In this document: positions 1 through 64,000 of the stretch, piece after piece
Numbering within the stretch: position 1 is the first letter of the stretch
Layout of the letters: each line of letters begins with the position of its first letter
DNA from: an uncultured Candidatus Saccharibacteria bacterium
GTDB taxonomy: Bacteria > Patescibacteriota > Doudnabacteria > UBA920
Direction: 5' to 3'
Assembly (NCBI GenBank): GCA_964483665.1
Contig: CAZACP010000003.1
Span: 29,692 to 93,691, forward strand
Length of the DNA stretch: 64,000 nt
The notes under the pieces: generated by a model
Databases searched by the model: none
The model's input: the letters and a program-made list of their open reading frames with translations, nothing else
What the model was told of the DNA's origin: nothing
Position numbers and translations under genes: made by a program

Positions 1-700
1 TTTCCGTATCAGAGTCGATTTTGATATCTTTAACCCCGGCGGGGGTATTTAAATTTTTTATTTGAATGAGTTGTTCTACACTATTTACACCGTCACCCAA
101 AACTTGCGGGCTGTCTCCCCTTAAGACACCACATAATTCAAAATTTATTACAGTTGCCCTAAAAACCGGACCGAACAGCTGTTCTTCCACAACTACCCAA
201 AAACACAATTTTTTAGAAATCTCATACGCGCTTTGTAAGTCAGAAATCGATGAAACATAAGTTGTACTATGTCTGCCCCTTGATCCAGCTCTGGGCTTTA
301 CAATAACAGGTTTTTCAATATGTTGAAAAATTTTTTTTGCCTCAAAAAAATTCCATACCGACCCGCCTTTGGGTACCGGCAACCCGGCTTTAACAAATTT
401 CTTTTTAAGAATGGCTTTGTCATCCATTGCATCTAAAGCGGCTCGGTCTATATTTTTTGGCCTCGGTAAACCACTAAATATTAGTGGGTAGTGGGTAGTG
501 GGTAGTGGGTAGCCAGCAACATATGTATCGAAAGGTTTGCCAAATAGTAATAATTCTTTCATTTTTATTCCCCGCTTTTGGGCTTCTTCCCACAAAACTT
601 TAGCTCGGCTAACTTTGCACTTATTTATGTCTTCATTAAACGTAACTATATGCAAAAACGCAGCGAGCTTAGTTAAGGGCAAAGAAAAATTCGGCAGGCT
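1..700 (-). CDS. ATP-grasp family ligase (RimK/D-Ala-D-Ala-ligase-like), 3' end truncated by window edge; start uncertain
   Basis: Reverse-strand translation is open from the stop at 881-883 to position 1. It contains ...KVLWEEAQKRGIKMKELLLFGKPFDTYVAGYPLPTTHYPLIFSGLPRPKNIDRAALDAMDDKAILKKKFVKAGLPVPKGGSVWNFFEAKKIFQHIEKPVIVKPRAGSRGRHSTTYV... (DK..K central-domain start and a K-P..GS.G motif typical of ATP-grasp). The only in-frame ATG is at 562, but 106 more codons are open upstream, so a TTG/GTG start near 650-860 is likely. It is not in the ORF track because it runs off the edge. Confidence 0.5.
482..512. repeat. Heptanucleotide tandem repeat (TAGTGGG)x4 inside the ATP-grasp coding sequence (encodes YPLPTTHYPL)
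   Basis: Direct reading of ttagtgggtagtgggtagtgggtagtgggtag. Confidence 0.9.
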
Positions 701-845
701 GGCAAAAGAAAAAATTTTTATCAACCTTTGCCTAATAGGCGAAAGTAAAATATTCAAACTTTCAAAAAACCAATAAATAAAATGCGGTACAGGGTTATTG
801 CCGCAATACTGGCAGTTTAGTTTAGCTGATTTATTTTTTAGAGGG

Positions 846-1328
846 TTACTTTCCACGCTTAAAATAATACGTTCCGGCAGTCAACACTAAAATCAAAAAT
901 AAAACAAAAATTGTGTTTTTTATTAGACCATTTTCAGTACTAAAAATACGGGAAGGCGAAAACCAATCCAAGTTATTTTTTTTTATCAATTCTCCACCGT
1001 CTTTTCCTGACAGGATTTTCTCATCTTCTAATTTTTCAGAATTATCGTCTGTTTGAGCTGAAGTTTCGGTTTTAAAATTAATATTTTTGCTAACATTCGG
1101 GAAACTGTCTTCAGGAATTGGCTGTAGCGGTTCAAGTTTAGGCACAGTTCCTTGAATAGCTGTAACAACTGGGGTAGGCAAAAAAACAAAAAAAACAAAA
1201 AAAATTGTTATAAAATATTTCATAATTTTAATGACAAAAACGACATATATTATCAAAAAAAGTCTTTTAACTGCCCCGAATGCACTGAAGGATCCCTCTT
1301 TCCCTTCGCTCACTCGGTAAGGCAACAA
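846..1328 (-). CDS. Hypothetical membrane protein (one strongly hydrophobic segment, Lys/Asn-rich tail)
   Basis: ORF track 160 aa; hydrophobic stretch LFLIIYVVFVIKIMKYFITIFFVFFVFL; true start may be internal. Confidence 0.4.
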   Translation of the reverse strand: MLPYRVSEGKEGSFSAFGAVKRLFLIIYVVFVIKIMKYFITIFFVFFVFLPTPVVTAIQGTVPKLEPLQPIPEDSFPNVSKNINFKTETSAQTDDNSEKLEDEKILSGKDGGELIKKNNLDWFSPSRIFSTENGLIKNTIFVLFLILVLTAGTYYFKRGK

Positions 1329-1367
1329 TTTATTTAAAAGTATTGTTTGCTCTTTTTTTCATTTATT

Positions 1368-2804
1368 TTAATCGCTATTCCAACTAATTGTTTGATAACC
1401 TTCGGCCGAGAGAGGAAAAGAAGGTGGCGGGCCAAAAAGCAAATTGCCGTCATAAGTTGTGTTGGTGTTGCAATAACCAGAAGTACAATTACCACTTCCG
1501 TTTACCCAGCTCCACGTCCAAACCCCAAAGCTTGAGACCGCTCCAAAAATTGTAATCTGAGTTTTTAGGTTGCCTGAAAAATCATACCTCTGTATACTAC
1601 CATTTTGCGCTATCATTGCCGCGTTAATTTCTAAATTATCTGGCGCGAAATAACTTACCAAAACGTCTTTTTGTCCTATTAACCCCAACACATGGTTTCC
1701 GTTTTTGGCGGTATAAACAATATTATTTGGAATAACAATACTAGGCGCGCTTGCTGCATTGTATGGTAATTTTGCAGCTGCAACCAAAACCTTTCCGTTT
1801 ACAATACCTTCAACCCAAGTCTTGTCCTCAATGTAGATCAAACCATTTGTGGGCATTTGGTAATTCTGGGTTCCGGCTAAGCTTGGATTACCATCTAATT
1901 TTGTTCGTGCCCCTCCGCCTGTTCCATAATCTATATCTTCATTGTGCGCTTGCCCATTTACATCATACCCTGTTGCGTGACTTCTTAAAGAATTTACTCT
2001 ATATATTGAAATTGTTGAGTCATTGTTAAATACCAAAGAATATCCTTGGGCACTTGAGGGTGGCAAATAAATTCCTGCAGACTGTGCCCCGCTTTTTATT
2101 GCAGCTAAATCAGAAGTTATTGAAGAAAAATCCACATTAGGAACCGGGAAATTCCAAAAGGCTCTAGTCGAAATAGGCGCCAAACCCCAAATACCTGGTT
2201 TACTTTGCGCCGGGCTGCACCCATGGTAAGTTTGGCAAGTATAGGTTGTTTTTGAAGAAGTTATTAATGCATTACCAGTACCATCAAAATGAATACCGCC
2301 ATTCGCGTGCATTTCCCCATTAATACTTTCAGTATCGCCTACCCATACATCCGTATTCGTTAAAAAGGCGTATTTAGCCAAAGAAGGTACCCCATAGCGC
2401 ACGGTAATTGTTCTTTTTGTATTTGGATTTTGTAAAGTGTAACCTGTAGATTTTATAGTTACAATTGTAGAGCCAACACTTGGAGGTGTTATTTGCAGGC
2501 TATATTCTCCTATTTTTTTATTGGTGTCTTTGTCTATAAAATCGTGGATATAAGGTCCCGGGCTGGTTGAAGTAGCATTGCCGTCGTAATAATCTGTCGC
2601 GAAATGCGCTAATCTCCACTGATAATAATTTGCTCCTGCTTCCGCTATCTGAAAGGCTTGCTCGCGGGCTACAGTATTTTTAACTAGTCTTACTTGAACC
2701 GATGCGTAAGACAAAACCGCCAGCATAACCATAGAAAAAATAAAGATTACAATAACAGTGTAAATTAATGTACTTCCGGAGTTAAATTGATCACGATTGA
2801 CCAT
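1368..2804 (-). CDS. Type IV pilus minor pilin / PilX-like assembly protein (N-terminal TM helix plus AFQIAEAGANYY PilX_N-like motif), large secreted C-terminal domain
   Basis: N-terminus MVNRDQFNSGSTLIYTVIVIFIFSMVMLAVLSYASVQVRLVKNTVAREQAFQIAEAGANYY resembles the PilX N-terminal domain; it is first of three co-oriented pilin-like genes. Confidence 0.6.
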   Translation of the reverse strand: MVNRDQFNSGSTLIYTVIVIFIFSMVMLAVLSYASVQVRLVKNTVAREQAFQIAEAGANYYQWRLAHFATDYYDGNATSTSPGPYIHDFIDKDTNKKIGEYSLQITPPSVGSTIVTIKSTGYTLQNPNTKRTITVRYGVPSLAKYAFLTNTDVWVGDTESINGEMHANGGIHFDGTGNALITSSKTTYTCQTYHGCSPAQSKPGIWGLAPISTRAFWNFPVPNVDFSSITSDLAAIKSGAQSAGIYLPPSSAQGYSLVFNNDSTISIYRVNSLRSHATGYDVNGQAHNEDIDYGTGGGARTKLDGNPSLAGTQNYQMPTNGLIYIEDKTWVEGIVNGKVLVAAAKLPYNAASAPSIVIPNNIVYTAKNGNHVLGLIGQKDVLVSYFAPDNLEINAAMIAQNGSIQRYDFSGNLKTQITIFGAVSSFGVWTWSWVNGSGNCTSGYCNTNTTYDGNLLFGPPPSFPLSAEGYQTISWNSD

Positions 2805-2829
2805 AATTGACCATAATTGACCATAATTG
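2799..2829. repeat. Tandem 10-mer (GACCATAATT)x3 overlapping the PilX-like start; on the coding strand this reads ATGGTCAATT x3, creating three nested ATG codons
   Basis: Direct reading gaccataattgaccataattgaccataattg; the annotated ATG is at 2802-2804. Confidence 0.9.
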
Positions 2830-2881
2830 TTTTTAAATTTTGATCAATTTTACTTAATTTTAATTAATTTTGCTCAATTTC

Positions 2882-3529
2882 TTAGTCTCCCAAATTTGTT
2901 TTTAAATTCCTTATAGTTCCACCGGCTGTTAAAGTAAAAAAATTGTTATTTAAGACACCTGCTTTATTATATACTTTTAAATTTATTTTCAAATATTTAA
3001 CCGCAGTTACACTTACGGGCTGGGCAAGCGAAGTTTGGGTAGATGATCCCACATAGCTGTTATCATAATAATAAAACAGGGGCGTAGTACTGGAATTGGC
3101 AATGTCGTTTTGAACCAAGACTGAAACTTCGGTGCTTGTAGGGTAACTAGTCCCATTGTACTCAACAACCCCCTTGTACAATTTACCATTTTGTAAAAAA
3201 TACCTAATTCTTTCAATAGACGAATCCTTGTCGGCATTACTGTAATATGCCACTTGTTGGTCGCCAGCAATTTCTAGCGCATAGGCGCCATTGGCACCTG
3301 TTTGGGCATTTCTCAGCTCGTTAATAATTCCAAAAGCCACTTTACGCGCTTGGTCTGTATCTGCTAACAAATCTGACTGCTTGCGGCTACCCGTAACAAT
3401 TTGAGAAACCAAAGCAACTAAGCCTAACATAATTATCGCGAATGCAAAAATTGAAACCACGGTTTCAATTAGGGTAAACCCGTGACTGAAATTTGAAATT
3501 TGAAATTTGAAATTTGAAATTTTTCTCAT
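2882..3529 (-). CDS. Type IV pilin-like / pseudopilin with prepilin cleavage-methylation motif (GFTLIE)
   Basis: MRKISNFKFQISNFSHGFTLIETVVSIFAFAIIMLGLVALV: classic G/FTLIE N-methylation site followed by a hydrophobic helix. Confidence 0.8.
   Translation of the reverse strand: MRKISNFKFQISNFSHGFTLIETVVSIFAFAIIMLGLVALVSQIVTGSRKQSDLLADTDQARKVAFGIINELRNAQTGANGAYALEIAGDQQVAYYSNADKDSSIERIRYFLQNGKLYKGVVEYNGTSYPTSTEVSVLVQNDIANSSTTPLFYYYDNSYVGSSTQTSLAQPVSVTAVKYLKINLKVYNKAGVLNNNFFTLTAGGTIRNLKTNLGD
3487..3521. repeat. Heptanucleotide tandem repeat (TGAAATT)x5, i.e. AAATTTC x5 on the coding strand, in the leader peptide of the pilin gene (codons 3-14)
   Basis: Direct reading tgaaatttgaaatttgaaatttgaaatttgaaatt immediately 3' of the start codon at 3527-3529 (minus strand); it encodes ISNFKFQISNF. 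Confidence 0.9.
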
Positions 3530-5337
3530 GGGCTCATTAAAATTTCAAGGCTCTGGTTCCCATTAATATTCAAAGTATTAATTGTCTGGGTCTGGTACCC
3601 GGGGATACTAACCTCCAAAGAATGATTACCGGCATAAAGTTCACCAAACCAAACTTGCCCTGGGGTAAAACATCCGGAAATGTAATTAATATTTACCGAA
3701 GTGAATACCGGCGTAATATATGGGTCAGAACTAGACAAATACGCCTTGTATCTTACATAACGATTATTGTCTAGCGCCGAAGTAATATTGCTTCCAGGAA
3801 CTGTATAATAAGTAGACGAAGTTCCGTCAGGCCCCACATAATTCCAAGTTGCGTTATCATTATTAGCCGCAAGCTGAAAGCTTAAAGATGTTGAAGAGCT
3901 CTGGGAAGGAGGATCCCAAGTTAAAGTAGTAAAATTTGAAAGCCCTGTTCCTGTATCAAAAGTAGAACTTTCAAGCCACCCGCTTGAAACAAACAGCCCG
4001 ACGTCCTGCCTTAATCTGACACCAGTCGGAACTGAAGCAATATCAATATTTGCGTCGTCCTGAAAATACTTGTCGGGACTGGAAGTTGACCAATTCGCTT
4101 GTCCGCTTCCGCTACTCCAATCTATCTGCGTCCATACACTGCCTGAGGTATAACCGTAATAATCTTCAGAAGGAGGGCCAGTTTTCTGTAAATGAGCAAA
4201 AACATTTTCCAAAGCCGCTCCTGTCGCAGCATCTTTAACAACTAAAAGTAAACTATTGGAAGTAGAGTTTAAACCTAAAATTGTAGTAAACGTTTGAGTG
4301 GTATTTGGCATAACATCAATTTTCTGTATGGGCGAAGTACCAGCCACAACCCAAGACTGTCCGGTTAAAAGCGTCGGAGTATAAGAATCCCATTCCAAAC
4401 TATTTAACGCAATAAGCCCGCCCGATGAACTAAAATTTTCATTAAATTTTAAAACATCCGGGCTGGTTCCAATTAACTTAGCCCCACGAATATTAATATT
4501 AACACCATTCACATTTTGACACGATGTATTTAAAGTTTTAATATTAAGCGTCGAAATGAGATCGATGGAGAAACTTATCGTGGTAACTTGGCCGTCAATT
4601 ATGGTAGTGTCCGGCTTAATTGGGTTTGGATTTGAAACCGTTGGCAGATAGGTCATATCAGAAGAATAACCAGCCTTGGTAACAACAATATGGTAGCCGT
4701 TAACTTTTGCCGGAAGACCAACTTCAATCCATTGACCGGCTGAGTCGCTTGTTCGGTCTAAAATAATAGTCGGAGCCGTGGTCGTTGATTCTATATGAAT
4801 ACTGGCACCCGACACCGGCTGACCGCTTGAGTTAAAAACTTTTATTAAAAGAGCTCCCGCATTTAATGTTCCTTCCAAGCCCTTTGGTACAACATTAGTA
4901 GAAAAAGTTGAAACCTGGTTGGTAGTAGTATTTAAAATTGTCATTTTTACCTGCTTATAGTCTGCGGGTTCAGCGTCTGCCGGAGCCAGACCGTCGGCGG
5001 GGTCGTCTATGTATGTTACTTCGTAATAAATTTTGTAGGTATAACTTTCAATTCTTGTTGTAATAGCGTTTGTTAAGTCAACCAAAGGCCCGTTGGGGTT
5101 GCCCACAACAGTTCCCACTTGACTGTAGGGCATATTTTTTACAATTTCCATATAGTTATCCGCTAAAGAAGCCAGAATGGTTTTTTCCCTTGCTACCTTA
5201 ACTGTTTTGGTTAAAGCTGCGTACGAGCCAATAACCCCAAGCGCAATAATTGCAAAAATCGCCAAACTCATAAGAGCCTCGAGCAGAGTAAACCCGGAAC
5301 GATTAACAATTAACGATTTACATTTAACCTTTTGCAT
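3526..5337 (-). CDS. Large type IV pilin-like protein (prepilin motif GFTLLE, 603 aa)
   Basis: MQKVKCKSLIVNRSGFTLLEALMSLAIFAIIALGVIGSYAAL N-terminus; overlaps the next gene by 4 nt (operon). Confidence 0.75.
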   Translation of the reverse strand: MQKVKCKSLIVNRSGFTLLEALMSLAIFAIIALGVIGSYAALTKTVKVAREKTILASLADNYMEIVKNMPYSQVGTVVGNPNGPLVDLTNAITTRIESYTYKIYYEVTYIDDPADGLAPADAEPADYKQVKMTILNTTTNQVSTFSTNVVPKGLEGTLNAGALLIKVFNSSGQPVSGASIHIESTTTAPTIILDRTSDSAGQWIEVGLPAKVNGYHIVVTKAGYSSDMTYLPTVSNPNPIKPDTTIIDGQVTTISFSIDLISTLNIKTLNTSCQNVNGVNINIRGAKLIGTSPDVLKFNENFSSSGGLIALNSLEWDSYTPTLLTGQSWVVAGTSPIQKIDVMPNTTQTFTTILGLNSTSNSLLLVVKDAATGAALENVFAHLQKTGPPSEDYYGYTSGSVWTQIDWSSGSGQANWSTSSPDKYFQDDANIDIASVPTGVRLRQDVGLFVSSGWLESSTFDTGTGLSNFTTLTWDPPSQSSSTSLSFQLAANNDNATWNYVGPDGTSSTYYTVPGSNITSALDNNRYVRYKAYLSSSDPYITPVFTSVNINYISGCFTPGQVWFGELYAGNHSLEVSIPGYQTQTINTLNINGNQSLEILMSP

Positions 5338-5415
5338 TTTGTGATGGTTTTTGTTTCTTATTAAGGCCTAAAGTAGTATCTTTGCTTTCGGTGCAATCTG
5401 TGTATCTGTGAATAA

Positions 5416-6651
5416 TTATACCACAATTTCGGGCTCTTTGTCAGTCTGAAGCAAAATAGCTTTTTTTGAAAGCATTCGGGTAATTACAAAAAAAGACAAG
5501 CCGGAAATTAAAACCGTCAAGCTGTTCCATTTTAAAGCAAACAACAACCCGTAGCTGTCTGAAAATTTACCTACCAAAGCAGGACCTAACGTATCGCCTA
5601 TCAGGTGAATAATTAATACGTACAAAGCAAACGCCGAAGCCCTTAAATTTTTTGGCACAACTTCATGCATAACCGCCGTAACCGGACCATGATACACACT
5701 AAAAAAAACTGTGCCTAAAAAAAAGTAAATTATAAATAGAAATCGATTTTCTTCCGTAATTCCCAAATACATAAATGGAGCAGCTAAAGTCAAACTTAAA
5801 GCAACAGTCAGGCTTCGGCCATACGCAAACTTTTTGTGCAAATAGTCAGCAACCATACTCCCTAAAACCACGCCTATAATTCCGGCAAACATTAGAGTAG
5901 AACCTAAAACCAAACCGGCATCGCGCAAATTCATACCCTTGTAGCGGGAAATGAATTCCACGCCCCAGGTTATGTAAGCACCTGAAGCAAAAGTAGCGAA
6001 AATTCCGCTAACTATAATCCACCAAAAAGCTTTATTGCTTTTTAGGTCTAGCAGCTTAATTTTATGGTCATGTTGTAAAATTCTTACGTCTTTAAGCCTA
6101 TAAGCAGCCCACGAAAGCAGTAACCCCGCCGGAGAGACAATAAAAAAAGCTAAGCGCCAGTTATTAAAATAATAGGCTATAAGTCCTCCTAATATTGCGC
6201 CCAAAGTACCGCCCACTATCATGGCCGCATTAAACCAGCCTTGTGCGCGAGACCAATAGCTTTCAGGCACATTGTCGGAAATCATGGCAGTGGCTGCAGG
6301 GGCGTAAGCCGCCTCGCCTACCCCCACCGCGCCCCGAACAAATAATAACTGATAAAACTTGGAAGTCAACCCGGTTGCAAAACTCATTACGCTCCAAAAA
6401 CCTACCCCCGCGGCAATTATTACTTTTCGGCTCATACGGTCAGCTAATATTCCTAAAGGTAAACTAGCTAAAGAATGTACTAGCATAAACACCGAGGCTA
6501 AAAGACCTAACTGGAAATCTGAAATTCCAAATTCCGCTTTAATGTGCCCGAACAACGGAAAAACTACCTGCCTGTCCAGGTAGTTTATTAAGTTAATTAA
6601 AGACAAAACCCACAAAATCCGCTTTTGGCCGGAGGAAAGCTTATTTAACAT
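5416..6651 (-). CDS. MFS transporter
   Basis: 411 aa polytopic protein; MFS motif A-like GILADRMSRKVII between TM2 and TM3; about 12 hydrophobic segments. Confidence 0.8.
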   Translation of the reverse strand: MLNKLSSGQKRILWVLSLINLINYLDRQVVFPLFGHIKAEFGISDFQLGLLASVFMLVHSLASLPLGILADRMSRKVIIAAGVGFWSVMSFATGLTSKFYQLLFVRGAVGVGEAAYAPAATAMISDNVPESYWSRAQGWFNAAMIVGGTLGAILGGLIAYYFNNWRLAFFIVSPAGLLLSWAAYRLKDVRILQHDHKIKLLDLKSNKAFWWIIVSGIFATFASGAYITWGVEFISRYKGMNLRDAGLVLGSTLMFAGIIGVVLGSMVADYLHKKFAYGRSLTVALSLTLAAPFMYLGITEENRFLFIIYFFLGTVFFSVYHGPVTAVMHEVVPKNLRASAFALYVLIIHLIGDTLGPALVGKFSDSYGLLFALKWNSLTVLISGLSFFVITRMLSKKAILLQTDKEPEIVV

Positions 6652-6662
6652 TGCCTAAAACT

Positions 6663-6899
6663 TTATTTTAACAGCATTTTTTCTAGTTCGTTTTGTTGTT
6701 CTTCCAATTCCTGCAGCCTTTTACCGTCTTCCGACGACCATCTATTTCCATTAGATTCTACTTGACTATGTAATTCCTCTATTTGCGCTCTTACTTTTCT
6801 TAATTTTTCCTCGACACTCTCGCCCTGTTCAAAAGAAGGCTCATCCGGATTATTTAAATCCATTTCTAGACTTGGTTCTTGACCTCTTAATTCACTCAT
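6663..6899 (-). CDS. Small acidic coiled-coil protein, hypothetical
   Basis: 78 aa, heptad-rich EELHSQVESN...LQELEEQQNELEKMLLK. Confidence 0.45.
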   Translation of the reverse strand: MSELRGQEPSLEMDLNNPDEPSFEQGESVEEKLRKVRAQIEELHSQVESNGNRWSSEDGKRLQELEEQQNELEKMLLK

Positions 6900-6977
6900 A
6901 AATTTATTAATTAATTTTTTAAATTTTTCTCAATCTTATAATATTCTTGTCATTCTTTTAAATCTTGGTCAATCTTG

Positions 6978-8831
6978 TCAATTCCTTCTTACCCCTCCCC
7001 ACTCAACTACAGTAAAACCTTTTCTTTCAGGGGTGCGGATATTAAACCCTTGTACGGCTATTGGTTTTTCTAACGGCACAAAGTCCATTAAAATTCTAAT
7101 TACTGTGTCAGGCTTGGGGCTTACTTCCAAAGGCGCAAGTGCGTCCATAGTGCTATTGCCCATAAAAGTTACAAAATAGTACGGACTGCCTTGCATTTTA
7201 GGTTCCCAATATTCCATAAAATCAGCCGACTCCTTGGTGTTCAAACCGAGCTTAGCTAGCTTTTCTAACAAAAAATTGTGCGCATCTGCCTGGGCTACCA
7301 CAAAACCGCGGTCAGGGGTTTGGTACATTCCTCCCCGACCCTCCCAAAACAAATACGGATAAACTTTACCGTCCGCTAAATTAGTTATGTTGCTAACTGG
7401 GTCTGAAATTACATTCCAGCCTTGGTTATAAGCCGGCTCTGTAAAAGTAAAGCCGCCAACCGGACTTACCTTAACTGAAATTTTTTGCGTAGTTTCCGGA
7501 TACAAATATATTACCGGCTTGCCGCATTCAGCCATTGGCTGATACTTTGTTGATTTAAAACGAATGAATTTACCAAACTGGTCCTTCCAAAAGAATATTG
7601 GCCTACTGGCAATAAAGTTTTGATACGAGATCTTACTTTCACCTTCTGGTACATACATAGTCTCATATATATATGTAAGTTCGGGGCTATCTGAATTTTT
7701 ATAACCATAAACAGGCTGCCCGCCAATACTAGTAACGCCAATTTGTTTTAAATCCTCAAATTTTACTTTCGCAACATCCCGAAAGTTATTTGAACCGCAT
7801 CCGCCAATTGCCTGATACATATACTCTTGAGAATTAACTTTAGAATCAGACCAAGTCACGTATGGCACTTTCTGGTCAACAAATGGTATGTCTAACTGAT
7901 ACGTTCTAAGAGAACTGTCCGGGCCTTTTACATAAAAGCCATGTCTTTTTCCGTAACTATAAACACCCTCTAAATCTTCCTCTATCAGGGTGTCTGTATA
8001 GACATCGCCAACTTTCTCGTCAGTAAATACCTTTACTAAATTATCTTTACAAAAAAAATCAACACCGTTTTGGAAAAACCCCATTGACTTAACATAGCTA
8101 AACTTTGCATCCGGATTGCTTAAAATAAGCTGTTCAGGAAATTCTAAATCAGGCAACTCAAAATCATTGTCAACCACTAGCTTAGTTAGAAAAATATTAC
8201 TGTCAGGTTTATCGGGCAATGCATTTGAATATTTAGACAAATAGTAGTATTTTCCGTCCTTGCTAATAATCCTATACCGTTCGCCAACACTAGGTCCGTC
8301 CGGTGTTATCTGGCTTACAATAAAATCGCCCCCTGCGTACTTACCTTCTTTTATATGCCCGACTACGTAATTTACATCATAATACTGAGCCGTATAAACT
8401 CCTGAGACTTGATCCAGTTTTGCAAAAATTTTAAAATTTTCATTCTTTTTTGGCTCAATCCACTCAACCATTTTAGACCTACTTGTCACAATTTCTCCAC
8501 GATCTTTGCATTCCTGTGAGCCGTAAGCGTCTAGGTACGAAGTATCTGGTGTTGTTGGAGTTCCTGACATATCTGAAGTTTCAGGCCACGAGCTGCTATT
8601 AGCATTCTGTGAATTAATGTTTGACCCAGGCAAAGGCGGGACTGGCAAAATCAAATATTTATTTCTAATTTCCAAATAACCTAAAACCCCGCCAATTAAA
8701 ACCACAACCGCGACTATGCCGGTAATTGTCCAAACTTTTTTGGCCGGATAATGTTTTTGTGTGGGGGTAATTTGGGGAGCCGGAACCTGAGAATTTTGTT
8801 CGTCCATAGAATAGTTGATAGTTTGTAGCAA
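6978..8831 (-). CDS. Hypothetical membrane-anchored protein (N-terminal TM, 617 aa extracytoplasmic domain)
   Basis: TM segment WTITGIVAVVVLIGGVLGYL; no motif recognised. Confidence 0.55.
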   Translation of the reverse strand: MLQTINYSMDEQNSQVPAPQITPTQKHYPAKKVWTITGIVAVVVLIGGVLGYLEIRNKYLILPVPPLPGSNINSQNANSSSWPETSDMSGTPTTPDTSYLDAYGSQECKDRGEIVTSRSKMVEWIEPKKNENFKIFAKLDQVSGVYTAQYYDVNYVVGHIKEGKYAGGDFIVSQITPDGPSVGERYRIISKDGKYYYLSKYSNALPDKPDSNIFLTKLVVDNDFELPDLEFPEQLILSNPDAKFSYVKSMGFFQNGVDFFCKDNLVKVFTDEKVGDVYTDTLIEEDLEGVYSYGKRHGFYVKGPDSSLRTYQLDIPFVDQKVPYVTWSDSKVNSQEYMYQAIGGCGSNNFRDVAKVKFEDLKQIGVTSIGGQPVYGYKNSDSPELTYIYETMYVPEGESKISYQNFIASRPIFFWKDQFGKFIRFKSTKYQPMAECGKPVIYLYPETTQKISVKVSPVGGFTFTEPAYNQGWNVISDPVSNITNLADGKVYPYLFWEGRGGMYQTPDRGFVVAQADAHNFLLEKLAKLGLNTKESADFMEYWEPKMQGSPYYFVTFMGNSTMDALAPLEVSPKPDTVIRILMDFVPLEKPIAVQGFNIRTPERKGFTVVEWGGVRRN

Positions 8832-8858
8832 GCCGATTTATCGGCTCTATTTGCAAAG

Positions 8859-10361
8859 TTAATCGTTAATTGTTAAGAGTATTAAGCCTTTCCGTATTTG
8901 CTCTTTTGTTTCTTTCGGTACCTTAGAGTTTGCCGCTAATTCTGCCAGTACTATATCATTTTCTTGGCCAACAAGCAATTTTCCTTCCCCATTTTTTAGC
9001 CCAATCGGCAACAAAAATATTTCTACTGAATTGCCTCTTACCACAAACCCAACCGCTAAACTTTGAGTATTTTCTTTGATGCTATTTTGGGTTAATAACT
9101 CACCCAAACTGTTTATAACAATTTTTCCTTTATACTGCTCAAGATTAATGTGTTTACCGTTGCTTATGGCTATAACAGCTCCATTATCTATTTGTTTACG
9201 CGCTCCTTCTAAAGTTGGGCTAAAACCTATTTTTATATTGCCCAAGGCTAGCAGTTCTTCTGTATAAACGGGATGATTGATACTGAATCTATTCAGCAAA
9301 TTTTCCAAATTCTTATCCGGCTTATTTACAAACGCGGTGGTTATTTCTTGCCCGTAAAACAGTCTTTCTAAAAATTCTATGGAAAAATTAGGACTTTTTC
9401 TGTTTAGCGCCCTTATGGTTGTAGTCGAATATTCAATTTGACCCAAAGCTAACAAACTATAGACCGGCTCTGGTTTTGCTTTACCTTTGGTAAAATATCC
9501 GGTTATATAGCTGGTAGTTTCTAAAGTGTCCGGCATTTGTGCCAATTTGGCGGAATTATTTTGCCTAAGCAAATTAAATTTTTCAAAACCTTGGTTTGAA
9601 AGCAGTTTTAAAAACAAGGCTAAACCCGGCCGACTGTCTATATCTAGCCGGCTTATTTGGTTAAAATCAAAATTCTCCATTGCCGCAAGGCTAACTTCGT
9701 CGTGAAAATCCGCTGGCAAAGACGGCAAATAATGCGAAAAGTCAAACGATCCGACAATAATCGCATTTTGTGGCAAAGCGCGTATAATATTGTCTGCCAA
9801 TTCTTTTGCCTGGCTAATGTCTACTCTGTCTTTAACTACTATTGGCACGACTTTTGCATTCGGCAAGCTTTTTTTTATAAATGCCACAATTCCGCTAACC
9901 CCGTGTTCCTGTTCAAAAGGCTGCTCTTCTATGCTTGCAATTTTTTGCTTAGCTAAATTATTTATTAATACCTTATCCGGCTTTAATTCCCCGAAAGGCG
10001 TTTTCCATATCGCGGCCGATGCTAATACGTTATTTCGCCCCATAGAAAAATGGTTTGGACTTATTAACAAAACCGTTACCGGCTCAGTCGTTGCAATAGT
10101 GTTAAAGCCTTCGGCAATATATTGTCCGGCCAGCAAATGGTGGTTAATAACTAATCCGCCTATTTCTCCGATTCCTCCGCTTTTAAACAGAGGATCAAGG
10201 AGTTTAATTTTACTTGCCTCTAAGTAAGCCTGCTCATAAAATTCCGGCTGGCTAAAATAGGAATAGTGGTACACTTTTTCATAACTTGTATTTTTCTTGT
10301 TTAAAAACAAGCCAATAAAAAAAATTACCAAAACAAAAAATATAATGGTAATTTTTCTCAT
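8859..10361 (-). CDS. Memo1/AmmeMemoRadiSam-B-like (class III extradiol dioxygenase superfamily) domain protein with signal anchor and extra C-terminal region
   Basis: Motifs LVINHHLLAGQYIAEGF, VLLISPNHF and IVGSFDFSHYLP parallel Memo1 PHAGYxYxG, GPSHH and SSDFCHWG; judged by eye only. Confidence 0.45.
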   Translation of the reverse strand: MRKITIIFFVLVIFFIGLFLNKKNTSYEKVYHYSYFSQPEFYEQAYLEASKIKLLDPLFKSGGIGEIGGLVINHHLLAGQYIAEGFNTIATTEPVTVLLISPNHFSMGRNNVLASAAIWKTPFGELKPDKVLINNLAKQKIASIEEQPFEQEHGVSGIVAFIKKSLPNAKVVPIVVKDRVDISQAKELADNIIRALPQNAIIVGSFDFSHYLPSLPADFHDEVSLAAMENFDFNQISRLDIDSRPGLALFLKLLSNQGFEKFNLLRQNNSAKLAQMPDTLETTSYITGYFTKGKAKPEPVYSLLALGQIEYSTTTIRALNRKSPNFSIEFLERLFYGQEITTAFVNKPDKNLENLLNRFSINHPVYTEELLALGNIKIGFSPTLEGARKQIDNGAVIAISNGKHINLEQYKGKIVINSLGELLTQNSIKENTQSLAVGFVVRGNSVEIFLLPIGLKNGEGKLLVGQENDIVLAELAANSKVPKETKEQIRKGLILLTIND

Positions 10362-10367
10362 AGAGAA

Positions 10368-10730
10368 CTAATTTTTAGTAAAATTTCTTAAAAATGTTTT
10401 CAGTCTTCCTTGGCCTACTGAGCTATTGCTTTTCATTTGCTTCATAATTTCTTCTAAAGCACTTTTCTGCTCTGCGTAAACACCCAAAGCAGTTGAAGTT
10501 AATTGTTGTTTACTTGAAGAATTAAGATCTTCGTTAAGCGATCTAATCAAACCACTTAATTCCGCTATGCTACTTGAACTATCTTTTAAGATTTTTGGAT
10601 TTTGAATAATTTTTTTAATTCTCTCGTTTCGCGCTGCTATTCTAACATTTTCATGGGCATTTTCTCCCTCAGGCGCGGTTGGGTTGTGAAATTCTACGGG
10701 GTCATAAAGTCTGCCTTTTTGTCTATCCAT
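10368..10730 (-). CDS. Hypothetical protein
   Basis: 120 aa ORF, co-oriented, 5-nt gap to the downstream gene. Confidence 0.45.
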   Translation of the reverse strand: MDRQKGRLYDPVEFHNPTAPEGENAHENVRIAARNERIKKIIQNPKILKDSSSSIAELSGLIRSLNEDLNSSSKQQLTSTALGVYAEQKSALEEIMKQMKSNSSVGQGRLKTFLRNFTKN

Positions 10731-10735
10731 AAATT

Positions 10736-11074
10736 TTATTTTAATTCTGCTTTAAGCCAATTATAAAAATTCTTTTCCACGTTTTCCATTTCCCACTGGC
10801 CAATGAAAGGTATTTTGTCTGAATGAAGTTCTTTAACTAATTTGAGGATTTTCAAATAATGTTTAGGCAAGGTTTCTAAAGTAAGCAAAGGCCCGTGCGA
10901 TGTTTGTAGTTTGTTTGACTTGGGCGGCCAAAAATAAACGCTTTTTATTCTGGGTATTATGCCATAGCAAGCGCAAAGGCGATTCTTGAGTACTGCGCGG
11001 CCGATTTTTTCCGCTTCCTTAGAACTATTCGTATTTACCACCACCCAAACAATCTCATTTATTGACATAAACAA
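10736..11074 (-). CDS. cutA: Divalent-cation tolerance protein CutA
   Basis: ...VVNTNSSKEAEKIGRAVLKNRLCACYGIIPRIKSVYFWPP...LLTLETLPKHYLKILKLVKELHSDKIPFIGQWEMENVEKNFYNWLKAEL matches the CutA1 fold consensus. Confidence 0.75.
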   Translation of the reverse strand: MFMSINEIVWVVVNTNSSKEAEKIGRAVLKNRLCACYGIIPRIKSVYFWPPKSNKLQTSHGPLLTLETLPKHYLKILKLVKELHSDKIPFIGQWEMENVEKNFYNWLKAELK

Positions 11075-11130
11075 AAAAAGTAATTGGGATGAAAAAATTC
11101 ATAAAAATTTTAAATTGCATTCAATATTTT

Positions 11131-11198
11131 TGTCATTTCCGTCGTTTTTTGCTTGCCCGCCATAGCCTTGCGCGAAGGCTGGGTCATTTTTGTTCAAT
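11131..11198. repeat. Copy 1 of a ~70-bp repeat encoding the tail peptide (L)NKNDPAFAQGYGGQAKNDGNDKN, out of frame (+1) with the 3' end of yjbQ
   Basis: About 75% identical to 11606-11673; on the minus strand a TTG-initiated small frame overlaps the yjbQ stop. Confidence 0.7.
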
Positions 11199-11588
11199 TA
11201 TTGTAACTACTATTTCTCTTTGTTTGGGACCGTCAAAATCAAAAAACAAAACTCTTTGCCAAGTACCTAAATCGAGAGTGCCTTTTACTACGGGCACAAG
11301 CGTCCCAGGACCTATGCCGGCCGAAAGCACGTGGTCAGGCATATGGGAAGGGTCGTGCGGATGACGGTAATTTAACTTGGGCACAATTTTTTCAAAAGCT
11401 TCCAAGTAGTCTAAGTCAGTGCCTCCGGAGTCCAAATCCGCAACGCTAATCGCAGTAGTTGTGTGCTTGGAAAAAATATGACAAAGACCGGTAGTCGCAC
11501 CCAAACTTTCCAAATGCTCATTTACTAACTCCGTAATGTCCAATACCTGTTTATGCTTTTGTGACTGAATTTTTAACAACTTGGACAT
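11184..11588 (-). CDS. yjbQ: YjbQ/UPF0047 family protein (secondary thiamine-phosphate synthase-like)
   Basis: HTTTAISVADLDSGGTDLDYLEAFEKIVP...HMPDHVLSAGIGPGTLVPVVKGTLDLGTWQRVLFFDFDGPKQREIVV matches the YjbQ consensus (HTTAA..NE, LGTWQ). Confidence 0.85.
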   Translation of the reverse strand: MSKLLKIQSQKHKQVLDITELVNEHLESLGATTGLCHIFSKHTTTAISVADLDSGGTDLDYLEAFEKIVPKLNYRHPHDPSHMPDHVLSAGIGPGTLVPVVKGTLDLGTWQRVLFFDFDGPKQREIVVTIIEQK

Positions 11589-11591
11589 ACA

Positions 11592-11918
11592 TTATTCGGG
11601 GTTATTTTTTTCATTTTCGTCGTTTTTGACTTGACCGCCGTAGCCTTTCTGAGAGACTAGGTCATTTTTGTTCATTTCTATTACTTCCACATTTCCTACC
11701 CTTGCTCCTTCCGGTCCTTGTTTGGCCCAATTTACAAATTTTTCTAAAGCTTCGTCTTCACCCGAAACTTCTATTTCCACTCCTTCTTTGGTATTTTCCG
11801 CCTTGCCGGTTAAACCTAAATCCACCATTTGCAAATGCGATTCAAACCTAAAACCAACCCCCCAAACTCTCGGTCCTGAAATTTTAACCAACAATGTTTT
11901 AGTCATTTTAATTTCCAA
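11592..11918 (-). CDS. acyP: Acylphosphatase with 27-aa C-terminal tail (MNKNDLVSQKGYGGQVKNDENEKNNPE) encoded by repeat copy 2
   Basis: VKISGPRVWGVGFRFESHLQMVDLGLTGKAENTKEGVEIEVSGEDEALEKFVNWAKQGPEGARVGNVEV is the acylphosphatase signature (V.G.VQGV.FR, G.V.N..DG.V); the tail begins with an internal ATG. Confidence 0.8.
   Translation of the reverse strand: MEIKMTKTLLVKISGPRVWGVGFRFESHLQMVDLGLTGKAENTKEGVEIEVSGEDEALEKFVNWAKQGPEGARVGNVEVIEMNKNDLVSQKGYGGQVKNDENEKNNPE
11606..11673. repeat. Copy 2 of the ~70-bp tail-peptide repeat (in frame with acyP)
   Basis: Aligned by eye to 11131-11198. Confidence 0.7.
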
Positions 11919-11978
11919 ATATCAATTAATTTCTTAATTTCATGCTCTAAATCCTAATATCTTTAATATCTTATTCCC

Positions 11979-12428
11979 TCACATTTTTCCTATATCTTTC
12001 AAAACTTCTTCCGCGTGTCCTTTTGGTTCCACCTTCTCATATATTTTAGCAATTCTGCCTTCCTGGTCAATTAAAAATGAAGTTCTGGCATTCTTTCCCA
12101 TAAAACCTTCCCCGCTTACCCCGTAACTTTCTGAAACGCTTCCGTCTTCGTCGGAAAGTAAAGTAAAAGGCAAACCGTATTTTTGCGCAAATTGCTTATG
12201 ACTTTCCGTAGTGTCTGTACTTATGCCAAAAACTTCTGCGCCAATGTTCTGAAATTTAGGCAGATTGTCTCTTATTCCGCAGGCTTCCAAAGTACAGCCC
12301 GGAGTGTCGTCTTCTGGGTAAAAATACACTAAAACCCACTCGCCTAAAGAATCTTCCAGGCTATGAATACTATTATCCTGGTCAGGAAGGCTAAATAGCG
12401 GCGCCATTTGTCCTACTTGCAATTTCAT
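11979..12428 (-). CDS. bcp: Peroxiredoxin Bcp (thiol peroxidase, AhpC/TSA family)
   Basis: MKLQVGQMAPLFSLPDQ...VLVYFYPEDDTPGCTLEACGIRDN...; the FYPxDDTPGCT active site is diagnostic. The ORF track extends the start to 12527, but the internal Met with the conserved N-terminus is preferred. Confidence 0.85.
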   Translation of the reverse strand: MKLQVGQMAPLFSLPDQDNSIHSLEDSLGEWVLVYFYPEDDTPGCTLEACGIRDNLPKFQNIGAEVFGISTDTTESHKQFAQKYGLPFTLLSDEDGSVSESYGVSGEGFMGKNARTSFLIDQEGRIAKIYEKVEPKGHAEEVLKDIGKM

Positions 12429-12429
12429 A

Positions 12430-12618
12430 TTACATTTTTCTTCTAATTTTAAATTCCAAAGCCTGCTGGCTGCCTTTTTTGCTTTTGGTAATACTAATTT
12501 TTTCGCCCAAAGCCTCCATTTCCACACTGTCGCCTACCCTTAAACCCGCTTTGTCTAATAAGCTTTTAGACAAAGCCACTACCAAGCTATTGCCGGTTTT
12601 AAATATTTTCCTCTGCAT
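12430..12618 (-). CDS. AbrB/MazE/SpoVT-family DNA-binding protein (antitoxin-like), no cognate toxin adjacent
   Basis: MQRKIFKTGNSLVVALSKSLLDKAGLRVGDSVEMEALGEKISI: swapped-hairpin (AbrB) signature K.G.S..V.LPK...........GD.V. Confidence 0.6.
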   Translation of the reverse strand: MQRKIFKTGNSLVVALSKSLLDKAGLRVGDSVEMEALGEKISITKSKKGSQQALEFKIRRKM

Positions 12619-12723
12619 TACTACATTATAGACAAAAAATGCAAATTGACCAATTGACTAATTTTTGATAGATTTGTAAGCACAAAAGCCTTATAAAGGC
12701 TAAAAGAAAGAGGGACGCATGTT

Positions 12724-13413
12724 ATGATTACCCGCATACTGTTTGCCGTTCTTCTGTTGGCTTTTTCCCCAGCGCTCGTCGCCCAGGGGCAAACACTCAC
12801 ACCGGAAAAGATGCTCGAGCTGTTTGAACAGGACTCGGAGGTACGTTCGGTATTCTTTAAGGTCCTAGAGAACCACCCCGACCAACTCCGCGGAGTGGCA
12901 ATTCGGAACGCCATTTACGATGGCAACATCGGGCTCGAGTTCGACTGGTCTGTGGGCGTGTTCTCTGTTAACTTGCGAAAGCAAGGAACGAAGTTCGTAC
13001 CTTCAATGGTTTTTAACCCGAACTTCTTCTTGAAGTTCCGGGTGATAGACAAACACGACCCGGGCAACCCTACCGCCGAACGCCGCTTCAAACTGCTGGT
13101 TGTGGAAGGGGCTATGGCTCAGATTGAAGACCACTGGGAGCAAAAAAACCCTCTTCTTTTTCCTGGGGAGGAAGGGCTTCCAGCCGAACGAGCCTTTTTC
13201 CTTTGGAAGGCGGAATTCGCGGCAACCAGTCGTCAAGTTAAACTCGCCCGCGAGTGGCAAATTTTGCCACTCATGGACCACGAGCTTCTAAAGTTGGTTG
13301 ATCGTGACGGAATCGAGGAAGGTGTTAAAACCTGGATGATTCGGGTCGCTGACAAGCGGCCGGACACCAGGTGGCTCATTCCGTTCTGGGAGAGACTTGC
13401 CGCCCAGAAATGA
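12724..13413 (+). CDS. Secreted hypothetical protein (signal peptide), in a GC-rich island
   Basis: MITRILFAVLLLAFSPALVAQGQ signal peptide; local GC is far above the surrounding sequence; an intrinsic terminator follows. Confidence 0.55.
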   Translation: MITRILFAVLLLAFSPALVAQGQTLTPEKMLELFEQDSEVRSVFFKVLENHPDQLRGVAIRNAIYDGNIGLEFDWSVGVFSVNLRKQGTKFVPSMVFNPNFFLKFRVIDKHDPGNPTAERRFKLLVVEGAMAQIEDHWEQKNPLLFPGEEGLPAERAFFLWKAEFAATSRQVKLAREWQILPLMDHELLKLVDRDGIEEGVKTWMIRVADKRPDTRWLIPFWERLAAQK

Positions 13414-13455
13414 TCTCTGTCTTTCTTCCAAAACCAAGGGCGCCAGCCGCCCCGT

Positions 13456-13510
13456 ACAAGACCCCCGCTGTTCCCAGCAGCGCGCGACAAGGGTCTGTTT
13501 TTTTTTGACA
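13456..13510 (+). terminator. Rho-independent terminator (GC hairpin plus T10)
   Basis: caagacccccgctgttcccagcagcgcgcgacaagggtctgtttttttttt. Confidence 0.7.
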
Positions 13511-13870
13511 TTGTTCAATAAAATGTGTAATGTACATCCAACTAACCGAAAACCAACTTCCACACTTCCCTCTCGGGAAGCTGGATTCGGGTAATCGGAC
13601 GCAAGTACGGGACTGTTGATCTTTTAGCTGCCTGACACGTGCCTCCATTGTCAGGACAACAGTCCCGAACATCCAATCCAGGAGGATTTATAAATAAAGT
13701 AAGTTGGGGATTAAAAAACCCTTCTTCTAAAAAATCCGTAGGATCGCGCATCCCCATCAGGCTGGATGCGTTTTTGTTTAAAAAAATTGTCACTTTATTT
13801 TTTTAAACTACTACTAATTTAAATTAGATTATAAATAAATTACACATTATAATGTCTGTTAAATCAGTAA

Positions 13871-14350
13871 TTATATTTTTTCCTTGCCTTCTATTAAACT
13901 TTCAATTTTTTTAATATATTCTTCCGGCAAACGGTTTTCGTAGGCCGCGGCAATAACCCGCCTAAAATACTCCTGCCTATACTGCATTCCCCCGCAGTTA
14001 CCCACGGGTTCAATATAAACCTGGGCTTTATATTTTATGTTATGGTCGTCAAAAACCGTAACTTCTTTTCGGTCAAACACAGTCGGATAACCTTCAAAAT
14101 CGTCGAGCATACCAAGGCCGTCTTCGTCCACGCTGTAAAGTATGCCAAAAATCTCAGCATTTTCTTGCGGGTCAATATTTAAAAAGCCCCGTTTGTCCAA
14201 ACAGTTACCATAGCCGCTAAGCCGCGCCCGACCCAAAAACTGGCAATGCCAGCCGCAAATGCGGCGCATATGTTCCAGGCTCATATTGCTGCCGTAGGCA
14301 AAGTAATACATAAAGAAAGTATAAAGTATTAAGTATAATGTATCAAGCAA
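13871..14350 (-). CDS. Gamma-glutamylcyclotransferase (AIG2/GGCT-like) family protein
   Basis: YYFAYGSNM motif (hallmark YFAYGSNL); the start is probably the internal Met at about 14311. Confidence 0.8.
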   Translation of the reverse strand: MLDTLYLILYTFFMYYFAYGSNMSLEHMRRICGWHCQFLGRARLSGYGNCLDKRGFLNIDPQENAEIFGILYSVDEDGLGMLDDFEGYPTVFDRKEVTVFDDHNIKYKAQVYIEPVGNCGGMQYRQEYFRRVIAAAYENRLPEEYIKKIESLIEGKEKI

Positions 14351-14404
14351 AAAATTATAAGGTATTCAGCCTTATACTTAATACATAATACCTTATACCT
14401 GCGA

Positions 14405-16201
14405 CTAGCTGGTCTTTATGTGTTTCATAGCAAAATCCCAGCTGCCGCCGACTTTTTTGCCCGGGTTAAAAATGTTTTGGGGGTCAAAAATATTTTTTGT
14501 TTTTTCAAATAGCTTGATCATTTCTTCGCCGAACTGCTGCTTTAAAAAGGGAGTGCGGATTATGCCGTCGTTATGCTCCGCGGTTATACTGCCTTTGTAT
14601 TCCGCAACCAGATCGTAAACTTCCTTGGCAAGTTTGGGAATAATTTCCCGCTGGTCCTGTTTGGTTAAGTCCATTAAAGGGATAATGTGAAAATTCGCGT
14701 CGCCCGCATGCCCGGCAATGGTATAAATTAAAGACGGATATTTTTTAAAAATAGTATCAAGCTTCGGCAAAAAATCGGGCAAGTCTAGCGGGTGAACCAC
14801 AATGTCGTCTACAAACGGCGCAGTGGAAAGTCCGCTTGAATGCTGCCTTAGCAGGCTAAAACTTTCTCGGCGTATAGTCCAGTATTTTTCAGCCTCGGAA
14901 GCGCTTTTAGTAATATGAGTTTTAACCCTAAACTCTTTTTCTATTTGCTCCTGGCAATGACTTGCCAAAAGCAGAACCTCTGCTTCGTCTTCACCCGTAA
15001 ATTCGGCAATAACTACTAATTTAGGAATTCCGCCCGTAATAGTCAGCCAAACCTCGGGCAAAAATGAAAATCCTAACTTTATCATATTACCCATTCCGCC
15101 AAAGGCGGATCCCGCGTCGCGGGACATTTTTTTTATCATTTCCGGTAAAAAACGCATGGCCAGGCTAAAGGTATGGTCGTCATAGCTTTCCAAAGTTTCA
15201 GGCTTAAACTCTAAAACTTTTGTTACCAACTTGCCCAAAATTTTCAGGTCTTTCAAAAATATTGCCAGCATCCTTGACTCCTGTCTTGGGGTTATAAGCT
15301 TAAATTTTATTTTGGTAACTAAAGCTAAGGTACCCTGGCTGCCTACAATTAATTTTTGCAGGTTAAATATTTTTTTCTTTTGATCCCAGAGCTCCCATAA
15401 ATACAATCCCGCGGAATTTTTTGTGGTGTCAGGCCTTGCTTTGGCAATTACTTGCCTGTTGTCGTTTATAATTTGAAAAACTTCCCTGTATATTTTGCCT
15501 TCCAGCGTAGTTAGCTTCATTTTAGCTTCAAGTTCTGCTTCAGTTAAAGACTTTACTGTAATTACCGAGCCGTCGGAAAGTACGCACTCTATTTCTTCCA
15601 CCCAGTCTTTGGTTTGCCCGAATTGCAAAGTTTTTTCGCCCGCTGAATTGTTGCCCACCATCCCGCCAACTGTATTAAGCAGTTTAGACGCGGTATAACA
15701 AGGCAAAAGCAAATTTTTTGTTAAACTAGATCTTTCAAAATCCCTATAAAACACCCCGGGCTCAACCTCGGCAGAACCTTCGGTCTGAACAAGGCTGCCT
15801 CGAATGTTTACGTTTGCTTTTTTGTTTTCAATTTTGCCGATTTTGTTAAAATATTTTGTAAAGTCGGCAATTATAGATTCGTTCAAAGGCCCGCCGGACA
15901 TATCTGTTCCCGCAGAACGCGCTGTGATTGAAATTTTAGGGTTTAGCTTTTTTTTCTCTCCTACGTATTTTACTAAGGCTTGTAAGTCCGCGGTATTTTT
16001 AGGAAATACCACTACTTCCGGTTTTACGTCAAAAATACTGGCGTCACGACTGTACTTTTTTAACGTTTCTTCACTGCTGTCAACTTCCCCTTGTATTTGA
16101 TTTTTGATTTCATTTATATCTAGCATTGTTTTAGTTATTATACCATTAAATTTGGTAATACCAAAAAACGGATCATACATAATACCTGCGGAGTAAAACA
16201 A
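14405..16201 (-). CDS. FAD-linked oxidase (GlcD/D-lactate dehydrogenase-like, PCMH-type FAD-binding)
   Basis: N-terminal FAD-binding region ...VVVFPKNTADLQALVKYV...ITARSAGTDMSGG and the C-terminal FDPQNIFNPGKK motif typical of FAD-linked oxidases; the likely start is the internal MLDINEIKN at about 16126. Confidence 0.75.
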   Translation of the reverse strand: MFYSAGIMYDPFFGITKFNGIITKTMLDINEIKNQIQGEVDSSEETLKKYSRDASIFDVKPEVVVFPKNTADLQALVKYVGEKKKLNPKISITARSAGTDMSGGPLNESIIADFTKYFNKIGKIENKKANVNIRGSLVQTEGSAEVEPGVFYRDFERSSLTKNLLLPCYTASKLLNTVGGMVGNNSAGEKTLQFGQTKDWVEEIECVLSDGSVITVKSLTEAELEAKMKLTTLEGKIYREVFQIINDNRQVIAKARPDTTKNSAGLYLWELWDQKKKIFNLQKLIVGSQGTLALVTKIKFKLITPRQESRMLAIFLKDLKILGKLVTKVLEFKPETLESYDDHTFSLAMRFLPEMIKKMSRDAGSAFGGMGNMIKLGFSFLPEVWLTITGGIPKLVVIAEFTGEDEAEVLLLASHCQEQIEKEFRVKTHITKSASEAEKYWTIRRESFSLLRQHSSGLSTAPFVDDIVVHPLDLPDFLPKLDTIFKKYPSLIYTIAGHAGDANFHIIPLMDLTKQDQREIIPKLAKEVYDLVAEYKGSITAEHNDGIIRTPFLKQQFGEEMIKLFEKTKNIFDPQNIFNPGKKVGGSWDFAMKHIKTS

Positions 16202-16215
16202 GCTATATTAGCCAC

Positions 16216-16322
16216 TGTCATTCCGGAAGCCCGGAGTGCATCCGACGGGCTATCCGGAATCCAGTCCATACTAAGCCGGGTTCTGGATCCCGGCTCTCGG
16301 CCGCGCTCGGCCGGGATGACAC
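16216..16322. repeat. GC-rich palindromic element, long form (two hairpins bounded by GTCATTCC...GGGATGAC terminal inverted repeats), MITE-like family copy 1
   Basis: tgtcattccggaagcccgg...tccggaatccag / ggatcccggctctcggccgcgctcggccgggatgacac; related copies at 49262, 53876 and 63918. Confidence 0.7.
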
Positions 16323-16446
16323 TTATAGACCAGATAAATCTGGCACTGTGAACTTGCTTTACAAAGATTATTTATAACCTAAAAAACCTCCTGCGAAAGC
16401 AAAGAGGTTTTTTAATATCCAATTTCGAATTTTTCAATATCTATAA

Positions 16447-19400
16447 TTACGGAGCTGTTTCTATTATAGAAGGCACGTTGCTAACATTAAACACTATTAA
16501 GGGTGTTGACGCCAGGGACTTTAAATTTGCTCCACTAACAGCGGATGTGTAGTTAATTTCAACGCTGTCTTTAAACCGACTAGAACTTTGAGTAGAAGTT
16601 GTATATATTTCCGCGTTGTAAGTTATAGAAGTGATTCCACCCTGAGCAATATTGTTAACTTTAATGTACAATGTCTGGTTTGGCGCTGTGCCACAAGCAA
16701 CAAAATGGTTGGCAGCTAGTGTAGTATAGTTAGTCCCGCTACAGTAAGAGCCGGCGGCGGTTTCTTCCACTAAGGAAGTGGCGCCTATTTTCATATTCCA
16801 ACCCGCAGTTGGTTTCCTTAAGTTAAGCAGCGTATCGGTAATTAACACATTACTGGCAGTTTCGCCGCCTGATAACACTTGGTTGGGCAAATTCACTGAG
16901 AATGTGACAATATCTAATTTGTTGTAAACAACATTGCCGGGAGTTTCATTATTCGAGTAAGCATTAGGTAAATATCCGGAAGGGGCTGTGCCATTAACTT
17001 TTGTAATATCTTTATTGCCATTTATGTCAGCATTACAGGAAGTTGCGCCAAGCGGACTACTTGTTATGTTTAATGGAGCAGATTCAAGCGAGCCTTTGTA
17101 AGAAACTACCCAGTAGTAATTGTTGCTAGAAGCGGCCGTGGTGTCTGTGTAAGTAGAAGCTGTGGTTCCATTGGTTAAATTGCCGCTTATGTTTGTTGCC
17201 GAGGCAAAATTATTGGAACTATTTCTGTACACCCTGTAACCGTCCACGCTCGAACCTACAGGAGTCCAAGTAATAACTATTTGGTTACAAGCAGAACCCC
17301 CTCCGCCTCCGCCACCGGTTGGCGACTGCGGCCTTACATTAACAGTTACGCTTTCTGTATCAGATCCGAACGCATTAGTACATTGCAAGGTAAAGGTGGC
17401 TGCAGAGGTTAAGTTTGAAGAAGCAACTGTACCGGAGCCATTATTGCTTCCGCCTGTGCCGGGGTCAAAGAATATGCCGCTTATAACCAAGTTGGCGGGA
17501 GCGTTGTTATTGGTGAACCTAAAAATTACATGCCCCGAAACATTCCAAACTCCATAAACTCCGTTGGTAAATGAACTGTAGGTTCTGGTATCTAAGACCG
17601 CGAGAGTATTTGCGTCAAGAACATTAACCGTCTGGTTTCTGCCGCCCTGGTAGGTATCCCAGTCAAGCATATAAATAGCAACTTTATGGCTATTGCCGTC
17701 TGTAATATTGATATTTAAATCCATGGTTGTAGCCGAATACCAAGTAGCTGCCGCGCGGGTACTGACCGAAGAACTTTCATAAGGAGCTCTGATGTCCGAG
17801 GTTGGGTCAGCCCAGGAATAAAAACTGTTACCGCTTGGAGTTACGGTCACATAGGACGGGTAGCTTTGCGTTCCGCCTAAAACATTATATCCATCTGCGC
17901 CATAAACTGTTTTCCAATTACCGCTGGTTGTAGTATCGCTGGAAATATAGGTTGCCGAATTACCCGAACCTCCTCCCACCACTGACCAAGGTCCGGCGGT
18001 GGAATTACAGGTAATTGGCTGAGTTCCGGTTGTAGACCAGGTTAAACTTGTCGGAGTATTGTAGTCAACCGGATTTGGGCTGGCGTTTAAAGTTATGGAG
18101 GGAGCTACGCCCGCGGTATTAACTATTAAAAGCGGGCTGGTTGAATGGCTTAAGCTGCCGCTTGCCTGGTCTGTTGCAGTAACGCTCAAGTTAAAGCTGC
18201 CTGTGCTGGCTGTTGCCTGGGAAGTAACAACTAAAGTGGTAGAAATGCTGCCTCCGTTCGGCACAACCGGATTTGTGGGAGAAAAGGTACAAGAAGCATT
18301 GTTAGGACAACTTCCAACGCTGGCAAAATTTACCGCTCCACTAAACCCGTTAAGCGAGGTTAAAGTTATTGTAAAAGAGGTAGACTGTCCCTGGGTAATA
18401 GTCTGACTGGCCGGAGAATGGCTAATGCTAAAGTCAGGCGCTGGCGTTACTGTAACAGTCGTTGTGTCAGAGCCAGACCCGCCCGGACCACTGCAGTTAA
18501 TAGTATAAGTTGTGTTAGCCGAAAGCGCGCCGGTAGACTGGCCGACTAAGTTGGAAGTGCCGGTGTAATTCCCCGGAGTTACTGTACAGCTGGTGGCGTT
18601 AGTAGAAGTCCAGGTTAAACTGGCGCTGCCGCCGCTTACAATAGTACAGTTATCTGCGACATTACACTTTATGTCCACCACCGGAGCTACCGGGGCTGCC
18701 TGGCTGGCGCTGCAGTTTACGCTATTTGAACCGCCGTTTTCACCGTTACAAACCCAAGTTACACTGCTGCCTGCGGAAGGAAAAGCTGTATTACTAGAAT
18801 TTCCTGCCGAACACTGAACATCTGGCGCATAACCACTTGTGCCGTTTGGATAGGTCTTGCCGCTAGCATTTCCACAAACACCGTTAACCGGAGTTAAACA
18901 GTCAGCGTTACCGTTGGCTAAATTACAAGAAGTTCCGCTGCACGAAGCAGTTGTGTTGGCAACACAAGAGTTGGCTACACAATGCCCGCCCGAAGCCGTA
19001 CCTGTTTGACAACTTCCCGCGTTGTTACAAAGACTGGTTCCGGCTGTGGTACAAACATTACTGTCATCACAAACAGAATTAAAGCTTGAAGCATAGCTGC
19101 ATGCCCCCCAGGCTGTACCTGTACCGTTACAAGTTCTGCTACCGGTACAGGTAGAACCATCAACCGAAGCGCAAGGCTGTGTATCGTTAGGCGTACACAC
19201 CCCACCGTTAACGGTTACAGTTGCTACATCCCTACTGTCAGCACAATAATACTGAGGCGCGTTATTGCTATTTTGGCAAGTTGCTGTAAAGGTTCCAGCC
19301 GAACTTTGGCTGCAGGTAAACCTATAACGAGTACCGTTAACATTGGCCGGATATTCAGAATTAATCCAAGCACACCCGGAAGGCGGCGAAATAGAGCTTG

Positions 19401-21117
19401 AGTTAACCCCAAAATCACAAAAGGCGTAGTAAGTTGAACCAACGGTTGTAGTTAACGAATTAGTCGGCGGACCCGAAGGACTGCTGGAAACCCCGCTGTT
19501 AGCAGAACTATAGGTTACCGGATTACAACTTAAAGTTGAACATTGTAATTTTGCTAAATTTAAAACTTGAGTACCGCTGCCGTTATTACAAACTATTGCG
19601 GCCCTATTCCAGTAGGTTTGCCCAGGCTGTAAGTTGGTTGTGGTAAAACTAAGATCGTGATAACTGCTACTAAGGCCTATGTCCTTACAGTTTGTTGGGT
19701 CATAAGAAGCATCGCCATTAACAGCACAAAGTCCGGTGTCTACATTAGTTTCCAAAGGATGGGCTCTAAAAACTTGCCTATTTACCGAAGCAGCTCCTGT
19801 CCCGCTCCAGTCCTCCCAATTTATTCTGTAACTGGTAGCGCTAAGTTGGGTACAGGTTCCGGAGCTTGGATTAGTAGTCAAAAGACTAGAACACGGCGGG
19901 TTTTGAACAACCAAATCAACCGAAGCCGTGTCTGTACAAGTGCCACCACAGGTTGGACTGGTAAACCAACTACCACTTCTATATCCATCCGGTGACTTTG
20001 CGTTCATTGAAATTGGGTAAGTATTCGGGACAGTTCCTCCACTAGTCCTAACCAATAAAGTCAAACTTTCAGGCAAATACATACTAAAATTTATGGTTCC
20101 TGTTCTCCAATCTGTCGTTGAATAACTAGAATATGCAGCGCCCAAACCTCCCCCTGTATTTGCATCTCCAACACCGTCCCAGTTTCCGTCATCATCAGGG
20201 TCATTAAAGCGCATTGGCGCGTATAAACCGGAAGTTCCCGCGCCTGCATCTATCCTACATTCAAGGCCGGCAGGGCAGTTAAAGGTAAAATTAAGCGGGG
20301 TTGGTACGCCGCCAACAGACACACTCACAGCATAACTGACTGACCCACCCGGACTTACCGACTGACTGTTTGGCAACGCACTTATATCTATTTGAGTTTC
20401 ACATTCGGCATTGGAACTGCAGGTACCTACAACCGGACAAGTTTCTGCGCTTGTCCCATTAAACCCCGTGTTATTTAAAGTAACCGACTGACATGAACCA
20501 TAACGACAAACGTTCGCGCTAGTTGGACAGTAAATGGAATTACCGCAAGCAGGTGTAGTTACCCTTTGGTAGTCTAAGTGAGAAGATATAACAAAATTAC
20601 CGCTCGCCGGGAGTCCAGGAATTGAAGTGCCGCAAGTGGTTACTCCTGAATTAGTTGAACAACTGCCTGCAGGAACTGTGACTGTGCCTAATGGAGTTCC
20701 GGTATACCTGTCTGTAGCCACAAAAGTAACAGAGCTTAAATTTTCACCGGTATTAAATCCGGCCGGCACGCTAACACCTACCTGCTGAACACTCGAAACT
20801 GGCATACTTTGGCTTACTGTTGTCTGTCCGTTAACAGCAACAGGCGAAGCTATTACCCCGGAACCAGACAACCCGGCTGTAACACTATTGTATGTACTTG
20901 CATTAAAACCGGGAGGTAAAGTATTTGTGCTTGAATACTCACCACCACACAAACTCCCGCCAAGTTCAACCGAACCGATTTGGGAATATAAGGTAACCGA
21001 AGCAGAAACACTTCTGTTTAAACTAAAAAATACCGCGAACAAGGCTATAAAAAAAGTAAAAAAATATTTAATATAATTATTTGAATTAAAAAGTAATTTA
21101 AAATTTTTGTTTCTCAT
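16447..21117 (-). CDS. Giant secreted Cys/Ser/Thr/Gly-rich surface protein (1556 aa) with a fibronectin-III-like domain; putative adhesin
   Basis: Signal anchor FFTFFIALFAVFFSL; FN3-like segment CNQIVITWTPVGSSVDGYRVYRNSSNNF...YYWVVSYKG; multiple Cys-rich blocks (CSGTSCNLANGNADCLTPVNGVCGN). Confidence 0.7.
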   Translation of the reverse strand: MRNKNFKLLFNSNNYIKYFFTFFIALFAVFFSLNRSVSASVTLYSQIGSVELGGSLCGGEYSSTNTLPPGFNASTYNSVTAGLSGSGVIASPVAVNGQTTVSQSMPVSSVQQVGVSVPAGFNTGENLSSVTFVATDRYTGTPLGTVTVPAGSCSTNSGVTTCGTSIPGLPASGNFVISSHLDYQRVTTPACGNSIYCPTSANVCRYGSCQSVTLNNTGFNGTSAETCPVVGTCSSNAECETQIDISALPNSQSVSPGGSVSYAVSVSVGGVPTPLNFTFNCPAGLECRIDAGAGTSGLYAPMRFNDPDDDGNWDGVGDANTGGGLGAAYSSYSTTDWRTGTINFSMYLPESLTLLVRTSGGTVPNTYPISMNAKSPDGYRSGSWFTSPTCGGTCTDTASVDLVVQNPPCSSLLTTNPSSGTCTQLSATSYRINWEDWSGTGAASVNRQVFRAHPLETNVDTGLCAVNGDASYDPTNCKDIGLSSSYHDLSFTTTNLQPGQTYWNRAAIVCNNGSGTQVLNLAKLQCSTLSCNPVTYSSANSGVSSSPSGPPTNSLTTTVGSTYYAFCDFGVNSSSISPPSGCAWINSEYPANVNGTRYRFTCSQSSAGTFTATCQNSNNAPQYYCADSRDVATVTVNGGVCTPNDTQPCASVDGSTCTGSRTCNGTGTAWGACSYASSFNSVCDDSNVCTTAGTSLCNNAGSCQTGTASGGHCVANSCVANTTASCSGTSCNLANGNADCLTPVNGVCGNASGKTYPNGTSGYAPDVQCSAGNSSNTAFPSAGSSVTWVCNGENGGSNSVNCSASQAAPVAPVVDIKCNVADNCTIVSGGSASLTWTSTNATSCTVTPGNYTGTSNLVGQSTGALSANTTYTINCSGPGGSGSDTTTVTVTPAPDFSISHSPASQTITQGQSTSFTITLTSLNGFSGAVNFASVGSCPNNASCTFSPTNPVVPNGGSISTTLVVTSQATASTGSFNLSVTATDQASGSLSHSTSPLLIVNTAGVAPSITLNASPNPVDYNTPTSLTWSTTGTQPITCNSTAGPWSVVGGGSGNSATYISSDTTTSGNWKTVYGADGYNVLGGTQSYPSYVTVTPSGNSFYSWADPTSDIRAPYESSSVSTRAAATWYSATTMDLNINITDGNSHKVAIYMLDWDTYQGGRNQTVNVLDANTLAVLDTRTYSSFTNGVYGVWNVSGHVIFRFTNNNAPANLVISGIFFDPGTGGSNNGSGTVASSNLTSAATFTLQCTNAFGSDTESVTVNVRPQSPTGGGGGGGSACNQIVITWTPVGSSVDGYRVYRNSSNNFASATNISGNLTNGTTASTYTDTTAASSNNYYWVVSYKGSLESAPLNITSSPLGATSCNADINGNKDITKVNGTAPSGYLPNAYSNNETPGNVVYNKLDIVTFSVNLPNQVLSGGETASNVLITDTLLNLRKPTAGWNMKIGATSLVEETAAGSYCSGTNYTTLAANHFVACGTAPNQTLYIKVNNIAQGGITSITYNAEIYTTSTQSSSRFKDSVEINYTSAVSGANLKSLASTPLIVFNVSNVPSIIETAP

Positions 21118-21123
21118 ATTAAT

Positions 21124-21606
21124 TTAATTTGAATAAACAAAGTTAATATAAACTTCATTTTTTAATGTTGCGGTATTTTGACTCATTGTAATAAGCACAA
21201 CCGCTTTGTCTTTTGCGGCAAAAATACTTTTTATTAACTTGTCGTTGACGGTCTGCGTTATTTTCCAACCATTTTGCTGCAAATAATCGTTGTATAATTT
21301 ATATTTTTGAGCCAATGTCTGGCTGGTTTCAAAACTCCTGGTAGATTGGTATTTATTGTCTTTATTTAAATTAAAATTGGAAATTACTGTCACATCTTTT
21401 TCTATAGGAAAATCGGCCGGAAACATTTCTGGCAGCTTTTCCGTATCTACGGCTACTATTCCTTCGGGTTTAGTTTGAGTATTTTGTAAATTGTTTGATG
21501 GTAATGGTTCTTGCGTGTTTTGCTTCTTAATTTTTGGCTTAAAAGCCAAAATTAACGCGACAACAATTAAGACAGCGAATATTAAAATTTGTGACTTTTT
21601 TGACAT
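21124..21606 (-). CDS. Small membrane-anchored protein, paralog A (family shared with 24049-24549)
   Basis: MSKKSQILIFAVLIVVALILAF...EKLPEMFPADFPIEKD...YKLYNDYLQQNGWKI aligns along its whole length with the 24049-24549 product. Confidence 0.6.
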   Translation of the reverse strand: MSKKSQILIFAVLIVVALILAFKPKIKKQNTQEPLPSNNLQNTQTKPEGIVAVDTEKLPEMFPADFPIEKDVTVISNFNLNKDNKYQSTRSFETSQTLAQKYKLYNDYLQQNGWKITQTVNDKLIKSIFAAKDKAVVLITMSQNTATLKNEVYINFVYSN

Positions 21607-21759
21607 ATTTTAAATTTATTTTTTATTTCTCTCTTTAAACAAGGCTTAAAATTTTCCTATTAAAATTTTAGGAAATATAATATTTGATTTTACTATACCA
21701 TATTTTTTATGGCTTTACCACATTTATCCACACAGGCTAAATTTCACATTTTGCCATAA

Positions 21760-21788
21760 TTGACAAAAAATGCAAAATATGATACAAT
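21760..21788 (+). promoter_or_regulatory. Near-consensus sigma70 promoter (TTGACA, 17 nt, TACAAT) for the S8 peptidase gene
   Basis: ttgacaaaaaatgcaaaatatgatacaat; AGGAGG Shine-Dalgarno at 21805-21810; ATG at 21820. Confidence 0.6.
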
Positions 21789-21819
21789 ATACAAACAGTT
21801 CCGAAGGAGGAACCTAACT

Positions 21820-23940
21820 ATGCGTTTTGCAACGCTTCTTTTTGTCTTTTCTTGCGTACTTGTTAGCGCGCAAGAACGCTTTTCAACTCGTGCCCTGACC
21901 TCACAGGGCTACATAACCCGGGAGTATTGGGCGGGCGAGATAATCGCAAAGCCCAAAGGCTACGCCGGCGTCTCGGCCAAAACCGAAACCCGCTCCGCTC
22001 TCGCTGAAGCCGTAGTTGATGCTTTGGGCTACGCGTACATCCCCCACACCGGAGATGTCGCATCACTCACTGCCCGCGCTACCGCAATGTCAGCAAACCC
22101 AGACTTCGAGTCGGTTTCGCTGTCGCCGGTAGCCAAAGCAGACCAAGCGCCTCAGCCTGTTAATGACCCAGCCTTTTGGCTGCAGTGGGGTCTTGGCAAT
22201 TCCCTGCCCGCTGGCTCTTCGTGGAAGCCAAGCACCAAGAGGTTTGACAACCTCTACATCGGATCGTTTGACACTGGCGCCTGCTTCGGTCACGAGGACT
22301 TTGACTGGAGTAGAAATGAGGTCAAACTCAACTACAACGCCATACTCGCGCCAAAATCACCCGAGGCCATACCTTTTGACGACAACGGCCATGGGTGCGC
22401 AACTACCGGCATCGTCGCAGCCAAGTCCAACAACCGATTAGGTATTTCGGGTATGGCGGACAACGTCAAGACCGCATACATAAAGGTTCTCGATGCTAAG
22501 GGCAACGGCAAGGTCAAGGACATTGTTTCCGGCATTCTCGAATACGCAACCCGCGTCAAGAATATGCCGGCAGGGTCTAGATTCCTTGCCATAATGGCTT
22601 TCGGCTTCGAAGAACAGGTGCCGCCCATCGAGGAGGCCGTCCAAATCGCCCGCAAAGCAGGGATCATGTTCTTTGCTTCCGCGGGAAACGAGGGTTGGGA
22701 TCTAAGCCGCTTTAAGAAAACACCGGCAACAACTGACGGCGTAATCTCGGTAGCGGCCTGCACTCCCCAAAACGAGCTTGTAGTTAAGACGTTCTGGGCT
22801 TCCAACTACGGGAATCCCGTACTCGGGTGTGCCGCGGGAGTAGAAGTCTGGACAACGGTTCCAAAGCCAACAGAAAGCAGCAGCTACGAACTAGCAGACC
22901 CTTCCGGCTATAAAATGCTTGAGGGAACGTCGTTCGCTGTCTCTTTCTACGCCGGTGCTGCTGCCCAACTCATAAACGAAAAACCGGATATATCCGAAGA
23001 GGAAATCCGGATTCGGCTTATGAACGGCAACCGTAAGGTTGCGCCCGCTACGATTTGGAAACGGTCTTATCAAGGTCCGGATCTGTTCGTTTCAGGCAGC
23101 AGCCTCTACTTACCAACTGCCCTGGCGGAAGATAACCAAGCTCCGGCGCAACCGGTTTTGGAAATCACGCCCGGCCACAGCTCGGCTCGCATAAGGCTTT
23201 CAGACACGGAAAGGCCGTTCGGCATTCGCTGCGCCTATGGCAACATAGGCGACCAGCAAATACTCGAACTGGTGCCGTACTTTGGCAACGAGGATATTAT
23301 TCTCAAAAACCAAGACGGTACCCCGCTTCCTTCCTCCACCGACCTTCAAGTCGCGTGCAAAATGGTAGACGGCGCCGGCAACTGGTCACCTCTTTCCCGC
23401 GGGGCTTCGTTCCACACCAAGGAAAGCAAAAGTGAAGCGGTTTCGCTCAACCTGTTCAACGCCAGTCTGGGTCCCTTGGGCGACATAATTGCCCAGGCTG
23501 ACCCAAACACCAGGCCGTTATGGTCTCCTAAGGAGTTCCCTCTGCTGGGACAAATGACCTGGTACGCCGGAACACAAGCGTTGAACTACCGGGTCGGCGA
23601 CAACGACTCGGTACTGGTGTCCGAACCCATCGCCCTACCCGAGGGCTCAGTGTCAATTAATCTGCGACAGTTTGTGCAGATGATTGGCACCCGCGCCCAA
23701 GGAATGCACTTTGACAGCTCAGAACTGTCAGTGCTGTGGCAAGAGGACGGCCAAGAACGGCAAAAAGTCCTTCGGCAGATAATGCCGAACTCCAAAGAGT
23801 TCGGGCTAGAAGCCTTTCAACTCGACGTCACCGAATTCGCGGGCAAGACCGTCCGCCTCCAATTCCGCCTGTTTACCAACGGCTCCTCCGTTGGCATAGG
23901 CTGGATTGTCGGGGCCGTGGAGGTACGTAGCGACAAGTAG
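21820..23940 (+). CDS. Secreted subtilisin-like serine peptidase (S8 family), in a GC-rich island
   Basis: Signal peptide MRFATLLFVFSCVLVSAQE; catalytic triad motifs GSFDTGACFGHEDF (Asp), NGHGCATTGIVAA (His), GTSFAVSFYAGAAAQL (Ser). The ORF track start at 21760 lacks a Shine-Dalgarno, so 21820 is preferred. Confidence 0.85.
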   Translation: MRFATLLFVFSCVLVSAQERFSTRALTSQGYITREYWAGEIIAKPKGYAGVSAKTETRSALAEAVVDALGYAYIPHTGDVASLTARATAMSANPDFESVSLSPVAKADQAPQPVNDPAFWLQWGLGNSLPAGSSWKPSTKRFDNLYIGSFDTGACFGHEDFDWSRNEVKLNYNAILAPKSPEAIPFDDNGHGCATTGIVAAKSNNRLGISGMADNVKTAYIKVLDAKGNGKVKDIVSGILEYATRVKNMPAGSRFLAIMAFGFEEQVPPIEEAVQIARKAGIMFFASAGNEGWDLSRFKKTPATTDGVISVAACTPQNELVVKTFWASNYGNPVLGCAAGVEVWTTVPKPTESSSYELADPSGYKMLEGTSFAVSFYAGAAAQLINEKPDISEEEIRIRLMNGNRKVAPATIWKRSYQGPDLFVSGSSLYLPTALAEDNQAPAQPVLEITPGHSSARIRLSDTERPFGIRCAYGNIGDQQILELVPYFGNEDIILKNQDGTPLPSSTDLQVACKMVDGAGNWSPLSRGASFHTKESKSEAVSLNLFNASLGPLGDIIAQADPNTRPLWSPKEFPLLGQMTWYAGTQALNYRVGDNDSVLVSEPIALPEGSVSINLRQFVQMIGTRAQGMHFDSSELSVLWQEDGQERQKVLRQIMPNSKEFGLEAFQLDVTEFAGKTVRLQFRLFTNGSSVGIGWIVGAVEVRSDK

Positions 23941-24048
23941 TCAACTTGTCGGCTAGTTCCTCCTTCGGCAACGAAAAAGCAGCATAGTTACCAAACGCAA
24001 AAACGCCGGAGAGCTATAAACTCACCGGCGTTTTCATTTTGCTTATTT

Positions 24049-24549
24049 TTATTTTATCGGCTGTAAGAAACCAATATCCACTTCCACATTATTGGTAGCG
24101 CTGTTGGTGGAAACGCTTATGGTGGCTGTTATTTTAGCCGGCGATTCCGCGGAAATAGACTTAAACGCCGGCGTGTCGACCGAGGTTAAAATAGTCCATT
24201 TATTTTTTGTAAAATAATCGTTATAAATTTTATAATTCTCGTCCAAAGTTTTTTTGCTTACAAAACGCCTGGAACTCTGAAGCCCGGAAGCGGTTTTGGC
24301 GCTATAGTTACTAACCACTATTGCGTCTTTCTCTAAAGGAAACCCGGCCACAAAACCTTCCGGCAATTTTTCCACCGGAGTTTCTTCCTTGGTAAATGGC
24401 AAAACGGGCTTAACCTCGGCAGGAGTTTGAGTATTGTTTTGTTCCTGCTTACCCGGCTTGTACATTTTGGACTTGTTTAAAGCCCACAAGCCAAACAAGG
24501 CAATTGCCACAATTGCTAAAACTATTATTACTGCTATTTTTTTAGACAT
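24049..24549 (-). CDS. Small membrane-anchored protein, paralog B
   Basis: MSKKIAVIIVLAIVAIALFGL...EKLPEGFVAGFPLEKD...YKIYNDYFTKNKWTI; paralog of 21124-21606. Confidence 0.6.
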   Translation of the reverse strand: MSKKIAVIIVLAIVAIALFGLWALNKSKMYKPGKQEQNNTQTPAEVKPVLPFTKEETPVEKLPEGFVAGFPLEKDAIVVSNYSAKTASGLQSSRRFVSKKTLDENYKIYNDYFTKNKWTILTSVDTPAFKSISAESPAKITATISVSTNSATNNVEVDIGFLQPIK

Positions 24550-24822
24550 TTTGTTTCAAATTTACTGGTTATAGTCTGCGCGGCTTTTTGCCGGCAAAAT
24601 TTACTTATATATTATAGCATATTGCTTGTCAAACAAAAAACTGGCATAATATTTGTGGAAACTAATAATATTAGGGTATTGTGATTTTAGTAATACTTTT
24701 TTAGTATCAAAATAATCTGCCTGCCCTGTACTATAGCTTTAGCTTCTAGTACCGGGGTGTATCAGTGAATAAATAATTAATAGCATCTGCGTAATCTGTG
24801 CTATCTGCGCATCTGTGAATTT

Positions 24823-25221
24823 ATGTTTAAAGGCTTTAAACAATTTATTTTAAGGGGCAATGTCATAGACCTGGCCGTAGGCGTAGTAATTGGCGCGGCT
24901 TTTGGCAGTATTGTTAATTCCATAGTTAAAGACATATTAACTCCTTTAATAGGCGCGATTGCCAAAGTTCCGGACTTTTCCAGCTTAACTTTTACTTTAA
25001 ACGGCAGTAAGTTTATGCTGGGTTCTTTTTTAAACGCCCTTATTTCTTTTCTTTTAGTTTCTTCGGCCGTGTATTTTTTTGTTGTTACCCCAATGAATGC
25101 GCTGGTTGCCCGCACCCGCAAAGAGCCGTCACAAGACCCGACCACTAAAAAGTGCCCCAAATGCTTTAGTGAAATAAACCTAAAAGCCACCCGCTGCGCC
25201 TTCTGCACCAGCGAAATATAA
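24823..25221 (+). CDS. mscL: Large-conductance mechanosensitive channel MscL with a C-terminal CxxC...CxxC zinc-ribbon-like tail
   Basis: MFKGFKQFILRGNVIDLAVGVVIGAAFGSIVNSIVKDILTPLIG matches the MscL N-terminus (FKEFAxRGNVVDLAVGVIIGAAF); the tail is CPKCFSEINLKATRCAFC. Confidence 0.9.
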   Translation: MFKGFKQFILRGNVIDLAVGVVIGAAFGSIVNSIVKDILTPLIGAIAKVPDFSSLTFTLNGSKFMLGSFLNALISFLLVSSAVYFFVVTPMNALVARTRKEPSQDPTTKKCPKCFSEINLKATRCAFCTSEI

Positions 25222-25258
25222 TAACCCAAAAACCCAAACCGCCTTTTACTAAAAATGT

Positions 25259-25301
25259 TTTGTTGCTCTTTAGTCACATATGTGACTTTTTAGCAACAAA
25301 A
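25259..25301. promoter_or_regulatory. Perfect 43-bp palindrome TTGTTGCTCTTTAGTCACATATGTGACTTTTTAGCAACAAAA (copy 1), upstream of the PaaX-like gene
   Basis: Read directly; the second copy at 26072-26115 differs by 2 nt; the two flank the gene at 25320-26012. Confidence 0.8.
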
Positions 25302-25319
25302 CAGTCACACTAAATTTTT

Positions 25320-26012
25320 ATGACAAAAAAAGAAATAATAAAAAAGCGGCGCTTAAAACTTGGCGGGCTAATAAACAAATATTCGGGACTCAAAAAAGAA
25401 TGGTTCAGCCCAAAAGAAATTGAGCAATTTCAAAATGCAAGCCTAGTTGTAATGACCTTGGTGGGAATACTTGGCCTTGCCGCGGTGAGCACGGTGGCGC
25501 CTAATGCTTTACAAATTTTAGGTAAAACAATTTTCAAAAAACAAGAACAAAGGCTTGGGCGAAGCCTGACTAAAAGAGAAAAGGAAATAAAAACAGCACA
25601 AATTTTTTACTATCTCAAACGCTCGGGGCTTATAACTCTAAAACCAAGCAATAACGACTTAAAAGCAGAGCTTACAAAAAAAGGAGAACTTATTCTAGCC
25701 AAAACCAAATTTGGCTTTCTAAAAGTGCCGAAAAAAGTTTGGGATGGTAAGTGGTGGCAAGTCGCGGCTGATATACCCACCCTAACACATAGGACTGCGG
25801 CAGACATGTTTCGAAAAAAAATCAAAAGTATGGGCTTTTATGCTTTACAGCGTACTTTGTGGTTCTACCCTTTTGACCCCCGCAAAGAGCTACAACTACT
25901 AGCTGAACACTATAATGTAGAAAAATACATAACTGTAATGGAAATTAGTAGAATGGATATTGAAGACGAAAAGTTTTTAAAACAACACTTTGCCGCCTTA
26001 GGGTTAATGTAA
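25320..26012 (+). CDS. PaaX-family-like transcriptional regulator (C-terminal PaaX_C-like domain)
   Basis: WDGKWWQVAADIPTLTHRTAADMFRKKIKSMGFYALQRTLWFYPFDP resembles the PaaX C-terminal domain pattern (WDG.W..V.Y.IPE..R..R..L...L...GF..L..SVW.). Confidence 0.5.
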   Translation: MTKKEIIKKRRLKLGGLINKYSGLKKEWFSPKEIEQFQNASLVVMTLVGILGLAAVSTVAPNALQILGKTIFKKQEQRLGRSLTKREKEIKTAQIFYYLKRSGLITLKPSNNDLKAELTKKGELILAKTKFGFLKVPKKVWDGKWWQVAADIPTLTHRTAADMFRKKIKSMGFYALQRTLWFYPFDPRKELQLLAEHYNVEKYITVMEISRMDIEDEKFLKQHFAALGLM

Positions 26013-26071
26013 TTTTTATTATTTTTTACATATAAACCCGGCCTTTAAACGCCTATTAATTATCCAACTCC

Positions 26072-26115
26072 ATTTGTTGCTATTTAGTCACATATGTGAC
26101 TTTTTAGCAACAAAT
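26072..26115. promoter_or_regulatory. Palindrome copy 2, ATTTGTTGCTATTTAGTCACATATGTGACTTTTTAGCAACAAAT
   Basis: Read directly; downstream of the PaaX-like gene. Confidence 0.8.
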
Positions 26116-26152
26116 AGGTTTTTAGATGTTATAAGATAGAAATTTTGATTGT

Positions 26153-26854
26153 TTAATTTTTATATATAAAATCTTTTAACTCGAAAATTACGTCTTTACG
26201 TTCTACTACAATTTGCCAGGCTTTTTTCTTGGCAATTTTGGCTAAGTGTAAGTTAGGGTTAAAGGCTATGGGCTTGCCTACCAAGTTAAGCATATTTACA
26301 TCACCTTCTGTGTCCCCCACAGCTATGGATTTTTTGAAATCCGCTTTAGGATATTTTTTTACAAGCCCTAAAATTACCCCAGCCTTGTTAAAAGCAGAAT
26401 CTAAATTCACGACCTTGCCTGTGAATTTGTTGTTTATTACTTCTAACTGCGTGCCGAAACACGCGTTAAACCCTATGGCTTTGGCATACGCCTCTACTAT
26501 ATAGTCAGGCGAGCCGGACACGGCTACTAAAAAGTAGCCTTGTTTTTTTAACTTTTTTATTAAATTTCTAGTAAACCGGTATGTTCTGTCTTTTTGTAAA
26601 AAAATTACCCTGTCTGCTACGCGCTTAACTTGGCTGAACTGCTTACCCTTTATGTATTTAATGTAAATCTTAACTACTTTGTTTATGTACGCCTCATAAC
26701 TGCCTTTTCGGTTTAGCCAGGCTAAGTATTCTTTTTCTATTTCAGTTTGTGATGTTTTAGGAAATATTCCGGCCACCACCAAAGCCTGGCAAAGCTGAAT
26801 TACCAAACTGGAGCGAAATATTGTACCGTCTATGTCAAAAATTGCTAGTTTCAA
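26153..26854 (-). CDS. HAD-superfamily hydrolase (subfamily IB, phosphoserine-phosphatase-like)
   Basis: Motif I IFDIDGTIF; motif IV GDTEGDVNML. Confidence 0.8.
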   Translation of the reverse strand: MKLAIFDIDGTIFRSSLVIQLCQALVVAGIFPKTSQTEIEKEYLAWLNRKGSYEAYINKVVKIYIKYIKGKQFSQVKRVADRVIFLQKDRTYRFTRNLIKKLKKQGYFLVAVSGSPDYIVEAYAKAIGFNACFGTQLEVINNKFTGKVVNLDSAFNKAGVILGLVKKYPKADFKKSIAVGDTEGDVNMLNLVGKPIAFNPNLHLAKIAKKKAWQIVVERKDVIFELKDFIYKN

Positions 26855-27112
26855 AAGTTTACATTTTAATCTCTCTCCCCAGGATTTGGGGAGAGTTGGA
26901 GAGAGGTCGATATAGCTTTAAAGCTACAGAACTACTAAATATAATACACTACAGAAACCTACAGAATTTATAGATTTGTGTAATGTACGTAGATTTTACA
27001 TTTTGTAAGTATATTATAGAACTTTTATAGGCAAAAGAAAACGAGCCGCGCGGTGTGTCCGCACGACTCATAAAGGGTGCCTCCGACCCGATCGGTCTGC
27101 GGTTCTTCTAAC

Positions 27113-27415
27113 CTAAAACAAACCGTCAGACGGCCGTCTTTTCCGCCAACCCATAGAACCACTGTGAACAAGGTCACTCTGTTTCTCATAAATAACAGTG
27201 GTCGAGCTTGGCGCACTGCATTCTTGCCCCGTCAAATCCCAATGCGTCCAAATCCATGAAAAGACGAGAATCACACCAGCTCCGGTAGCCAGAAGATGAA
27301 AAGCCTTCAGTGTCCAGAGTCCGCCTTGGCGGATTTGCCCAAAGGCATCGACTCCGCCATACACAACAAACACCAACAAAGCCACAAAAAGCGCCCGTTT
27401 CAGCACCGTCTTCAT
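27113..27415 (-). CDS. Small 2-TM membrane protein (GC-rich island), hypothetical
   Basis: AAGGAG Shine-Dalgarno precedes the internal Met MKTVLKRALFVALLVFVVYGG...; the ORF track's longer 181-aa version lacks a Shine-Dalgarno. Confidence 0.4.
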   Translation of the reverse strand: MKTVLKRALFVALLVFVVYGGVDAFGQIRQGGLWTLKAFHLLATGAGVILVFSWIWTHWDLTGQECSAPSSTTVIYEKQSDLVHSGSMGWRKRRPSDGLF

Positions 27416-28079
27416 TAACCCACTCCTTTCAAAGAAAATGACCACGATGCACAATAACACTCGTGGATAGCTTAAATTTTGAATAATTTCTACTCTTATG
27501 TCAATCCCCCTGCTGCTTGACAGGCAAAAGTAAAAGGCGCTGGGGAAACGAAAATAGAACTCGTTCCCAGCGCCCGGGTTTGCGGTTGCGAATTCGCGAG
27601 CCGTAGATGTTAGAAACACCGACGACCCACGTTTGAAAGAAACCATAACAGCCGCCACAGACGTACTTTCAGCGGTGTATGCATTATCCCCTCCCCGGCC
27701 GGCAGAATCTAAACAATGTAATGCTCCAACTCAGCCGGAACCGAATTCGCTTTTTGCGCTTTACAAGCGCATAAACGTCATTGAAAAAATCAATCGCCCA
27801 CCCGCGTGGATAGCTCCCCACTACAAACAAAAAATCTCTCACTGTACTATCTTTTTCCATGGGACCTCCCATTCCCAACAAGTTTAGCAAAATACATTAG
27901 ACTTGTCTAAAAATTCATTAATTTGACTAAAAATTATTTTTTCAGTAAACTTCGTATATCTTTCGCACATGCTCAGTATGTGCGTAGTAGTACGTTTCTC
28001 CGCAAGGAGAACCTCTAACGTACTTCTGGTCCGTTGCCCCAGCCATAGAGGTGGCTGGACTTTCAACAAGGAGTGGAAA

Positions 28080-28772
28080 ATGTCAGATTTTCGCAAGCTG
28101 TTACTTGCGTTCGCTGCAGTGACCCTCTTCGCAGGGATTGCCAGTGCCGGCCCCGCGCCGGCGCTCAACCACACCGCCCAACCCTTTTCGGTGCGGGATG
28201 ATGCCACCAGCGCTATCGCGCCAGACATCATTTCCATCGATGTTAAGATGAATCAGTTCTTCTCGGTTTGCGGCGCAGGTCTCCAGGCGCCGGCGTGGTT
28301 GAATGAATCGGGGTTGTCAGTGATGGACAACGCCCAGTCGCTGAATATCGGTGCTCCGGCGCTTCCGCCGGCACCGAATATCGCCGCTCTCGAATCCGGT
28401 ACCGCTGTCGCTTCCGGCAACGCCCCGATTATCGCGAACACAGGCCAGACCACGTTGTCTGCGCCTTCCGCCCAGGCTACCGGCACTACTGCCGCTACGC
28501 CCGCCAACCTGCTGAACTCGAATTCCGCTAAGAATACGGCTAACCTACTGAGCCAAACGACGCTGGGTTCGAATATCCTGAACGGCACAGCCAACACCAA
28601 CAACCAATTCGCGGTTGTCGACGGTAACCCTGCAGCCGACTCTTCTGTTCTTTTCAACGCTGACGCACCAGACGCCTCTACGAGCGCTGGTCAGACTGCC
28701 GTTGCAACCCATCTCGCTGCCCCTGCACAGGTCGCGAGAACAGCTCCAACGCATGCCGGCTCCGCCGGCTAA
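28080..28772 (+). CDS. Secreted low-complexity Ala/Asn/Thr/Ser-rich protein (GC-rich island)
   Basis: AAGGAG Shine-Dalgarno, then MSDFRKLLLAFAAVTLFAGIASA signal peptide; the ORF track start at 27969 is upstream and in frame. Confidence 0.5.
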   Translation: MSDFRKLLLAFAAVTLFAGIASAGPAPALNHTAQPFSVRDDATSAIAPDIISIDVKMNQFFSVCGAGLQAPAWLNESGLSVMDNAQSLNIGAPALPPAPNIAALESGTAVASGNAPIIANTGQTTLSAPSAQATGTTAATPANLLNSNSAKNTANLLSQTTLGSNILNGTANTNNQFAVVDGNPAADSSVLFNADAPDASTSAGQTAVATHLAAPAQVARTAPTHAGSAG

Positions 28773-28794
28773 CAGCAGCGAAAAGCCCCGCAGG

Positions 28795-28830
28795 GCGCCT
28801 TCCTCACGGACGGCGCCCTCGGTTTTTTTT
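28795..28830 (+). terminator. Rho-independent terminator
   Basis: cagggcgccttcctcacggacggcgccctcggtttttttt. Confidence 0.75.
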
Positions 28831-28961
28831 ATTTTACTATTTATATATCTGTGTTCTCTGTGTAAAAAAAACTGTGTATATTTGACAAAATATTTATTCT
28901 GCTTTAGTATTTATTTTACGTAGCCCCCAAGGGGGCAACTATAGACACAAGGAGTGTATGT

Positions 28962-29075
28962 ATGAAGCGTTTAAAGATGGCCGGTGCCGCGCGCGCCCAC
29001 AAGGATGTCACTCAGGTTCATGGCGTTCTCGAGGACATTCTCGAAGCGAACGCGGGCACGAAGTCCGACGTCTAG
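28962..29075 (+). CDS. Possible 37-aa small protein MKRLKMAGAARAHKDVTQVHGVLEDILEANAGTKSDV
   Basis: AAGGAG 7 nt upstream of the ATG; followed by the hairpin gggctcccgtagggagccc; below the ORF-track size cutoff. Confidence 0.3.
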   Translation: MKRLKMAGAARAHKDVTQVHGVLEDILEANAGTKSDV

Positions 29076-29392
29076 TTCATCCTGGCTCGGCGCCGCAAGG
29101 CGTCAGAGGGGCTCCCGTAGGGAGCCCTTCAATCATACGTTCATATTATACAGCTCTCATACCCAGATGAGAGGCGGCGGGGTAACACCCGCCGTGACCA
29201 GCTAGCAGCATCCCCTCGCACAAACCCGGAACGAAAGTTCTGCCCAAGCACCCTTACCAGGGCTAAGCAGAACCTTCGTTTCCGGGTTCGTTTTTTACCT
29301 AAAAAATTTTAAAGGCTCAATCGGAGTGAGCCTTTAAAATAGTAAAAACGCCCAAAGCAAAACTGTGCTTTAGATTTTAAAAAACCTAAGAC

Positions 29393-29560
29393 TTACAGGC
29401 TGACTGAAAGGCTTAAAGCTTTACCTATATAGTACGGCCAAATTACCAGCGCCAAAACGCCCTGCCAAAAACTTAAACCCAAAAACCCAATGCTAAACAG
29501 CCAGCCCATAAACCACAAGCTGCCGGTAAAAGTATGATTTTCAATTTTAATTTTTTCCAT
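29393..29560 (-). CDS. Possible 55-aa small membrane protein
   Basis: The ATG lies 1 nt after the stop of the upstream gene. MEKIKIENHTFTGSLWFMGWLFSIGFLGLSFWQGVLALVIWPYYIGKALSLSVSL has two hydrophobic helices, and a terminator hairpin (29308-29335) follows on the minus strand. Confidence 0.35.
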   Translation of the reverse strand: MEKIKIENHTFTGSLWFMGWLFSIGFLGLSFWQGVLALVIWPYYIGKALSLSVSL

Positions 29561-29561
29561 A

Positions 29562-29798
29562 TTACAAATTTACTTCTTTTTTCTTGCTAAACCCAAAAAT
29601 ATAAACTATTTCTAAGAGCGCAAAAGTGTTTAAAATAAGCAAAGCCACAAACCAGCCTTTCTGGCTGTTTTGGGCCGCTTTGTAAAGCGCCACGCCTTTC
29701 CAAGGCAATGTCCACAAAACCAAGACTATAAGCATCCAGGGCTTAACCAAACCCAAGAACTCCCCGGGATTTAAAAAATAATTCATTTTTCTCACCAC
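29562..29798 (-). CDS. Small 2-TM membrane protein (DUF5652-like)
   Basis: MVRKMNYFLNPGEFLGLVKPWMLIVLVLWTLPWKGVALYKAAQNSQKGWFVALLILNTFALLEIVYIF. Confidence 0.5.
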   Translation of the reverse strand: MVRKMNYFLNPGEFLGLVKPWMLIVLVLWTLPWKGVALYKAAQNSQKGWFVALLILNTFALLEIVYIFGFSKKKEVNL

Positions 29799-29815
29799 CT
29801 TTCTTTAAGAAAAGT

Positions 29816-30625
29816 TTAATTTGGAACAGACATATTTTTCACGCCACTCGCGAAAATTTGGCTTTTGCCTGAAATATGCTTACCTTTAACCTTAACCTGC
29901 TGACCCACCTTAAGTTCAGCGGCAGAAATTTTGTTGCCGTTTTTATTTTGAAATGCGGCACCGGAAATATCTACCCCATAAATCACTCCCCCATTAGCCA
30001 CCACGCTTATTCCTCCCGGCATAGTCATAGAAACTGTCCCGCTAATTTCTATATTTACCAGTCGAACGGTTACCAGCACCTGTTTGGCAAAAATATTGGT
30101 TTTGTCCCTTTCCCATAAACCCTTTACAGAAACACTAACTCCGGGCTCAAGATCCGAAAGACGGGAGCTTGTGTTATTTTTTTTATAAATTGTAAAAACA
30201 TCACCTTGAACATTTAGCAAACCATAACTTGCGGTTTGCAGCTTAAAGCCCAAACCGTTTAAACTAACGCTATCTACTTTTCCGCTAAATGTCCCGCTAT
30301 GCGGGTACAGAGACATGTTTCTAACTAACTCCGCGTTAATGCTGTTGTCCGGCCAAACCAAACCTTTTATTTCTATTTTATCGCCTACTAAAATTTCGCC
30401 AAACTTCATTTCCGCGCCATATTTTTTTATTAGCTTTGCCTGCCAGGTTTGAGCAGTATAATTAGCCGCACTTGAAGTTTTTACAACTAAAATATTTTGA
30501 TAGGCTTGTGTTATTATGCCGCTTACAGTCTTTTGTTTCGGGGCAATTTCTGCCGCAAAACAAAGACCGGGTATTATAAAACCAATTAGGGTTAATAACG
30601 CGGGCATTTTTAAAATTTTTTTCAT
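29816..30625 (-). CDS. Secreted hypothetical protein (signal peptide)
   Basis: MKKILKMPALLTLIGFIIPGLCFAAE signal peptide; repeated VxVKG beta-rich segments. Confidence 0.55.
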   Translation of the reverse strand: MKKILKMPALLTLIGFIIPGLCFAAEIAPKQKTVSGIITQAYQNILVVKTSSAANYTAQTWQAKLIKKYGAEMKFGEILVGDKIEIKGLVWPDNSINAELVRNMSLYPHSGTFSGKVDSVSLNGLGFKLQTASYGLLNVQGDVFTIYKKNNTSSRLSDLEPGVSVSVKGLWERDKTNIFAKQVLVTVRLVNIEISGTVSMTMPGGISVVANGGVIYGVDISGAAFQNKNGNKISAAELKVGQQVKVKGKHISGKSQIFASGVKNMSVPN

Positions 30626-30636
30626 AAAATTTTAAA

Positions 30637-31731
30637 TTACTGATATTGAATATAAAGCGGAATTGGCGAAAGTTTAAGCAGCCTTTCGGGACTTAACAGC
30701 GTATTGCCTTTGACTGAGTCGTTTTTATAAAAAATTTTAAAGCCGGTAAACTCTACCGGTTCTTTTGCCACATACTGCTGGTAAGTATTTATTTTGTTGC
30801 CGCCCGCGCCAAAACCGTCCATATTTACAACTATTTGCACTTCGGGCAAAGGCGCAATGTTTTTAGAGTTTGTCAGCATAGGCTTGGTAAAACGGTGTAC
30901 GACTAAAATTTTCGGCGGTAAATTGTTTTCTTTGACTATTTTGGCCAAATATTCCGCGGCAAAGTTTATGTCCATGGCGTCTAAGCTGCCAATTTTAGTA
31001 CCCGGCTTTGCCCCGCCGTGCATAGCGAATTCCGGATCTATGCCCAAATGCACACTAGAAAGCTTTAAATATTTTTCAAGTAGCGGCGCCTCAATCTGCA
31101 CGCTGCTTAAACCAACCTGTATGTCTAAAAAGACAATAGCGTTTATTTTTTTTGCCATTTCCAAAACCTTGTCTATTTCTTTGTCCGGCATACGCGCCCG
31201 GTATTTGCCGTCATGACCCGGACCTCCTTGCGCTACGACCGCAATGTAATGCAAAGCCGGCACTACAGGAGTGTTTGGGTCAGCCTCTTGCCATTTTTTT
31301 ACTTCTATTTTCAATTTTTCCAAAACCACTTCTTCTGGGTACTCCCCTAAAATTCCCATACCTTTGGAATACAAATTGCCGTAATACGCCACAATGCGGT
31401 TAAAAGGAAGCAATGCTCCTGGGTTTGGGTACGCGGTTTTTACCGGCCACAAACTTTGCAAAACAGATGTAGCAGAGCTTGAAGCGATTTGAATATTGGC
31501 AATTTCCAAAAGTTTTTTGTCGTAATCCGCAAAACTAAAACTAGCGGGCTTTTCTTGTTCTTGGTTTTGATTTTGTGTTTCAGCTGATTTTACCTTAGGC
31601 TCCTCTTTTTCGTTTTTCTGCCAACGGCTATAAAAATAAAAAATCCCTACTATTAAAACTAGTAAGGCTAAAATTATATAAATAGCTTTATTTTTCGGCT
31701 GGTTAGGATTTTGCCAAGGCTGGCTGTCCAT
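30637..31731 (-). CDS. Membrane-anchored hypothetical protein (possible glycoside-hydrolase-like TIM-barrel domain, DUF4015-like)
   Basis: N-terminal TM IYIILALLVLIVGIFYFY; no catalytic motif confidently recognised. Confidence 0.45.
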   Translation of the reverse strand: MDSQPWQNPNQPKNKAIYIILALLVLIVGIFYFYSRWQKNEKEEPKVKSAETQNQNQEQEKPASFSFADYDKKLLEIANIQIASSSATSVLQSLWPVKTAYPNPGALLPFNRIVAYYGNLYSKGMGILGEYPEEVVLEKLKIEVKKWQEADPNTPVVPALHYIAVVAQGGPGHDGKYRARMPDKEIDKVLEMAKKINAIVFLDIQVGLSSVQIEAPLLEKYLKLSSVHLGIDPEFAMHGGAKPGTKIGSLDAMDINFAAEYLAKIVKENNLPPKILVVHRFTKPMLTNSKNIAPLPEVQIVVNMDGFGAGGNKINTYQQYVAKEPVEFTGFKIFYKNDSVKGNTLLSPERLLKLSPIPLYIQYQ

Positions 31732-31763
31732 ACCTTAAGTATAGCAAATATTTATTTTTAGTT

Positions 31764-32981
31764 TTACTTTACAATCTCATTTAACTCAACTTGGCCAACT
31801 GCTTGTAATACCGCAAATTTAACTACGCCCAGAGTCTGGCCGCGGCTGGTTTTTACCAAAACCCGCCATTTGCCTTCTGCTACTACTGTTTTATAGGAAT
31901 AACCTCTAAAACCCTCTTTTCTTCCGCCGGTTAAAGTAAAACTTAAGACATCTTTTTCAACCCACTCGCCTTTTTTTTGGTCGTAATATTGCCAATGGTG
32001 AAATATGGGCGCGTTTAAATTTTTTGGCGCGAAAATTGCGGTAAAAACATAAAGCCTTCCACCGGGGCTAAAATGAGCAGTCTGGCCGGGCCATATTTTG
32101 CTAAAAAAATTTTCCTTCTCTGCGCTTAAAACGTAACTGCCCCCAAGCCGCTTTAAATTGTGGTAAATCCCCGACTCCCTAAGTGCCAAAGGCACGGGCG
32201 GAATTAAATTTTTAAAATAAAAGAGGTTCATTACAGCGGCAATTAATATTGCAGATAAAAAAAGAGACGGTACTAGCCGGCGAGTTTGCGGCAGCAGCCA
32301 AAACAGTAAAAATAAATAAAAAAAGAAGGCTACTAAACTGGCTAAGCTTCCAAAAACAAAATATTTAGGCTCGACCGAATTAAACAAAAAAGGCAGCGCC
32401 ACCGAAGCAAAAGAAATTGTCCCAAAAAAATACACACCCAACTGAACCACGGGCTTAAAGAACCAATGCCGAAGCGCTTCATTGCCCACCATTAAAAATA
32501 CAAATAACAATATAAACGGCCAGCTCGAATAAAGGCTGCCGGAAAACCAATAAAAAATAAACGAATTGCTTAAAAGTCCGCCAAACAAAAACTGGGTAAT
32601 AAGCGGAGCAAACAGGCGCAGATACCTAAACTTTAAAGACACTTTGCCAAAGTCATAGGCATAGGTAAATAACACAATCAAACCCGCTAAAATCCAATAG
32701 GCAAACAAAAGCCAGAGCGCGGTATTAACCTGAATACTGACGAAAGTTATATAGTCGGCGACAAAACCGGTAAAAAGCGTGACCGGCATAAGCCAACGCT
32801 CGTAGCGCTTTAAAAAAGCCTTTAGCTCTGAAAACCGATTTTTTATTGCGTGTAAACGCTGGCGCATGTCTATGGTTAAAAATTTTACAGAACACCTGTA
32901 TTTATAGGTAAAATAGTTTATCCTTTTCCTAATATATATTATAAAGCATATAAAATTAAAAAAACAGCCGGCCTTTCGCAC
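31764..32981 (-). CDS. Polytopic membrane protein, hypothetical (C-terminal soluble DUF2914-like domain possible)
   Basis: At least 8 hydrophobic helices; the start is likely the internal MRQRLHAIKN. Confidence 0.5.
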   Translation of the reverse strand: MRKAGCFFNFICFIIYIRKRINYFTYKYRCSVKFLTIDMRQRLHAIKNRFSELKAFLKRYERWLMPVTLFTGFVADYITFVSIQVNTALWLLFAYWILAGLIVLFTYAYDFGKVSLKFRYLRLFAPLITQFLFGGLLSNSFIFYWFSGSLYSSWPFILLFVFLMVGNEALRHWFFKPVVQLGVYFFGTISFASVALPFLFNSVEPKYFVFGSLASLVAFFFYLFLLFWLLPQTRRLVPSLFLSAILIAAVMNLFYFKNLIPPVPLALRESGIYHNLKRLGGSYVLSAEKENFFSKIWPGQTAHFSPGGRLYVFTAIFAPKNLNAPIFHHWQYYDQKKGEWVEKDVLSFTLTGGRKEGFRGYSYKTVVAEGKWRVLVKTSRGQTLGVVKFAVLQAVGQVELNEIVK

Positions 32982-33001
32982 TCAGGCCGGCTGAAAAATT
33001 A

Positions 33002-33751
33002 TTATTTTACAATTACTGCCTCAATATATATTTTTAAAGTAAACAAGTCATCTATAAAAGAATCTGCGAGTTTACTGGAACCAAAATTAACACCCCACTT
33101 AGTTCTATCTAGCTTAGTTTCGCTTTGCATTGTTACCTTATCCCCCAAAAATGTAACCGTGCCGGGAAACACTACTTCTGCGGTTATACCTTTCATGGTA
33201 AGGCTTCCGGAAAATTCGTAATTTTGCGTTCCGCCACTATCTGAAACAAGCTTGGCCTGGGAAATTTTTAATTCTGAAGTTGGATATTGTTCAACATTAA
33301 AAAAATCTTCACTCTTTAGGTGTCCGGTAAGCTTGTCTTCGTCTTTACCTTTTCCGCTTTTGAGAGTTTTAATAGTTGCCATATCAATTATTGCCTCAGC
33401 CGATACGACTTTGTTGTCTTTAATTTCAGCCCTGCCCGACTTAATAGAAATACTCCCGGCATCTTCGTATCCCACAACCAAAGTCTTGCGGCCAATCCAA
33501 GCAAGCTTGGTATTTTCAGGGCTTAAGGCAACAGTTCCGCTGAAATTAGCGCTTGAATTAGTTTCTGCCTGGCTTTCGGCTGAAGATGTGTCCTGAATTG
33601 GACTAGCTTCCGCTGGAGTCGATTCCGCGCTTTGCAAATACTCATTGGCCGATTGCTGAGCCTGATGATTTGAGTATCTCGAATATAGATACATTCCCAA
33701 GACTAACAAAATTAAAATTAGTAAAAAACCCATTATGTACTTTTTATTCAT
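33002..33751 (-). CDS. YceI-like family protein with N-terminal membrane anchor
   Basis: ...AIIDMATIKTLKSGKGKDEDKLTGHLKSEDFFNVEQYPTSELKISQ...FSGSLTMKGITAEVVF matches YceI patterns (ID..S..T.....D..L.....FFD...YP, G.LT..GVT). Confidence 0.65.
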   Translation of the reverse strand: MNKKYIMGFLLILILLVLGMYLYSRYSNHQAQQSANEYLQSAESTPAEASPIQDTSSAESQAETNSSANFSGTVALSPENTKLAWIGRKTLVVGYEDAGSISIKSGRAEIKDNKVVSAEAIIDMATIKTLKSGKGKDEDKLTGHLKSEDFFNVEQYPTSELKISQAKLVSDSGGTQNYEFSGSLTMKGITAEVVFPGTVTFLGDKVTMQSETKLDRTKWGVNFGSSKLADSFIDDLFTLKIYIEAVIVK

Positions 33752-33844
33752 ATTTCTCCTTAGATTATTTTTATATTCGCAAGTATATCATATTCAACCT
33801 AACTCAGAACAGCCGCAACTCAATATTTCTAAAAAATAATTTAA

Positions 33845-33878
33845 AAATTAATAACCGGCCGCAACCCCACAGCAGCCG
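33845..33878 (-). terminator. Intrinsic terminator (aaccggccgc...gcagccggtt, then T-rich on the minus strand)
   Basis: Hairpin read directly; lies 3' of the 82-aa minus-strand ORF. Confidence 0.55.
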
Positions 33879-33916
33879 GTTTTAGACATGGGCGAAAGCC
33901 TCTCTACCGAAAAACG

Positions 33917-34165
33917 TTACCGCATTTCGTAGCGACGTCCACCGCCCAAAATGATACAAGCATTGAGATTATCAGTATACTCCACCGCCAGGAGCTTCTC
34001 ATACTCCCCGCCCAAAAGGCGGCCAACGCGCCTAACACAATCAAAAGCACGCTTGCCATATCTTACCTCTTTCCTCTTGCAGATTTTCCCGCCGGTGCCT
34101 GAACTCAGGCTTGGCAGAAATATATTGGCTATAAAACTTATAACCACCGGGCTTCTGCCAAACAC
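33917..34165 (-). CDS. Small hypothetical protein (82 aa)
   Basis: Preceded by the Shine-Dalgarno aggaaagagg and followed by a terminator; co-oriented with its neighbours. Confidence 0.45.
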   Translation of the reverse strand: MFGRSPVVISFIANIFLPSLSSGTGGKICKRKEVRYGKRAFDCVRRVGRLLGGEYEKLLAVEYTDNLNACIILGGGRRYEMR

Positions 34166-34177
34166 TGGTAATAAACT

Positions 34178-34522
34178 CTAATTTTTAACTCGCCTCAATT
34201 TGCCAATTAAGGAATGAATAATTGCGGCAAGAACAGACCAATACAAAATAAAATAAATACCAATAAACGGCGGGGGCGGATCTTCTTTTAAAATGTTAAC
34301 CGAAGGCAAGAGCAAAGGTCCGATAAAAACAATTTTTACGGGCACTAAAATTGTGGATACGGTATTTTTCCAAGGCACAGGCGAATTAGTTAACAAAAAC
34401 GTGTCCGGGTATTTAGGAAAACCCCTTACGCCGGCAGAACCCAGCAGCGAGGTGGTTATAAACATAAATACAAACCCGCAAACAATAAAATATATAACGA
34501 ATTTGACCCTGGAAACATTCAT
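34178..34522 (-). CDS. Hypothetical membrane protein (114 aa)
   Basis: Two or three hydrophobic segments; ORF track. Confidence 0.35.
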   Translation of the reverse strand: MNVSRVKFVIYFIVCGFVFMFITTSLLGSAGVRGFPKYPDTFLLTNSPVPWKNTVSTILVPVKIVFIGPLLLPSVNILKEDPPPPFIGIYFILYWSVLAAIIHSLIGKLRRVKN

Positions 34523-34654
34523 ACCGGTATTTTATCAAAAAACGGCGAACTTTAACAACGGCTTGTTTATTTTTTTACTTATTCTGCATAACTAGACCGG
34601 GGGAAAAAAGCAACCTATACAAAATAAGAATTAGTGCTACAATAGTTCATATAT

Positions 34655-35893
34655 ATGAATATAAGCAAATCTACCATAATTTCGTCCGTGGCGGTTGCAG
34701 CGGCAATTGTCGCCGGGGTTATAATTTATTTGCAGGATTTTGACGCGGAAAAAATTGCCTGCGAAGACATAGATTCAGCCCGCATAGAATTACAGGCCGC
34801 CTACGATTCGGGAGTGTCCGCCAGTGTACAAATTTACGCGGACGAAAAAGCCGCAATAGACGAAAGACTTAGCCAGTGTTTAAGCGCAAAACCAGTTGAC
34901 CCTTGCGCAAACTTACAGAGTACGCGCGACGCAAGCGTAAAAGCTTTTAACGACATAGTTTCTCCGCCGGACAACGCTTCCTACCAAGAGTTTCAAGTTT
35001 ATTTTAAAAAGCGCGACGACGCTTACAATAATTACAAAAAAGCCAAAGACGCTTTAGACCAATGCCGCGCGCAGAATCCTCCCAAAGCCGAAGCGCCTTA
35101 CGAGCAGTCAGATACCAAAGCCTGTTTTACAGCTTACGACTCCTCAGTCGCAGAAATGCGCAACACTTTTGACCATGACACGCATACAATGCGCACTGCT
35201 CTCAAAGCAGCTCTTAGTTCTTTAGATGCCAGAGAAAAAGCCTGCCACCCGCCCACAGGCAAAGAGAAGTTTACCGACCAAGCTCTTACTCAAGGAGCGA
35301 AGGAAGGCCATGTTGCCGAAGACTTAGTAAGCTGCCAGCCCATAAGCGAAAATTCAGACCCAGAACTTATAACACTTCGCAATAGAGCCGCAGCAATTCC
35401 GGGGGAAATTCAAACTGCGCAAACCAGTATGGACAATATAAAAAAACGGATGAGTCCGTTAAACCAAGCTTTAAGAGATGTAGATACTTACATTCCACCG
35501 GAAAGCGCCAAAACCCAGTTTGAAGGAACCTTAAATGCACTTAGAGCGGAGCGTAAAGTTGCAATAGAATCTTCCCTTGAGTTTTACAACACTATGCTGG
35601 TAAAAAGACTGGCTGAAAAAGCTGCTTTGGAAAAAGAACTTACCGATGTGAACGCTAAAATTGCTGCCAGGCTGGCAGAAATAAATAAGCAAAACCAGGA
35701 AAAAAGTAAAAAGTACCCAACAGCGCTCCACCAAGCCAAACCGGACAAATGCGAATACTACCATTGTCACGGTATGCTGTGCGGCAGGCCTGACCCAGAT
35801 TCAAACGCCTGCGGTCACGGCGCAACCACAGAGGCCGATGTAGACTGTAAACTCTTTTTAGACTCTTACTTTAAAGCCGCAGGAGCCAAATAA
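34655..35893 (+). CDS. Membrane-anchored Cys-containing hypothetical protein (412 aa), coiled-coil rich
   Basis: TM IISSVAVAAAIVAGVIIYL; C-terminal CEYYHCHGMLCGRPDPDSNACGHG cysteine cluster. Confidence 0.55.
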   Translation: MNISKSTIISSVAVAAAIVAGVIIYLQDFDAEKIACEDIDSARIELQAAYDSGVSASVQIYADEKAAIDERLSQCLSAKPVDPCANLQSTRDASVKAFNDIVSPPDNASYQEFQVYFKKRDDAYNNYKKAKDALDQCRAQNPPKAEAPYEQSDTKACFTAYDSSVAEMRNTFDHDTHTMRTALKAALSSLDAREKACHPPTGKEKFTDQALTQGAKEGHVAEDLVSCQPISENSDPELITLRNRAAAIPGEIQTAQTSMDNIKKRMSPLNQALRDVDTYIPPESAKTQFEGTLNALRAERKVAIESSLEFYNTMLVKRLAEKAALEKELTDVNAKIAARLAEINKQNQEKSKKYPTALHQAKPDKCEYYHCHGMLCGRPDPDSNACGHGATTEADVDCKLFLDSYFKAAGAK

Positions 35894-36094
35894 TTTTTTG
35901 TCTTTGAATTACAAACAGCAAAATTTTAGTGTTCGACCTTGTGGAGAACCTAAAATTTTAATCTAAATATGAAAGTACTGTTCTCCATAGAGCCTGCCCC
36001 GTACTAGATGCGGGGTCGAAAAGTATTGAGCTTCATAATTCACAATTTTTCTGCTCAAGACCAGCGGGATTTAGTTGAACAATATGAACAAACA

Positions 36095-36122
36095 AAAAAA
36101 CCGGCATAAGCCGGTTTTTTTA
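36095..36122. terminator. Bidirectional intrinsic terminator, aaaaaaaccggcataagccggttttttta
   Basis: Perfect 8-bp GC stem with a U-run on both strands, between convergent genes. Confidence 0.8.
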
Positions 36123-36341
36123 ATGTTAAATAATTTTTACAGAAACAAAAGTTAAGTTAATATAGAGCAACCCAGCAGTTAAAATGTTTTTCTTAGCCTC
36201 GACACAGATGTTGTATTTGTATTCACGATTTAACTATACAGGAGATGGGGGTAAATAGATATGGGGGAATAATGGGTCACGTCACAATTTTACCCATTTA
36301 GAATTATTTAGTAAGGCGGATTGTTTAAAAAATTAAGAGTA

Positions 36342-37751
36342 TTATTTAATAATTTGTGCTCCACCTTCAGAACCAATCGCATTAATATCCGTGCTGCTAA
36401 TTGGTGGTATACCGTCCCACCTAATTGCCAGATGATTTAACCGTCTTTTTAGTTCATCAACGTCACTTATTTTTAAAGCACTACAGATTTTCATAGCTGT
36501 TGGATAATCAACCGCTTCAAAAATGAATCTCGGAGTATCTCTTAACCAAATATCACTCCTTGGATACCAATCACCAGCAAACCTCTCGGTAGTTTGCCCC
36601 TCTCCGTATAAGTGTAAAAAGAAATCAGCTTCTGCAAAGTCTTTAAAAGGCCTAATAGAGGCAAGCTCACCAGCATTATGTCTATCTTTTAAAATGTCCG
36701 CATGTAAAGATAAACGTTTTTTGTTCCGTCCCTCATCAGCTAACCAAGGAGAATACTCCGAAAGTTCTGTCCACGATGCTTTTCTTTCATTGTAATAATG
36801 TAGAGTTCGCCCAACGGATAAAGTCCCTTTCAGAATTTCTTTTAATTCACTCCATTTATTTTCACATAAAAAAGGAGATATAAAATTTACAAAAAGTTCA
36901 TGGCCAACAAACTTATAGTAATCTCCATCACAATTCCAATTAGTACCTCCGTTCGGTAAAAAAGGATGGTATTTAGTTAAAATCTTACCGAACCACTGGA
37001 ATACTTCTTTCGCAGAATTCATATCATCCATTAAGACTATGGTTTCTGCGAGTTGTGAAAATTCTGCTGATATATTCTCGGTTTTTGGAATGGCACCCAA
37101 AAATTCCTCTAAGGTTCCACCATCCCGTTTCATTGGAGGTTGCAATTTTTCAATTTTTCTAAACAGGTCATTGAGGTATGTTCTAAGTTCAATTTTTTTA
37201 CTGGGAGTATTGTTTTTTATAACATCAATAATAGATACTTGTAGTTTTTTGGGAGATGTAAGTGTTAATCCATTAAGTAAAGCAACCTTTAAATCTCTAA
37301 CCAACCCAGCTTTAATATTTGAACGATCCGTTGTGGTTTCAGGACACTCATACGTTAAAGTTCGATGCATTCGCAAATCAAAAGGCAATTTCTCCACCTC
37401 ACCAAATGCGGTATTAAAAACCAAAATTATTCGTTCATGGCCTAATGATTTAAAAGCGTATCCCAGTTCTATTAAAACATTTGGATTGGGCAGAAAACGC
37501 TTTCCTGCGTTCCCAATGATTGATACATCTGCTACAAAAATATCGGCTTTATCTATTTTTTGAAAAATTGCCGTGGCAATATTTGGTGCACCTGCAACCC
37601 CTTGAGTATCACGATCAATCACAGGCTCTATATCAGCACTATCATCATTTTCTATGGCTTTTGCTGCTTCTTTTAGTGCATTCTCAATTAACGTGCGGTT
37701 TGTGCCATTTGGTAAATCTGACTGCCAGGAATAAAAAACTATTTTTTTCAT
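36342..37751 (-). CDS. Protein with N-terminal TIR-like / nucleoside-2-deoxyribosyltransferase-like (Rossmann, ELGYA motif) domain and an uncharacterised 300-aa C-terminal domain; candidate defence or signalling protein
   Basis: MKKIVFYSWQSDLP...ADIFVADVSIIGNAGKRFLPNPNVLIELGYAFKSLGHERIILVFN: the catalytic-Glu ELGY motif and overall pattern match the TIR-like/NDT fold families (Cap12-like). Confidence 0.45.
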   Translation of the reverse strand: MKKIVFYSWQSDLPNGTNRTLIENALKEAAKAIENDDSADIEPVIDRDTQGVAGAPNIATAIFQKIDKADIFVADVSIIGNAGKRFLPNPNVLIELGYAFKSLGHERIILVFNTAFGEVEKLPFDLRMHRTLTYECPETTTDRSNIKAGLVRDLKVALLNGLTLTSPKKLQVSIIDVIKNNTPSKKIELRTYLNDLFRKIEKLQPPMKRDGGTLEEFLGAIPKTENISAEFSQLAETIVLMDDMNSAKEVFQWFGKILTKYHPFLPNGGTNWNCDGDYYKFVGHELFVNFISPFLCENKWSELKEILKGTLSVGRTLHYYNERKASWTELSEYSPWLADEGRNKKRLSLHADILKDRHNAGELASIRPFKDFAEADFFLHLYGEGQTTERFAGDWYPRSDIWLRDTPRFIFEAVDYPTAMKICSALKISDVDELKRRLNHLAIRWDGIPPISSTDINAIGSEGGAQIIK

Positions 37752-37886
37752 ATTTTTTAGCGTAACTGAGGAATAAAAAATAAATGGGTAGGTAAATAGA
37801 TGGATTACCCATTTTAATATAATACCTTTATAATTTTTTAGCCAGGACCGAGGGGTCCTGGCTAAAGTTGTTTTATTCTATTTTCC

Positions 37887-38306
37887 TTACATCATCCACT
37901 TAAACACAACAGCAATTATTTCTACGCAGGCTAGGCTGGCGCCTATGGAGATGGCAATTTTTGTCCATATCCATTCCGGTTTAGTTCCGCCAAATATAAC
38001 GGCTGCGGCTTGAGTTGGCATCATAAACCCGAGCCAATAGTGGAAGGCTAAGTTATAAATGTTCCAGTTTGGTAAGACGTTGGTTACTAAAATAGCAAAC
38101 ACTACAGTGGTGACTAAAGTTAATATAAACTGCACCACTAACCACTTCCACATACCCGCCATCATCTCTTTCTGCTTTTCCTGCGGCACTTGGTCAAAGC
38201 CGTGAATTTTGCCCCATACTTTGCCAAAAATTGGCATATACCAAATTGCGCCAAAAATAAACTGCGCAATAGCAGCTACTAAAATAGCCTTATAATTTAA
38301 GTCCAT
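37887..38306 (-). CDS. DUF1761-like integral membrane protein
   Basis: 139 aa, 4 hydrophobic helices; the AILVAAIAQFIFGAIWY start is typical of the family. Confidence 0.5.
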   Translation of the reverse strand: MDLNYKAILVAAIAQFIFGAIWYMPIFGKVWGKIHGFDQVPQEKQKEMMAGMWKWLVVQFILTLVTTVVFAILVTNVLPNWNIYNLAFHYWLGFMMPTQAAAVIFGGTKPEWIWTKIAISIGASLACVEIIAVVFKWMM

Positions 38307-38370
38307 AGATTATTATTAATAATTTAATTTTATATATTCTAACATTCTTTCTTAAAAATTTAAATTTTTT

Positions 38371-38823
38371 TTATTCAGTTTCTACCTTGTATTTCTTACG
38401 ACTCACCGCAAGCTTAATAATTTTTTCCAGCTCTTTTACATTAACGTCAGAAAGTTTGTTTATATAAAGACAACCCCCGCCTTCTTTGTATTTGCCCAAA
38501 TTTAAAAGAAAGTCATTTTCTTTGCTATTTACCTTAACACCATTAACTGCCATTTTAAAAATCTTCAAACCATAAAGCGCAATGTTCTGTGCTCTGGGAG
38601 AAAAACCTATTATCATCCATTCCGCTTCTTTTCCACTGGCGTATTTATATTTCATACGACCAAAACCAACTATGCTTTTCCCCCACATTTCCCCTTTAGA
38701 CTTTGTGGCTTTCTCCATAAGTTTAGAAATTACAGAGCAGTCTTTACGTTTCTCAGGATTTTTGATGGTACTCAAAAATTTTTCTACACTTGCTTTATTT
38801 ACCTTAGTTTTAATTTCAGCCAT
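38371..38823 (-). CDS. DUF1801 (YdhG-like) domain protein
   Basis: ...GEMWGKSIVGFGRMKYKYASGKEAEWMIIGFSPRAQNIALYG matches the DUF1801 core. Confidence 0.6.
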   Translation of the reverse strand: MAEIKTKVNKASVEKFLSTIKNPEKRKDCSVISKLMEKATKSKGEMWGKSIVGFGRMKYKYASGKEAEWMIIGFSPRAQNIALYGLKIFKMAVNGVKVNSKENDFLLNLGKYKEGGGCLYINKLSDVNVKELEKIIKLAVSRKKYKVETE

Positions 38824-38901
38824 AGGTACTTAGGTTAATTACTAATATAATATCAAAAACTTTATATTTGATCTATTTAGTAATATTGTTAAAATATAAT
38901 T

Positions 38902-39474
38902 ATGAAAGATAATCCAAAAAAACTTTATTGTTTTGTAGACGAAACTGGGCAGGACACTGGCAGTCAGGTTTTTGTTGTGGTTGCGGTAATTGTAACTTCT
39001 AACATTGAAACTGTTCGTCTAAGGTTAGAAGAACTGGAAAAATCTACCAAAATTGGCGTTACCAAATGGCACAAATCTAACTATAAGTACCGAATAGAAT
39101 TTTTGGGAGAATTTTTACGACAAGATAATAAAGACCTAAATATTTACTTTTTGAAAGTAAAGAAACCGGTATTCTATTGGCTACCTACTATAGAAGTCTT
39201 ACAAAAATCAATCCCTAATCATAGCGGTAGTGAAACACGAGTTATTATTTGTGTAGATGGCTTAGATAAATTCAGCTCCAAAAAATACACAAATGCTTTA
39301 AGAGGCAAAGACTTAAAAATCAAATTAGCCAAAGGTCCGCGTGACGAGTCCGAACCCTTAATAAGACTTGCTGACCGCTGGGCTGGCTGTATTAGAATGT
39401 CGCTATCTGCCAACAAAGATTGCGAGACTTTGGTAGCCAGAGCTAAAAAGCGGAGCTTATTAAAAGAAATATAA
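38902..39474 (+). CDS. DUF3800 family protein
   Basis: LYCFVDETGQD near the N-terminus (the DESG motif of DUF3800). Confidence 0.6.
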   Translation: MKDNPKKLYCFVDETGQDTGSQVFVVVAVIVTSNIETVRLRLEELEKSTKIGVTKWHKSNYKYRIEFLGEFLRQDNKDLNIYFLKVKKPVFYWLPTIEVLQKSIPNHSGSETRVIICVDGLDKFSSKKYTNALRGKDLKIKLAKGPRDESEPLIRLADRWAGCIRMSLSANKDCETLVARAKKRSLLKEI

Positions 39475-39650
39475 TAAAAAAACAAACCCCTTTCGGGGTC
39501 TGCGTTTTCGCCTAGTTTGAGATTGCTCTCAAACCCATTCTCCGCCATACGGTCGGGCCTTCAGCGAAAATCTATACAGGAAGTATAGCAAAAACCTAAG
39601 TCCAAGTCAAATAAAAATTTTTGGCTTAAGTATAGTATAAATATCAACTT

Positions 39651-40016
39651 ATGAAAGAAGACTCAAAAACTTTAGAACGAGTACATAACATGATTTTTGC
39701 CGGAGTGTACCCTATGTACATTCTTAAAGCAGAGAAAAAAGGTAGGACAAAAAAAGAAGTCGATGAAATTATTTGCTGGCTTACAGGTTTTTCTAAAAAA
39801 GAATTAGCTTCAGAGATTAAAAATAAAACGAATTTTAAAAATTTTTTTACTAAGGCTCCTAAAATGAATCCTTTATAAAATTTAATTACGGGGGTTATTT
39901 GCGGCGTAAGGGTAGAAGAAATAAAAGATAGGGTTTACAGAGAAGTTAGGTACTTAGACAAGTTGATTGATGAACTAGCCAAAGGCAGGGCAATGGAAAA
40001 AATTTTAAGGAAATAA
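39651..40016 (+). pseudogene. DUF2200 family gene interrupted by an in-frame TAA at 39876-39878; the frame continues to 40016
   Basis: VYPMYILKAEKKGRTKKEVDEIICWLTGF is DUF2200-like. After NPL-TAA the same frame reads [45 protein letters not shown], then stop. Confidence 0.5.
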
Positions 40017-40053
40017 AAAACACCAACTTAAGCAGGTGTTTTTTATAAACTTT

Positions 40054-40482
40054 TTATTTATTAGGGTAAAATTCAATTATCCACTCAATGCCGTATTTGT
40101 CTCTAAACATACCGGCGTACGAACCCCAAGGACCTTCGCCCATTGGTCCTTCTACTTCACCCCCAGCAGAAAGGCCATTAAAAAGTTTGTCCGCTTCTTC
40201 TTTAGTGTCGCAACTTACAGAAATTTTACTTCGGTTTTCGCGTTCATTAACTTTGCCCATTACTTCCGGCACGTCGTTTGCCATTAGCATGTTATTTTTT
40301 CCAATTGGCAAAGTAATAAGCATTATTTTATTAGCCTCTTTTTCTGGTACCGGGAACTCAGCAGTTGCTATGTCTTTAAAGCGTACAATTTTTCCAAACT
40401 CCCCGCCAAAAACCGATTTGTAAAAAGTAAAAGCCTCTTCCGCATTGCCGTTAAAGTTAATCCATGGGTTTATAGTTGTCAT
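40054..40482 (-). CDS. VOC-family (glyoxalase/PhnB-like) protein
   Basis: INPWINFNGNAEEAFTFYKSVFGGEF, the PhnB-type N-terminus; 142 aa. Confidence 0.75.
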   Translation of the reverse strand: MTTINPWINFNGNAEEAFTFYKSVFGGEFGKIVRFKDIATAEFPVPEKEANKIMLITLPIGKNNMLMANDVPEVMGKVNERENRSKISVSCDTKEEADKLFNGLSAGGEVEGPMGEGPWGSYAGMFRDKYGIEWIIEFYPNK

Positions 40483-40610
40483 ATTTACCCCGTCTAATTA
40501 AATATTATTCCAATATTATATATTATAATACAAAAAAAGAAACGCCGTGTCCGATTGGGTAACCGGGCGTGCGCTAATTCATGGCGGTGTCGCCGGCCTG
40601 TTAGGCAGAC

Positions 40611-40718
40611 TTAAATTTTTCGTCGTTTAGATGCCGCGACAACAATCGCGGCTAGGACGATCACTGCTACAAGCGCAAGGACCAAAAAAGGTTCTTTGCC
40701 TGTAATTTGAAATCCCAT
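40611..40718 (-). CDS. Possible 35-aa single-TM peptide MGFQITGKEPFLVLALVAVIVLAAIVVAASKRRKI
   Basis: AGGAGGAGG Shine-Dalgarno 7 nt upstream on the minus strand; GC-rich; below the ORF-track cutoff. Confidence 0.3.
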   Translation of the reverse strand: MGFQITGKEPFLVLALVAVIVLAAIVVAASKRRKI

Positions 40719-40810
40719 AGCCTCCTCCTTTCTGGATATGTTTCTAAGATTTTACATACTACCAAAAAAGGCTAATAAAGTCCAGGCTCAAAATATCATC
40801 AAAAATTATT

Positions 40811-40893
40811 TTAGTTTCGAATCTTACCATTTTTCTACTCTGCCCAAAATAAAAATCCTCAATGGTTATTGAGGATTTTTATTGGCTCGGAGC
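40811..40893. repeat. Direct repeat copy A (83 bp: tRNA-downstream flank with terminator-like hairpin and a tRNA-3'-end-like remnant)
   Basis: Aligns with 41843-41926; ends ttggctcggagc versus ttggctcgggagc (tRNA acceptor/CCA). Confidence 0.65.
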
Positions 40894-41070
40894 AGTTGAC
40901 CGTGTTAGAAGTTTTTATATTCAAAAGGAGAATTCTAGATTCATATTAGTAACTGATGCTATTGCCCCAACCGCCGTTAAATGATATACTTTTTAGTCCT
41001 GCATATGCGGGAAGCCCAAACTCCAAGGGCAAGTTTGGAGCAACAACAATCTAGATTTGGAGGAACAGCT

Positions 41071-41766
41071 ATGCCAGAACATAGAACCCCCTCCGAGGGT
41101 AGAGTGTTAGACTTCGTGCTTAAAACCGTATGTCCGAATGTGCCACGAAACCTCCAGCCTGACGTCATGGACGCTTGGGCAAAGGAAAGCGGCGCATTGC
41201 AGAAGCGGTTGCACGGATCACTCGTCTCGGGACCGGGGTTGGAATTCCTAGCACCGAAATCAGTAAAGAGGCTCAAGGTGCCGGTAAACTACGACCTAAC
41301 GTGGGATCAAGCTCTAGGCGACTACGAGCTTCCTCAAAAGCACGTAGACATCCGGCTACTAGGAGCTTACGACTCTACTGGCAAAAAGGGTGTGGTTGAA
41401 ACCGAAATGCTTTTCGTAAACTTCGGCGAGACTCAGTTGGTGCCACAGGTGCTGGCTTGGGGTGTTGCCAACTACTATCACCCTATCAGCTTCCGTGAAG
41501 TGCTTGCGGTGGGTTCCACGCATCCCAAACTTCACGATGAGTTTGGGTGCGAGAAGATGACGCTCTGGAGCCTTAAACCGTGTTCGGTAAAACGAGTGAA
41601 GCAAGCTATCTGGATTTCAACCAGCATTGGTGACAAGCCTTGGGCAACCATGACATGGATGCCAACATCGCTCGCTCCCATCGATTGGATTGGGTTCTAC
41701 TACCGATCGCCTCTGATCGAGCCGATCCCTAACCCCCAACGAATCCCTGAAGTGCTTAAACCATAG
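41071..41766 (+). CDS. Hypothetical protein in a GC-rich 1-kb insertion
   Basis: GGAGGA Shine-Dalgarno, then MPEHRTPSEGRVLDF...; the ORF track start at 40981 is upstream and in frame; a terminator hairpin cccgatcgagtccggtcggg plus a T-run follows. Confidence 0.5.
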   Translation: MPEHRTPSEGRVLDFVLKTVCPNVPRNLQPDVMDAWAKESGALQKRLHGSLVSGPGLEFLAPKSVKRLKVPVNYDLTWDQALGDYELPQKHVDIRLLGAYDSTGKKGVVETEMLFVNFGETQLVPQVLAWGVANYYHPISFREVLAVGSTHPKLHDEFGCEKMTLWSLKPCSVKRVKQAIWISTSIGDKPWATMTWMPTSLAPIDWIGFYYRSPLIEPIPNPQRIPEVLKP

Positions 41767-41842
41767 TCTTTAGCCCGAGCCTTGCTGCGAAGAAAGGCAC
41801 CCGATCGAGTCCGGTCGGGTTTTTCATTTTATAAAATTTAAT

Positions 41843-41926
41843 TTGGTTTCGAACATTACCATTTTTCCACTCTGCCCAAAATTAAAATCACCAACAAACA
41901 TTGGTGATTTTAATTGGCTCGGGAGC
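41843..41926. repeat. Direct repeat copy B (includes the genuine tRNA 3' end)
   Basis: See copy A. Confidence 0.65.
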
Positions 41927-41955
41927 TGGGATTCGAACCCAGGACCCATCGGTTA

Positions 41956-42508
41956 CACTTTACCCTAATATTTCTATTAGGCGTGGACTATATCATTCCG
42001 CCAGAGGCGGACGAGGGGCTTCCCAATCCCACATAGTGGGATAAGTACTCTCTTTCGAGATAGTCTCTGAACCTTCAATGACTTTTCGTCAAAGCTTGGC
42101 TGCTGATTGCCATATCCTTATAAGGATTTAGGGTTCCAGCAATTCACCTCGTTTTTCACTTCCCAATTGCTTGAGAAGGCTGCAATAGACCGGCATGAAT
42201 TTCCTTATGACAGTTGGAACAAATAAGTACGCACTTATTTAGTTCTGCTAAAGTTTTTTGCCAGGACCTTGTTAGGCCATTGGCACCAAGTCCAAAACCT
42301 TTGGTTTTGGGGTCAAGATGATGAAACTCTAGGGCACCGGCGCAACGGTTATATCCACAAAATTGGCATTTGCCACCTTTGTGGGCTATTGCCATTTCTT
42401 TAATCTTTTTGCGCCGTTTGTCTACTGCCTTTTTAAGGTATTCTGCGCGGTCGGAATATTTCCTTTTATCAGGCATAAATTTATGTTTACTGATAAAGGG
42501 TAGTGTTC
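41956..42508 (-). mobile_element. Group I intron (conserved P, Q, R, S elements) with embedded HNH homing-endonuclease ORF
   Basis: In RNA sense: P GUGAAUUGCUGGAACCC, Q GGCAAUCAGCAGCC, R GGUUCAGAGACUAUC, S AUGAUAUAGUCCACG, P9 hairpin CCUAAUAGAAAUAUUAGG, terminal G. Confidence 0.75.
42156..42476 (-). CDS. HNH endonuclease (intron-encoded)
   Basis: CQFCGYNRCAGALEFHHLDPKTKGF...NGLTRSWQKTLAELNKCVLICSNCHKEIHAG: the HNH His-Me finger with two CxxC pairs. Confidence 0.85.
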   Translation of the reverse strand: MPDKRKYSDRAEYLKKAVDKRRKKIKEMAIAHKGGKCQFCGYNRCAGALEFHHLDPKTKGFGLGANGLTRSWQKTLAELNKCVLICSNCHKEIHAGLLQPSQAIGK

Positions 42509-42648
42509 ACAGCCGATTGCTCTACCGCTGAGCTACTCCCGAACGTTTGTTGAATATATTCAACTTACGATATTTTAACATCAAATTTAAATTTCATCAA
42601 CCCCAAACAAATTAGCTGGATGCTAGTATTTTTTGTTATAATCTAACT

Positions 42649-42945
42649 ATGAGTAAAGTTTTAAAAATCTGCAGCCGCGGACATAAGTTTTATAAAAGCA
42701 GCGACTGTCCTGTCTGTCCTGTTTGTTGGTCAGGTTGCTACAAAAACAAAATCCAAAATGACTTTCCTAAACTTAGCGCGCCGGCTTTAAGGGCGCTTTT
42801 ACATGCCAAAATAACTTCCCTAAAACATTTAACAAAATTTACAGAAAAAGAACTACTCGAGTTACACGGCTTTGGACCTTCGTCCCTCCCGCCTTTAAGG
42901 CAAACTTTAAAAAAACTTGGGCTGGCTTTTAGAAAAAACAAATAA
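42649..42945 (+). CDS. Small zinc-ribbon plus helix-hairpin-helix-like protein, hypothetical
   Basis: CSRGHKFYKSSDCPVCPVC ... ELLELHGFGPSSLPPL. Confidence 0.45.
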   Translation: MSKVLKICSRGHKFYKSSDCPVCPVCWSGCYKNKIQNDFPKLSAPALRALLHAKITSLKHLTKFTEKELLELHGFGPSSLPPLRQTLKKLGLAFRKNK

Positions 42946-42954
42946 TTTTTCACA

Positions 42955-43344
42955 ATGAACAAAGACATAACAGCTTACAATCAAAAACAAAAAGTGCCTT
43001 ACAAAGCTATTTGCGTAAAGCTGGCAAAAGAATTACAAGTCGGGCTAAAAAACTCTGAAAGCAAAGTCTGGCATGGCTCCCCCGTTTGGTTTTTAGAAGG
43101 TAACCCTGTGGTAAGTTTTGCGGTTAGGAAAATTGGCGTACAACTGCTTTTTTTTAGCGGGCAGTCGTTTAAGGAAAAAGGACTTTCACCCGAAGGCAGT
43201 TTTAAGGCAGCAGAAGCCAGGTTTTTAAATGTGAAAGAAATAAACAGCAAAGACTTAAAACGCTGGCTAAAAAAAGCCAAAACCATACAGTGGGATTATA
43301 AAAATATAGTTAAAAGACGAGGCAAGTTAGTAAAATTAAAATAA
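42955..43344 (+). CDS. DUF1801-like hypothetical protein
   Basis: 129 aa; weak pattern similarity to the DUF1801 core. Confidence 0.4.
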   Translation: MNKDITAYNQKQKVPYKAICVKLAKELQVGLKNSESKVWHGSPVWFLEGNPVVSFAVRKIGVQLLFFSGQSFKEKGLSPEGSFKAAEARFLNVKEINSKDLKRWLKKAKTIQWDYKNIVKRRGKLVKLK

Positions 43345-43393
43345 ATTTTTAAAAAACCTGAGTGTTTTGCATTTGAAAACTTTTTACTAATTT

Positions 43394-43699
43394 ATGCCTA
43401 ACAATACTATATTCAAAGGTACTGTTCATACAATTCCACAAGATTTAAAAAATGCCTTAAGTGCCGACAAAAGGGCGTTGGTTATTTGGCAAGGTCTAAC
43501 TCCCCTGGCCCGCAATGAATGGATTTGCTGGGTGACTTTTGTAAAAAAAGAAGAAACAAGAAAAGAGCATATTAACAGAACCATAAGCCAGCTTAAACAA
43601 GGCAAGCGCCGGCCGTGCTGCTGGATAGGCTGCATACACCGCAAAGACAAACCACCAAGCCAGTTTATAAAAGCAATTTTAAACAAGAACAAAAAATAA
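43394..43699 (+). CDS. YdeI/OmpD-associated (OmdA) family protein
   Basis: LTPLARNEWICWVTFVKKEETRKEHINRTISQLKQGKRR matches the YdeI/OmdA C-terminal signature. Confidence 0.6.
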   Translation: MPNNTIFKGTVHTIPQDLKNALSADKRALVIWQGLTPLARNEWICWVTFVKKEETRKEHINRTISQLKQGKRRPCCWIGCIHRKDKPPSQFIKAILNKNKK

Positions 43700-43703
43700 C
43701 TAA

Positions 43704-44687
43704 ATGAAACTGACGTTTAAAATTTTTTTAATATTGGGAATTTTTAGTTTTGGTATTGTACTTGGCGTTTTTTACGAACGCAAAAAAATAATACAACCCC
43801 ATATATTAAAAATTCAGGAAGCTAATTCAAACTATAAATACACGGCACCGCTTTTAGGTATAGACATTGCCGAAATAAAATACTTTCCCGAGTACAAGGA
43901 TCTGGAAAGCAAAATTAGCCGAATTATAGAAGACTATAAAAAAACCAAAAATATTTACAGCGCTTCGGTCTATTACCGAAATTTAAACAACAGCACCTGG
44001 ATGGGTATAAACGAAACCGAAGCTTACTCTCCCGGCAGTTTGTTTAAAGTGCCCGTTATGATTGCCTACTTAAAACAGGCGGAGGCTGACCCCGACATTT
44101 TAAATGAAAAAATTAAATTCATCGACCCCCGGCTTAAGGCCGAACCTCAGGCTACGCCGCCCAGCAAAGAAATAGAATTCGGCAAAACATACACAATCGA
44201 AGAATTGCTGGAGTATATGATTGCCTATTCTGACAATAACGCGGCAAATATATTGGCTTCCAAAATTTATTTGGACGCAAATAATTCATATACGGAAATG
44301 ATGCGGGATTTGGGTCTGTCTGTTTTTGCCGAACAAATTTCTGCCAAAGATTACTCCATGTTTCTAAGAATTTTATATAATGCAACATATTTAAACGCCG
44401 AAATGTCTGAAAAAGCCCTAAAAATTTTGGCAAAAACTGAATTTAAGGAAGGTATAATAGCCGGACTGCCTCCGGGCATAGAAGTTTCCCATAAATTCGG
44501 GCAATTCGGCTTTGTGGAAGAAAACAAACAGTATGAAGAATTCCACGAATGCGGCATAATCTACGCGCCAAGTAACTTATATTTGCTTTGTGTTATGACC
44601 AAGGGAGATAACGCAGAAATACAAAAAAATTTAATTAAAGACATTAGCCGGGAAATTTACCAACAAACCGCGACAAAAAAAGATTAA
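43704..44687 (+). CDS. Serine hydrolase, class A beta-lactamase-like (membrane-anchored)
   Basis: SxxK motif YSPGSLFKV, SDN motif YSDNNAAN, KTG-like HKFG. Confidence 0.7.
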   Translation: MKLTFKIFLILGIFSFGIVLGVFYERKKIIQPHILKIQEANSNYKYTAPLLGIDIAEIKYFPEYKDLESKISRIIEDYKKTKNIYSASVYYRNLNNSTWMGINETEAYSPGSLFKVPVMIAYLKQAEADPDILNEKIKFIDPRLKAEPQATPPSKEIEFGKTYTIEELLEYMIAYSDNNAANILASKIYLDANNSYTEMMRDLGLSVFAEQISAKDYSMFLRILYNATYLNAEMSEKALKILAKTEFKEGIIAGLPPGIEVSHKFGQFGFVEENKQYEEFHECGIIYAPSNLYLLCVMTKGDNAEIQKNLIKDISREIYQQTATKKD

Positions 44688-44728
44688 GGCAATATGATAC
44701 AATTGTAAAAGGAGGCTCTAAAAATAAA

Positions 44729-45358
44729 ATGCTTCATAAACACAAATTCTTTTGGCTGCAAAAATCTTTTGTTTTAAGCTCGCTTTTTGGAGCAATGCTT
44801 TTAATTGTTTCCTTTTTTGCCAACTACTACGCCAACGCCTATATTGCCAGCCACGCCAGCAACTACGTAACCGACATACTCCTCGACAATTTACCGGTGG
44901 TTAACGTGCAATTTTTGTTTTCAGAAGGCGCACTTTTGTTTTTAATATTTGTAATTATTACTTTACTGGTGGAGCCCAAATATATACCCTTCTCGCTTAA
45001 AAGCATAGCGGTTTTTATAATAGTACGATCTTTCTTTTTGGTTTTAACCCATATGGCTCCCCCGGCCAATGAAATATATATTGACCCAAACGACTTTATT
45101 TCCCGCTTTAGCTGGGGCAATGACCTGTTCTTTTCTTCCCACACGGGGCTACCGTTTTTAATGGCATTAATTTTTAAAAAACACCATAACTTAAACTACT
45201 TTTTCTTTACCTGTTCGGCCATTGGCGGCATAACAGTTTTGCTCGGGCATCTGCATTATTCCATAGACGTGTTTTCCGCCCTGTTTATTTCTTACGGCAT
45301 ATATCACATTTCTAAACACTTATTTACCTCAGACTTTAGACGAATTAACCAGGGTTAA
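44729..45358 (+). CDS. Polytopic membrane protein, possibly PAP2-like phosphatase
   Basis: SSHTGLP and GHLHYSIDV resemble PAP2 motifs 2 and 3 (PSGH, SR.....H...D); weak. Confidence 0.4.
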   Translation: MLHKHKFFWLQKSFVLSSLFGAMLLIVSFFANYYANAYIASHASNYVTDILLDNLPVVNVQFLFSEGALLFLIFVIITLLVEPKYIPFSLKSIAVFIIVRSFFLVLTHMAPPANEIYIDPNDFISRFSWGNDLFFSSHTGLPFLMALIFKKHHNLNYFFFTCSAIGGITVLLGHLHYSIDVFSALFISYGIYHISKHLFTSDFRRINQG

Positions 45359-45442
45359 ATATAACTTTTATATTAAACACCCCCGAGGTGTTTTTTATTA
45401 GTATTGAAAAACTAAAAAATTTTAGCTATAATACATTCTCGA

Positions 45443-46225
45443 TTGCCATTTAATATTAAATATATGATGGAAAATTTACTAGAAGTAAAAAACTTAAAAA
45501 AACGTTACGAAAACGGCTTAGAGGCTGTTAAGGGGGTTAGCTTTAGCGTTAAAAAAGGCGAAGTTTTCGGCATACTAGGGCCTAACGGTGCGGGCAAAAC
45601 CACGACTTTGGAAATGATAGAAGGCTTAAGAAGCATAACCGAAGGCAGGGTAACCTTAGACGGCATAGACGTCAGTAAAAACCCATACCAAGTAAAAGAA
45701 CGCGTTGGCATTCAACTTCAGTCTTCCTCTTTCTTTCCCAATATGAGCTTAAAGGAATTACTTGATATGTTTTCCGACCTTTACGGCCAGGCTCACGAAC
45801 CTATGCATCTGTTAAAGGAAGTGGGTTTGGAAGAAAAAGCAAACGCGCGCACTAAAGAACTTTCCGGCGGGCAAAAACAGCGCTTTTCCATTGCCACAAC
45901 TTTAGTTAACAAACCCATTATAATATTTTTAGACGAGCCGACCACCGGCCTTGACCCGCAAGCAAGAAGAAACTTATGGGAGTTAATTCGGGAAATTAAA
46001 AACAAAGGCACCACGGTTATAATAACAACGCATTATATGGACGAAGCGCAAAATTTGTGCGACAGAATAGCTATTATGGACGAGGGAAAAATTGTGGCAT
46101 TGGATACTCCCACAAATTTAATTAACCAGCTTTTAGCCAGGGGCTTTAAACCGCACACCGAAGTACACGCCGCGACTTTAGAAGATGTATTTTTAGACCT
46201 TACAGGAAAAGAACTCAGAGATTAA
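45443..46225 (+). CDS. ABC transporter ATP-binding protein
   Basis: Walker A GPNGAGKTT, signature LSGGQKQR, Walker B IIFLDEPTTGLD. Confidence 0.95.
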   Translation: MPFNIKYMMENLLEVKNLKKRYENGLEAVKGVSFSVKKGEVFGILGPNGAGKTTTLEMIEGLRSITEGRVTLDGIDVSKNPYQVKERVGIQLQSSSFFPNMSLKELLDMFSDLYGQAHEPMHLLKEVGLEEKANARTKELSGGQKQRFSIATTLVNKPIIIFLDEPTTGLDPQARRNLWELIREIKNKGTTVIITTHYMDEAQNLCDRIAIMDEGKIVALDTPTNLINQLLARGFKPHTEVHAATLEDVFLDLTGKELRD

Positions 46226-46304
46226 ACTAATTGCAGATTGTAAATTTTAGATTGCAGATTATCTGCAATAAATCTAAAATCAAAAATCTGAAATCTAAAA
46301 TTCT

Positions 46305-47408
46305 ATGAATCGTACTCTCACCTCATTTAAAGCCCTACTGCTTGCTTCCCTTAAAATGTATTACCGAAACAAAGGAGCGGTAATTTTTACGCTTATAGTG
46401 CCCATGGCGCTTTTGGCGGTTTTTGGCTTTTTGTCCAAAGGCGGCGGCACCACTATAAAAATCAGCCTAACCAACTATTCTCAAACCGAACTGGCAAGAA
46501 ATATGGAAGAGGGTTTAAAAAATGTTTCTTCCTTTAAAATTACTAACACCGGAGAAACCGAGGCCGCGGAAGCTTTAGGCAAAGGCAATGTTGACTTGCA
46601 AATTGTTATTCCACAGGACTTTGGCAACATTGACCCTTTAACCCAAAAACCCCAAGCTTCCGAGATAATTACCCACTTTAACCAAGCCAGGCCGCAAAAC
46701 GGACAATTAGCCAATATGATTATCGGCCAGTTAACCAGCCAAATAAACAACAAAATTTCCGGCACGCCTCAAATTATTTCCGTGGCTGCCAGCGGGGTTA
46801 CCACCAATAATTTAAGTTTCTTTGACTTTATACTCCCCGGTATTTTAGCCATGAGCATTATGCAGCTTGGAATTTTTGGCACAGCTTTCGCTTTTGTGTC
46901 TTTAAAGGCCAGCGGCGCCTTAAGAAGAATTCAGGCTACGCCCATTCACCCCCGCAACTTTATAATGGCGCAAGCCGCGACCAGGCTAATTATAACTTTA
47001 ACCAGCGTAGTTATTTTAGTCGCTTTCGGCAAACAATTTTTTGGCTTTCATATGCTGGGCAGCTATTTTAGCTTTCTTTTGATTGCCTGCGTTGGCAGCT
47101 TAATTTTCTTAGGTTTTGGTTTTGCCATTGCCGGCATTTCCAAAGACGAAAACCAGGTAGCCCCTTTAGCCAACCTCATACAACTACCTATGCTGCTCCT
47201 GTCCGGCGTATTTTTCCCCCGCGACAGCTTCCCCGCTTGGCTTAAAACCATAACCGACTATTTTCCGCTGACTTTTATGGCCGACGCTTTAAGAAAAATT
47301 GCCAACGAGGGTGCAAGCCTCTTTAGCTTAGGCGGTAATTTGCTTGGTTTAGGCATTTGGATGGTGGTTGTCTTTATAGTTGCGGTTAATTTGTTTAGAT
47401 GGGAATAA
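46305..47408 (+). CDS. ABC-2 family transporter permease
   Basis: 367 aa; 6 C-terminal TM helices after a large periplasmic loop; adjacent to the ATPase. Confidence 0.8.
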   Translation: MNRTLTSFKALLLASLKMYYRNKGAVIFTLIVPMALLAVFGFLSKGGGTTIKISLTNYSQTELARNMEEGLKNVSSFKITNTGETEAAEALGKGNVDLQIVIPQDFGNIDPLTQKPQASEIITHFNQARPQNGQLANMIIGQLTSQINNKISGTPQIISVAASGVTTNNLSFFDFILPGILAMSIMQLGIFGTAFAFVSLKASGALRRIQATPIHPRNFIMAQAATRLIITLTSVVILVAFGKQFFGFHMLGSYFSFLLIACVGSLIFLGFGFAIAGISKDENQVAPLANLIQLPMLLLSGVFFPRDSFPAWLKTITDYFPLTFMADALRKIANEGASLFSLGGNLLGLGIWMVVVFIVAVNLFRWE

Positions 47409-47454
47409 AAACAAATGACAAAAATGAACAAAATTGACATAAATGACAAAAGTT

Positions 47455-47490
47455 TAAAACCCTCTTAGCAAAATGCCAGAGGGTTTTTTT
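47455..47490. terminator. Intrinsic terminator, aaaaccctcttagcaaaatgccagagggttttttt
   Basis: Hairpin plus T-run after the permease. Confidence 0.75.
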
Positions 47491-47544
47491 CGCAAATAAT
47501 GTGCTTGATAGCTTCTTTCGCGTTTTTCTAACAATAACTCGCCT

Positions 47545-48024
47545 CTATTTTTCTATATTTACCGTTGCTGCACCGCCGCCGTCACAGGTTAAATTGTAAG
47601 TACCTTCTGAGCCAATGTAGGCCAAAGCATAGTCATAAGCTTTTATGTAATAGCTTTTTCCCGCAACTTTCAAAGTATGCGCCTTGTCGTCTCTGTTGTC
47701 TAACATTAAAGGCAAATTACGCTTTAAAGAAACCGTGCCCGGATTGCCATGGCAATTTACAAACTGGATTCGATATTGGTATTTTTTAATAGCCTCGCCA
47801 TAGCTTAGTTTTCCCGAAGTTTGGCCGGACGAACCCGATCCGGTGGAAGTAGGCGTTGGCGTTACTACAGGAATTTCAGAATTTTTTTGAATGCTGTCTT
47901 CAGAACTTTCGCCTTGCTTGCTTTCATTATATTCGGTAGCTCCAGGCTTTTGTATTTGCCAAATTAACAAAGCGCCTAAAATCACTACTCCAATTACTAC
48001 AACCCATTTGTAATTTTTTTGCAT
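47545..48024 (-). CDS. Secreted hypothetical protein
   Basis: N-terminal anchor WVVVIGVVILGALLIW; 159 aa. Confidence 0.5.
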   Translation of the reverse strand: MQKNYKWVVVIGVVILGALLIWQIQKPGATEYNESKQGESSEDSIQKNSEIPVVTPTPTSTGSGSSGQTSGKLSYGEAIKKYQYRIQFVNCHGNPGTVSLKRNLPLMLDNRDDKAHTLKVAGKSYYIKAYDYALAYIGSEGTYNLTCDGGGAATVNIEK

Positions 48025-48083
48025 AAATTTTGTTTAATATTAACTTACTATAAGTATAACGTATTTTTTAAAAAAATGTTACT

Positions 48084-49184
48084 TTATGCGCTTTTACCTA
48101 TAGCCTCAGAAATATTTTTAAAACCATCTTTTTTTAACAATTTTACAAGTCCCATATTTATTTCCGCTATAAGCTGGGGACCTTGGTAGATCATACCGGT
48201 TATAAGCTGAATTAAGCTTGCCCCCAGTTTAATTTTCTTATAAGCGTCTTCCGCACTAAATACTCCTCCGCAGCCAATAATTATTTTCTTACCTTGGTAC
48301 AATTTATATACTTTGGCAATAAGCTTATTTGAAAGCTCGTCTACCATTTTGCCGGAAAAACCGCCCCTGCCTTCGTGATTATGGGAATTTTCTTTTGTTA
48401 AGTTGCCGCACACAAAACCATCAACTGGAAAATTCTGGCAAACAGATAAAATATCATTTAAATTTTCATCGCTTAAGTCGGGCGAAAGTTTTATAAATAC
48501 CGGCTTGGTTTTTGATGTTTTAAAAATTTCCACCAGCAGTAAATTTAAATTTTTAGCATCGGCAAATATTGGTTTTATTTCGCACGTGTTAGGACAGCTT
48601 ATGTTTATAGTTACGTAGTCGCCCAGATTGCTAAATTTTTTATAACTATAAACATAGTCTTCTACTCCGGCTTCTACGTGGGAAGTAGCCTCGCTGTTTG
48701 TTTTTGCAATGCTTATGCCAATAGGAAAACTAAAATTTAATTTTTGTAAGTTATTGTAAATATTGTCTGCTCCCGAATTCTTAAGCCCATAGTAAACTCT
48801 TAAAGCTTTTTTTTCAGGCAACCTATAAAGCCTAGGTTTGGGGTTGCCTTCGTAAGCCTTAGCAGTAATAGACCCAACTTCTTCAAAACCAAAACCAACG
48901 CTTGGCAAAATTTGGGTAAGTACTGCTTCTTTATCAAACCCCGCAGCCAGGCCAATGGGATTTTTAAACTTAATGCCCAGGATAGTTTGCGAAAGGGCTG
49001 GATGGCTGTAGTTAAAAGCTATTGATGTTAGCCCTCTGGTAAATAGATTTGACCCAAGTATTTTACCCGCCGCAGTCATTCTGTCATGTACATCTTCCGG
49101 ATCCTGCATAAAAAAAACCGGCTTGAGCAGGTTCCTATAAATTGCGCCGATTATTTTATTGCGAACACTCAAAAATGTTTCCAT
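48084..49184 (-). CDS. pyrD: Dihydroorotate dehydrogenase (quinone-type, class 2)-like
   Basis: GIKFKNPIGLAAGFDKEA, NISCPNT and IIGCGGVFSAEDAYKKIKLGASLIQLITGMIYQGP match the DHODH motifs. Confidence 0.8.
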   Translation of the reverse strand: METFLSVRNKIIGAIYRNLLKPVFFMQDPEDVHDRMTAAGKILGSNLFTRGLTSIAFNYSHPALSQTILGIKFKNPIGLAAGFDKEAVLTQILPSVGFGFEEVGSITAKAYEGNPKPRLYRLPEKKALRVYYGLKNSGADNIYNNLQKLNFSFPIGISIAKTNSEATSHVEAGVEDYVYSYKKFSNLGDYVTINISCPNTCEIKPIFADAKNLNLLLVEIFKTSKTKPVFIKLSPDLSDENLNDILSVCQNFPVDGFVCGNLTKENSHNHEGRGGFSGKMVDELSNKLIAKVYKLYQGKKIIIGCGGVFSAEDAYKKIKLGASLIQLITGMIYQGPQLIAEINMGLVKLLKKDGFKNISEAIGKSA

Positions 49185-49261
49185 TTTTTAAGTATACCGC
49201 AGGCAAACAAACATTGCAAAATGCGCCGAAAGATTGTAGAATGACAAAGTATTTATTACTT

Positions 49262-49292
49262 TGTCATTCCGGCCTTTGAGCCGGGATCCAGA
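49262..49292. repeat. GC-rich palindromic element, short form (gtcattccggcctttgagccgggatccag), family copy 2
   Basis: Read directly; preceded by the AT hairpin atgacaaagtatttattactttgtcat. Confidence 0.7.
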
Positions 49293-49307
49293 TATTTTAT
49301 CTATACT

Positions 49308-50231
49308 ATGAACAAATTTATAACCATTGGCCTAATTCAGACTAAAGTTTCCAAAGACGTAAAAGCAAACGTGGAAAAAACTGTAAAAATGATAGCAGAG
49401 GCAGCAAAAAAAGGTGCTAAAATTATAGCTCTGCAGGAACTTTTCCAAACTCCATATTTTCCACAATGGGAAAAAATGCAGAAAGACGACTTTGCCGAAA
49501 CTCTGGAAGGCTACACAGTAAGTGAAATGAAAAAAACAGCCAAAAAATTTGGTATAACTTTAGTTGTACCTATCTACGAAAAGAAGGGGTCTAAATATTT
49601 CAACACAGCAATAATAATCAATAAAGAAGGAAAACTACTTGGACAGTACCACAAAGTCCATATACCGCACGACCCTGGTTTTTACGAAAAAGAATACTTT
49701 GAGCATTCTACCGAAGGCTACAAAATTTTTACTGTTGATAGAGTTAAATTTGCGGTACTTATTTGCTACGACCAATGGTTTCCAGAAGCTGCTAGAATGG
49801 CAAGGCTACAAGGTGCTGAAATTATTTTTTATCCAACAGCCATTGCTGACATAATTGGTTATAAACACCCAAATGATTGGCACGATGCCTGGGAAACCAG
49901 CATGCGGGGCCATGCCATTGCAAACAGCGTTGTAGTTGCAGCTATTAACAGAACAGGAGTAGAAGGAAGAAGCCGTTTTTGGGGTCAAAGTTTTATTGCC
50001 GATGCTTGGGGCAAAATATTAAAAAGAGCATCAAAAGATAAAGAAGAGGTTATTGTTCAAAAAGTTGATTTAGAATATAACAAATTTTTGTCCGAAGGCT
50101 GGGGCTTTTTAAGAAACCGCAGGCCCGATACCTACAAAGACTTAACTTCCAATAAACTTATAAAAAAATCTAAAAAACTCCAAAACGTAGACCACTACGA
50201 AGACGAAAAAAGGGCATTGGGACAACTTTAG
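49308..50231 (+). CDS. aguB: N-carbamoylputrescine amidase (carbon-nitrogen hydrolase family)
   Basis: Catalytic E/K/C context ALQELF, YHKVHIP, LICYDQWFPE; adjacent to aguA. Confidence 0.85.
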   Translation: MNKFITIGLIQTKVSKDVKANVEKTVKMIAEAAKKGAKIIALQELFQTPYFPQWEKMQKDDFAETLEGYTVSEMKKTAKKFGITLVVPIYEKKGSKYFNTAIIINKEGKLLGQYHKVHIPHDPGFYEKEYFEHSTEGYKIFTVDRVKFAVLICYDQWFPEAARMARLQGAEIIFYPTAIADIIGYKHPNDWHDAWETSMRGHAIANSVVVAAINRTGVEGRSRFWGQSFIADAWGKILKRASKDKEEVIVQKVDLEYNKFLSEGWGFLRNRRPDTYKDLTSNKLIKKSKKLQNVDHYEDEKRALGQL

Positions 50232-50392
50232 AAAAAAATTAGTTGTTGGGTTTAGAAGCCAGCATAGAAAAAGGATAGTAAGTATTAGGCTCCCCATAAC
50301 CTAAGTCTTAAAACTAATCCGGCTTCTAAAACTTACAACTTGCAAAAATCTTTCACCCAATTATGGTCAGTTTTACTTAATTTTACTTAATT

Positions 50393-51463
50393 ATGGTCAA
50401 TTACATTATGCCCGCGGAGTGGGAACCGCACAAAGCCATATGGCTTGCCTGGCCTCACGATGAAATTTCCTTCCCCGGCCGGGTAGAAAAAGTCCAGGAC
50501 GACGTAGTAAAAATAATTTCTGCTATTCACCCCTATGAACAGGTGGAGCTTTTTGTTTTAGACCCCGAAATGAAGGAAAAGGCAGAAAATAAACTAGCTA
50601 AAGCTGGGGTAGATTTAAGCAAAGTAACTTTTCGCTTTGCCGAATATATGGACGCCTGGATGCGCGACTGCGGACCTATTTGGGTTCGCCCCTCTTTCCC
50701 TCTCCCCCTGGGAGAGGGTCAGGGTGAGGGTGCCAATTACACTTTAATAAAATGGATATTTAATATGTGGGGCGGAAAATTTATAGATCTTTTGCCCGAC
50801 GACAAACTGCCCTACAAAATTAAAGAGTGGCTGAATTTGCCCATGGAGCAGCCGGAAATGGTTTTAGAAGGCGGGGCAATAGATGTTAACGGCCAAGGAC
50901 TTTGTCTTACCACGGAGCAGTGTGTTTTAAATGAAAACCGCAATATGGGCAAAACCAAAAAAGATATTGAAGAATACTTTGAAAAGTACCTTGGGGTTAA
51001 AAAAACCATCTGGCTGTTTCAGGGACTTGTAAACGACCACACGGACGGGCATATAGACGAACTCGCCCGCTTTGTTAGCCCAAACAAAATAGTTTGTGCC
51101 TATGAAGACAACGAAACAGACGAAAATTATGTAACTTTAAAAAATAACTTTGAGACTTTGCAGGCCGCTACAAATTTAGAAGACAAGCCTTTTGAACTTA
51201 TAAAGCTACCTATGCCTCACAAAATATTTCCGGAAGGAGCGGCAGGTGTAGAAAAAAATGCCAAAGCACCAGTTTCTTACACAAACTTTTATATTGGCAA
51301 CAATGTAATTTTAATGTCTGTATTTAACGACCCTAACGACCAAAAAGCCATAGACATAATTCAGAGCTGTTTTCCAGACCGCAAAGTTGTTCCTATTGAT
51401 TGTAGCGACATTATATATGGCGGTGGTGGCATTCACTGTATGACCCAGCAACAGCCTGCATAG
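50393..51463 (+). CDS. aguA: Agmatine deiminase
   Basis: WLAWPH, WMRDCGPIWV, FNMWGG and C-terminal GGGIHCMTQQQP (catalytic Cys) match the agmatine deiminase family. Confidence 0.9.
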   Translation: MVNYIMPAEWEPHKAIWLAWPHDEISFPGRVEKVQDDVVKIISAIHPYEQVELFVLDPEMKEKAENKLAKAGVDLSKVTFRFAEYMDAWMRDCGPIWVRPSFPLPLGEGQGEGANYTLIKWIFNMWGGKFIDLLPDDKLPYKIKEWLNLPMEQPEMVLEGGAIDVNGQGLCLTTEQCVLNENRNMGKTKKDIEEYFEKYLGVKKTIWLFQGLVNDHTDGHIDELARFVSPNKIVCAYEDNETDENYVTLKNNFETLQAATNLEDKPFELIKLPMPHKIFPEGAAGVEKNAKAPVSYTNFYIGNNVILMSVFNDPNDQKAIDIIQSCFPDRKVVPIDCSDIIYGGGGIHCMTQQQPA

Positions 51464-51541
51464 CACCCCGGAGTCATTCTGAACTTTTTATGGATATTAA
51501 GCTCTACCCTAGTATTACAGTGTCATTATAGAAATAAACAA

Positions 51542-52126
51542 ATGGACTTTTTTAAAATCCTTTTATTTGCGTCTCTCGTTTCAGCAATTATAGCATATAC
51601 TCTATATATTAGGCTTATTGCAAAGAACCAAATAAAACCCCATGGTGTTACCTACCTGGTGTGGAGCATTATTTTAGGTCTAAATTTTGTTATTCAGTTA
51701 AAATCTGGCGTAGGCATTAGCGCCTTTTTCTTAGGCGTAAACTTTCTTGGTTGCGGTCTTGTTTTTTTGTTCTGCTTAATAAAAGGTCACGTTCGCTACG
51801 ACAAACTAGATTGGTTCTGTTTTGCACTAGCCATAATAGCAATCCTACTCTGGCTTTTTGCTACGACTCCTTTATACTCTGTTATTTTATCTTGCGTAAT
51901 AGACTTTTTTGCTATCTTCCCCAGCTTCAGAAAAAGTTTTAAAGACCCATGGGAAGACTCGCCGATTGCGTACTGGATCGCTGCCTTGGAATATTTATTT
52001 TCTATACCTTCATACCAAGTCTTTTCTATAATCACCCTACTTTACCCAATTTGCATAATGACTATTGAATTCGGCTATGCTCTTTTCATCTGGATCAGAA
52101 GGTTACAATTAAAACAGCCAGTTTGA
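51542..52126 (+). CDS. Polytopic membrane protein, hypothetical
   Basis: 194 aa, 6-7 hydrophobic helices. Confidence 0.5.
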   Translation: MDFFKILLFASLVSAIIAYTLYIRLIAKNQIKPHGVTYLVWSIILGLNFVIQLKSGVGISAFFLGVNFLGCGLVFLFCLIKGHVRYDKLDWFCFALAIIAILLWLFATTPLYSVILSCVIDFFAIFPSFRKSFKDPWEDSPIAYWIAALEYLFSIPSYQVFSIITLLYPICIMTIEFGYALFIWIRRLQLKQPV

Positions 52127-52174
52127 CAGATATCTAAAAAGTATATATAATGTATATATCATTAAAAATATATT

Positions 52175-52465
52175 ATGACTACCCAAGTAATTTTCAAACT
52201 TGACTCGGCTATAAAGAAAAAAGCACAAAAAGTTGCCAAAAAATATGGTTCAACCTTTTCTGCCTATTTACAACAGGCCAGTTACGATCTTGTCGCAGGC
52301 GCGGTAAGGCCTGGATTAGTAATAGAACCCGAGCGCTTTAACGCTAAAACCAGGCGTATAATGGATAAAGCCCTTAAAGATATAAAAGAAGGTAAAAATT
52401 TGGTTGGGCCTTTTAACAACGCCAAAGAAGCTATTGCATACCTAAAAAATCGTCATGCGCGTTGA
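52175..52465 (+). CDS. Type II antitoxin (RelB/DinJ-like)
   Basis: 96 aa; overlaps the downstream toxin gene by 11 nt. Confidence 0.55.
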   Translation: MTTQVIFKLDSAIKKKAQKVAKKYGSTFSAYLQQASYDLVAGAVRPGLVIEPERFNAKTRRIMDKALKDIKEGKNLVGPFNNAKEAIAYLKNRHAR

Positions 52466-52712
52466 CTATCAAAAAACTTTTTTAAAGGAACTCGACAAAC
52501 TTCCCAAAAAGATCGAGGAAAAATTTTACACGCGTTTGGAGCTTTTTCTAAAAAACCCAACCAATTCTTTACTAAGTTATCATTCTGTTGATAGGGCCTA
52601 CCCTGGATGTTATAGCATTAATATTACCGGGGACTACAGGGCAATTTTTCGGCAACAAGACAATTCAGTTATATTTGTACATATAGGCACTCATTCTCAA
52701 TTATACGGATAA
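52455..52712 (+). CDS. RelE/ParE-family type II toxin
   Basis: ...GDYRAIFRQQDNSVIFVHIGTHSQLY: the RelE/StbE C-terminal signature. Confidence 0.75.
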   Translation: MRVDYQKTFLKELDKLPKKIEEKFYTRLELFLKNPTNSLLSYHSVDRAYPGCYSINITGDYRAIFRQQDNSVIFVHIGTHSQLYG

Positions 52713-52727
52713 TTAACTTAATAAATT

Positions 52728-53828
52728 ATGGACAAAAAAAAGATAGGTAAACTTTCCAAAGGTTTACAAAAACTTATTTTAGAAGAACCAAACAGTAAAA
52801 CCACAGGCACCATAACCGGGCATGTTAAGGGTGCAGGAAAGCCTGTTTCTGCTTTTGCGGAAAGGACTTTAAACCACTTAAACGGCGGCTCAACTATGCA
52901 GGCGGCCTTGTGGCTTAAGGAACATTTAAAAAACGGCGGCAAAATAATGGTCACATTAGCCGGCGCGCTGTCTAGTTTTCAAATTGGTGTTATGCTGGCA
53001 GAGCTTATAAGAAAAGGGAAAGTGCATGCGGTGTCCGCCACCGGCGCTAACCACGAAGAAAGTTATTACCGCTATGTTGCCCACTCCCACTATGCCTATA
53101 TTCCCCGCTATACTGAACTTACTCCGGAGCAGGAAGAAGAACTTAGGGATGCCGGCCTACGCAGAATTACCGACACCTTTTTACCGGAAGATGAAAGCGT
53201 AAGAATTATGGAACCACATTTATTAAAAATGTGGCAGGAAGCAGAAAAAAAGAAAGAGCGCTATTTCCCGCACGAATACTTCCGAAGATTGTACAAGGAG
53301 AAATTGATAAAACCGGATAAGAAGGCGAACCCGCAAGACTCTTGGACTTACGCAGCCTACGAAAAAGACATTCCAATTATAGTGCCTGGTTTTGAAGACT
53401 CCACTATGGGAAATATTTTTGCCTCTTACACTTACGGCGGCGCTCTTAAAAAAAAGGGCGATATTATGGTAGACAGTAATGTAATGAAGAGCGGCCTTGA
53501 ATATTTTCACTTAATGTACGACTGGTATAGTAAAGAAAGCAAAGACGCGCCTATTGCATTTTTGCAACTCGGCGGCGGTATTGCGGCAGACTTCCCTATT
53601 TGCGTAGTGCCTTCTATTAAACATGACTTAAAACACCATAACGTGCGCGACTGGGCAGGCTTTATAGAAATAGGTTCTTCCCCAATGTCATACGGTTCTT
53701 ACAGTGGCGCCGGCGGCAAGGAAAAAATCACCTGGGACAAACTTTCTACCAAAAGCTACTACCAAATTATTCAAAGCGATGTTACCGTAGCTTTCCCCTG
53801 GATAGCGGCAGTATTGTTAGACTTATAA
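52728..53828 (+). CDS. Deoxyhypusine synthase-like protein (homospermidine synthase-like)
   Basis: GGSTMQAALWLKEH...IMVTLAGALSSFQIGVMLAELIRKGKVHAVSATGANHEE resembles the DHS family core (T.AG....G.R..I..L.....VD.IV.TG). Confidence 0.65.
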   Translation: MDKKKIGKLSKGLQKLILEEPNSKTTGTITGHVKGAGKPVSAFAERTLNHLNGGSTMQAALWLKEHLKNGGKIMVTLAGALSSFQIGVMLAELIRKGKVHAVSATGANHEESYYRYVAHSHYAYIPRYTELTPEQEEELRDAGLRRITDTFLPEDESVRIMEPHLLKMWQEAEKKKERYFPHEYFRRLYKEKLIKPDKKANPQDSWTYAAYEKDIPIIVPGFEDSTMGNIFASYTYGGALKKKGDIMVDSNVMKSGLEYFHLMYDWYSKESKDAPIAFLQLGGGIAADFPICVVPSIKHDLKHHNVRDWAGFIEIGSSPMSYGSYSGAGGKEKITWDKLSTKSYYQIIQSDVTVAFPWIAAVLLDL

Positions 53829-53875
53829 ACATATTCGTCATTGCGAGTGCACCCGAAGCAATCTAAATCAATTAT

Positions 53876-53905
53876 GTCATCCCGGCCTTTAGAGCCGGGA
53901 TCCAG
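53876..53905. repeat. GC-rich palindromic element, short form (gtcatcccggcctttagagccgggatccag), family copy 3
   Basis: Read directly. Confidence 0.7.
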
Positions 53906-53937
53906 AAAAAAGAGCCTTAAATAAGGCTCTTTTTCTT
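53906..53937 (+). terminator. Intrinsic terminator, aaaaaagagccttaaataaggctctttttctttt
   Basis: Hairpin plus T-run. Confidence 0.8.
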
Positions 53938-53967
53938 TTGTCATAACTTATTTGATATAATTAAAAT

Positions 53968-56211
53968 ATGGGAAGAACAGGTATAAAAATTGAATCCGCC
54001 AACGAACATATTAGGCCTGAGGCTGAGATCTCTTTTAAATTTGACCCGACTGAAAAAACCAATGTCAAATTAAAAGAAAAGGTATTAAGCCTGTTTGCGC
54101 AAGCAGACATTCTACATTATGAAGGCCAAAACAGAATATTAGACACAGAAAAACTTAAACAAATTCGCTTATCAGAACCCCTATTTGAAAACAAACATAT
54201 TGACTTAAAACAAGTTTTACAAGTATTATCACAAATTAAAGCATTACCCAAACCTGCTGACAAATTTTCGAAGCCAAGCCCTGAAAAACCTGTAGTGGTA
54301 ATACCAAAAGACTTAAAACAATTACTGGAACCTGGTTTAAATGGCTATGCAGAAATTTCACAAACTGAATTAGTCCACCCTTGGAAAATTTCTGGAAAAT
54401 TTCAACATTGGACAACCCCCGTGAGACTTGCTTCCGGAGATCGAACCAATTTTTCCGAAATGGCTTTTTTAAGCGGCTTAAAAAAACTAAAAGCAAAAAG
54501 AAACGAACAAGGCGCGCTTCTTTTATGGGACGACGAAAAAAAAGATTGGGTCAATTTTAGCGGCGAAACTTTTTTGGAACTTAGCGGCATTTATCCCGCA
54601 ACACAGAAAGATAAAGGGAATATATCTTTAAAATCCCAGGGTTTTTCATTCGCGCAAAATTATATGCCTAATTTAATTAGGCAAGGAATTTTAAAAAAAA
54701 GTGATTTTAGAATTTATGGCAATTCCCCAACTGCTGAAATACATTCCGTCAACGAAAAACCTTTAAACAAAACAGCGCATTTAAATTTCACAAATTCAGA
54801 AGGACTGACAGCTAAGTACTATTTAGGCAGAAATTTTGTGACGGGCACAAAAATTCCCAAAGACGGCAAAGTAAAAGCCAAACTAATCGCACCGAATTTA
54901 GTGGCCATAATACAAATAAAACAAAACGGACAGGAAGAAATTTCCCATGTATTTAATTTACTCGATACTGAAGAACTAAAAGTGTTAAGGGATTCTACAA
55001 CAGAACGACTAAAGCAAAGAAATATAGAACCCACAAAAGAAGCGGTAGCACAAAACACTACCGTAGGCGAAAAAAAAGTTAAAGAAAGTATGCGTAAGTA
55101 TACGGTTACTGAATTTTTACTTCCTAAACCCAAAGAAGATCCAGCCTTGTATTACCAAAGAGTCAGGCCTTTAGACAACCCTGAGTTTGTTTTAAACACT
55201 GTTCAAAAATTCTTTTCAGAAGCCGGCGTAGGCGTGCATAACTTACCCTGGAATGAACAGCTAATGCTGACCAGAATTTTAACCGAAGGACATGAGCTAA
55301 AAAATTTAAAAGAGTTTACAAAAGAATACGGTATAACGGGGGTACGCACTTTTATTTCTTTGGAGTATAACCAAAATTTAGGCGAAAAGCTGCTTAATTT
55401 AGGAGAAAATAAAGGGCTTGCCCGGGCAGTTTTTGAAAAGTTTTCAGAAATAATTGACGCCTCTTACACTGTAGACGAGGCATTAAAAAAATTTAACATT
55501 AGCTCTGAAGACTTAAGCCTAGAAAACAAAATAGCTCTGCAAAATTTACTCTTTAACAAAGCTTCTAAACTACTTGAGGAATATGGAAATTTAATAAACA
55601 ATCCAAGAATAAATGAACTTGAAACACTTACAATAATTAAAAGCTTAGAAGCTATAAAATCTGAAATAATACTTTATGCACAAAGCTTTAAACTGTTTGC
55701 TCAGGAAGACAAAACAGAAGTAGATTTTTTATTAAAAAATACTGTTGAAAAAAAATCGTCTGACCTAAACACCAAAGAAATGCAAGAAATGAGAGCAATA
55801 TACTCTTCTAACAGGCTTTCGTTTTACCCCGCAGAATTAGCTAAATCTTCAGTAGAAGATTTTGAAAAAACAATTACCGAACCTGGTCATAACTTTGTCT
55901 TACTAAAAGACAATCAGGATAACATTTTGGCTTTTTTTCATTATGACCAAATTGATACTGAAAATATTTATATTGGCTCTTTAAATTTAAATCCTTCTGC
56001 CAAAGATTCACCTGTAGCAGTAATATTTATGCGGGAGCAGACCAAAAAACTTGGTTCTATGTATGACATTAATGCCGTAGTTTGGCAGAACAACCCTGCC
56101 CGATTATTTTATACGAAAAAGCTAGGTTTTGTTAAAACAGAAGAATATGCAGATGCTAATTCAGGAGAAATTTTCTGGAAAATACTCCGCAAAAAAACTA
56201 AACCACTCTAG
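53968..56211 (+). CDS. Large hypothetical protein with a C-terminal GNAT acetyltransferase-like domain
   Basis: C-terminus VAVIFMREQTKKLGSMYDINAVVWQNNPARLFYTKKLGF (GNAT motifs A and B). Confidence 0.55.
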   Translation: MGRTGIKIESANEHIRPEAEISFKFDPTEKTNVKLKEKVLSLFAQADILHYEGQNRILDTEKLKQIRLSEPLFENKHIDLKQVLQVLSQIKALPKPADKFSKPSPEKPVVVIPKDLKQLLEPGLNGYAEISQTELVHPWKISGKFQHWTTPVRLASGDRTNFSEMAFLSGLKKLKAKRNEQGALLLWDDEKKDWVNFSGETFLELSGIYPATQKDKGNISLKSQGFSFAQNYMPNLIRQGILKKSDFRIYGNSPTAEIHSVNEKPLNKTAHLNFTNSEGLTAKYYLGRNFVTGTKIPKDGKVKAKLIAPNLVAIIQIKQNGQEEISHVFNLLDTEELKVLRDSTTERLKQRNIEPTKEAVAQNTTVGEKKVKESMRKYTVTEFLLPKPKEDPALYYQRVRPLDNPEFVLNTVQKFFSEAGVGVHNLPWNEQLMLTRILTEGHELKNLKEFTKEYGITGVRTFISLEYNQNLGEKLLNLGENKGLARAVFEKFSEIIDASYTVDEALKKFNISSEDLSLENKIALQNLLFNKASKLLEEYGNLINNPRINELETLTIIKSLEAIKSEIILYAQSFKLFAQEDKTEVDFLLKNTVEKKSSDLNTKEMQEMRAIYSSNRLSFYPAELAKSSVEDFEKTITEPGHNFVLLKDNQDNILAFFHYDQIDTENIYIGSLNLNPSAKDSPVAVIFMREQTKKLGSMYDINAVVWQNNPARLFYTKKLGFVKTEEYADANSGEIFWKILRKKTKPL

Positions 56212-56971
56212 CATTTTGCCACATTACCTCAAACAAAGTTTTATGCATTTGACTAATAATAGGGTTATCAAGAATAGCTGATACAATGTTTTTATCTTGT
56301 AATGTAATGTAAGAGATTTTAGTCCCGTAAATTTGCATTACTGCGCTAAAAGGCTGCTTGGCCGCAACTACCCTCGCCTGGGTAGTTTTTGTATTAAAAC
56401 TTTTTATATGCTGCCTGACAAAAATGCTGTCCTCAAGTATTAATTTTTTTGTAATCCCTGCTTTAAGTCTTTTTTCCACATACTCCCTATTAATTTCCGG
56501 GTAATTTTTATTTACCGCCTCGCTGTCTACAAAAGCATAAATCTCGCCTTTTGCGTTTAAACTGTCCGCCAAGACTTTTTTTGCGCCGTCCATACCTTCA
56601 AAAATTTGAATGCCGGGCATACCTAAAACCATATTAAAATCTGAAATAAGCTTGGGTAAAAAACCACTAAGAGCTATTTCAGCGTTTTTAAATTGTTCCT
56701 GGCGCTTTTCTACCCATTCCTTAATTTTAAACGGGTGTGCTGCCTCAAAAACCGCGACCTTGCCCTTTTCTTCCTTTTTTACCACCAAACCCATTTCTGC
56801 TAAATCAGTAAGAATTTTATAGGTTAAGCTCCTTTTAAACGGCACAAAATTCCCCAGACTGGAAGCCTTTTTTGGGCCGCTTTTTAACAGCGCTTCGTAA
56901 ACCAAAGCCTGATCCCCTTTTAGTCCGGCTTGGGTTAATATTTGCAAATACTTATTGTATGAATTGGCCAT
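56198..56971 (-). CDS. TrmB-family-like transcriptional regulator (N-terminal winged helix-turn-helix)
   Basis: YLQILTQAGLKGDQALVYEALLKSGPKKASSLGNFVPFKRSLTYKILTDLAEMGLV. Confidence 0.55.
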   Translation of the reverse strand: MANSYNKYLQILTQAGLKGDQALVYEALLKSGPKKASSLGNFVPFKRSLTYKILTDLAEMGLVVKKEEKGKVAVFEAAHPFKIKEWVEKRQEQFKNAEIALSGFLPKLISDFNMVLGMPGIQIFEGMDGAKKVLADSLNAKGEIYAFVDSEAVNKNYPEINREYVEKRLKAGITKKLILEDSIFVRQHIKSFNTKTTQARVVAAKQPFSAVMQIYGTKISYITLQDKNIVSAILDNPIISQMHKTLFEVMWQNARVV

Positions 56972-57114
56972 ATATTTTTAGGTTATATGGGTATTATAGC
57001 AAAACATAATATTTTTGTCAAGACTTTTGTAACAAAAATGTACCAAAAATATTAGTAATTTTGCCTATTTTTATTAAAGATACATATTTAATTTATAATT
57101 TTGACATAATATTA

Positions 57115-57143
57115 TTGACATTTTAGTTATTTTTAGTTATAAT
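57115..57143 (+). promoter_or_regulatory. Perfect sigma70 consensus promoter (TTGACA, 17 nt, TATAAT)
   Basis: ttgacattttagttatttttagttataat. Confidence 0.65.
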
Positions 57144-57149
57144 GTTTTG

Positions 57150-57510
57150 TTAACCTTTAACAGGGTTAATATTAACAATCTATATATCTTGCCTGAAATG
57201 TATGATTTTAGAGTGAATAACCTAAAACTTATATTTCTAAACATTCTGACAGGAAGGAATGTTTAAGGCAGATCCAGCTAAAGTTAATAAGTCTAAAGTG
57301 TTTAGTGCTGTATATAACCCTTCTTTGGTAAAACTACGAAGGGCAAGCAGGAATTTACGGCTCTGACCGCTTATATAACTTCCTAGCAAGAAGTGCGACC
57401 CTTCATCATGCTAAAACATGGTGAATGGGACACTCCTTGCTAACCCCTTTCTAAGCCTTGTGCGAAGTAGGGACTAGATTTAAAACCCTTCCTGTCCGGA
57501 AGGGTTTTAA
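57150..57510 (+). ncRNA. Candidate ~350-nt non-coding transcript or leader RNA (promoter to intrinsic terminator, no ORF above 25 codons)
   Basis: Lies between the consensus promoter and the terminator aaaacccttcctgtccggaagggtttt (57480-57510); no tmRNA or RNase P signature motifs seen. Confidence 0.35.
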
Positions 57511-57596
57511 ATTGCTAAGGACGAAAATATGTAAAATTATTCTCCCTTCTTTTTTGCAGATTACACATAGCCTGTAAAAATGAAGGGAGAGGAAAT

Positions 57597-57899
57597 ATGG
57601 TATGCAATGAAGGGGGCTGCACCGCCCCGGTAACGGTGCAAAATGGATTCGTTCCCGCCCTGGCCGAAATTTCGGCCTTGGCAGGCAAGCCGGTCACCCG
57701 GCTTACCGAGAACGAGGTTCTCGCAGTCGGATACTGCGAGGACTGTGCTGCCATCCATGGGATGTGCGGCGGCAAAAAGCTTTTCTCCGCCAGCCGCGCG
57801 CTGGCGGAAATAGAAAAACAACAAAAGGCGGCTAACCACGCCGCCGCCCGGCAAACGCTGGGCGCGGCATTTGTGGCCGCAGGCTTCCAAGCCAAGTAG
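57597..57899 (+). CDS. Small Cys-rich hypothetical protein (first gene of the GC-rich island)
   Basis: MVCNEGGCTAPV...GYCEDCAAIHGMCGG; Shine-Dalgarno GGGAGAGG; GC-rich. Confidence 0.5.
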   Translation: MVCNEGGCTAPVTVQNGFVPALAEISALAGKPVTRLTENEVLAVGYCEDCAAIHGMCGGKKLFSASRALAEIEKQQKAANHAAARQTLGAAFVAAGFQAK

Positions 57900-58108
57900 C
57901 CTTGGAAGCCAAACGCACGCGAGGGAGTTAGAGAGCAGCACACTCTTCTAACTCCCCTTTCTCCAGCTCGTGATTGTAAAATCATTGGCTGAAGATTGTA
58001 ACCGAACTAGCGGTCATACTAGGAAGCTGGTCTGTCTCGCCCAGTATAAAAAAGGCAACCTGCCATACCACAGACAGTGGTGCAGGAAACTCCTAGGAGG
58101 GGTTATGA
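57882..58108. repeat. 227-bp perfect direct repeat, copy 1 (hairpin-hairpin-conserved element-Shine-Dalgarno-ATGA)
   Basis: Identical by eye to 58528-58754. Confidence 0.85.
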
Positions 58109-58512
58109 TTGTTTTGATTGAATTAACTAAGTCAACGCGGGAACACCCCGCGGGGAGCATACTGAAAATTTGGGGGCCCTTTGCCTCGGAGGAGGAGGTA
58201 AAAGAAAAAGAGCCTATAAGAAAAGGCTCAGATTTTGTTATTTCAAACCTCACTGGTTCACAAACCGGTGTGGGGGAGATATACCTCCTCCTGTTGTTGG
58301 GAAACTACGACAGGGGGATAGGAGGAGATTCATGGGCCGAATGCCCTAGAATGTGGGGACCCTTTGCCTCGGAGGAGGAGGCGGAAAAAATAATAGCGGA
58401 AGAAAAGGAACTCGAAAAAGGTTTCTTTTCCATGGGGGACAAATGGAACCCCCAATGTACTCCCGAGTTTCGTATTTTCTCAGGGGGGATTACACCCCCG
58501 AAGGACATGTAA
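58105..58512 (+). CDS. Hypothetical protein with internal duplication (WGPFASEEE x2)
   Basis: AGGAGGGGTT-ATG; 135 aa; the ORF track's longer version starts at a GTG inside the repeat. Confidence 0.5.
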   Translation: MIVLIELTKSTREHPAGSILKIWGPFASEEEVKEKEPIRKGSDFVISNLTGSQTGVGEIYLLLLLGNYDRGIGGDSWAECPRMWGPFASEEEAEKIIAEEKELEKGFFSMGDKWNPQCTPEFRIFSGGITPPKDM

Positions 58513-58527
58513 CAATGTCCTGCCGCT

Positions 58528-58754
58528 GGCTTCCAAGCCAAGTAGCCTTGGAAGCCAAACGCACGCGAGGGAGTTAGAGAGCAGCACACTCTTCTAACTC
58601 CCCTTTCTCCAGCTCGTGATTGTAAAATCATTGGCTGAAGATTGTAACCGAACTAGCGGTCATACTAGGAAGCTGGTCTGTCTCGCCCAGTATAAAAAAG
58701 GCAACCTGCCATACCACAGACAGTGGTGCAGGAAACTCCTAGGAGGGGTTATGA
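58528..58754. repeat. 227-bp perfect direct repeat, copy 2
   Basis: See copy 1. Confidence 0.85.
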
Positions 58755-59863
58755 AAATTCAATACAGACAAAAAGGTCAAGCTGTGACCACAAAGGTCAC
58801 ACGCATTGTGGAGATAACCACACTGCGGGTGAGAAACGACAACATGGTCGCAAAGGCTCACCGCCTAAAATACGAGGAAATCCCTCTCAGCGATGGCACC
58901 TTAAATCCGAGGTGTCCGGTGATTTCTTTTGTTACCAGCCAGTTATACAACGGCTGGTGCAAAATTCAGAACTTCAAAAATGAGAATCCCCAGTTTAGGG
59001 GGATCTTTTTGAACATCGACAACGGCAAGTACGCCTTTGACGATGTGAATACGCTGTTCGCGAGCTGGGAGGATATCTATCCAAATCAGCCCGTGCCGGA
59101 AAAAATAGCTGCCACCCGTGCGGCTATCAAACAACAAAAAGAAAAACGGGAGGCCGAAGAGGCCACTCGTAAACGCAATGAACAGGCCGCACGGGAATAT
59201 TACGAGGCTCAGACAAGTCTCGCTCGAGATATTCTCGGCGATGTGGTTGAAAGGGTTTCGATTAAAACGCTCAATAATGAGCGCGTCACCCAGTTGACCG
59301 CAAACGTAAAGATTTGTGGTCAACAAATCGAAATGACAGTAAATAAATATGCTCCCGATGCTCGGGGGCTGGCTGAAAAAGTCAGGGAACTCGTCCAAAC
59401 CCTGACCGAGAAAGACCTGGCAGAAATGCCGGGCGATCCGACATTTACCCTTTACTATGAAGTAAAGGAATGGTGTGGGAGTTGGGAACTCGACGGCCGC
59501 AGCCTTGAGCACGCGCGAAAAAAGGCTGCAGAAGCCAGCCGGGCGGAGTCCGCCCGCCAGGCCGAAGAAGCCAGAAGGAGGGAGGAAGAGGAAGAGGCGG
59601 AAAAAAAACGGCAATTTGCCGCAGAGCAGGTCTTAGTCAAAAGGCTTGCCAAACCGCTCAATCTCCGGAGTGAAGAACTCTATGGGGTGCCGGTAGATGA
59701 AAACTTGGCGCCCTGTGAATCAGGTAGTACCTGGGTTCTATATTCGTATAGAGCCCAAGACGATAAATACTACCCTGGAGCTCTTATGCCCCACAAGGGG
59801 TTCAGGAGTAAGTCCACGGGGCGGACGCTCCAGGAGCTGATTCGGGATTATACCCGCCGTTAA
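58751..59863 (+). CDS. Hypothetical protein with a charged coiled-coil region (370 aa)
   Basis: AGGAGGGGTT-ATG; ...AEEATRKRNEQAAREYYEAQ... and RREEEEEAEKKRQ. Confidence 0.5.
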   Translation: MKIQYRQKGQAVTTKVTRIVEITTLRVRNDNMVAKAHRLKYEEIPLSDGTLNPRCPVISFVTSQLYNGWCKIQNFKNENPQFRGIFLNIDNGKYAFDDVNTLFASWEDIYPNQPVPEKIAATRAAIKQQKEKREAEEATRKRNEQAAREYYEAQTSLARDILGDVVERVSIKTLNNERVTQLTANVKICGQQIEMTVNKYAPDARGLAEKVRELVQTLTEKDLAEMPGDPTFTLYYEVKEWCGSWELDGRSLEHARKKAAEASRAESARQAEEARRREEEEEAEKKRQFAAEQVLVKRLAKPLNLRSEELYGVPVDENLAPCESGSTWVLYSYRAQDDKYYPGALMPHKGFRSKSTGRTLQELIRDYTRR

Positions 59864-60093
59864 ATTTACCTTCGTTTTTAGTAACAAAACGAGGGCGTCT
59901 GTCCGAGCGTCATCCGGACAAAAACTTTGTCATTAGCCTAGCAACACACACGCTAGCTAATGACCTTTCTCCAGCTCGTGATTGCAAAATCATTAGCTGA
60001 AGATTGTAAAAATAGTTCTTTAAAAACTCTTCTCCTTTTTGGGATTCTTGCCATAAATTTTATGGCAAGTGTCCCCAACAGGAGTGGGGTGAA

Positions 60094-60519
60094 ATGAAAT
60101 TTGTTTTTATTATGCAGCACGCGCCGACCACCGACCAGGTGGCCGATGCGCGGCGTATGGGTTTTACGGAAGTAGGCGCTTTTGCGCCACTGCCGGAAAA
60201 CCCGATCGAAGGCGTAAAGTATTTGGGACTGACCCAAAACCTTTACGTTCCAGAAGATTTAGGACTAGAAAGGGACTGGTTTGTAAACCAGGCCCAAACC
60301 ATTCTACAGCTTGCCGGCGTTAAATCCGGTGACGCTATTGTGGCCGCAGGTCACGCCCAGCTAATGACCGCGGTTAATGCTGTGGCAAAACAGCTGGGCA
60401 TCGCCCGCTTTGAGTCCGTAACGGCCCGGGTGTCCGAGGACATCCATGGGTCTGACGGCTCGGTCAAGACAGTCCAGGTGTTCAAGCACCTGGGCTATAG
60501 GAAAATTTTTGACTTCTAG
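60094..60519 (+). CDS. Hypothetical protein (141 aa)
   Basis: Preceded by a conserved 45-nt element and the Shine-Dalgarno aggagtgggg. Confidence 0.5.
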   Translation: MKFVFIMQHAPTTDQVADARRMGFTEVGAFAPLPENPIEGVKYLGLTQNLYVPEDLGLERDWFVNQAQTILQLAGVKSGDAIVAAGHAQLMTAVNAVAKQLGIARFESVTARVSEDIHGSDGSVKTVQVFKHLGYRKIFDF

Positions 60520-60835
60520 ATACACGGGAGCTCTGGAAATTCGCACTTTCCATCTCCCAACCTTTTTCCAGCCAATGATAAGTTAATAATAATACTTGAT
60601 TGGCTGAAAATTGGTTAAACTAAAAACTTTGAAGAAAGCAATATGGCAGTTTGTTTAAACTACTATCTTGTTTTCCTTAAACGGAAGACGGAATTAAAGA
60701 TGTTCCCTAAAGCCACGGGAACCGCCTATTTTAGGAAGAACGTAAGGTGACGCTGTGTTCGCAAAGGGCAGCTAGAAAATACCTTTGTCCGCAACTCTCT
60801 CTGGCGAAATAGAGGGAACCCTATAAGGAGGGGTT

Positions 60836-61555
60836 ATGAATTGGTACAACGTGGTTGGGAAAAACGGGATCTCTTTAAGGGACCTCACAGACGAGGACGG
60901 ACAAAAATATGTTCCCGCCCTTTTCAAGGGCGAGGAAGTAAAGTTAATTCGTCATAACAATGGCTTCGATTTTGAAGATATCGAAGCTGACCAGGTAGGC
61001 CAGGAGATATGGGCCTACCCAATAAGCGTTTTTTTTCCAGACAGTGAGGAAATCACTGAATACGGTTGGCCGGAAGGCTCAATCGTGGAAAAAAACCGCA
61101 AGGGTCCCTTCATTAAGGGGGGGCGTAGCGGGGTCATCTGGGCGACATCATACGATATGGCGAAAGCAGAAGTCAGCCTTCGGGCATGGCTTAAGGGTAG
61201 AGAGACCTACCAAATCGGCTTTTGCCACAGAGATGGCGATGCGGGAATTTTTCCGCCACCTCCCGAAGGCTATATGTACCATGAGGTACATGGTCACTGG
61301 GAGGGGTCAAAATTTGGGCTGGCGTACCCGAAACCCATATACAAATGTAGAGTCCCAGGATATGGTTCCTGGCTCAATCATTGGGAAGAGTGGCTTGCAG
61401 GGTGCCGCGGGTACGACCAGATGGAGGTCGTACCAGGAAGTTTGGTCTGGATTCAAAACGAAGATTATGATGCTAAATGGATACAGGTAGAAGACCTAAA
61501 AGGGTGGCAAGACCAAAACCCCTTTAAGGTTGTTATGCCCAAATTTCCAGACTAG
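60836..61555 (+). CDS. Hypothetical protein (239 aa)
   Basis: AAGGAGGGGTTATGAATT start module. Confidence 0.5.
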   Translation: MNWYNVVGKNGISLRDLTDEDGQKYVPALFKGEEVKLIRHNNGFDFEDIEADQVGQEIWAYPISVFFPDSEEITEYGWPEGSIVEKNRKGPFIKGGRSGVIWATSYDMAKAEVSLRAWLKGRETYQIGFCHRDGDAGIFPPPPEGYMYHEVHGHWEGSKFGLAYPKPIYKCRVPGYGSWLNHWEEWLAGCRGYDQMEVVPGSLVWIQNEDYDAKWIQVEDLKGWQDQNPFKVVMPKFPD

Positions 61556-62073
61556 TAGCGGCAGACTCATCTCGCCGCCGGGGTTGATTCCCCCGTTAAA
61601 GCCCTTATGTCCACACCTTAGGACTTGGGCAAAACAATCATCCGCTTTCCTGGCGGAGCCGGTGGTTATTTCATAAACCCGTCGGCAAACAGGAAGCATT
61701 CATACGGCCAAACAGCACTCGCACTGTTTGTTTGGCCCTCTTTTCCAGGCTGTCATATTATTTTAAATTCCTGTGTTGCTTAGGCAATATAAAAATATCA
61801 TGGCAGCCTGAAAATAGAAAAATAGTTCTTTAAAATTTATTGGAGGAAATAAGAAAGATTTCCTGTCTAAATAGTAGATTAATACTTATCTATTGCTTCG
61901 ACAGGAAATCTTAAATCTCCTAGTCGGTTAGTTGTAAGGACCGCTGGGTTAAAAGCCCGGCATTGTGCTGTTGTTTGTTTTAGTTTAAGAACCGCGGCAC
62001 TTTGGCCGCTTTGCCCAGTTTTGCGTGTTCATCGCTCTTTTAGTAGGGCTTACTGTCCAGTGAAAAGCTGACG

Positions 62074-63006
62074 GTGGGTATGTTGGGAAACCAGACCCAT
62101 GAACACGTACAAGGTCAACAATCTTACCGTGCCGGCGTGATCCGGCAGATGGAGATAAAAATGAAAAAAGTTACTCATGATATTGACCAAGCAACCCGCA
62201 CTTATTTCGAGATGAAAATCCGAAATAAGGGTCAAATAAAGATCATCCGACTGTACCTGCGGAACCGATATGGGGTTCCGAAAATCGAAAGCCTTTTTGA
62301 AAAGGCTGAAAGTTTAGGACAGGAGGGACTGGATTTTACAGCACTCGGTGTGCTGTACACGAAGCGCTTTCCTAAAGCCTTACCTGTCTCGTGCATCACC
62401 CTGGTCAACCTGGGGTGCGATACAGACGAAGCAGACTGGCTGTTTGTGCCGGATGAGTGGAAGCCGATAGGTGTCTCGTTTTACGAGACACAGCAGCAAA
62501 CAAAGGCTGCTCGGACAAAAAACCTCTTCAACTCTGTCGTTGGTAGGATGGAAGAGGCCTTCAAGGATTTACCAGCAAACTGGAATGTCCAGATAGGGGA
62601 AGGTAAAGCCATGTTTTGGCTTAATTTCCACCCAACTGACACTCTCACATTTTGGTCCTCCACAAGTAGTCCTGTCAGCTCTCTAACCGGAGAACAGGAG
62701 GATGTGGAAAAAGCAGTACAGCTTTTTTTGCAAGAGCGTTCCCAGAGAAAAATCTGGGATCAAAGACTTCAGATCGTCGCCGATAAGTTCGGCGACAAAG
62801 TTTCCATCGGAAGTCACCAGATACAATTCAAAGAAGCAAAGGCGATAATCGATTCGATGGAGTTCGACGGGAAAATAATCCTCTATTGCTTCCGCAATGA
62901 AGGTGATGAGGACTGGGTGTTCTTTAATCGGGTTGAATGGACAAAGTCAGCACATCCCGACTATTCGTACCTATTCTCGCATATTGATTTTGCCAACCGT
63001 TTTTAG
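62074..63006 (+). CDS. Hypothetical protein (start uncertain; may be an internal Met at about 62152)
   Basis: ORF track 310 aa. Confidence 0.45.
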   Translation: MGMLGNQTHEHVQGQQSYRAGVIRQMEIKMKKVTHDIDQATRTYFEMKIRNKGQIKIIRLYLRNRYGVPKIESLFEKAESLGQEGLDFTALGVLYTKRFPKALPVSCITLVNLGCDTDEADWLFVPDEWKPIGVSFYETQQQTKAARTKNLFNSVVGRMEEAFKDLPANWNVQIGEGKAMFWLNFHPTDTLTFWSSTSSPVSSLTGEQEDVEKAVQLFLQERSQRKIWDQRLQIVADKFGDKVSIGSHQIQFKEAKAIIDSMEFDGKIILYCFRNEGDEDWVFFNRVEWTKSAHPDYSYLFSHIDFANRF

Positions 63007-63347
63007 CAACAAAACGAGGTGGCGAGTCTAGAGCCGTAATCTAGACAAACACTCCTAAAGGAGGAATGTTTGTATTAGCCCTTAAATGGGCAACACTCGT
63101 GGGATGAGACAACTCATCCCCTTTCTCCAGCTCGTGATTGTAAAATCATTAGCTGAAGATTGTAAAAATAGTTCTTTAAAAGAAGTAGAGCACGGGCGCG
63201 CTCTAGTGTGCGGGCCTGGATCTTTGCCGGCTTCTCTTTACCCCGAGAAACCTGGCTGTGAGTAAACACATAAAAAACCGAATGTAACATCGTTAAAGTA
63301 CCTGCTCTAACCCGAGATACGGGTGGCGGAGCTCCCAAGGAGGGGTT

Positions 63348-63647
63348 ATGAATTCTTTGCAAAAATTTTCTGAGGCAACGTTACAGTTGCCCTCAGGGCA
63401 TCGGTTGTTGTGCATAAATATAACCGCTAACCCGCGGTGTAATAGATTCAGAATTCTCTGCGTACCCGACAAGTGGTACGATGAGAACGGGACATCATCT
63501 CTTTTTGATAATATTGATACCCCGGAAAAAATTTTTGCCCTCCTGGCGTCCCTCCGGGGCATAAATGCCAAGGAGTGGATTTACGTAAATGGGCGGGCAC
63601 GGTGGAGGAGTTTTATCCCACACAAACCCCATCGAAAAACGCCCTAA
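63348..63647 (+). CDS. Hypothetical protein (99 aa)
   Basis: AAGGAGGGGTTATGAATT start module identical to the one at 60826-60843; a terminator follows. Confidence 0.45.
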   Translation: MNSLQKFSEATLQLPSGHRLLCINITANPRCNRFRILCVPDKWYDENGTSSLFDNIDTPEKIFALLASLRGINAKEWIYVNGRARWRSFIPHKPHRKTP

Positions 63648-63656
63648 CACGGTTTG

Positions 63657-63700
63657 GCGCGGGGTCGTTTCGCACAACGACTCCCGCGCCTTTTTCTTTT
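63657..63700 (+). terminator. Intrinsic terminator, ggcgcggggtcgtttcgcacaacgactcccgcgccttttt
   Basis: Read directly. Confidence 0.75.
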
Positions 63701-63917
63701 GTATAAAAAATAGCAGCACCCTCCCCTAACCCCTCCCCTCAAGGGAGGGGAACAATCTGTTAAACTTTATACTTCCCCACCCTCGTTCTCTTTAAACTAA
63801 ACACCACTCCACCTGTTTTTAATTTCTTACCAAGGTCGTGGGCTATGCTGCGGATGTAGGTACCCGAACCTACAGAAATTTTAAATTTTATAATTTTAAA
63901 TTTTAAATTACTGTTTT

Positions 63918-63990
63918 TGTCATTCCCGCGAAAGCGGGAATCCAGCTTTTTATTTATTCTGGATCCCGGCTCGGAGGCCGGGATGACACG
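63918..63990. repeat. GC-rich palindromic element, long form, family copy 4
   Basis: tgtcattcccgcgaaagcgggaatccag ... ggatcccggctcggaggccgggatgacacg. Confidence 0.7.
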
Positions 63991-64000
63991 CGCTGATGGG

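Follow-up and report, generated by a model that had tools for sequence, protein, structure and literature searches.

The window (the whole stretch of DNA that was analysed, 64,000 nucleotides) encodes a TrmB-like winged-helix regulator on the - strand and, divergent from it, a predicted RNA on the + strand that is followed by a co-directional, GC-richer island. The features of the locus are as follows.

53968-56211, + strand: gene that overlaps the TrmB-like gene in convergent orientation; its 747-aa product matches GNAT weakly at the C-terminus.
56198-56971, - strand: gene for the TrmB-like winged-helix regulator (Pfam TrmB, 1.7e-9), the conserved divergent neighbour of the RNA.
56993-57021, - strand: consensus promoter of the TrmB-like gene, back-to-back with the RNA promoter.
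57015-57035, strandless: imperfect palindrome TTGTCAA-N5-TTGTAACAA, over the -35 element of the regulator promoter.
57115-57143, + strand: consensus sigma70 promoter of the RNA (TTGACA at 57115-57120, 17 nt, TATAAT at 57138-57143).
57150-57512, + strand: predicted primary transcript, the 'type A TrmB-divergent RNA', supported by fold, homologues and covariation model.
57478-57512, + strand: intrinsic terminator hairpin (-19.7 kcal/mol) and U-run.
57540-57591, + strand: hairpin (-25.3 kcal/mol) concealing GAAGGGAGAGG, the Shine-Dalgarno sequence that serves the first gene of the island.
57597-57899, + strand: first gene of the island, coding for 100 aa with no family match.
60015-60024, + strand: exact copy of the boxA-like motif GTTCTTTAAA in intergenic DNA of the island.
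61825-61834 and 63171-63180, + strand: the other exact copies of this motif.

The RNA promoter agrees with the sigma70 consensus at 12 of 12 positions. Three such perfect promoters occur in the 64-kb window, compared with 0.03 expected from shuffles, and one of the two others is that of the TrmB-like gene (57021-56993, - strand). Both hexamers of the RNA promoter are invariant in loci L007-L009, and an equivalent promoter is present at 77 of 80 TrmB loci. An extra TTGACA is located at 57103-57108, 12 nt upstream of the RNA promoter. Judged from the position of the -10 element, transcription is predicted to start at about 57149-57152, which yields an RNA of approximately 365 nt (363 nt for 57150-57512). 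The terminator is a hairpin of 15-16 bp, AAAACCCUUCC-UGUCC-GGAAGGGUUUU, followed by UUUUAAAUU, and its end lies 85 nt from the ATG at 57597. It was not listed by a simple terminator scan because the U-run pairs with an upstream A-run. The hairpin is kept in eight of the nine close homologues, and the sequence of its stem is conserved, in contrast to the other helices of the RNA. These findings confirm what a sequence-only reading of this DNA had proposed, namely a textbook sigma70 promoter at 57115-57143 and a strong intrinsic terminator (57480-57510) 85 nt before the island. The same reading stated that no ORF exceeds about 22 codons, which is inaccurate. ORFs on the + strand reach 39 codons (TTG start, 57147-57266), 35 codons (ATG start, 57259-57366) and 39 codons (57458-57577), and those on the - strand have 35 and 50 codons. 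When homologues are compared, no small ORF of the region is conserved past the closest relative, and thus the label 'non-coding' stands.

Searches against known RNA families return no match. Rfam 15, whose families include RNase P, SRP, 6S, tmRNA, riboswitches, EAR, raiA, OLE, ROOL, GOLLD and HEARO, was applied to the whole window at gathering threshold and gives nothing in 57000-57600, whereas a search of 700 nt at E values up to 10 gives chance hairpin matches only (for example, miRNA models at 20-26 bits versus thresholds of 45-99). The corresponding site of 25 related loci, either homologous or analogous, is likewise free of Rfam matches, and in the entire window ARAGORN detects neither a tRNA nor a tmRNA. 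The sequence-only reading had named an Rfam match as grounds for abandoning its proposal and had noted that tmRNA, RNase P, SRP and 6S signatures are absent; the searches returned no such match, and none of these four models fits. Two likenesses noticed by eye were rejected. One, to SRP helix 8 (GGAAGGAA...AAGGCAGAU), is not conserved in L008 or L009, and in the other, to RNase P P4 (AAAGU...ACAGGAA...GCUUAU), the strands enclose a short variable hairpin and no catalytic core. We came across no earlier description when surveying the literature on structured RNAs in Patescibacteria and on TrmB in the same phylum. We rate the RNA as a previously uncatalogued family of a known general kind.

The whole transcript has a minimum free energy of -119.8 kcal/mol (z = -7.8 versus dinucleotide shuffles). 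The secondary structure model includes the following parts.

57150-57169, + strand: 5'-terminal hairpin UUAACCUU / AGGGUUAA at the predicted start (fold prediction).
57239-57264, + strand: hairpin P2, with 57239-57247 paired to 57256-57264 (seven of nine pairs changed on both sides).
57267-57279, + strand: short hairpin GGC...GCU, then a conserved GCUAnAG motif (conserved, no covariation).
57283-57379, + strand: central long-helix domain (covariation).
57283-57291 with 57370-57378, + strand: outer helix of the central domain.
57302-57311 with 57357-57366, + strand: inner helices of the central domain.
57318-57343, + strand: variable apical hairpin of the central domain.
57348-57353, + strand: second conserved CAGGAA motif, in the central domain.
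57384-57442, + strand: 3' hairpin UAGCAAGAAGUGCG...CACUCCUUGCUA, comprising helices 5 and 6 (covariation).
57444-57472, + strand: optional small hairpin, in some homologues only (fold prediction, homologues).

We identified 13 further distinct homologues, which brings this small family to 14 distinct sequences (nine close and five distant) with RNAs of 270-650 nt. A covariation model matches the window RNA at 57178-57511 with 189.5 bits and finds L021, L016, L013, L012 and L085 with 30-48 bits (E values of 1e-6 to 1e-11). Contigs that carry the same protein (L001-L006) are identical in sequence and provide no comparative signal. Examining the fold on homologues from related genomes had been suggested in the sequence-only reading, and covariation supports the structure. 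Counted on A8, an alignment fitted to the model, 92% of cells in the 58 pairs of the close set are paired, whereas sliding the partners lowers this to 40-49%. In the same alignment, compensatory double changes affect 27 pairs, versus 5-11 when slid, a value that none of 500 shuffles reaches. In the distant set 90% of cells are paired, versus 37-49% slid, and 35 of 59 pairs have changed on both sides.

The outer helix of the central domain is paired in 83% of cells, versus 19-56% when slid, with five of nine pairs changed on both sides. Helix 4 of the same domain is paired in 98% of cells and has four such pairs, and in the 3' hairpin nine of 12 inner pairs have changed on both sides. Conserved nucleotides are found in the P2 loop (GACAGGAA, 57248-57255, conserved in seven of nine homologues), in the AAGUG / CCGCUU region of the central domain, and on the 3' hairpin, where the best-conserved signature sequence of the family, UAGCAnnnAGUGC, is located. 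A 5'-terminal hairpin of different sequence is also seen by eye, without counting, in L007, L009, L020, L095 and L096, and such a hairpin is present in L103, a locus without the rest of the RNA. Judged from these sequence comparisons, the structured RNA is genuine: its predicted multi-helix fold is kept by compensatory substitutions and conserved in other genomes. A profile-HMM search found no new members among 80 GTDB loci. Viral contigs gave no matches to a strict pattern and six to a loose pattern, none of which scores with the covariance model, and a BLAST search of the region against a phage collection gave no match.

All homologues are divergent from a TrmB-like gene, and their hosts are Doudnabacteria-like genomes and one Uhrbacteria genome. 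In L007-L009, L020, L095, L096, L098 and L100 they are located on the opposite strand upstream of TrmB homologues. The nearest solved relatives of the TrmB-like protein are TrmBL2 and TrmB, via the HTH only, and the pairing of its gene with that for the GNAT-match protein is conserved across Patescibacteria. The palindrome at 57015-57035 is a putative operator, and relatives carry a perfect palindrome, TTGTCA-N8-TGACAA. Pfam, NCBIfam, PHROGs and PDB sequence searches of the neighbouring proteins give no functional lead, their matches being limited to the TrmB HTH, the weak GNAT match and a weak match to Csx20/MJ1673.

Genes downstream of the RNA are unrelated between loci. In five lineages (L012, L013, L016, L021 and L085) the next gene is convergent, and thus the RNA is an independent product at the family level. 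In addition, the RNA is missing from the relative L103, although its promoter is the same and its genes are island-like. The constant genomic partner of the RNA, as far as gene order indicates, is the divergent TrmB-like gene and not the island. Among the roles that the sequence-only reading had considered, a regulatory RNA of the island is contradicted by these observations, whereas an sRNA is supported at the family level, the structured non-coding RNA having a promoter and a terminator of its own. The third, a leader or attenuator, is still live for this locus, where the terminator is the sole barrier to the island and a conserved loop is complementary to its 5' arm, but it lacks a coherent class of co-directional downstream genes.

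The island genes are foreign-looking. No + strand promoter inside the island is better than 9/12, and the terminator is the only barrier in this window between the sole strong + strand promoter and the island. All three exact copies of GTTCTTTAAA in the window are on the + strand in the island, and a repeated hairpin motif precedes two of them (60015 and 63171); no intact boxA copy is present in 57150-57596. Six relatives (L008, L009, L020, L095, L096 and L100) have a boxA-like motif 10-25 nt past the terminator, such motifs also occur within the 5' extensions that L020 and L098 have, and the larger relatives of the RNA carry boxA-like motifs of the rrn type. The hairpin that hides the Shine-Dalgarno sequence is conserved in L007. 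An RNA gene that serves as the integration site of an island, as tRNA and tmRNA genes can, would be expected to have a direct repeat of its 3' end at the far island border, together with an integrase. Neither an integrase among the island proteins nor a second copy of the RNA or of its 3' end was found in the window, past whose end the island extends.

A region of the P2 loop, GACAGGAAGG (57248-57257), is an exact 10-nt complement of the terminator 5' arm plus loop, CCUUCCUGUC (57487-57496). The complementarity spans 7-11 nt and is kept in seven to eight of nine homologues, and L098 has lost both motifs. The bases are complementary in 87.5% of cells, versus 37-51% when slid, in columns that are invariant and show no covariation. 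The calculated loop:arm duplex (-19.0 kcal/mol) is similar in energy to the terminator hairpin (-19.7 kcal/mol), a comparison that takes no account of the topological strain incurred when 9-10 nt of a closed 8-nt loop are paired. This complementarity suggests regulated read-through, which is unproven because the complementary columns are invariant. A shared protein-binding motif (GGAAGG) or a tertiary contact would explain it equally well. The use of the L103 promoter for genes without the RNA is compatible with a dispensable leader and with an independent gene alike. We also considered a relay in which the freed terminator 3' arm opens the hairpin at the ribosome-binding site, and dropped it because that hairpin (-25.3 kcal/mol) is far stabler than the 7-bp alternative.

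We consider it probable that the region is a gene for a highly structured non-coding RNA of approximately 365 nt that belongs to an uncatalogued family and might function both as a free RNA and in gating the island. The regulator would control both back-to-back promoters through the TTGACA/TGTCAA palindromes, and the RNA would be made in large amounts and act as a free molecule. It most likely works by displaying invariant single-stranded elements, namely the ACAGGAA loops of two hairpins and the internal loop AAGUG/CCGCUU, that might bind a protein or another nucleic acid. Its terminator might also gate 6.4 kb of co-directional island genes with boxA-like antitermination motifs, such that pairing of the P2 loop GACAGGAAGG with the terminator 5' arm CCUUCCUGUC would block the terminator and permit read-through.

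More tentatively, the RNA might be a lineage-specific form of a module found throughout Patescibacteria. Paceibacteria-like genomes have, at this position, a different but equally well structured RNA ('type B'). The module would combine a TrmB-like regulator with a convergent GNAT-like-domain protein and with a divergent consensus promoter for a large structured RNA, which rrn-style boxA motifs would protect. Its RNAs would be abundant and functional, for example serving as scaffolds for ribonucleoproteins, acting as ribozymes or modifying the polymerase, and the locus could double as an expression platform for hypervariable, horizontally acquired genes.

A free-RNA role would be absent if the element were purely a cis-acting leader, an explanation we regard as possible and hold to with little confidence. 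The fold would then sense a ligand or protein, or modify RNA polymerase as put and EAR do, and so decide passage of the terminator into the variable genes, after which the boxA might lock the polymerase in an antiterminated state. Several features of the window-type loci fit this scheme. In at least eight of nine of them (naive ORF calls for L020 are ambiguous) the RNA separates the promoter from co-directional genes, its terminator stem is conserved in sequence where other helices are not, and the P2 loop is complementary to the terminator 5' arm with matched energies. Moreover, six relatives have a boxA-like motif directly past the terminator, no strong promoter lies within the island itself, and the same promoter drives similar genes in L103. 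However, the core of the RNA is also present in the five lineages whose next gene is convergent, the downstream genes, unlike those of riboswitch regulons, share no family across loci, the proposed antiterminator pairing lacks covariation, and 270-650 nt is large for a sensor domain.

The remaining explanations assign the RNA to other classes. The consensus of the CsrB repeats is CAGGA(U/A/C)G, and the ACAGGAA(G) loops could mimic them to sequester a CsrA-like regulator. We judge this CsrB/RsmZ-type titration to be improbable. Two conserved ACAGGAA motifs do occur in hairpin loops (57248-57255 and 57348-57353), larger relatives contain more (C/A)AGGAG motifs, the promoter is strong and presumably regulated, like those of Csr/Rsm RNAs, and csrA is reported to be among the highly expressed genes of ultra-small groundwater prokaryotes (PMC9938205). 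However, two exposed motifs are all that the RNA offers, and its six GGA triplets in 363 nt (hand count) are close to the expectation from base composition. The elaborate conserved fold with long-range helices is unlike the hairpin arrays of Csr/Rsm RNAs, and in the type B relatives the GGAGAGAG motifs form strands of helices and not loops. Neither the window nor the related loci covered yielded a csrA, and tblastn searches of this DNA for CsrA and Hfq gave nothing significant. It is very improbable that the RNA is a divergent housekeeping RNA (RNase P RNA, tmRNA, SRP RNA or 6S RNA) missed by the models, even though a size of approximately 365 nt and a strong promoter would fit and CPR RNAs are often atypical. 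Against this stand the lack of an Rfam match at E values up to 10 or in the 25 loci, the lack of an ARAGORN tmRNA, and an architecture supported by covariation that lacks a P4-like pseudoknot around a catalytic core, ends resembling those of a tRNA, and a long rod interrupted by a central bubble. Moreover, the family is confined to a few lineages, and L103 lacks the RNA. We give almost no weight to the proposal that the region encodes a small protein of 35-39 aa and that the RNA structure is incidental. The + strand ORFs of 39 and 35 codons would allow it, but the peptides are unconserved beyond fragments in the nearest relative, indels of arbitrary length occur within these ORFs among homologues, and substitutions in the helices are compensatory.

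Large, intricately folded bacterial RNAs of unassigned function are rare, and past examples have yielded ribozymes, riboswitches and ribonucleoprotein machines that were new at the time. Members of the CPR/Patescibacteria have very small genomes and cannot be grown alone, and to our knowledge almost nothing is known about their non-coding RNAs. The locus yields a new, well-supported RNA family whose promoter, terminator and structure are defined, and the conserved TrmB-like partner makes regulation of the RNA testable. A hypothesis accessible to mutation is that the P2 loop competes with the terminator 5' arm, which would govern the switching-on of the block of acquired genes. The presence of a different structured RNA at the same position in other CPR lineages hints at a general, unrecognised feature of these genomes.

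Several known systems resemble this locus in part. As in rrn leaders and spacers and lambdoid nut sites, a strong promoter drives a long untranslated structured RNA, the island has a hairpin-plus-boxA arrangement, and in relatives GUUCUUUAA(A) motifs that resemble boxA flank the RNA. The boxA of Escherichia coli is UGCUCUUUAACAA. BoxA protects untranslated RNA from Rho (PMC4807359). In contrast, the window RNA (57150-57596) has no intact boxA, and no rRNA lies downstream.

Terminator/antiterminator leaders, including riboswitches, T-boxes and protein-dependent attenuators, likewise have a conserved fold followed by an intrinsic terminator, with an upstream segment complementary to the terminator 5' arm at similar energy, and here a second hairpin hides the ribosome-binding site. 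Unlike such leaders, the downstream genes form no conserved regulon, the core exists without co-directional genes, and no known aptamer matches. CsrB/RsmZ RNAs share the CAGGAAG-type loop motifs and a strong promoter beside a dedicated regulator, whereas this RNA has two such loops only, a complex long-range structure and no csrA found with it. The HK022 put RNA and the Bacillus eps EAR, which are RNA-only processive antitermination elements, are also promoter-proximal structured RNAs that precede a long operon with terminator-like hairpins. The RNA described here is several times larger, has no sequence or model similarity to them, and is present without an operon downstream.

The raiA motif, OLE, ROOL, GOLLD and HEARO RNAs are similar to this RNA in having several hundred nucleotides, a multi-helix covarying fold, invariant loop or junction nucleotides, and their own promoter and terminator, and in being lineage-restricted with a function that cannot be deduced from neighbouring genes. 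Their Rfam models do not match the new family, which differs from them in its occurrence in the CPR/Patescibacteria, in its fixed TrmB-like synteny and in the boxA-like modules of some members.

The type A RNA represents a new family of structured non-coding RNAs; its gene is real and conserved, and it is linked to a TrmB-like regulator gene in Doudnabacteria-like CPR bacteria. The consensus sigma70 promoter proposed in the sequence-only reading matches at 12 of 12 positions (TTGACA at 57115-57120, a 17-nt spacer, and TATAAT at 57138-57143), with a predicted RNA start at about 57150. The strong intrinsic terminator proposed there also holds. The transcript is predicted to end at a hairpin at 57478-57512 (AAAACCCUUCC-UGUCC-GGAAGGGUUUU, -19.7 kcal/mol) that is followed by UUUUAAAUU and, as had been reported, stops 85 nt short of the first gene of the island (57597). 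The earlier statement that no ORF exceeds about 22 codons is incorrect, as there are ORFs of 39, 35 and 39 codons on the plus strand and of 35 and 50 codons on the minus strand, none of which is conserved except as fragments in the nearest relative. The region, taken as a 366-nt single strand, folds at -119.8 kcal/mol, which is 7.8 SD below shuffled sequences.

The proposed comparison with Rfam gave no match at the gathering threshold in this region, and no known family explains the RNA. A permissive search (56950-57650, E up to 10) returned only chance hairpin-type matches far under threshold, ARAGORN reported neither tRNA nor tmRNA, and nothing resembling the region was found in a phage collection. 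There is no second copy in the window, no Rfam match at the same position in type A member loci, and no earlier description was found in literature searches on structured RNAs in Patescibacteria and TrmB in the phylum. The sole Rfam match at the gathering threshold in the whole window is unrelated, a group I intron at 41964-42208 on the minus strand (RF00028, 64.9 bits, full-length model) within a GC-richer kilobase (0.50). Searches of the 64 kb revealed neither rRNA nor tRNA genes.

Contigs with an identical TrmB-like protein are also identical in DNA and carry no comparative signal. At three loci (L007-L009), where the TrmB homologues have 86, 70 and 67% identity, the promoter recurs upstream of the regulator gene on the other strand, its hexamers invariant, and the loci hold several conserved sequence blocks in common with variable-length insertions between them. 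A two-block pattern search of metagenome contigs found six more places (four distinct), all adjoining a TrmB start. Scanning one genome per GTDB species with a TrmB alignment yielded 80 loci that span many Patescibacteria classes; of those with a name, Candidatus Doudnabacteria are the nearest. A covariance model built from nine close sequences made full-length matches in five further distant loci, at the expected place and strand:

L021: covariance-model match, 48 bits
L016: covariance-model match, 35 bits
L013: covariance-model match, 33 bits
L012: covariance-model match, 30 bits, Doudnabacteria MAG
L085: covariance-model match, 30 bits, Uhrbacteria MAG

Searching the 80 TrmB loci with a profile HMM added no members, and no type A RNA was found in viral contigs. 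These searches give 14 distinct family members from a small number of CPR lineages. Two contigs with close TrmB homologues (L101 and L102) break off no more than about 50 nt ahead of the TrmB start, where the RNA and variable island would begin, and strain variation at this locus may have hampered their assembly.

The suggested fold analysis of homologues was made with RNAalifold on nine full-length sequences, which gave 58 pairs in seven helices. The substructures other than the terminator are as follows:

57150-57169, plus strand: 5'-terminal hairpin
57239-57264, plus strand: hairpin P2, with loop GACAGGAA
57267-57279, plus strand: small hairpin
57283-57379, plus strand: long central helix domain, with a variable hairpin and the second CAGGAA motif at its apex
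57384-57442, plus strand: 3' hairpin UAGCAAGAAGUGC...CACUCCUUGCUA, the sequence signature of the type A family
Between the 3' hairpin and the terminator, plus strand: optional hairpin

Standard pairs occupy 92% of the alignment cells for the nine sequences, versus 40-49% when the 3' partners are slid by 1-3 columns, and 27 of the 58 pairs are changed on both sides (5-11 when slid). On four of five measures, none of 500 shuffles matched the observed values. For the distant members the paired share is 90% (37-49% when slid), and both sides have changed in 35 of 59 pairs; these figures are biased toward the structure because the alignment was fitted to it. The base of the central domain has two possible registers, both needing CUU at 57370-57372. 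The outer helix (57283-57291/57370-57378) covaries, with 83% paired versus 19-56% slid and double changes in five of nine pairs; the columns of the alternative register (AAGUG with CGCUU) are invariant.

Perfect TTGACA-17-TATAAT promoters occur three times in the 64-kb window, versus 0.03 expected from dinucleotide-preserving shuffles. The second (57021-56993, minus strand) is back to back with the RNA promoter and ahead of the TrmB-like gene. The third (52123-52151, plus strand) is ahead of a 96-aa ORF (52175-52465). A near-consensus divergent promoter is present at 77 of the 80 TrmB loci. The promoter of the TrmB-like gene overlaps TTGTCAA-N5-TTGTAACAA (57015-57035), where relatives carry a perfect TTGTCA-N8-TGACAA, and many relatives have TTGACA-N3/4-TGTCAA over the -35 element and spacer of the RNA promoter. 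From sequence, we infer that the TrmB-like protein may control both promoters.

The TrmB-like gene (56198-56971, minus strand) is the constant neighbor of the RNA. It converges on and overlaps a gene (53968-56211, plus strand) whose large product weakly matches GNAT at its C terminus, and this gene pair occurs in 62 of the sequence sources, spanning many Patescibacteria classes. The conserved part of the GNAT-match protein is its C-terminal 260 residues. Genes downstream of the RNA vary between loci, with no homology except in close pairs, and the next gene is convergent in L012, L013, L016, L021 and L085, coding for a ParE-like toxin in three of these five. The toxin genes (L012:1886-2325, L021 and L085; 85-87 aa) are homologous, and each lies, together with a small partner gene, directly against the 3' end of the RNA. 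Larger relatives (500-700 nt) carry hairpins and then GUUCUUUAA(A), which we take to resemble the boxA of rrn and nut. BoxA shields long untranslated RNA against Rho-dependent termination (PMC4807359). Such motifs would be expected where a long RNA is itself the product. The constant TrmB neighbor, inconstant downstream genes, convergent next genes and boxA-like motifs provide evidence for the RNA as an independent product at the family level.

A different RNA (type B, about 300 nt, at least 13 members) occupies the same position in Paceibacteria-like genomes. The type B loci L042, L066, L061, L070, L077, L060, L040, L045 and L043 have it upstream of TrmB on the opposite strand. It starts with a boxA-like AGUUCAUUCAAGGAG, which is followed shortly by a second such motif (UUAUUUGAAAACU) in L040, L042 and L043, and its consensus fold has 51 pairs, 28 of them changed on both sides. 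No homology between the two types was detectable by covariance model or profile HMM, and the type B members scanned have no Rfam match. Since both types lie at this position, the phylum seems to use this locus generally for structured RNAs that are strongly transcribed.

There is also evidence that the RNA locus serves downstream genes. At L103:1840-1990 (minus strand; TrmB of 67% identity), this promoter and the 5' hairpin recur, and a 115-nt leader then leads into a GC-rich gene for 159 aa with no RNA between. Six window-type relatives carry a boxA-like motif 10-25 nt past the terminator. No plus-strand promoter within the island exceeds 9/12, and the only three exact copies of the boxA-like GTTCTTTAAA in the window (60015-60024, 61825-61834 and 63171-63180) are all in island intergenic DNA on the plus strand, co-directional with the island genes. 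With one strong promoter and no good promoter in the island, the RNA terminator is the only visible barrier to the island, and in this genome the RNA is probably also the gate to it.

We favor, with moderate confidence, a stand-alone RNA that works via the invariant loops it exposes; its terminator, on this reading, is a gate that is either regulated or leaky. The main rival is a purely cis-acting leader, which accounts for the position, conserved terminator and boxA but fails for members lacking co-directional downstream genes and for the unrelated cargo between loci, and we judge it unlikely. The CAGGAAG loops are reminiscent of a CsrB-like sponge RNA, and csrA reportedly shows high expression in ultra-small prokaryotes from groundwater (PMC9938205). 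However, the loops number only two, the fold is complex, and csrA was not found in the window or in the related loci compared, which makes a sponge improbable. A disguised housekeeping RNA is more improbable still, given the lack of Rfam and ARAGORN matches and the absence of the RNA from L103. A small protein is scarcely credible, given the poor conservation of the ORFs and the compensatory changes in the helices.

For the favored stand-alone RNA with a gated terminator, the gate could involve P2. Its loop region GACAGGAAGG (57248-57257) is exactly complementary to CCUUCCUGUC (57487-57496), which covers the terminator's upper 5' arm and first loop bases. As free strands this duplex is predicted at -19.0 kcal/mol, versus -19.7 kcal/mol for the terminator hairpin. 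Complementarity of 7-11 nt is present in eight of nine close homologues, and a shared purine motif alone is inadequate to explain it because UGU of the terminator loop is also included; the ninth (L098) has neither the loop motif nor this terminator. Unlike the other helices, which drift by compensatory change, the terminator stem keeps its sequence, and these features together would fit an antiterminator. The loop-terminator columns are 87.5% paired versus 37-51% slid, values that shuffles reach, and the pairing lacks covariation because the columns are invariant. We tentatively consider P2 a possible antiterminator switch, in which its loop would pair with the terminator 5' arm to cause antitermination.

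Beyond the terminator, a hairpin (57540-57591, plus strand, -25.3 kcal/mol) is predicted in which the Shine-Dalgarno sequence of the first gene in the island pairs with an upstream UCUCCCUUC; this hairpin is also kept in L007 and would add a second level of control. One 141-aa island protein (60094-60519, plus strand), with a homologue in the L007 island, has weak matches to Csx20 (CRISPR-associated; NCBIfam, 1.2e-6, under cutoff) and Pfam MJ1673. Elsewhere in the window, 22000-24000 and 28000-29000 have a GC content of 0.55-0.56 versus about 0.37-0.40 for the genome, and may hold more acquired genes or structured RNAs. Between island genes there is an exact 233-nt duplication (57876-58108 and 58522-58754). 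A 69-nt motif in four copies (57949, 58595, 59957 and 63113) contains the hairpin CAGCUCGUGAUU-GUAA-AAUCAUURGCUG, with AGTTCTTTAAAA next in two of the four. This arrangement of hairpin and boxA in the island is like that of a nut site.

Follow-up and report, generated by a model that had tools for sequence, protein, structure and literature searches.

A variable array of GC-rich orphan genes packed between repeated double-hairpin modules in a CPR bacterial chromosome

The early genes of phage T7 are separated by RNase III processing hairpins, and known attC sites are longer than ~40 nt. The hyperplastic regions of T4-type phages contain promoter-early stem-loop (PeSL) cassettes (Arbiol et al. 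2010, PMC2839356; Comeau et al. 2014, PMC4122927). We describe an island in the chromosome of a Paceibacteria-like CPR bacterium with a tiny genome that, judged by analogy, resembles the PeSLs without being a member. In the reading we prefer, to which we assign a probability of about one half, horizontally acquired GC-rich genes are combined with regulatory modules that would act as RNA in the sense strand and double as portable homology for cassette shuffling.

In the 64-kb stretch of DNA analysed here (the window), the island occupies a slot of the host chromosome between the genes for deoxyhypusine synthase (DS) and TrmB and the gene for TruB. Seven genes span positions 57597–63647 in a GC-rich stretch of ~6.5 kb, and all of them point in the same direction, as the first-pass annotation had stated. 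The raised GC content it had noticed was also found (0.42–0.51 at 57–64 kb versus about 0.33–0.44 over most of the window; GC3 of 0.51–0.68 in the seven genes versus 0.26–0.47 in 16 neighbouring host genes), but is not unique, since patches at 22–24 kb (an S8 subtilase gene, 0.55) and 28–29 kb (0.56) equal or exceed it. Coding sequence makes up only 68% of the island. None of the seven ORFs had a Pfam or PHROG match above threshold, in line with the claim that none has a recognisable domain, except that g4 (60094–60519; 141 aa) is a remote relative of Csx20/MJ1673. The first gene, g1 (57597–57899; GC 0.61), encodes a Cys-rich orphan of 100 aa with an 83% identical orthologue in the closest relative, L008, and g2 (58105–58512) an orphan of 135 aa with an internal 183-nt tandem repeat. 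The N- and C-terminal domains of g3 (58751–59863; 370 aa) are also found separately, and g3 is the only protein family common to this island and the analogous islands of L009/L010 and L011. The remaining genes, g5 (60836–61555; 239 aa), g6 (62149–63006; ~285 aa) and g7 (63348–63647; 99 aa), also encode orphans. In g6 the part that begins at GTG 62074 belongs to a conserved non-coding RNA, so the start was moved downstream; the true one is probably ATG 62149 or 62161. All seven genes and all features described below are on the + strand unless stated otherwise.

A consensus sigma70 promoter (TTGACA-17-TATAAT, 12/12; 57115–57143) is directed into the island, divergently from the TrmB promoter (57021–56993, minus strand), and homologous perfect promoters stand at the head of the island in L008, L004 and L006. 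It is followed by a structured non-coding RNA or leader of ~360 nt (57150–57512), for which no credible ORF and no Rfam family were found, and which ends in a bidirectional intrinsic terminator (57478–57512). This strong terminator lies between the sole consensus promoter and g1, and the RNA is a candidate gate for the island; L008 retains it, two of its helices being exchanged or compensated. A predicted hairpin at 57538–57593 (TCTCCCTTC...GAAGGGAGA, with a core TTTTTTGCAG...CCTGTAAAAAT like that of hairpin H2 described below) would sequester the ribosome binding site of g1. On the right, the array is enclosed by an intrinsic terminator (63656–63701; a GC hairpin plus TTTTTCTTTTG) that is kept at the same end in L008 and L006. 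Internal sigma70-like sites were close to chance (32 found versus 24.7 ± 5.7 expected).

The spacers follow one order throughout: a variable GC hairpin (H1), TTTYTCCAG, a hairpin with swappable interior (H2), CTGAARATTG and a shared leader. The pattern H1-TTYTYYAG-H2-CTRAARAT was present on the + strand in 6/6 spacers (six matches versus 0.16 expected), and outside the spacers the scan detected no copy, either in the window or in host sequence of L001, L006 and L007; about 70 kb of this genome was covered. The invariant bases flanking H2 pair with each other, H2 is 28–75 nt long (~40 nt in the main type), and 87–331 nt of leader lie between H2 and the ORF. Module 1 (57923–58001) consists of H1 (57923–57956) and a 45-nt H2 element (57957–58001), module 2 of H1 (58569–58602) and the same element (58603–58647), and module 3 (59929–60025) of H1 (59929–59964), the element (59965–60009) and an extension AAAAATAGTTCTTTAAAA (60008–60025). 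Module 4 (60526–60614) has H1 at 60526–60558 and a diverged H2 with the same flanks (60559–60614). Module 5 (61707–61835) combines H1 (61707–61738), a long H2 (61739–61818) and the extension (61818–61835) with a promoter-like CTGAAA-17-TAAAAT (61808–61836), and module 6 (63101–63181) has H1 at 63101–63120, the element at 63121–63165 and an extension reaching 63181. Of the 45-nt elements listed earlier, the four complete ones are exact matches (57957, 58603, 59965 and 63121; none expected by chance, none elsewhere in the 64 kb), with coordinates that had been 4–12 nt off, and the diverged copy (60563–60613) is genuine. The supposed partial copy at 61826 is the 3′ extension AAAAATAGTTCTTTAAAA (61818–61835); a full diverged module lies at 61739–61818.

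The leaders are shared in a similar way. A structured leader of g5 (60692–60835) is 81–84% identical to that of L004, with compensatory helix changes, at merely 47% identity of the protein. The conserved IG5 RNA (61836–62148), 92% identical to L008 and 79% to L004, stands ahead of three different genes in three genomes, in L004 ahead of the g5 leader. The start module of g7 (63310–63351), common to g2 and g3, is a small hairpin with compensatory changes followed by CTCCYAGGAGGGGTTATGA. A translation start shared by four genes had been proposed, and AGGAGGGGTTATGA indeed occurs four times (58095, 58741, 60826 and 63338; 0.02 expected).

The module hairpins are conserved in structure and under selection. 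As the first-pass annotation had noted, the hairpins ahead of the 45-nt elements differ in sequence and all fold (8/8 different H1 sequences). Between the window and L008, which are ~83% identical overall, differences in orthologous H1 fall in loops, and those in H2 in unpaired positions or G-U pairs, except for one that breaks a C-G pair; in L004 the closing C-G pair is replaced by U-A. An analogous island is present in a distant CPR genome (60% versus 42% GC): in L009 and L010, five GC-rich orphans are accompanied by repeated leaders and by four copies of a double-hairpin repeat of 72 nt, and a type III hammerhead ribozyme stands at the 3′ end. The L009 repeat folds with −44 to −47 kcal/mol and 2–5 G-U pairs on the + strand, versus −31 to −44 kcal/mol and 0–1 G-U pairs on the − strand. 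The G-U pairs favour the sense strand, which is consistent with the module acting as RNA. The 45-nt element had been taken for a conserved promoter or operator, which is not supported; its interior varies between modules, it behaves like a sense-strand RNA hairpin, and sigma70-like −35/−10 sequences are readable in a subset of copies only. Nor is a terminator supported for ggcttccaag/cttggaagcc, the hairpin previously given that role: it overlaps the stop codon of g1 and lacks conservation in L008. H1 is at best a weak terminator, because its tails contain only 4–5 U per 8 nt, and those of L009 contain none.

A block of 227 nt is perfectly repeated at 57882–58108 and 58528–58754 (233 nt if one mismatch is allowed). 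Copy 1 comprises the 3′ end of g1, H1, H2, a 106-nt leader, the Shine-Dalgarno sequence and ATGA; copy 2 holds module 2. Like the 45-nt element and the start module, the block is restricted to the island. The source is a metagenome assembly and several short-read assemblies end inside the block, as would be expected if the join were chimeric or the repeat had been collapsed or expanded in assembly. Against this, L017, from a different sample, runs across g1, both block copies, g2 and g3 at 99.9% identity, with a private SNP in one copy; g2-block-g3 is contiguous in L003, L023 and L024, and g1-block-g2 in L018 and L019. Orthologous islands are also present in L008 and L004. Within the limits of the public assemblies, an artefact, for which the chance is negligible, has been refuted, and the repeat is genuine. 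The two copies are identical to each other and each differs at ~12 positions from the single orthologous copy in L008, in agreement with the proposed recent duplication or gene conversion.

The slot between DS and TruB differs in gene content in every relative, and this content is mostly non-homologous: no orphan in L007, where DS and TruB are adjacent, one in L006, two in L004, six in L008 and seven in the window. The sole homologue of g5 sits in this slot in L004. What differs between the window and L008 are entire genes, and the breakpoints lie at one base of H2 or the other. In L008, g2 is missing and a single block links g1 to g3, so that the gap coincides exactly with the duplicated block of the window; an extra gene of 74 aa begins there directly after H2 of the g3 module. 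H2 is exchanged as well: H1(a)+H2(x) in the window corresponds to H1(a)+H2(y′) in L008, and H2(y)+IG5 RNA to H2(z)+IG5 RNA. These gene-sized gains and losses with breakpoints at modules favour a cassette-like array over an ordinary operon, as had been proposed. A plain operon of lineage-specific genes, with simple terminator or stabiliser hairpins, a few local duplications and no cassette mobility, would account for the co-orientation, the single strong promoter and terminal terminator, the lack of detected mobility genes and the same slot in four relatives. It does not fit the foreign composition, the low coding share, the changing gene content, or identical leaders and 3′ modules on non-homologous ORFs with breakpoints matching module edges, and is unlikely and already disfavoured.

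We prefer a hypervariable array of accessory genes in which each gene is packed between portable non-coding modules, with H1 abutting H2 on the 3′ side and, on the 5′ side, a structured leader drawn from a small shared set, together with an extended Shine-Dalgarno start module. Unrelated foreign ORFs would be expressed from the single strong promoter at 57115 behind the long gated leader. In the sense transcript, H1 may attenuate read-through and/or shield the 3′ end, H2 may be a processing or insulating hairpin that overlaps a weak promoter in some copies, and the leaders may govern translation; these roles rest on folding and on substitution patterns from 2–3 genomes per element. With their recurrence in every spacer, the modules could also supply the homology by which recombination inserts, deletes and reshuffles whole cassettes, and g2, flanked by the perfect repeat, would be the latest event. 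The breakpoints at short (8–11 nt) invariant motifs flanking H2 agree equally well with homologous recombination and with site-specific or microhomology events.

Alternatively, H2 could be a small palindromic mobile element (MITE- or REP-like) inserted into U-rich terminator tails, and the modules colonised terminators. The terminal terminators indeed read CCTTTTTC directly followed by TTTTGTATAAAAAATAG, like an internal module without H2, H2 interiors are swapped independently of both flanks, and other REP-like palindromes are present in the host. We consider this very unlikely, as no target-site duplication was seen, no transposase was found, H2 always has the same orientation, and ~70 kb of this genome and the host parts of L006 and L007 are free of copies outside the island.

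Regarding the cargo, g4 is a candidate for a cA4 ring nuclease fold. It matches the NCBIfam and PADLOC Csx20 profiles remotely but over the full length (E 1e-6 to 3e-5) and has a Pfam MJ1673 hit on record; its score of 28.9 bits is below the family cut-off of 70, and unlike Csx20, a CRISPR-associated ring nuclease, it has no type III CRISPR locus nearby. Csx20 degrades cA4 and was found in four phage genomes (PMC12409355). The island might accordingly be a mobile-element remnant or satellite with small orphans as anti-defence proteins and g4 as a viral anti-CRISPR-type ring nuclease, under the control of the divergently encoded TrmB-type HTH protein, on the pattern of acr–aca loci. The lack of CRISPR genes nearby, the small size of the orphans and their position after a strong promoter and a divergently oriented HTH gene, and the L009 island, which has the hammerhead and adjoins tRNA genes, are in agreement with this. 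The sub-threshold score, the absence of TrmB from L004 and L006, where orphans are present, and the failure to find an integrase or att repeats argue against it, as does the fact that no island gene resembled sequences of phages, plasmids or IMG/VR. Since no mobility genes were found in the 64 kb either, the phage- or plasmid-like origin suggested before is unproven. We regard counter-defence as rather unlikely; as a proposal about the cargo, it can stand alongside the preferred explanation.

Like the island, integron cassette arrays and CALINs consist of small genes in one orientation that are mostly orphans and foreign in composition. Each is followed by an imperfect hairpin in which the inverted bases are conserved while centre and length vary, and the presence of cassettes differs among relatives. 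H2 could then be a folded attC-like site in a CALIN-type cluster, its inverted cores TTTYTCCAG/CTGAARA cut by a tyrosine recombinase encoded elsewhere, e.g., Xer. Breakpoints exactly at the H2 bases (the 74-aa cassette of L008 starts right after CTGAAGATTG), the exchange of H2 interiors independently of their flanks, and the analogous architecture with different sequence in L009 speak for it. However, no integrase (IntI) or other recombinase was found in the 64 kb plus 7 kb, the RYYYAAC...GTTRRRY pair is absent from every spacer on both strands (the cores are AGC/GCT-type, not AAC/GTT), and the main-type site is shorter than known attC sites. Long leaders with shared 5′ modules separate site and ORF, and wobble pairs favour the sense strand, as in RNA. 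The newest insertion, g2, comes with a 227-nt duplication that takes in leader and 3′ UTR, as predicted by homologous (Campbell-type) but not by site-specific recombination. A site-specific integron-type mechanism is unsupported, and we consider it distinctly unlikely.

REP/BIME and other intergenic palindromes are also repeated hairpins able to stabilise upstream mRNA and to promote rearrangements, but REPs occur genome-wide in both orientations, whereas the modules have a single orientation and, across the ~70 kb covered, lie within the island only. The T7 early region likewise has a strong promoter region on the left, a terminator on the right and conserved imperfect hairpins of about two helical turns between co-oriented genes, by which each 3′ end could retain a protective hairpin. 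The island differs in the additional GC hairpin H1, the variable H2 interiors and the chromosomal context, and cleavage is putative. PeSLs are likewise repeated composite motifs (stem-loop, conserved sequence, Shine-Dalgarno sequence and start codon) that precede small ORFans of one orientation where the genome is most variable; between close relatives the ends of indels and replacements lie in the motifs, and single ORFans are flanked by duplicated motifs. In contrast to PeSLs, the island lies in a CPR chromosome rather than a T4-like phage, its modules consist of two abutting hairpins plus long structured leaders, they lack a consensus sigma70 promoter (a weak CTGAAR-N17-19-TAAAAN in a subset only), and they share no sequence homology with PeSLs. 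The island would shuffle its cassettes much as phage PeSLs do, here within a bacterial chromosome and with no recombinase found nearby.

The region between 57.5 and 63.7 kb is best supported as a hypervariable array of foreign accessory genes with composite sense-strand RNA modules as spacers. The high GC content that the first-pass annotation had noted for this island is borne out, with G+C of 0.42-0.51 at 57-64 kb versus about 0.33-0.44 across the bulk of the window. Seven ORFs share one orientation, all on the forward strand (g1, 57597-57899; g2, 58105-58512; g3, 58751-59863; g4, 60094-60519; g5, 60836-61555; g6, 62149-63006; g7, 63348-63647). Their GC3 is 0.51-0.68, compared to 0.26-0.47 for 16 neighbouring host genes, and the coding share of the island is only 68%. 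GC-rich patches elsewhere in the window equal or exceed the island (21760-23940 and 27000-29300, GC 0.55-0.56); the first is an S8 subtilase gene (GC3 0.61), the second consists of orphan genes including 28080-28772 (GC3 0.65). The island modules are absent from both patches.

The repeats listed in the first-pass annotation were recovered, although its coordinates were off by 4-12 nt. A perfect repeat of 227 nt (57882-58108 and 58528-58754) reaches 233 nt with one mismatch, the 45-nt element has exact copies at 57957, 58603, 59965 and 63121 where chance predicts none, and the common start module AGGAGGGGTTATGA occurs four times versus 0.02 expected. The rest of the 64 kb holds no further copy of the 227-nt repeat, the 45-nt element or AGGAGGGGTTATGA. 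The source sequence is an 82-kb metagenome contig in ENA. Megahit contigs end within the 227-nt block, as is expected where a true repeat exceeds the k-mer. A contig from a different sample (L017) covers g1-block-g2-block-g3 at 99.9% identity with a private SNP in one block copy, and three more contigs cover g2-block-g3. A chimeric assembly of the island is therefore very unlikely, and an assembly artefact is less likely than the hypervariable array. The g2 gene has an internal 183-nt tandem duplication (58167-58207 versus 58350-58390), each unit of which carries WGPFASEEE(A/V), of the 'GPFxSxxEA' type known from SPOR and DUF1816 domains.

All six spacers (6/6) have one layout in common, namely a first hairpin (H1), a pyrimidine run ending in TTTYTCCAG, a second hairpin (H2) and CTGAARATTG. 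H1 is a stable GC-rich hairpin (−13 to −22 kcal/mol) with eight different sequences across the window and two relatives (L008 and L004), all of which fold. The pyrimidine run pairs with a purine run of the module, so H2 is a long imperfect hairpin abutting H1. The commonest H2 type is the 45-nt element, which has a GNRA loop (GUAA or GCAA), and AAAAATAGTTCTTTAAAA comes next in three modules. Modules 4 and 5 have the same H2 flanks but differ markedly in the interior (38 and 65 nt); overall, H2 is 28-75 nt long with 4-5 interior types, and all fold. A regular expression for both H2 flanks matched six times in the window, always on the + strand and in island spacers, versus 0.16 expected. Each module is followed by a leader of 87-331 nt, and leaders are common to non-homologous genes: a 106-nt leader is identical for g2 and g3, and the last 43 nt of the g7 leader, containing a small hairpin with compensatory changes, are shared with it. 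The 3′ hairpins just past the stop codons are common to g3 and g6.

Several candidate identities for these elements were rejected. A hammerhead reading of GCUGAAGA in H2 fails because the sequence in modules 4 and 5 is CUGAAAA and both stem II and GAAA are missing. A DGR (template plus variable repeat) does not fit, as the repeats are identical and not A-mutated and there is no reverse transcriptase. A dif/Xer-like double-stranded site is at odds with an H2 length that varies from 28 to 75 nt. Rfam gave no match in the island, and at permissive E-values only chance-level miRNA-like matches.

We compared, across relatives, the slot flanked by TruB and the gene for deoxyhypusine synthase (DS). 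Only protein look-ups in ENA, Logan and NCBI assemblies reached this lineage; an exact-pattern scan of IMG/VR and GTDB genomes for the H2 element, a scan of JGI metagenomes for the IG5 RNA (the conserved leader before g6) and a scan of GTDB genomes for the g5 leader returned nothing. Judged by its TruB homologues, the host falls among Parcubacteria/Paceibacteria-like CPR bacteria. The slot is empty in L007 (TruB 56% identical) and holds one GC-rich 301-aa orphan preceded by a perfect promoter and a structured leader in L006 (TruB 68% identical), two orphans in L004, one of them a 47% homologue of g5, and six genes in L008 (about 83% nucleotide identity). In the window it holds seven, plus a 747-aa gene and the divergent regulator gene TrmB. 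Window and L008 have g1, g3 and g4 in common; L008 lacks g2, g5, g6 and g7 and has genes for 74, 409 and 254 aa instead, and the breakpoints between the two fall at modules. With whole-gene differences bounded in this way, the cassette array proposed in the first-pass annotation is largely right, and an ordinary operon, which would share the common orientation of the seven genes, is less likely. A CopG/BrnT toxin-antitoxin pair between island and TruB in L008 (13568-14117, −), absent from the window, also indicates a hot spot.

In L008 the 227-nt block is present once, joining g1 to g3. The window's two copies do not differ between themselves, but about 12 positions separate each of them from that of L008, which points to a recent duplication or gene conversion. 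The L008 74-aa gene begins right after CTGAAGATTG of the g3 module and has its own H1/H2 at its end. Partners have also been swapped within modules: window and L008 have the same H1 after g4, joined to different H2 interiors, the window H2 after g5 is homologous to the L008 H2 after g4, and the IG5 RNA (92% identical) is preceded by yet another H2 in L008. Both bases of H2 have thus been sites of exchange.

Such breakpoints, together with the inverted cores and variable centre of H2, are also what an integron-like site-specific capture at H2 would offer. We consider this unlikely, as the window and the 7 kb beyond it lack an integrase, the spacers lack AAC/GTT cores, and the 227-nt duplication is not predicted by it. 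In the hypervariable array that we prefer, the repeated modules would double as homology for insertion, deletion and reshuffling of cassettes, and the 227-nt direct repeat around g2 would be the trace expected if a 646-bp circle had crossed over once, or unequal exchange had occurred, through a module.

The non-coding parts are more conserved than the proteins. The g5 leader (window 60692-60835, +; L004 1002-1148) is 81-84% identical while the g5 protein is 47% identical; its helices show compensatory changes, making it a candidate cis-regulatory RNA. The IG5 RNA stands ahead of three different genes in three genomes (window 61836-62148, +; L008 12372-12690; L004 778-952) and has a 12-bp 5′ hairpin with a covarying apical stem. 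A third shared leader type (GGAAAGC...GTAAAGCCNG..GTCCCAGCYGTAAATGGGATGG) heads the L006 301-aa orphan (1500-1620 of the reverse complement of 9901-13500) and the L008 409-aa orphan (10720-10850), whose proteins have no detectable BLASTP similarity. REP-like palindromes, GTCATTCCCGC...GCGGGAATC / GGATCCCGGC...GCCGGGATGAC, recur in several CPR loci (window 63916-63990; L006; L008 10752-10790; and the distant CPR locus L009 at 5456-5494, 6210-6248 and 7366-7392); in L008, one copy interrupts a leader hairpin at its loop.

A sigma70 promoter with a 12/12 match lies upstream of g1 (57115-57143). The next 360 nt or so contain no credible ORF and close with a bidirectional terminator (57478-57512), and between this terminator and g1 a hairpin sequesters the g1 ribosome-binding site. 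The stretch is a candidate structured RNA (57150-57512, +; L008 7546-7940), divergent from the TrmB-type regulator gene and kept in L008 with two helices replaced or compensated; it matches no Rfam family and could be a riboswitch-like gate for the island. A strong terminator closes the array (63656-63701). H1 tails have 4-5 U in 8 nt, compared to 7 at this terminal terminator (criterion, at least 5 U in 8 nt), and no U-tract follows the hairpin in the L009 modules, so that H1 looks like an attenuator or 3′ stabiliser, not a full terminator.

The first-pass annotation had also assigned the recurring element a conserved promoter/operator role, for which we found no support. The region has 32 promoter-like matches, close to the 24.7 ± 5.7 expected by chance; main-type modules have none on the + strand, and the spacers IG4 and IG5 reach only 9/12. 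Three L008 modules, like window modules 3, 5 and 6, allow a weak CTGAAR-N17-19-TAAAAN to be read. In the L008 74-aa gene and the L004 268-aa gene the ribosome-binding site directly follows H2, which leaves no space for a promoter.

Differences between orthologous modules of the window and L008 fall in the loops of H1; in H2 they are at unpaired positions with the GNRA loop kept, or change A-U to G-U, and one breaks a pair. In L004 the closing C-G pair is changed to U-A. For several H2 copies and every L009 module, the + strand folds more stably than its complement (−44 to −47 versus −31 to −44 kcal/mol in L009), and the L009 modules have 2-5 G-U pairs on the + strand versus 0-1 on the complement. 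This strand bias in folding and G-U pairs, from few genomes and not statistical, is suggestive of a structure acting in the sense transcript. H1 would then act as attenuator or stabiliser hairpin and H2 as a processing or insulating hairpin that at times overlaps a weak promoter, while portable leaders with an extended SD would complete each spacer module.

Among the seven proteins, searches of Pfam, PHROGs, NCBIfam and PADLOC found no Pfam or PHROG family over threshold and only a remote Csx20 signal for g4. Residues 6-137 of g4 align to positions 4-123 of the 124 of NCBIfam NF040559 (Csx20; 28.9 bits, E 1.2e-6), below the cut-off of 70 bits; PADLOC Csx20 gave E 3.7e-6, and a match to Pfam MJ1673 (PF27247) is on record. 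Experiments have confirmed Csx20 as a cA4 ring nuclease, and four phage genomes also contain it (PMC12409355). The window has no cas genes, so no type III CRISPR-Cas locus surrounds g4, and the locus supplies a candidate stand-alone Csx20-like protein outside any CRISPR locus. Homologue searches found only the L008 orthologue for g4 and one relative for g5. PDB sequence searches with g4, g5 and g6 gave no match, and the predicted g5 structure (pLDDT 44) is unusable.

A phage-like or plasmid-like origin, as suggested earlier, is unsupported: neither blastn nor tblastn against phage and plasmid collections gave a match, and the island has no similarity to phage, plasmid or IMG/VR sequences. The window contains no integrase, recombinase, transposase or phage gene, and the 7 kb beyond have no recombinase, integrase or transposase Pfam match. 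The surroundings are chromosomal (DS, TruB, RpoD, DnaG). A Group I intron (RF00028, 64.9 bits) lies at 41964-42208 (−), with no rRNA or tRNA match around it; an HNH-like ORF (42156-42476, −) overlaps its 5′ part.

The g3 family is very rare: a search of 1.8 billion representatives returned nine relatives, and no Pfam domain is present in any of them. IMG/VR searches with the full protein and then with a C-terminal domain profile found none, and JGI metagenomes yielded one 1.3-kb groundwater contig. The family leads to a 516-kb CPR contig (L009) and to L010, both with an analogous island of five co-oriented orphans at 59-60% GC between flanks of about 42%. A 72-nt repeat occurs there four times and consists of a variable GC hairpin with compensatory changes abutting a conserved hairpin with pairing flanks; leaders and start modules are also repeated. 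Another island (L011) is similar in style, with about 65% GC and AT-rich ends. The architecture thus recurs in CPR genomes and is not peculiar to a single locus. Right 3′ of the last L009 island gene is a type III hammerhead core (11207-11266, +; also in L010) with a CUGAUGA...GAAA core and three complete stems; its score of 41.8 bits (E 1e-6) falls short of the Rfam gathering score, 48.5, and three tRNA genes (tRNA-Thr/Tyr/Thr) follow it.

CPR/Patescibacteria genomes are very small, and to our knowledge little is known about how these bacteria acquire and express foreign genes. They may own an unrecognised system for cassette capture and expression with the folded H2 as recombination site, a functional attC counterpart, though we judge this improbable. 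In such a system a recombinase whose gene lies elsewhere would act on H2 with its short inverted cores on either side, and captured foreign ORFs would become expressible through the neighbouring hairpin and the portable leaders. It would exist in two or more versions unrelated in sequence (window type and L009 type), connected by the protein family of g3, a possible binder of the hairpins. For the hypervariable array itself, the observation is that one chromosomal slot fills with GC-rich orphans, each in the same portable RNA modules, with a content that differs between close relatives. The locus also supplies three or more conserved leader RNAs as candidates, and a possible gating leader of about 360 nt.

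We found no description of such an arrangement in the literature on CPR integrons or hypervariable islands. Like an integron or CALIN, the island has after each ORF a hairpin of conserved structure and variable sequence and length. In contrast to a complete integron, no IntI-type integrase adjoins it, which a CALIN does not need, and its cores are TTTYTCCAG / CTGAARATTG, while a regular expression for attC core pairs (RYYYAAC / GTTRRRY) found none on either strand of all seven spacers. REP/BIME elements are dispersed in both orientations next to unrelated genes, whereas all module copies (6/6) are inside the island on the + strand. In about 70 kb of this genome scanned, no module occurs in the other 57 kb of the window or in the extension beyond it (L001), nor in the host parts of L006 and L007, which speaks against genome-wide repeats. 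A MITE-like H2 is less likely than the hypervariable array.

The closest known system, by analogy, is the PeSL cassette of T4-type phages, in which stem-loop and promoter motifs lie upstream of ORFans in hyperplastic regions, indel ends fall in the motifs and mini-circles form (PMC2839356, PMC4122927). The island differs from it in residing in a bacterial chromosome and not in a T4-like phage, without phage similarity, in the double-hairpin design of its modules, and in their promoter content: stem-loops are present, main-type modules have no + strand match to the strong sigma70-consensus early promoter of the PeSL motif, and a few others have only weak promoter-like sequences. Both place their modules upstream of ORFans in a hypervariable region, and in both the indels that separate close relatives end within the motifs. 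Should the modules function in the proposed way, they would form a plug-and-play scaffold for expression and recombination, a mechanism for accessory-gene flux in ultra-small symbionts whose closest precedent would be PeSL.
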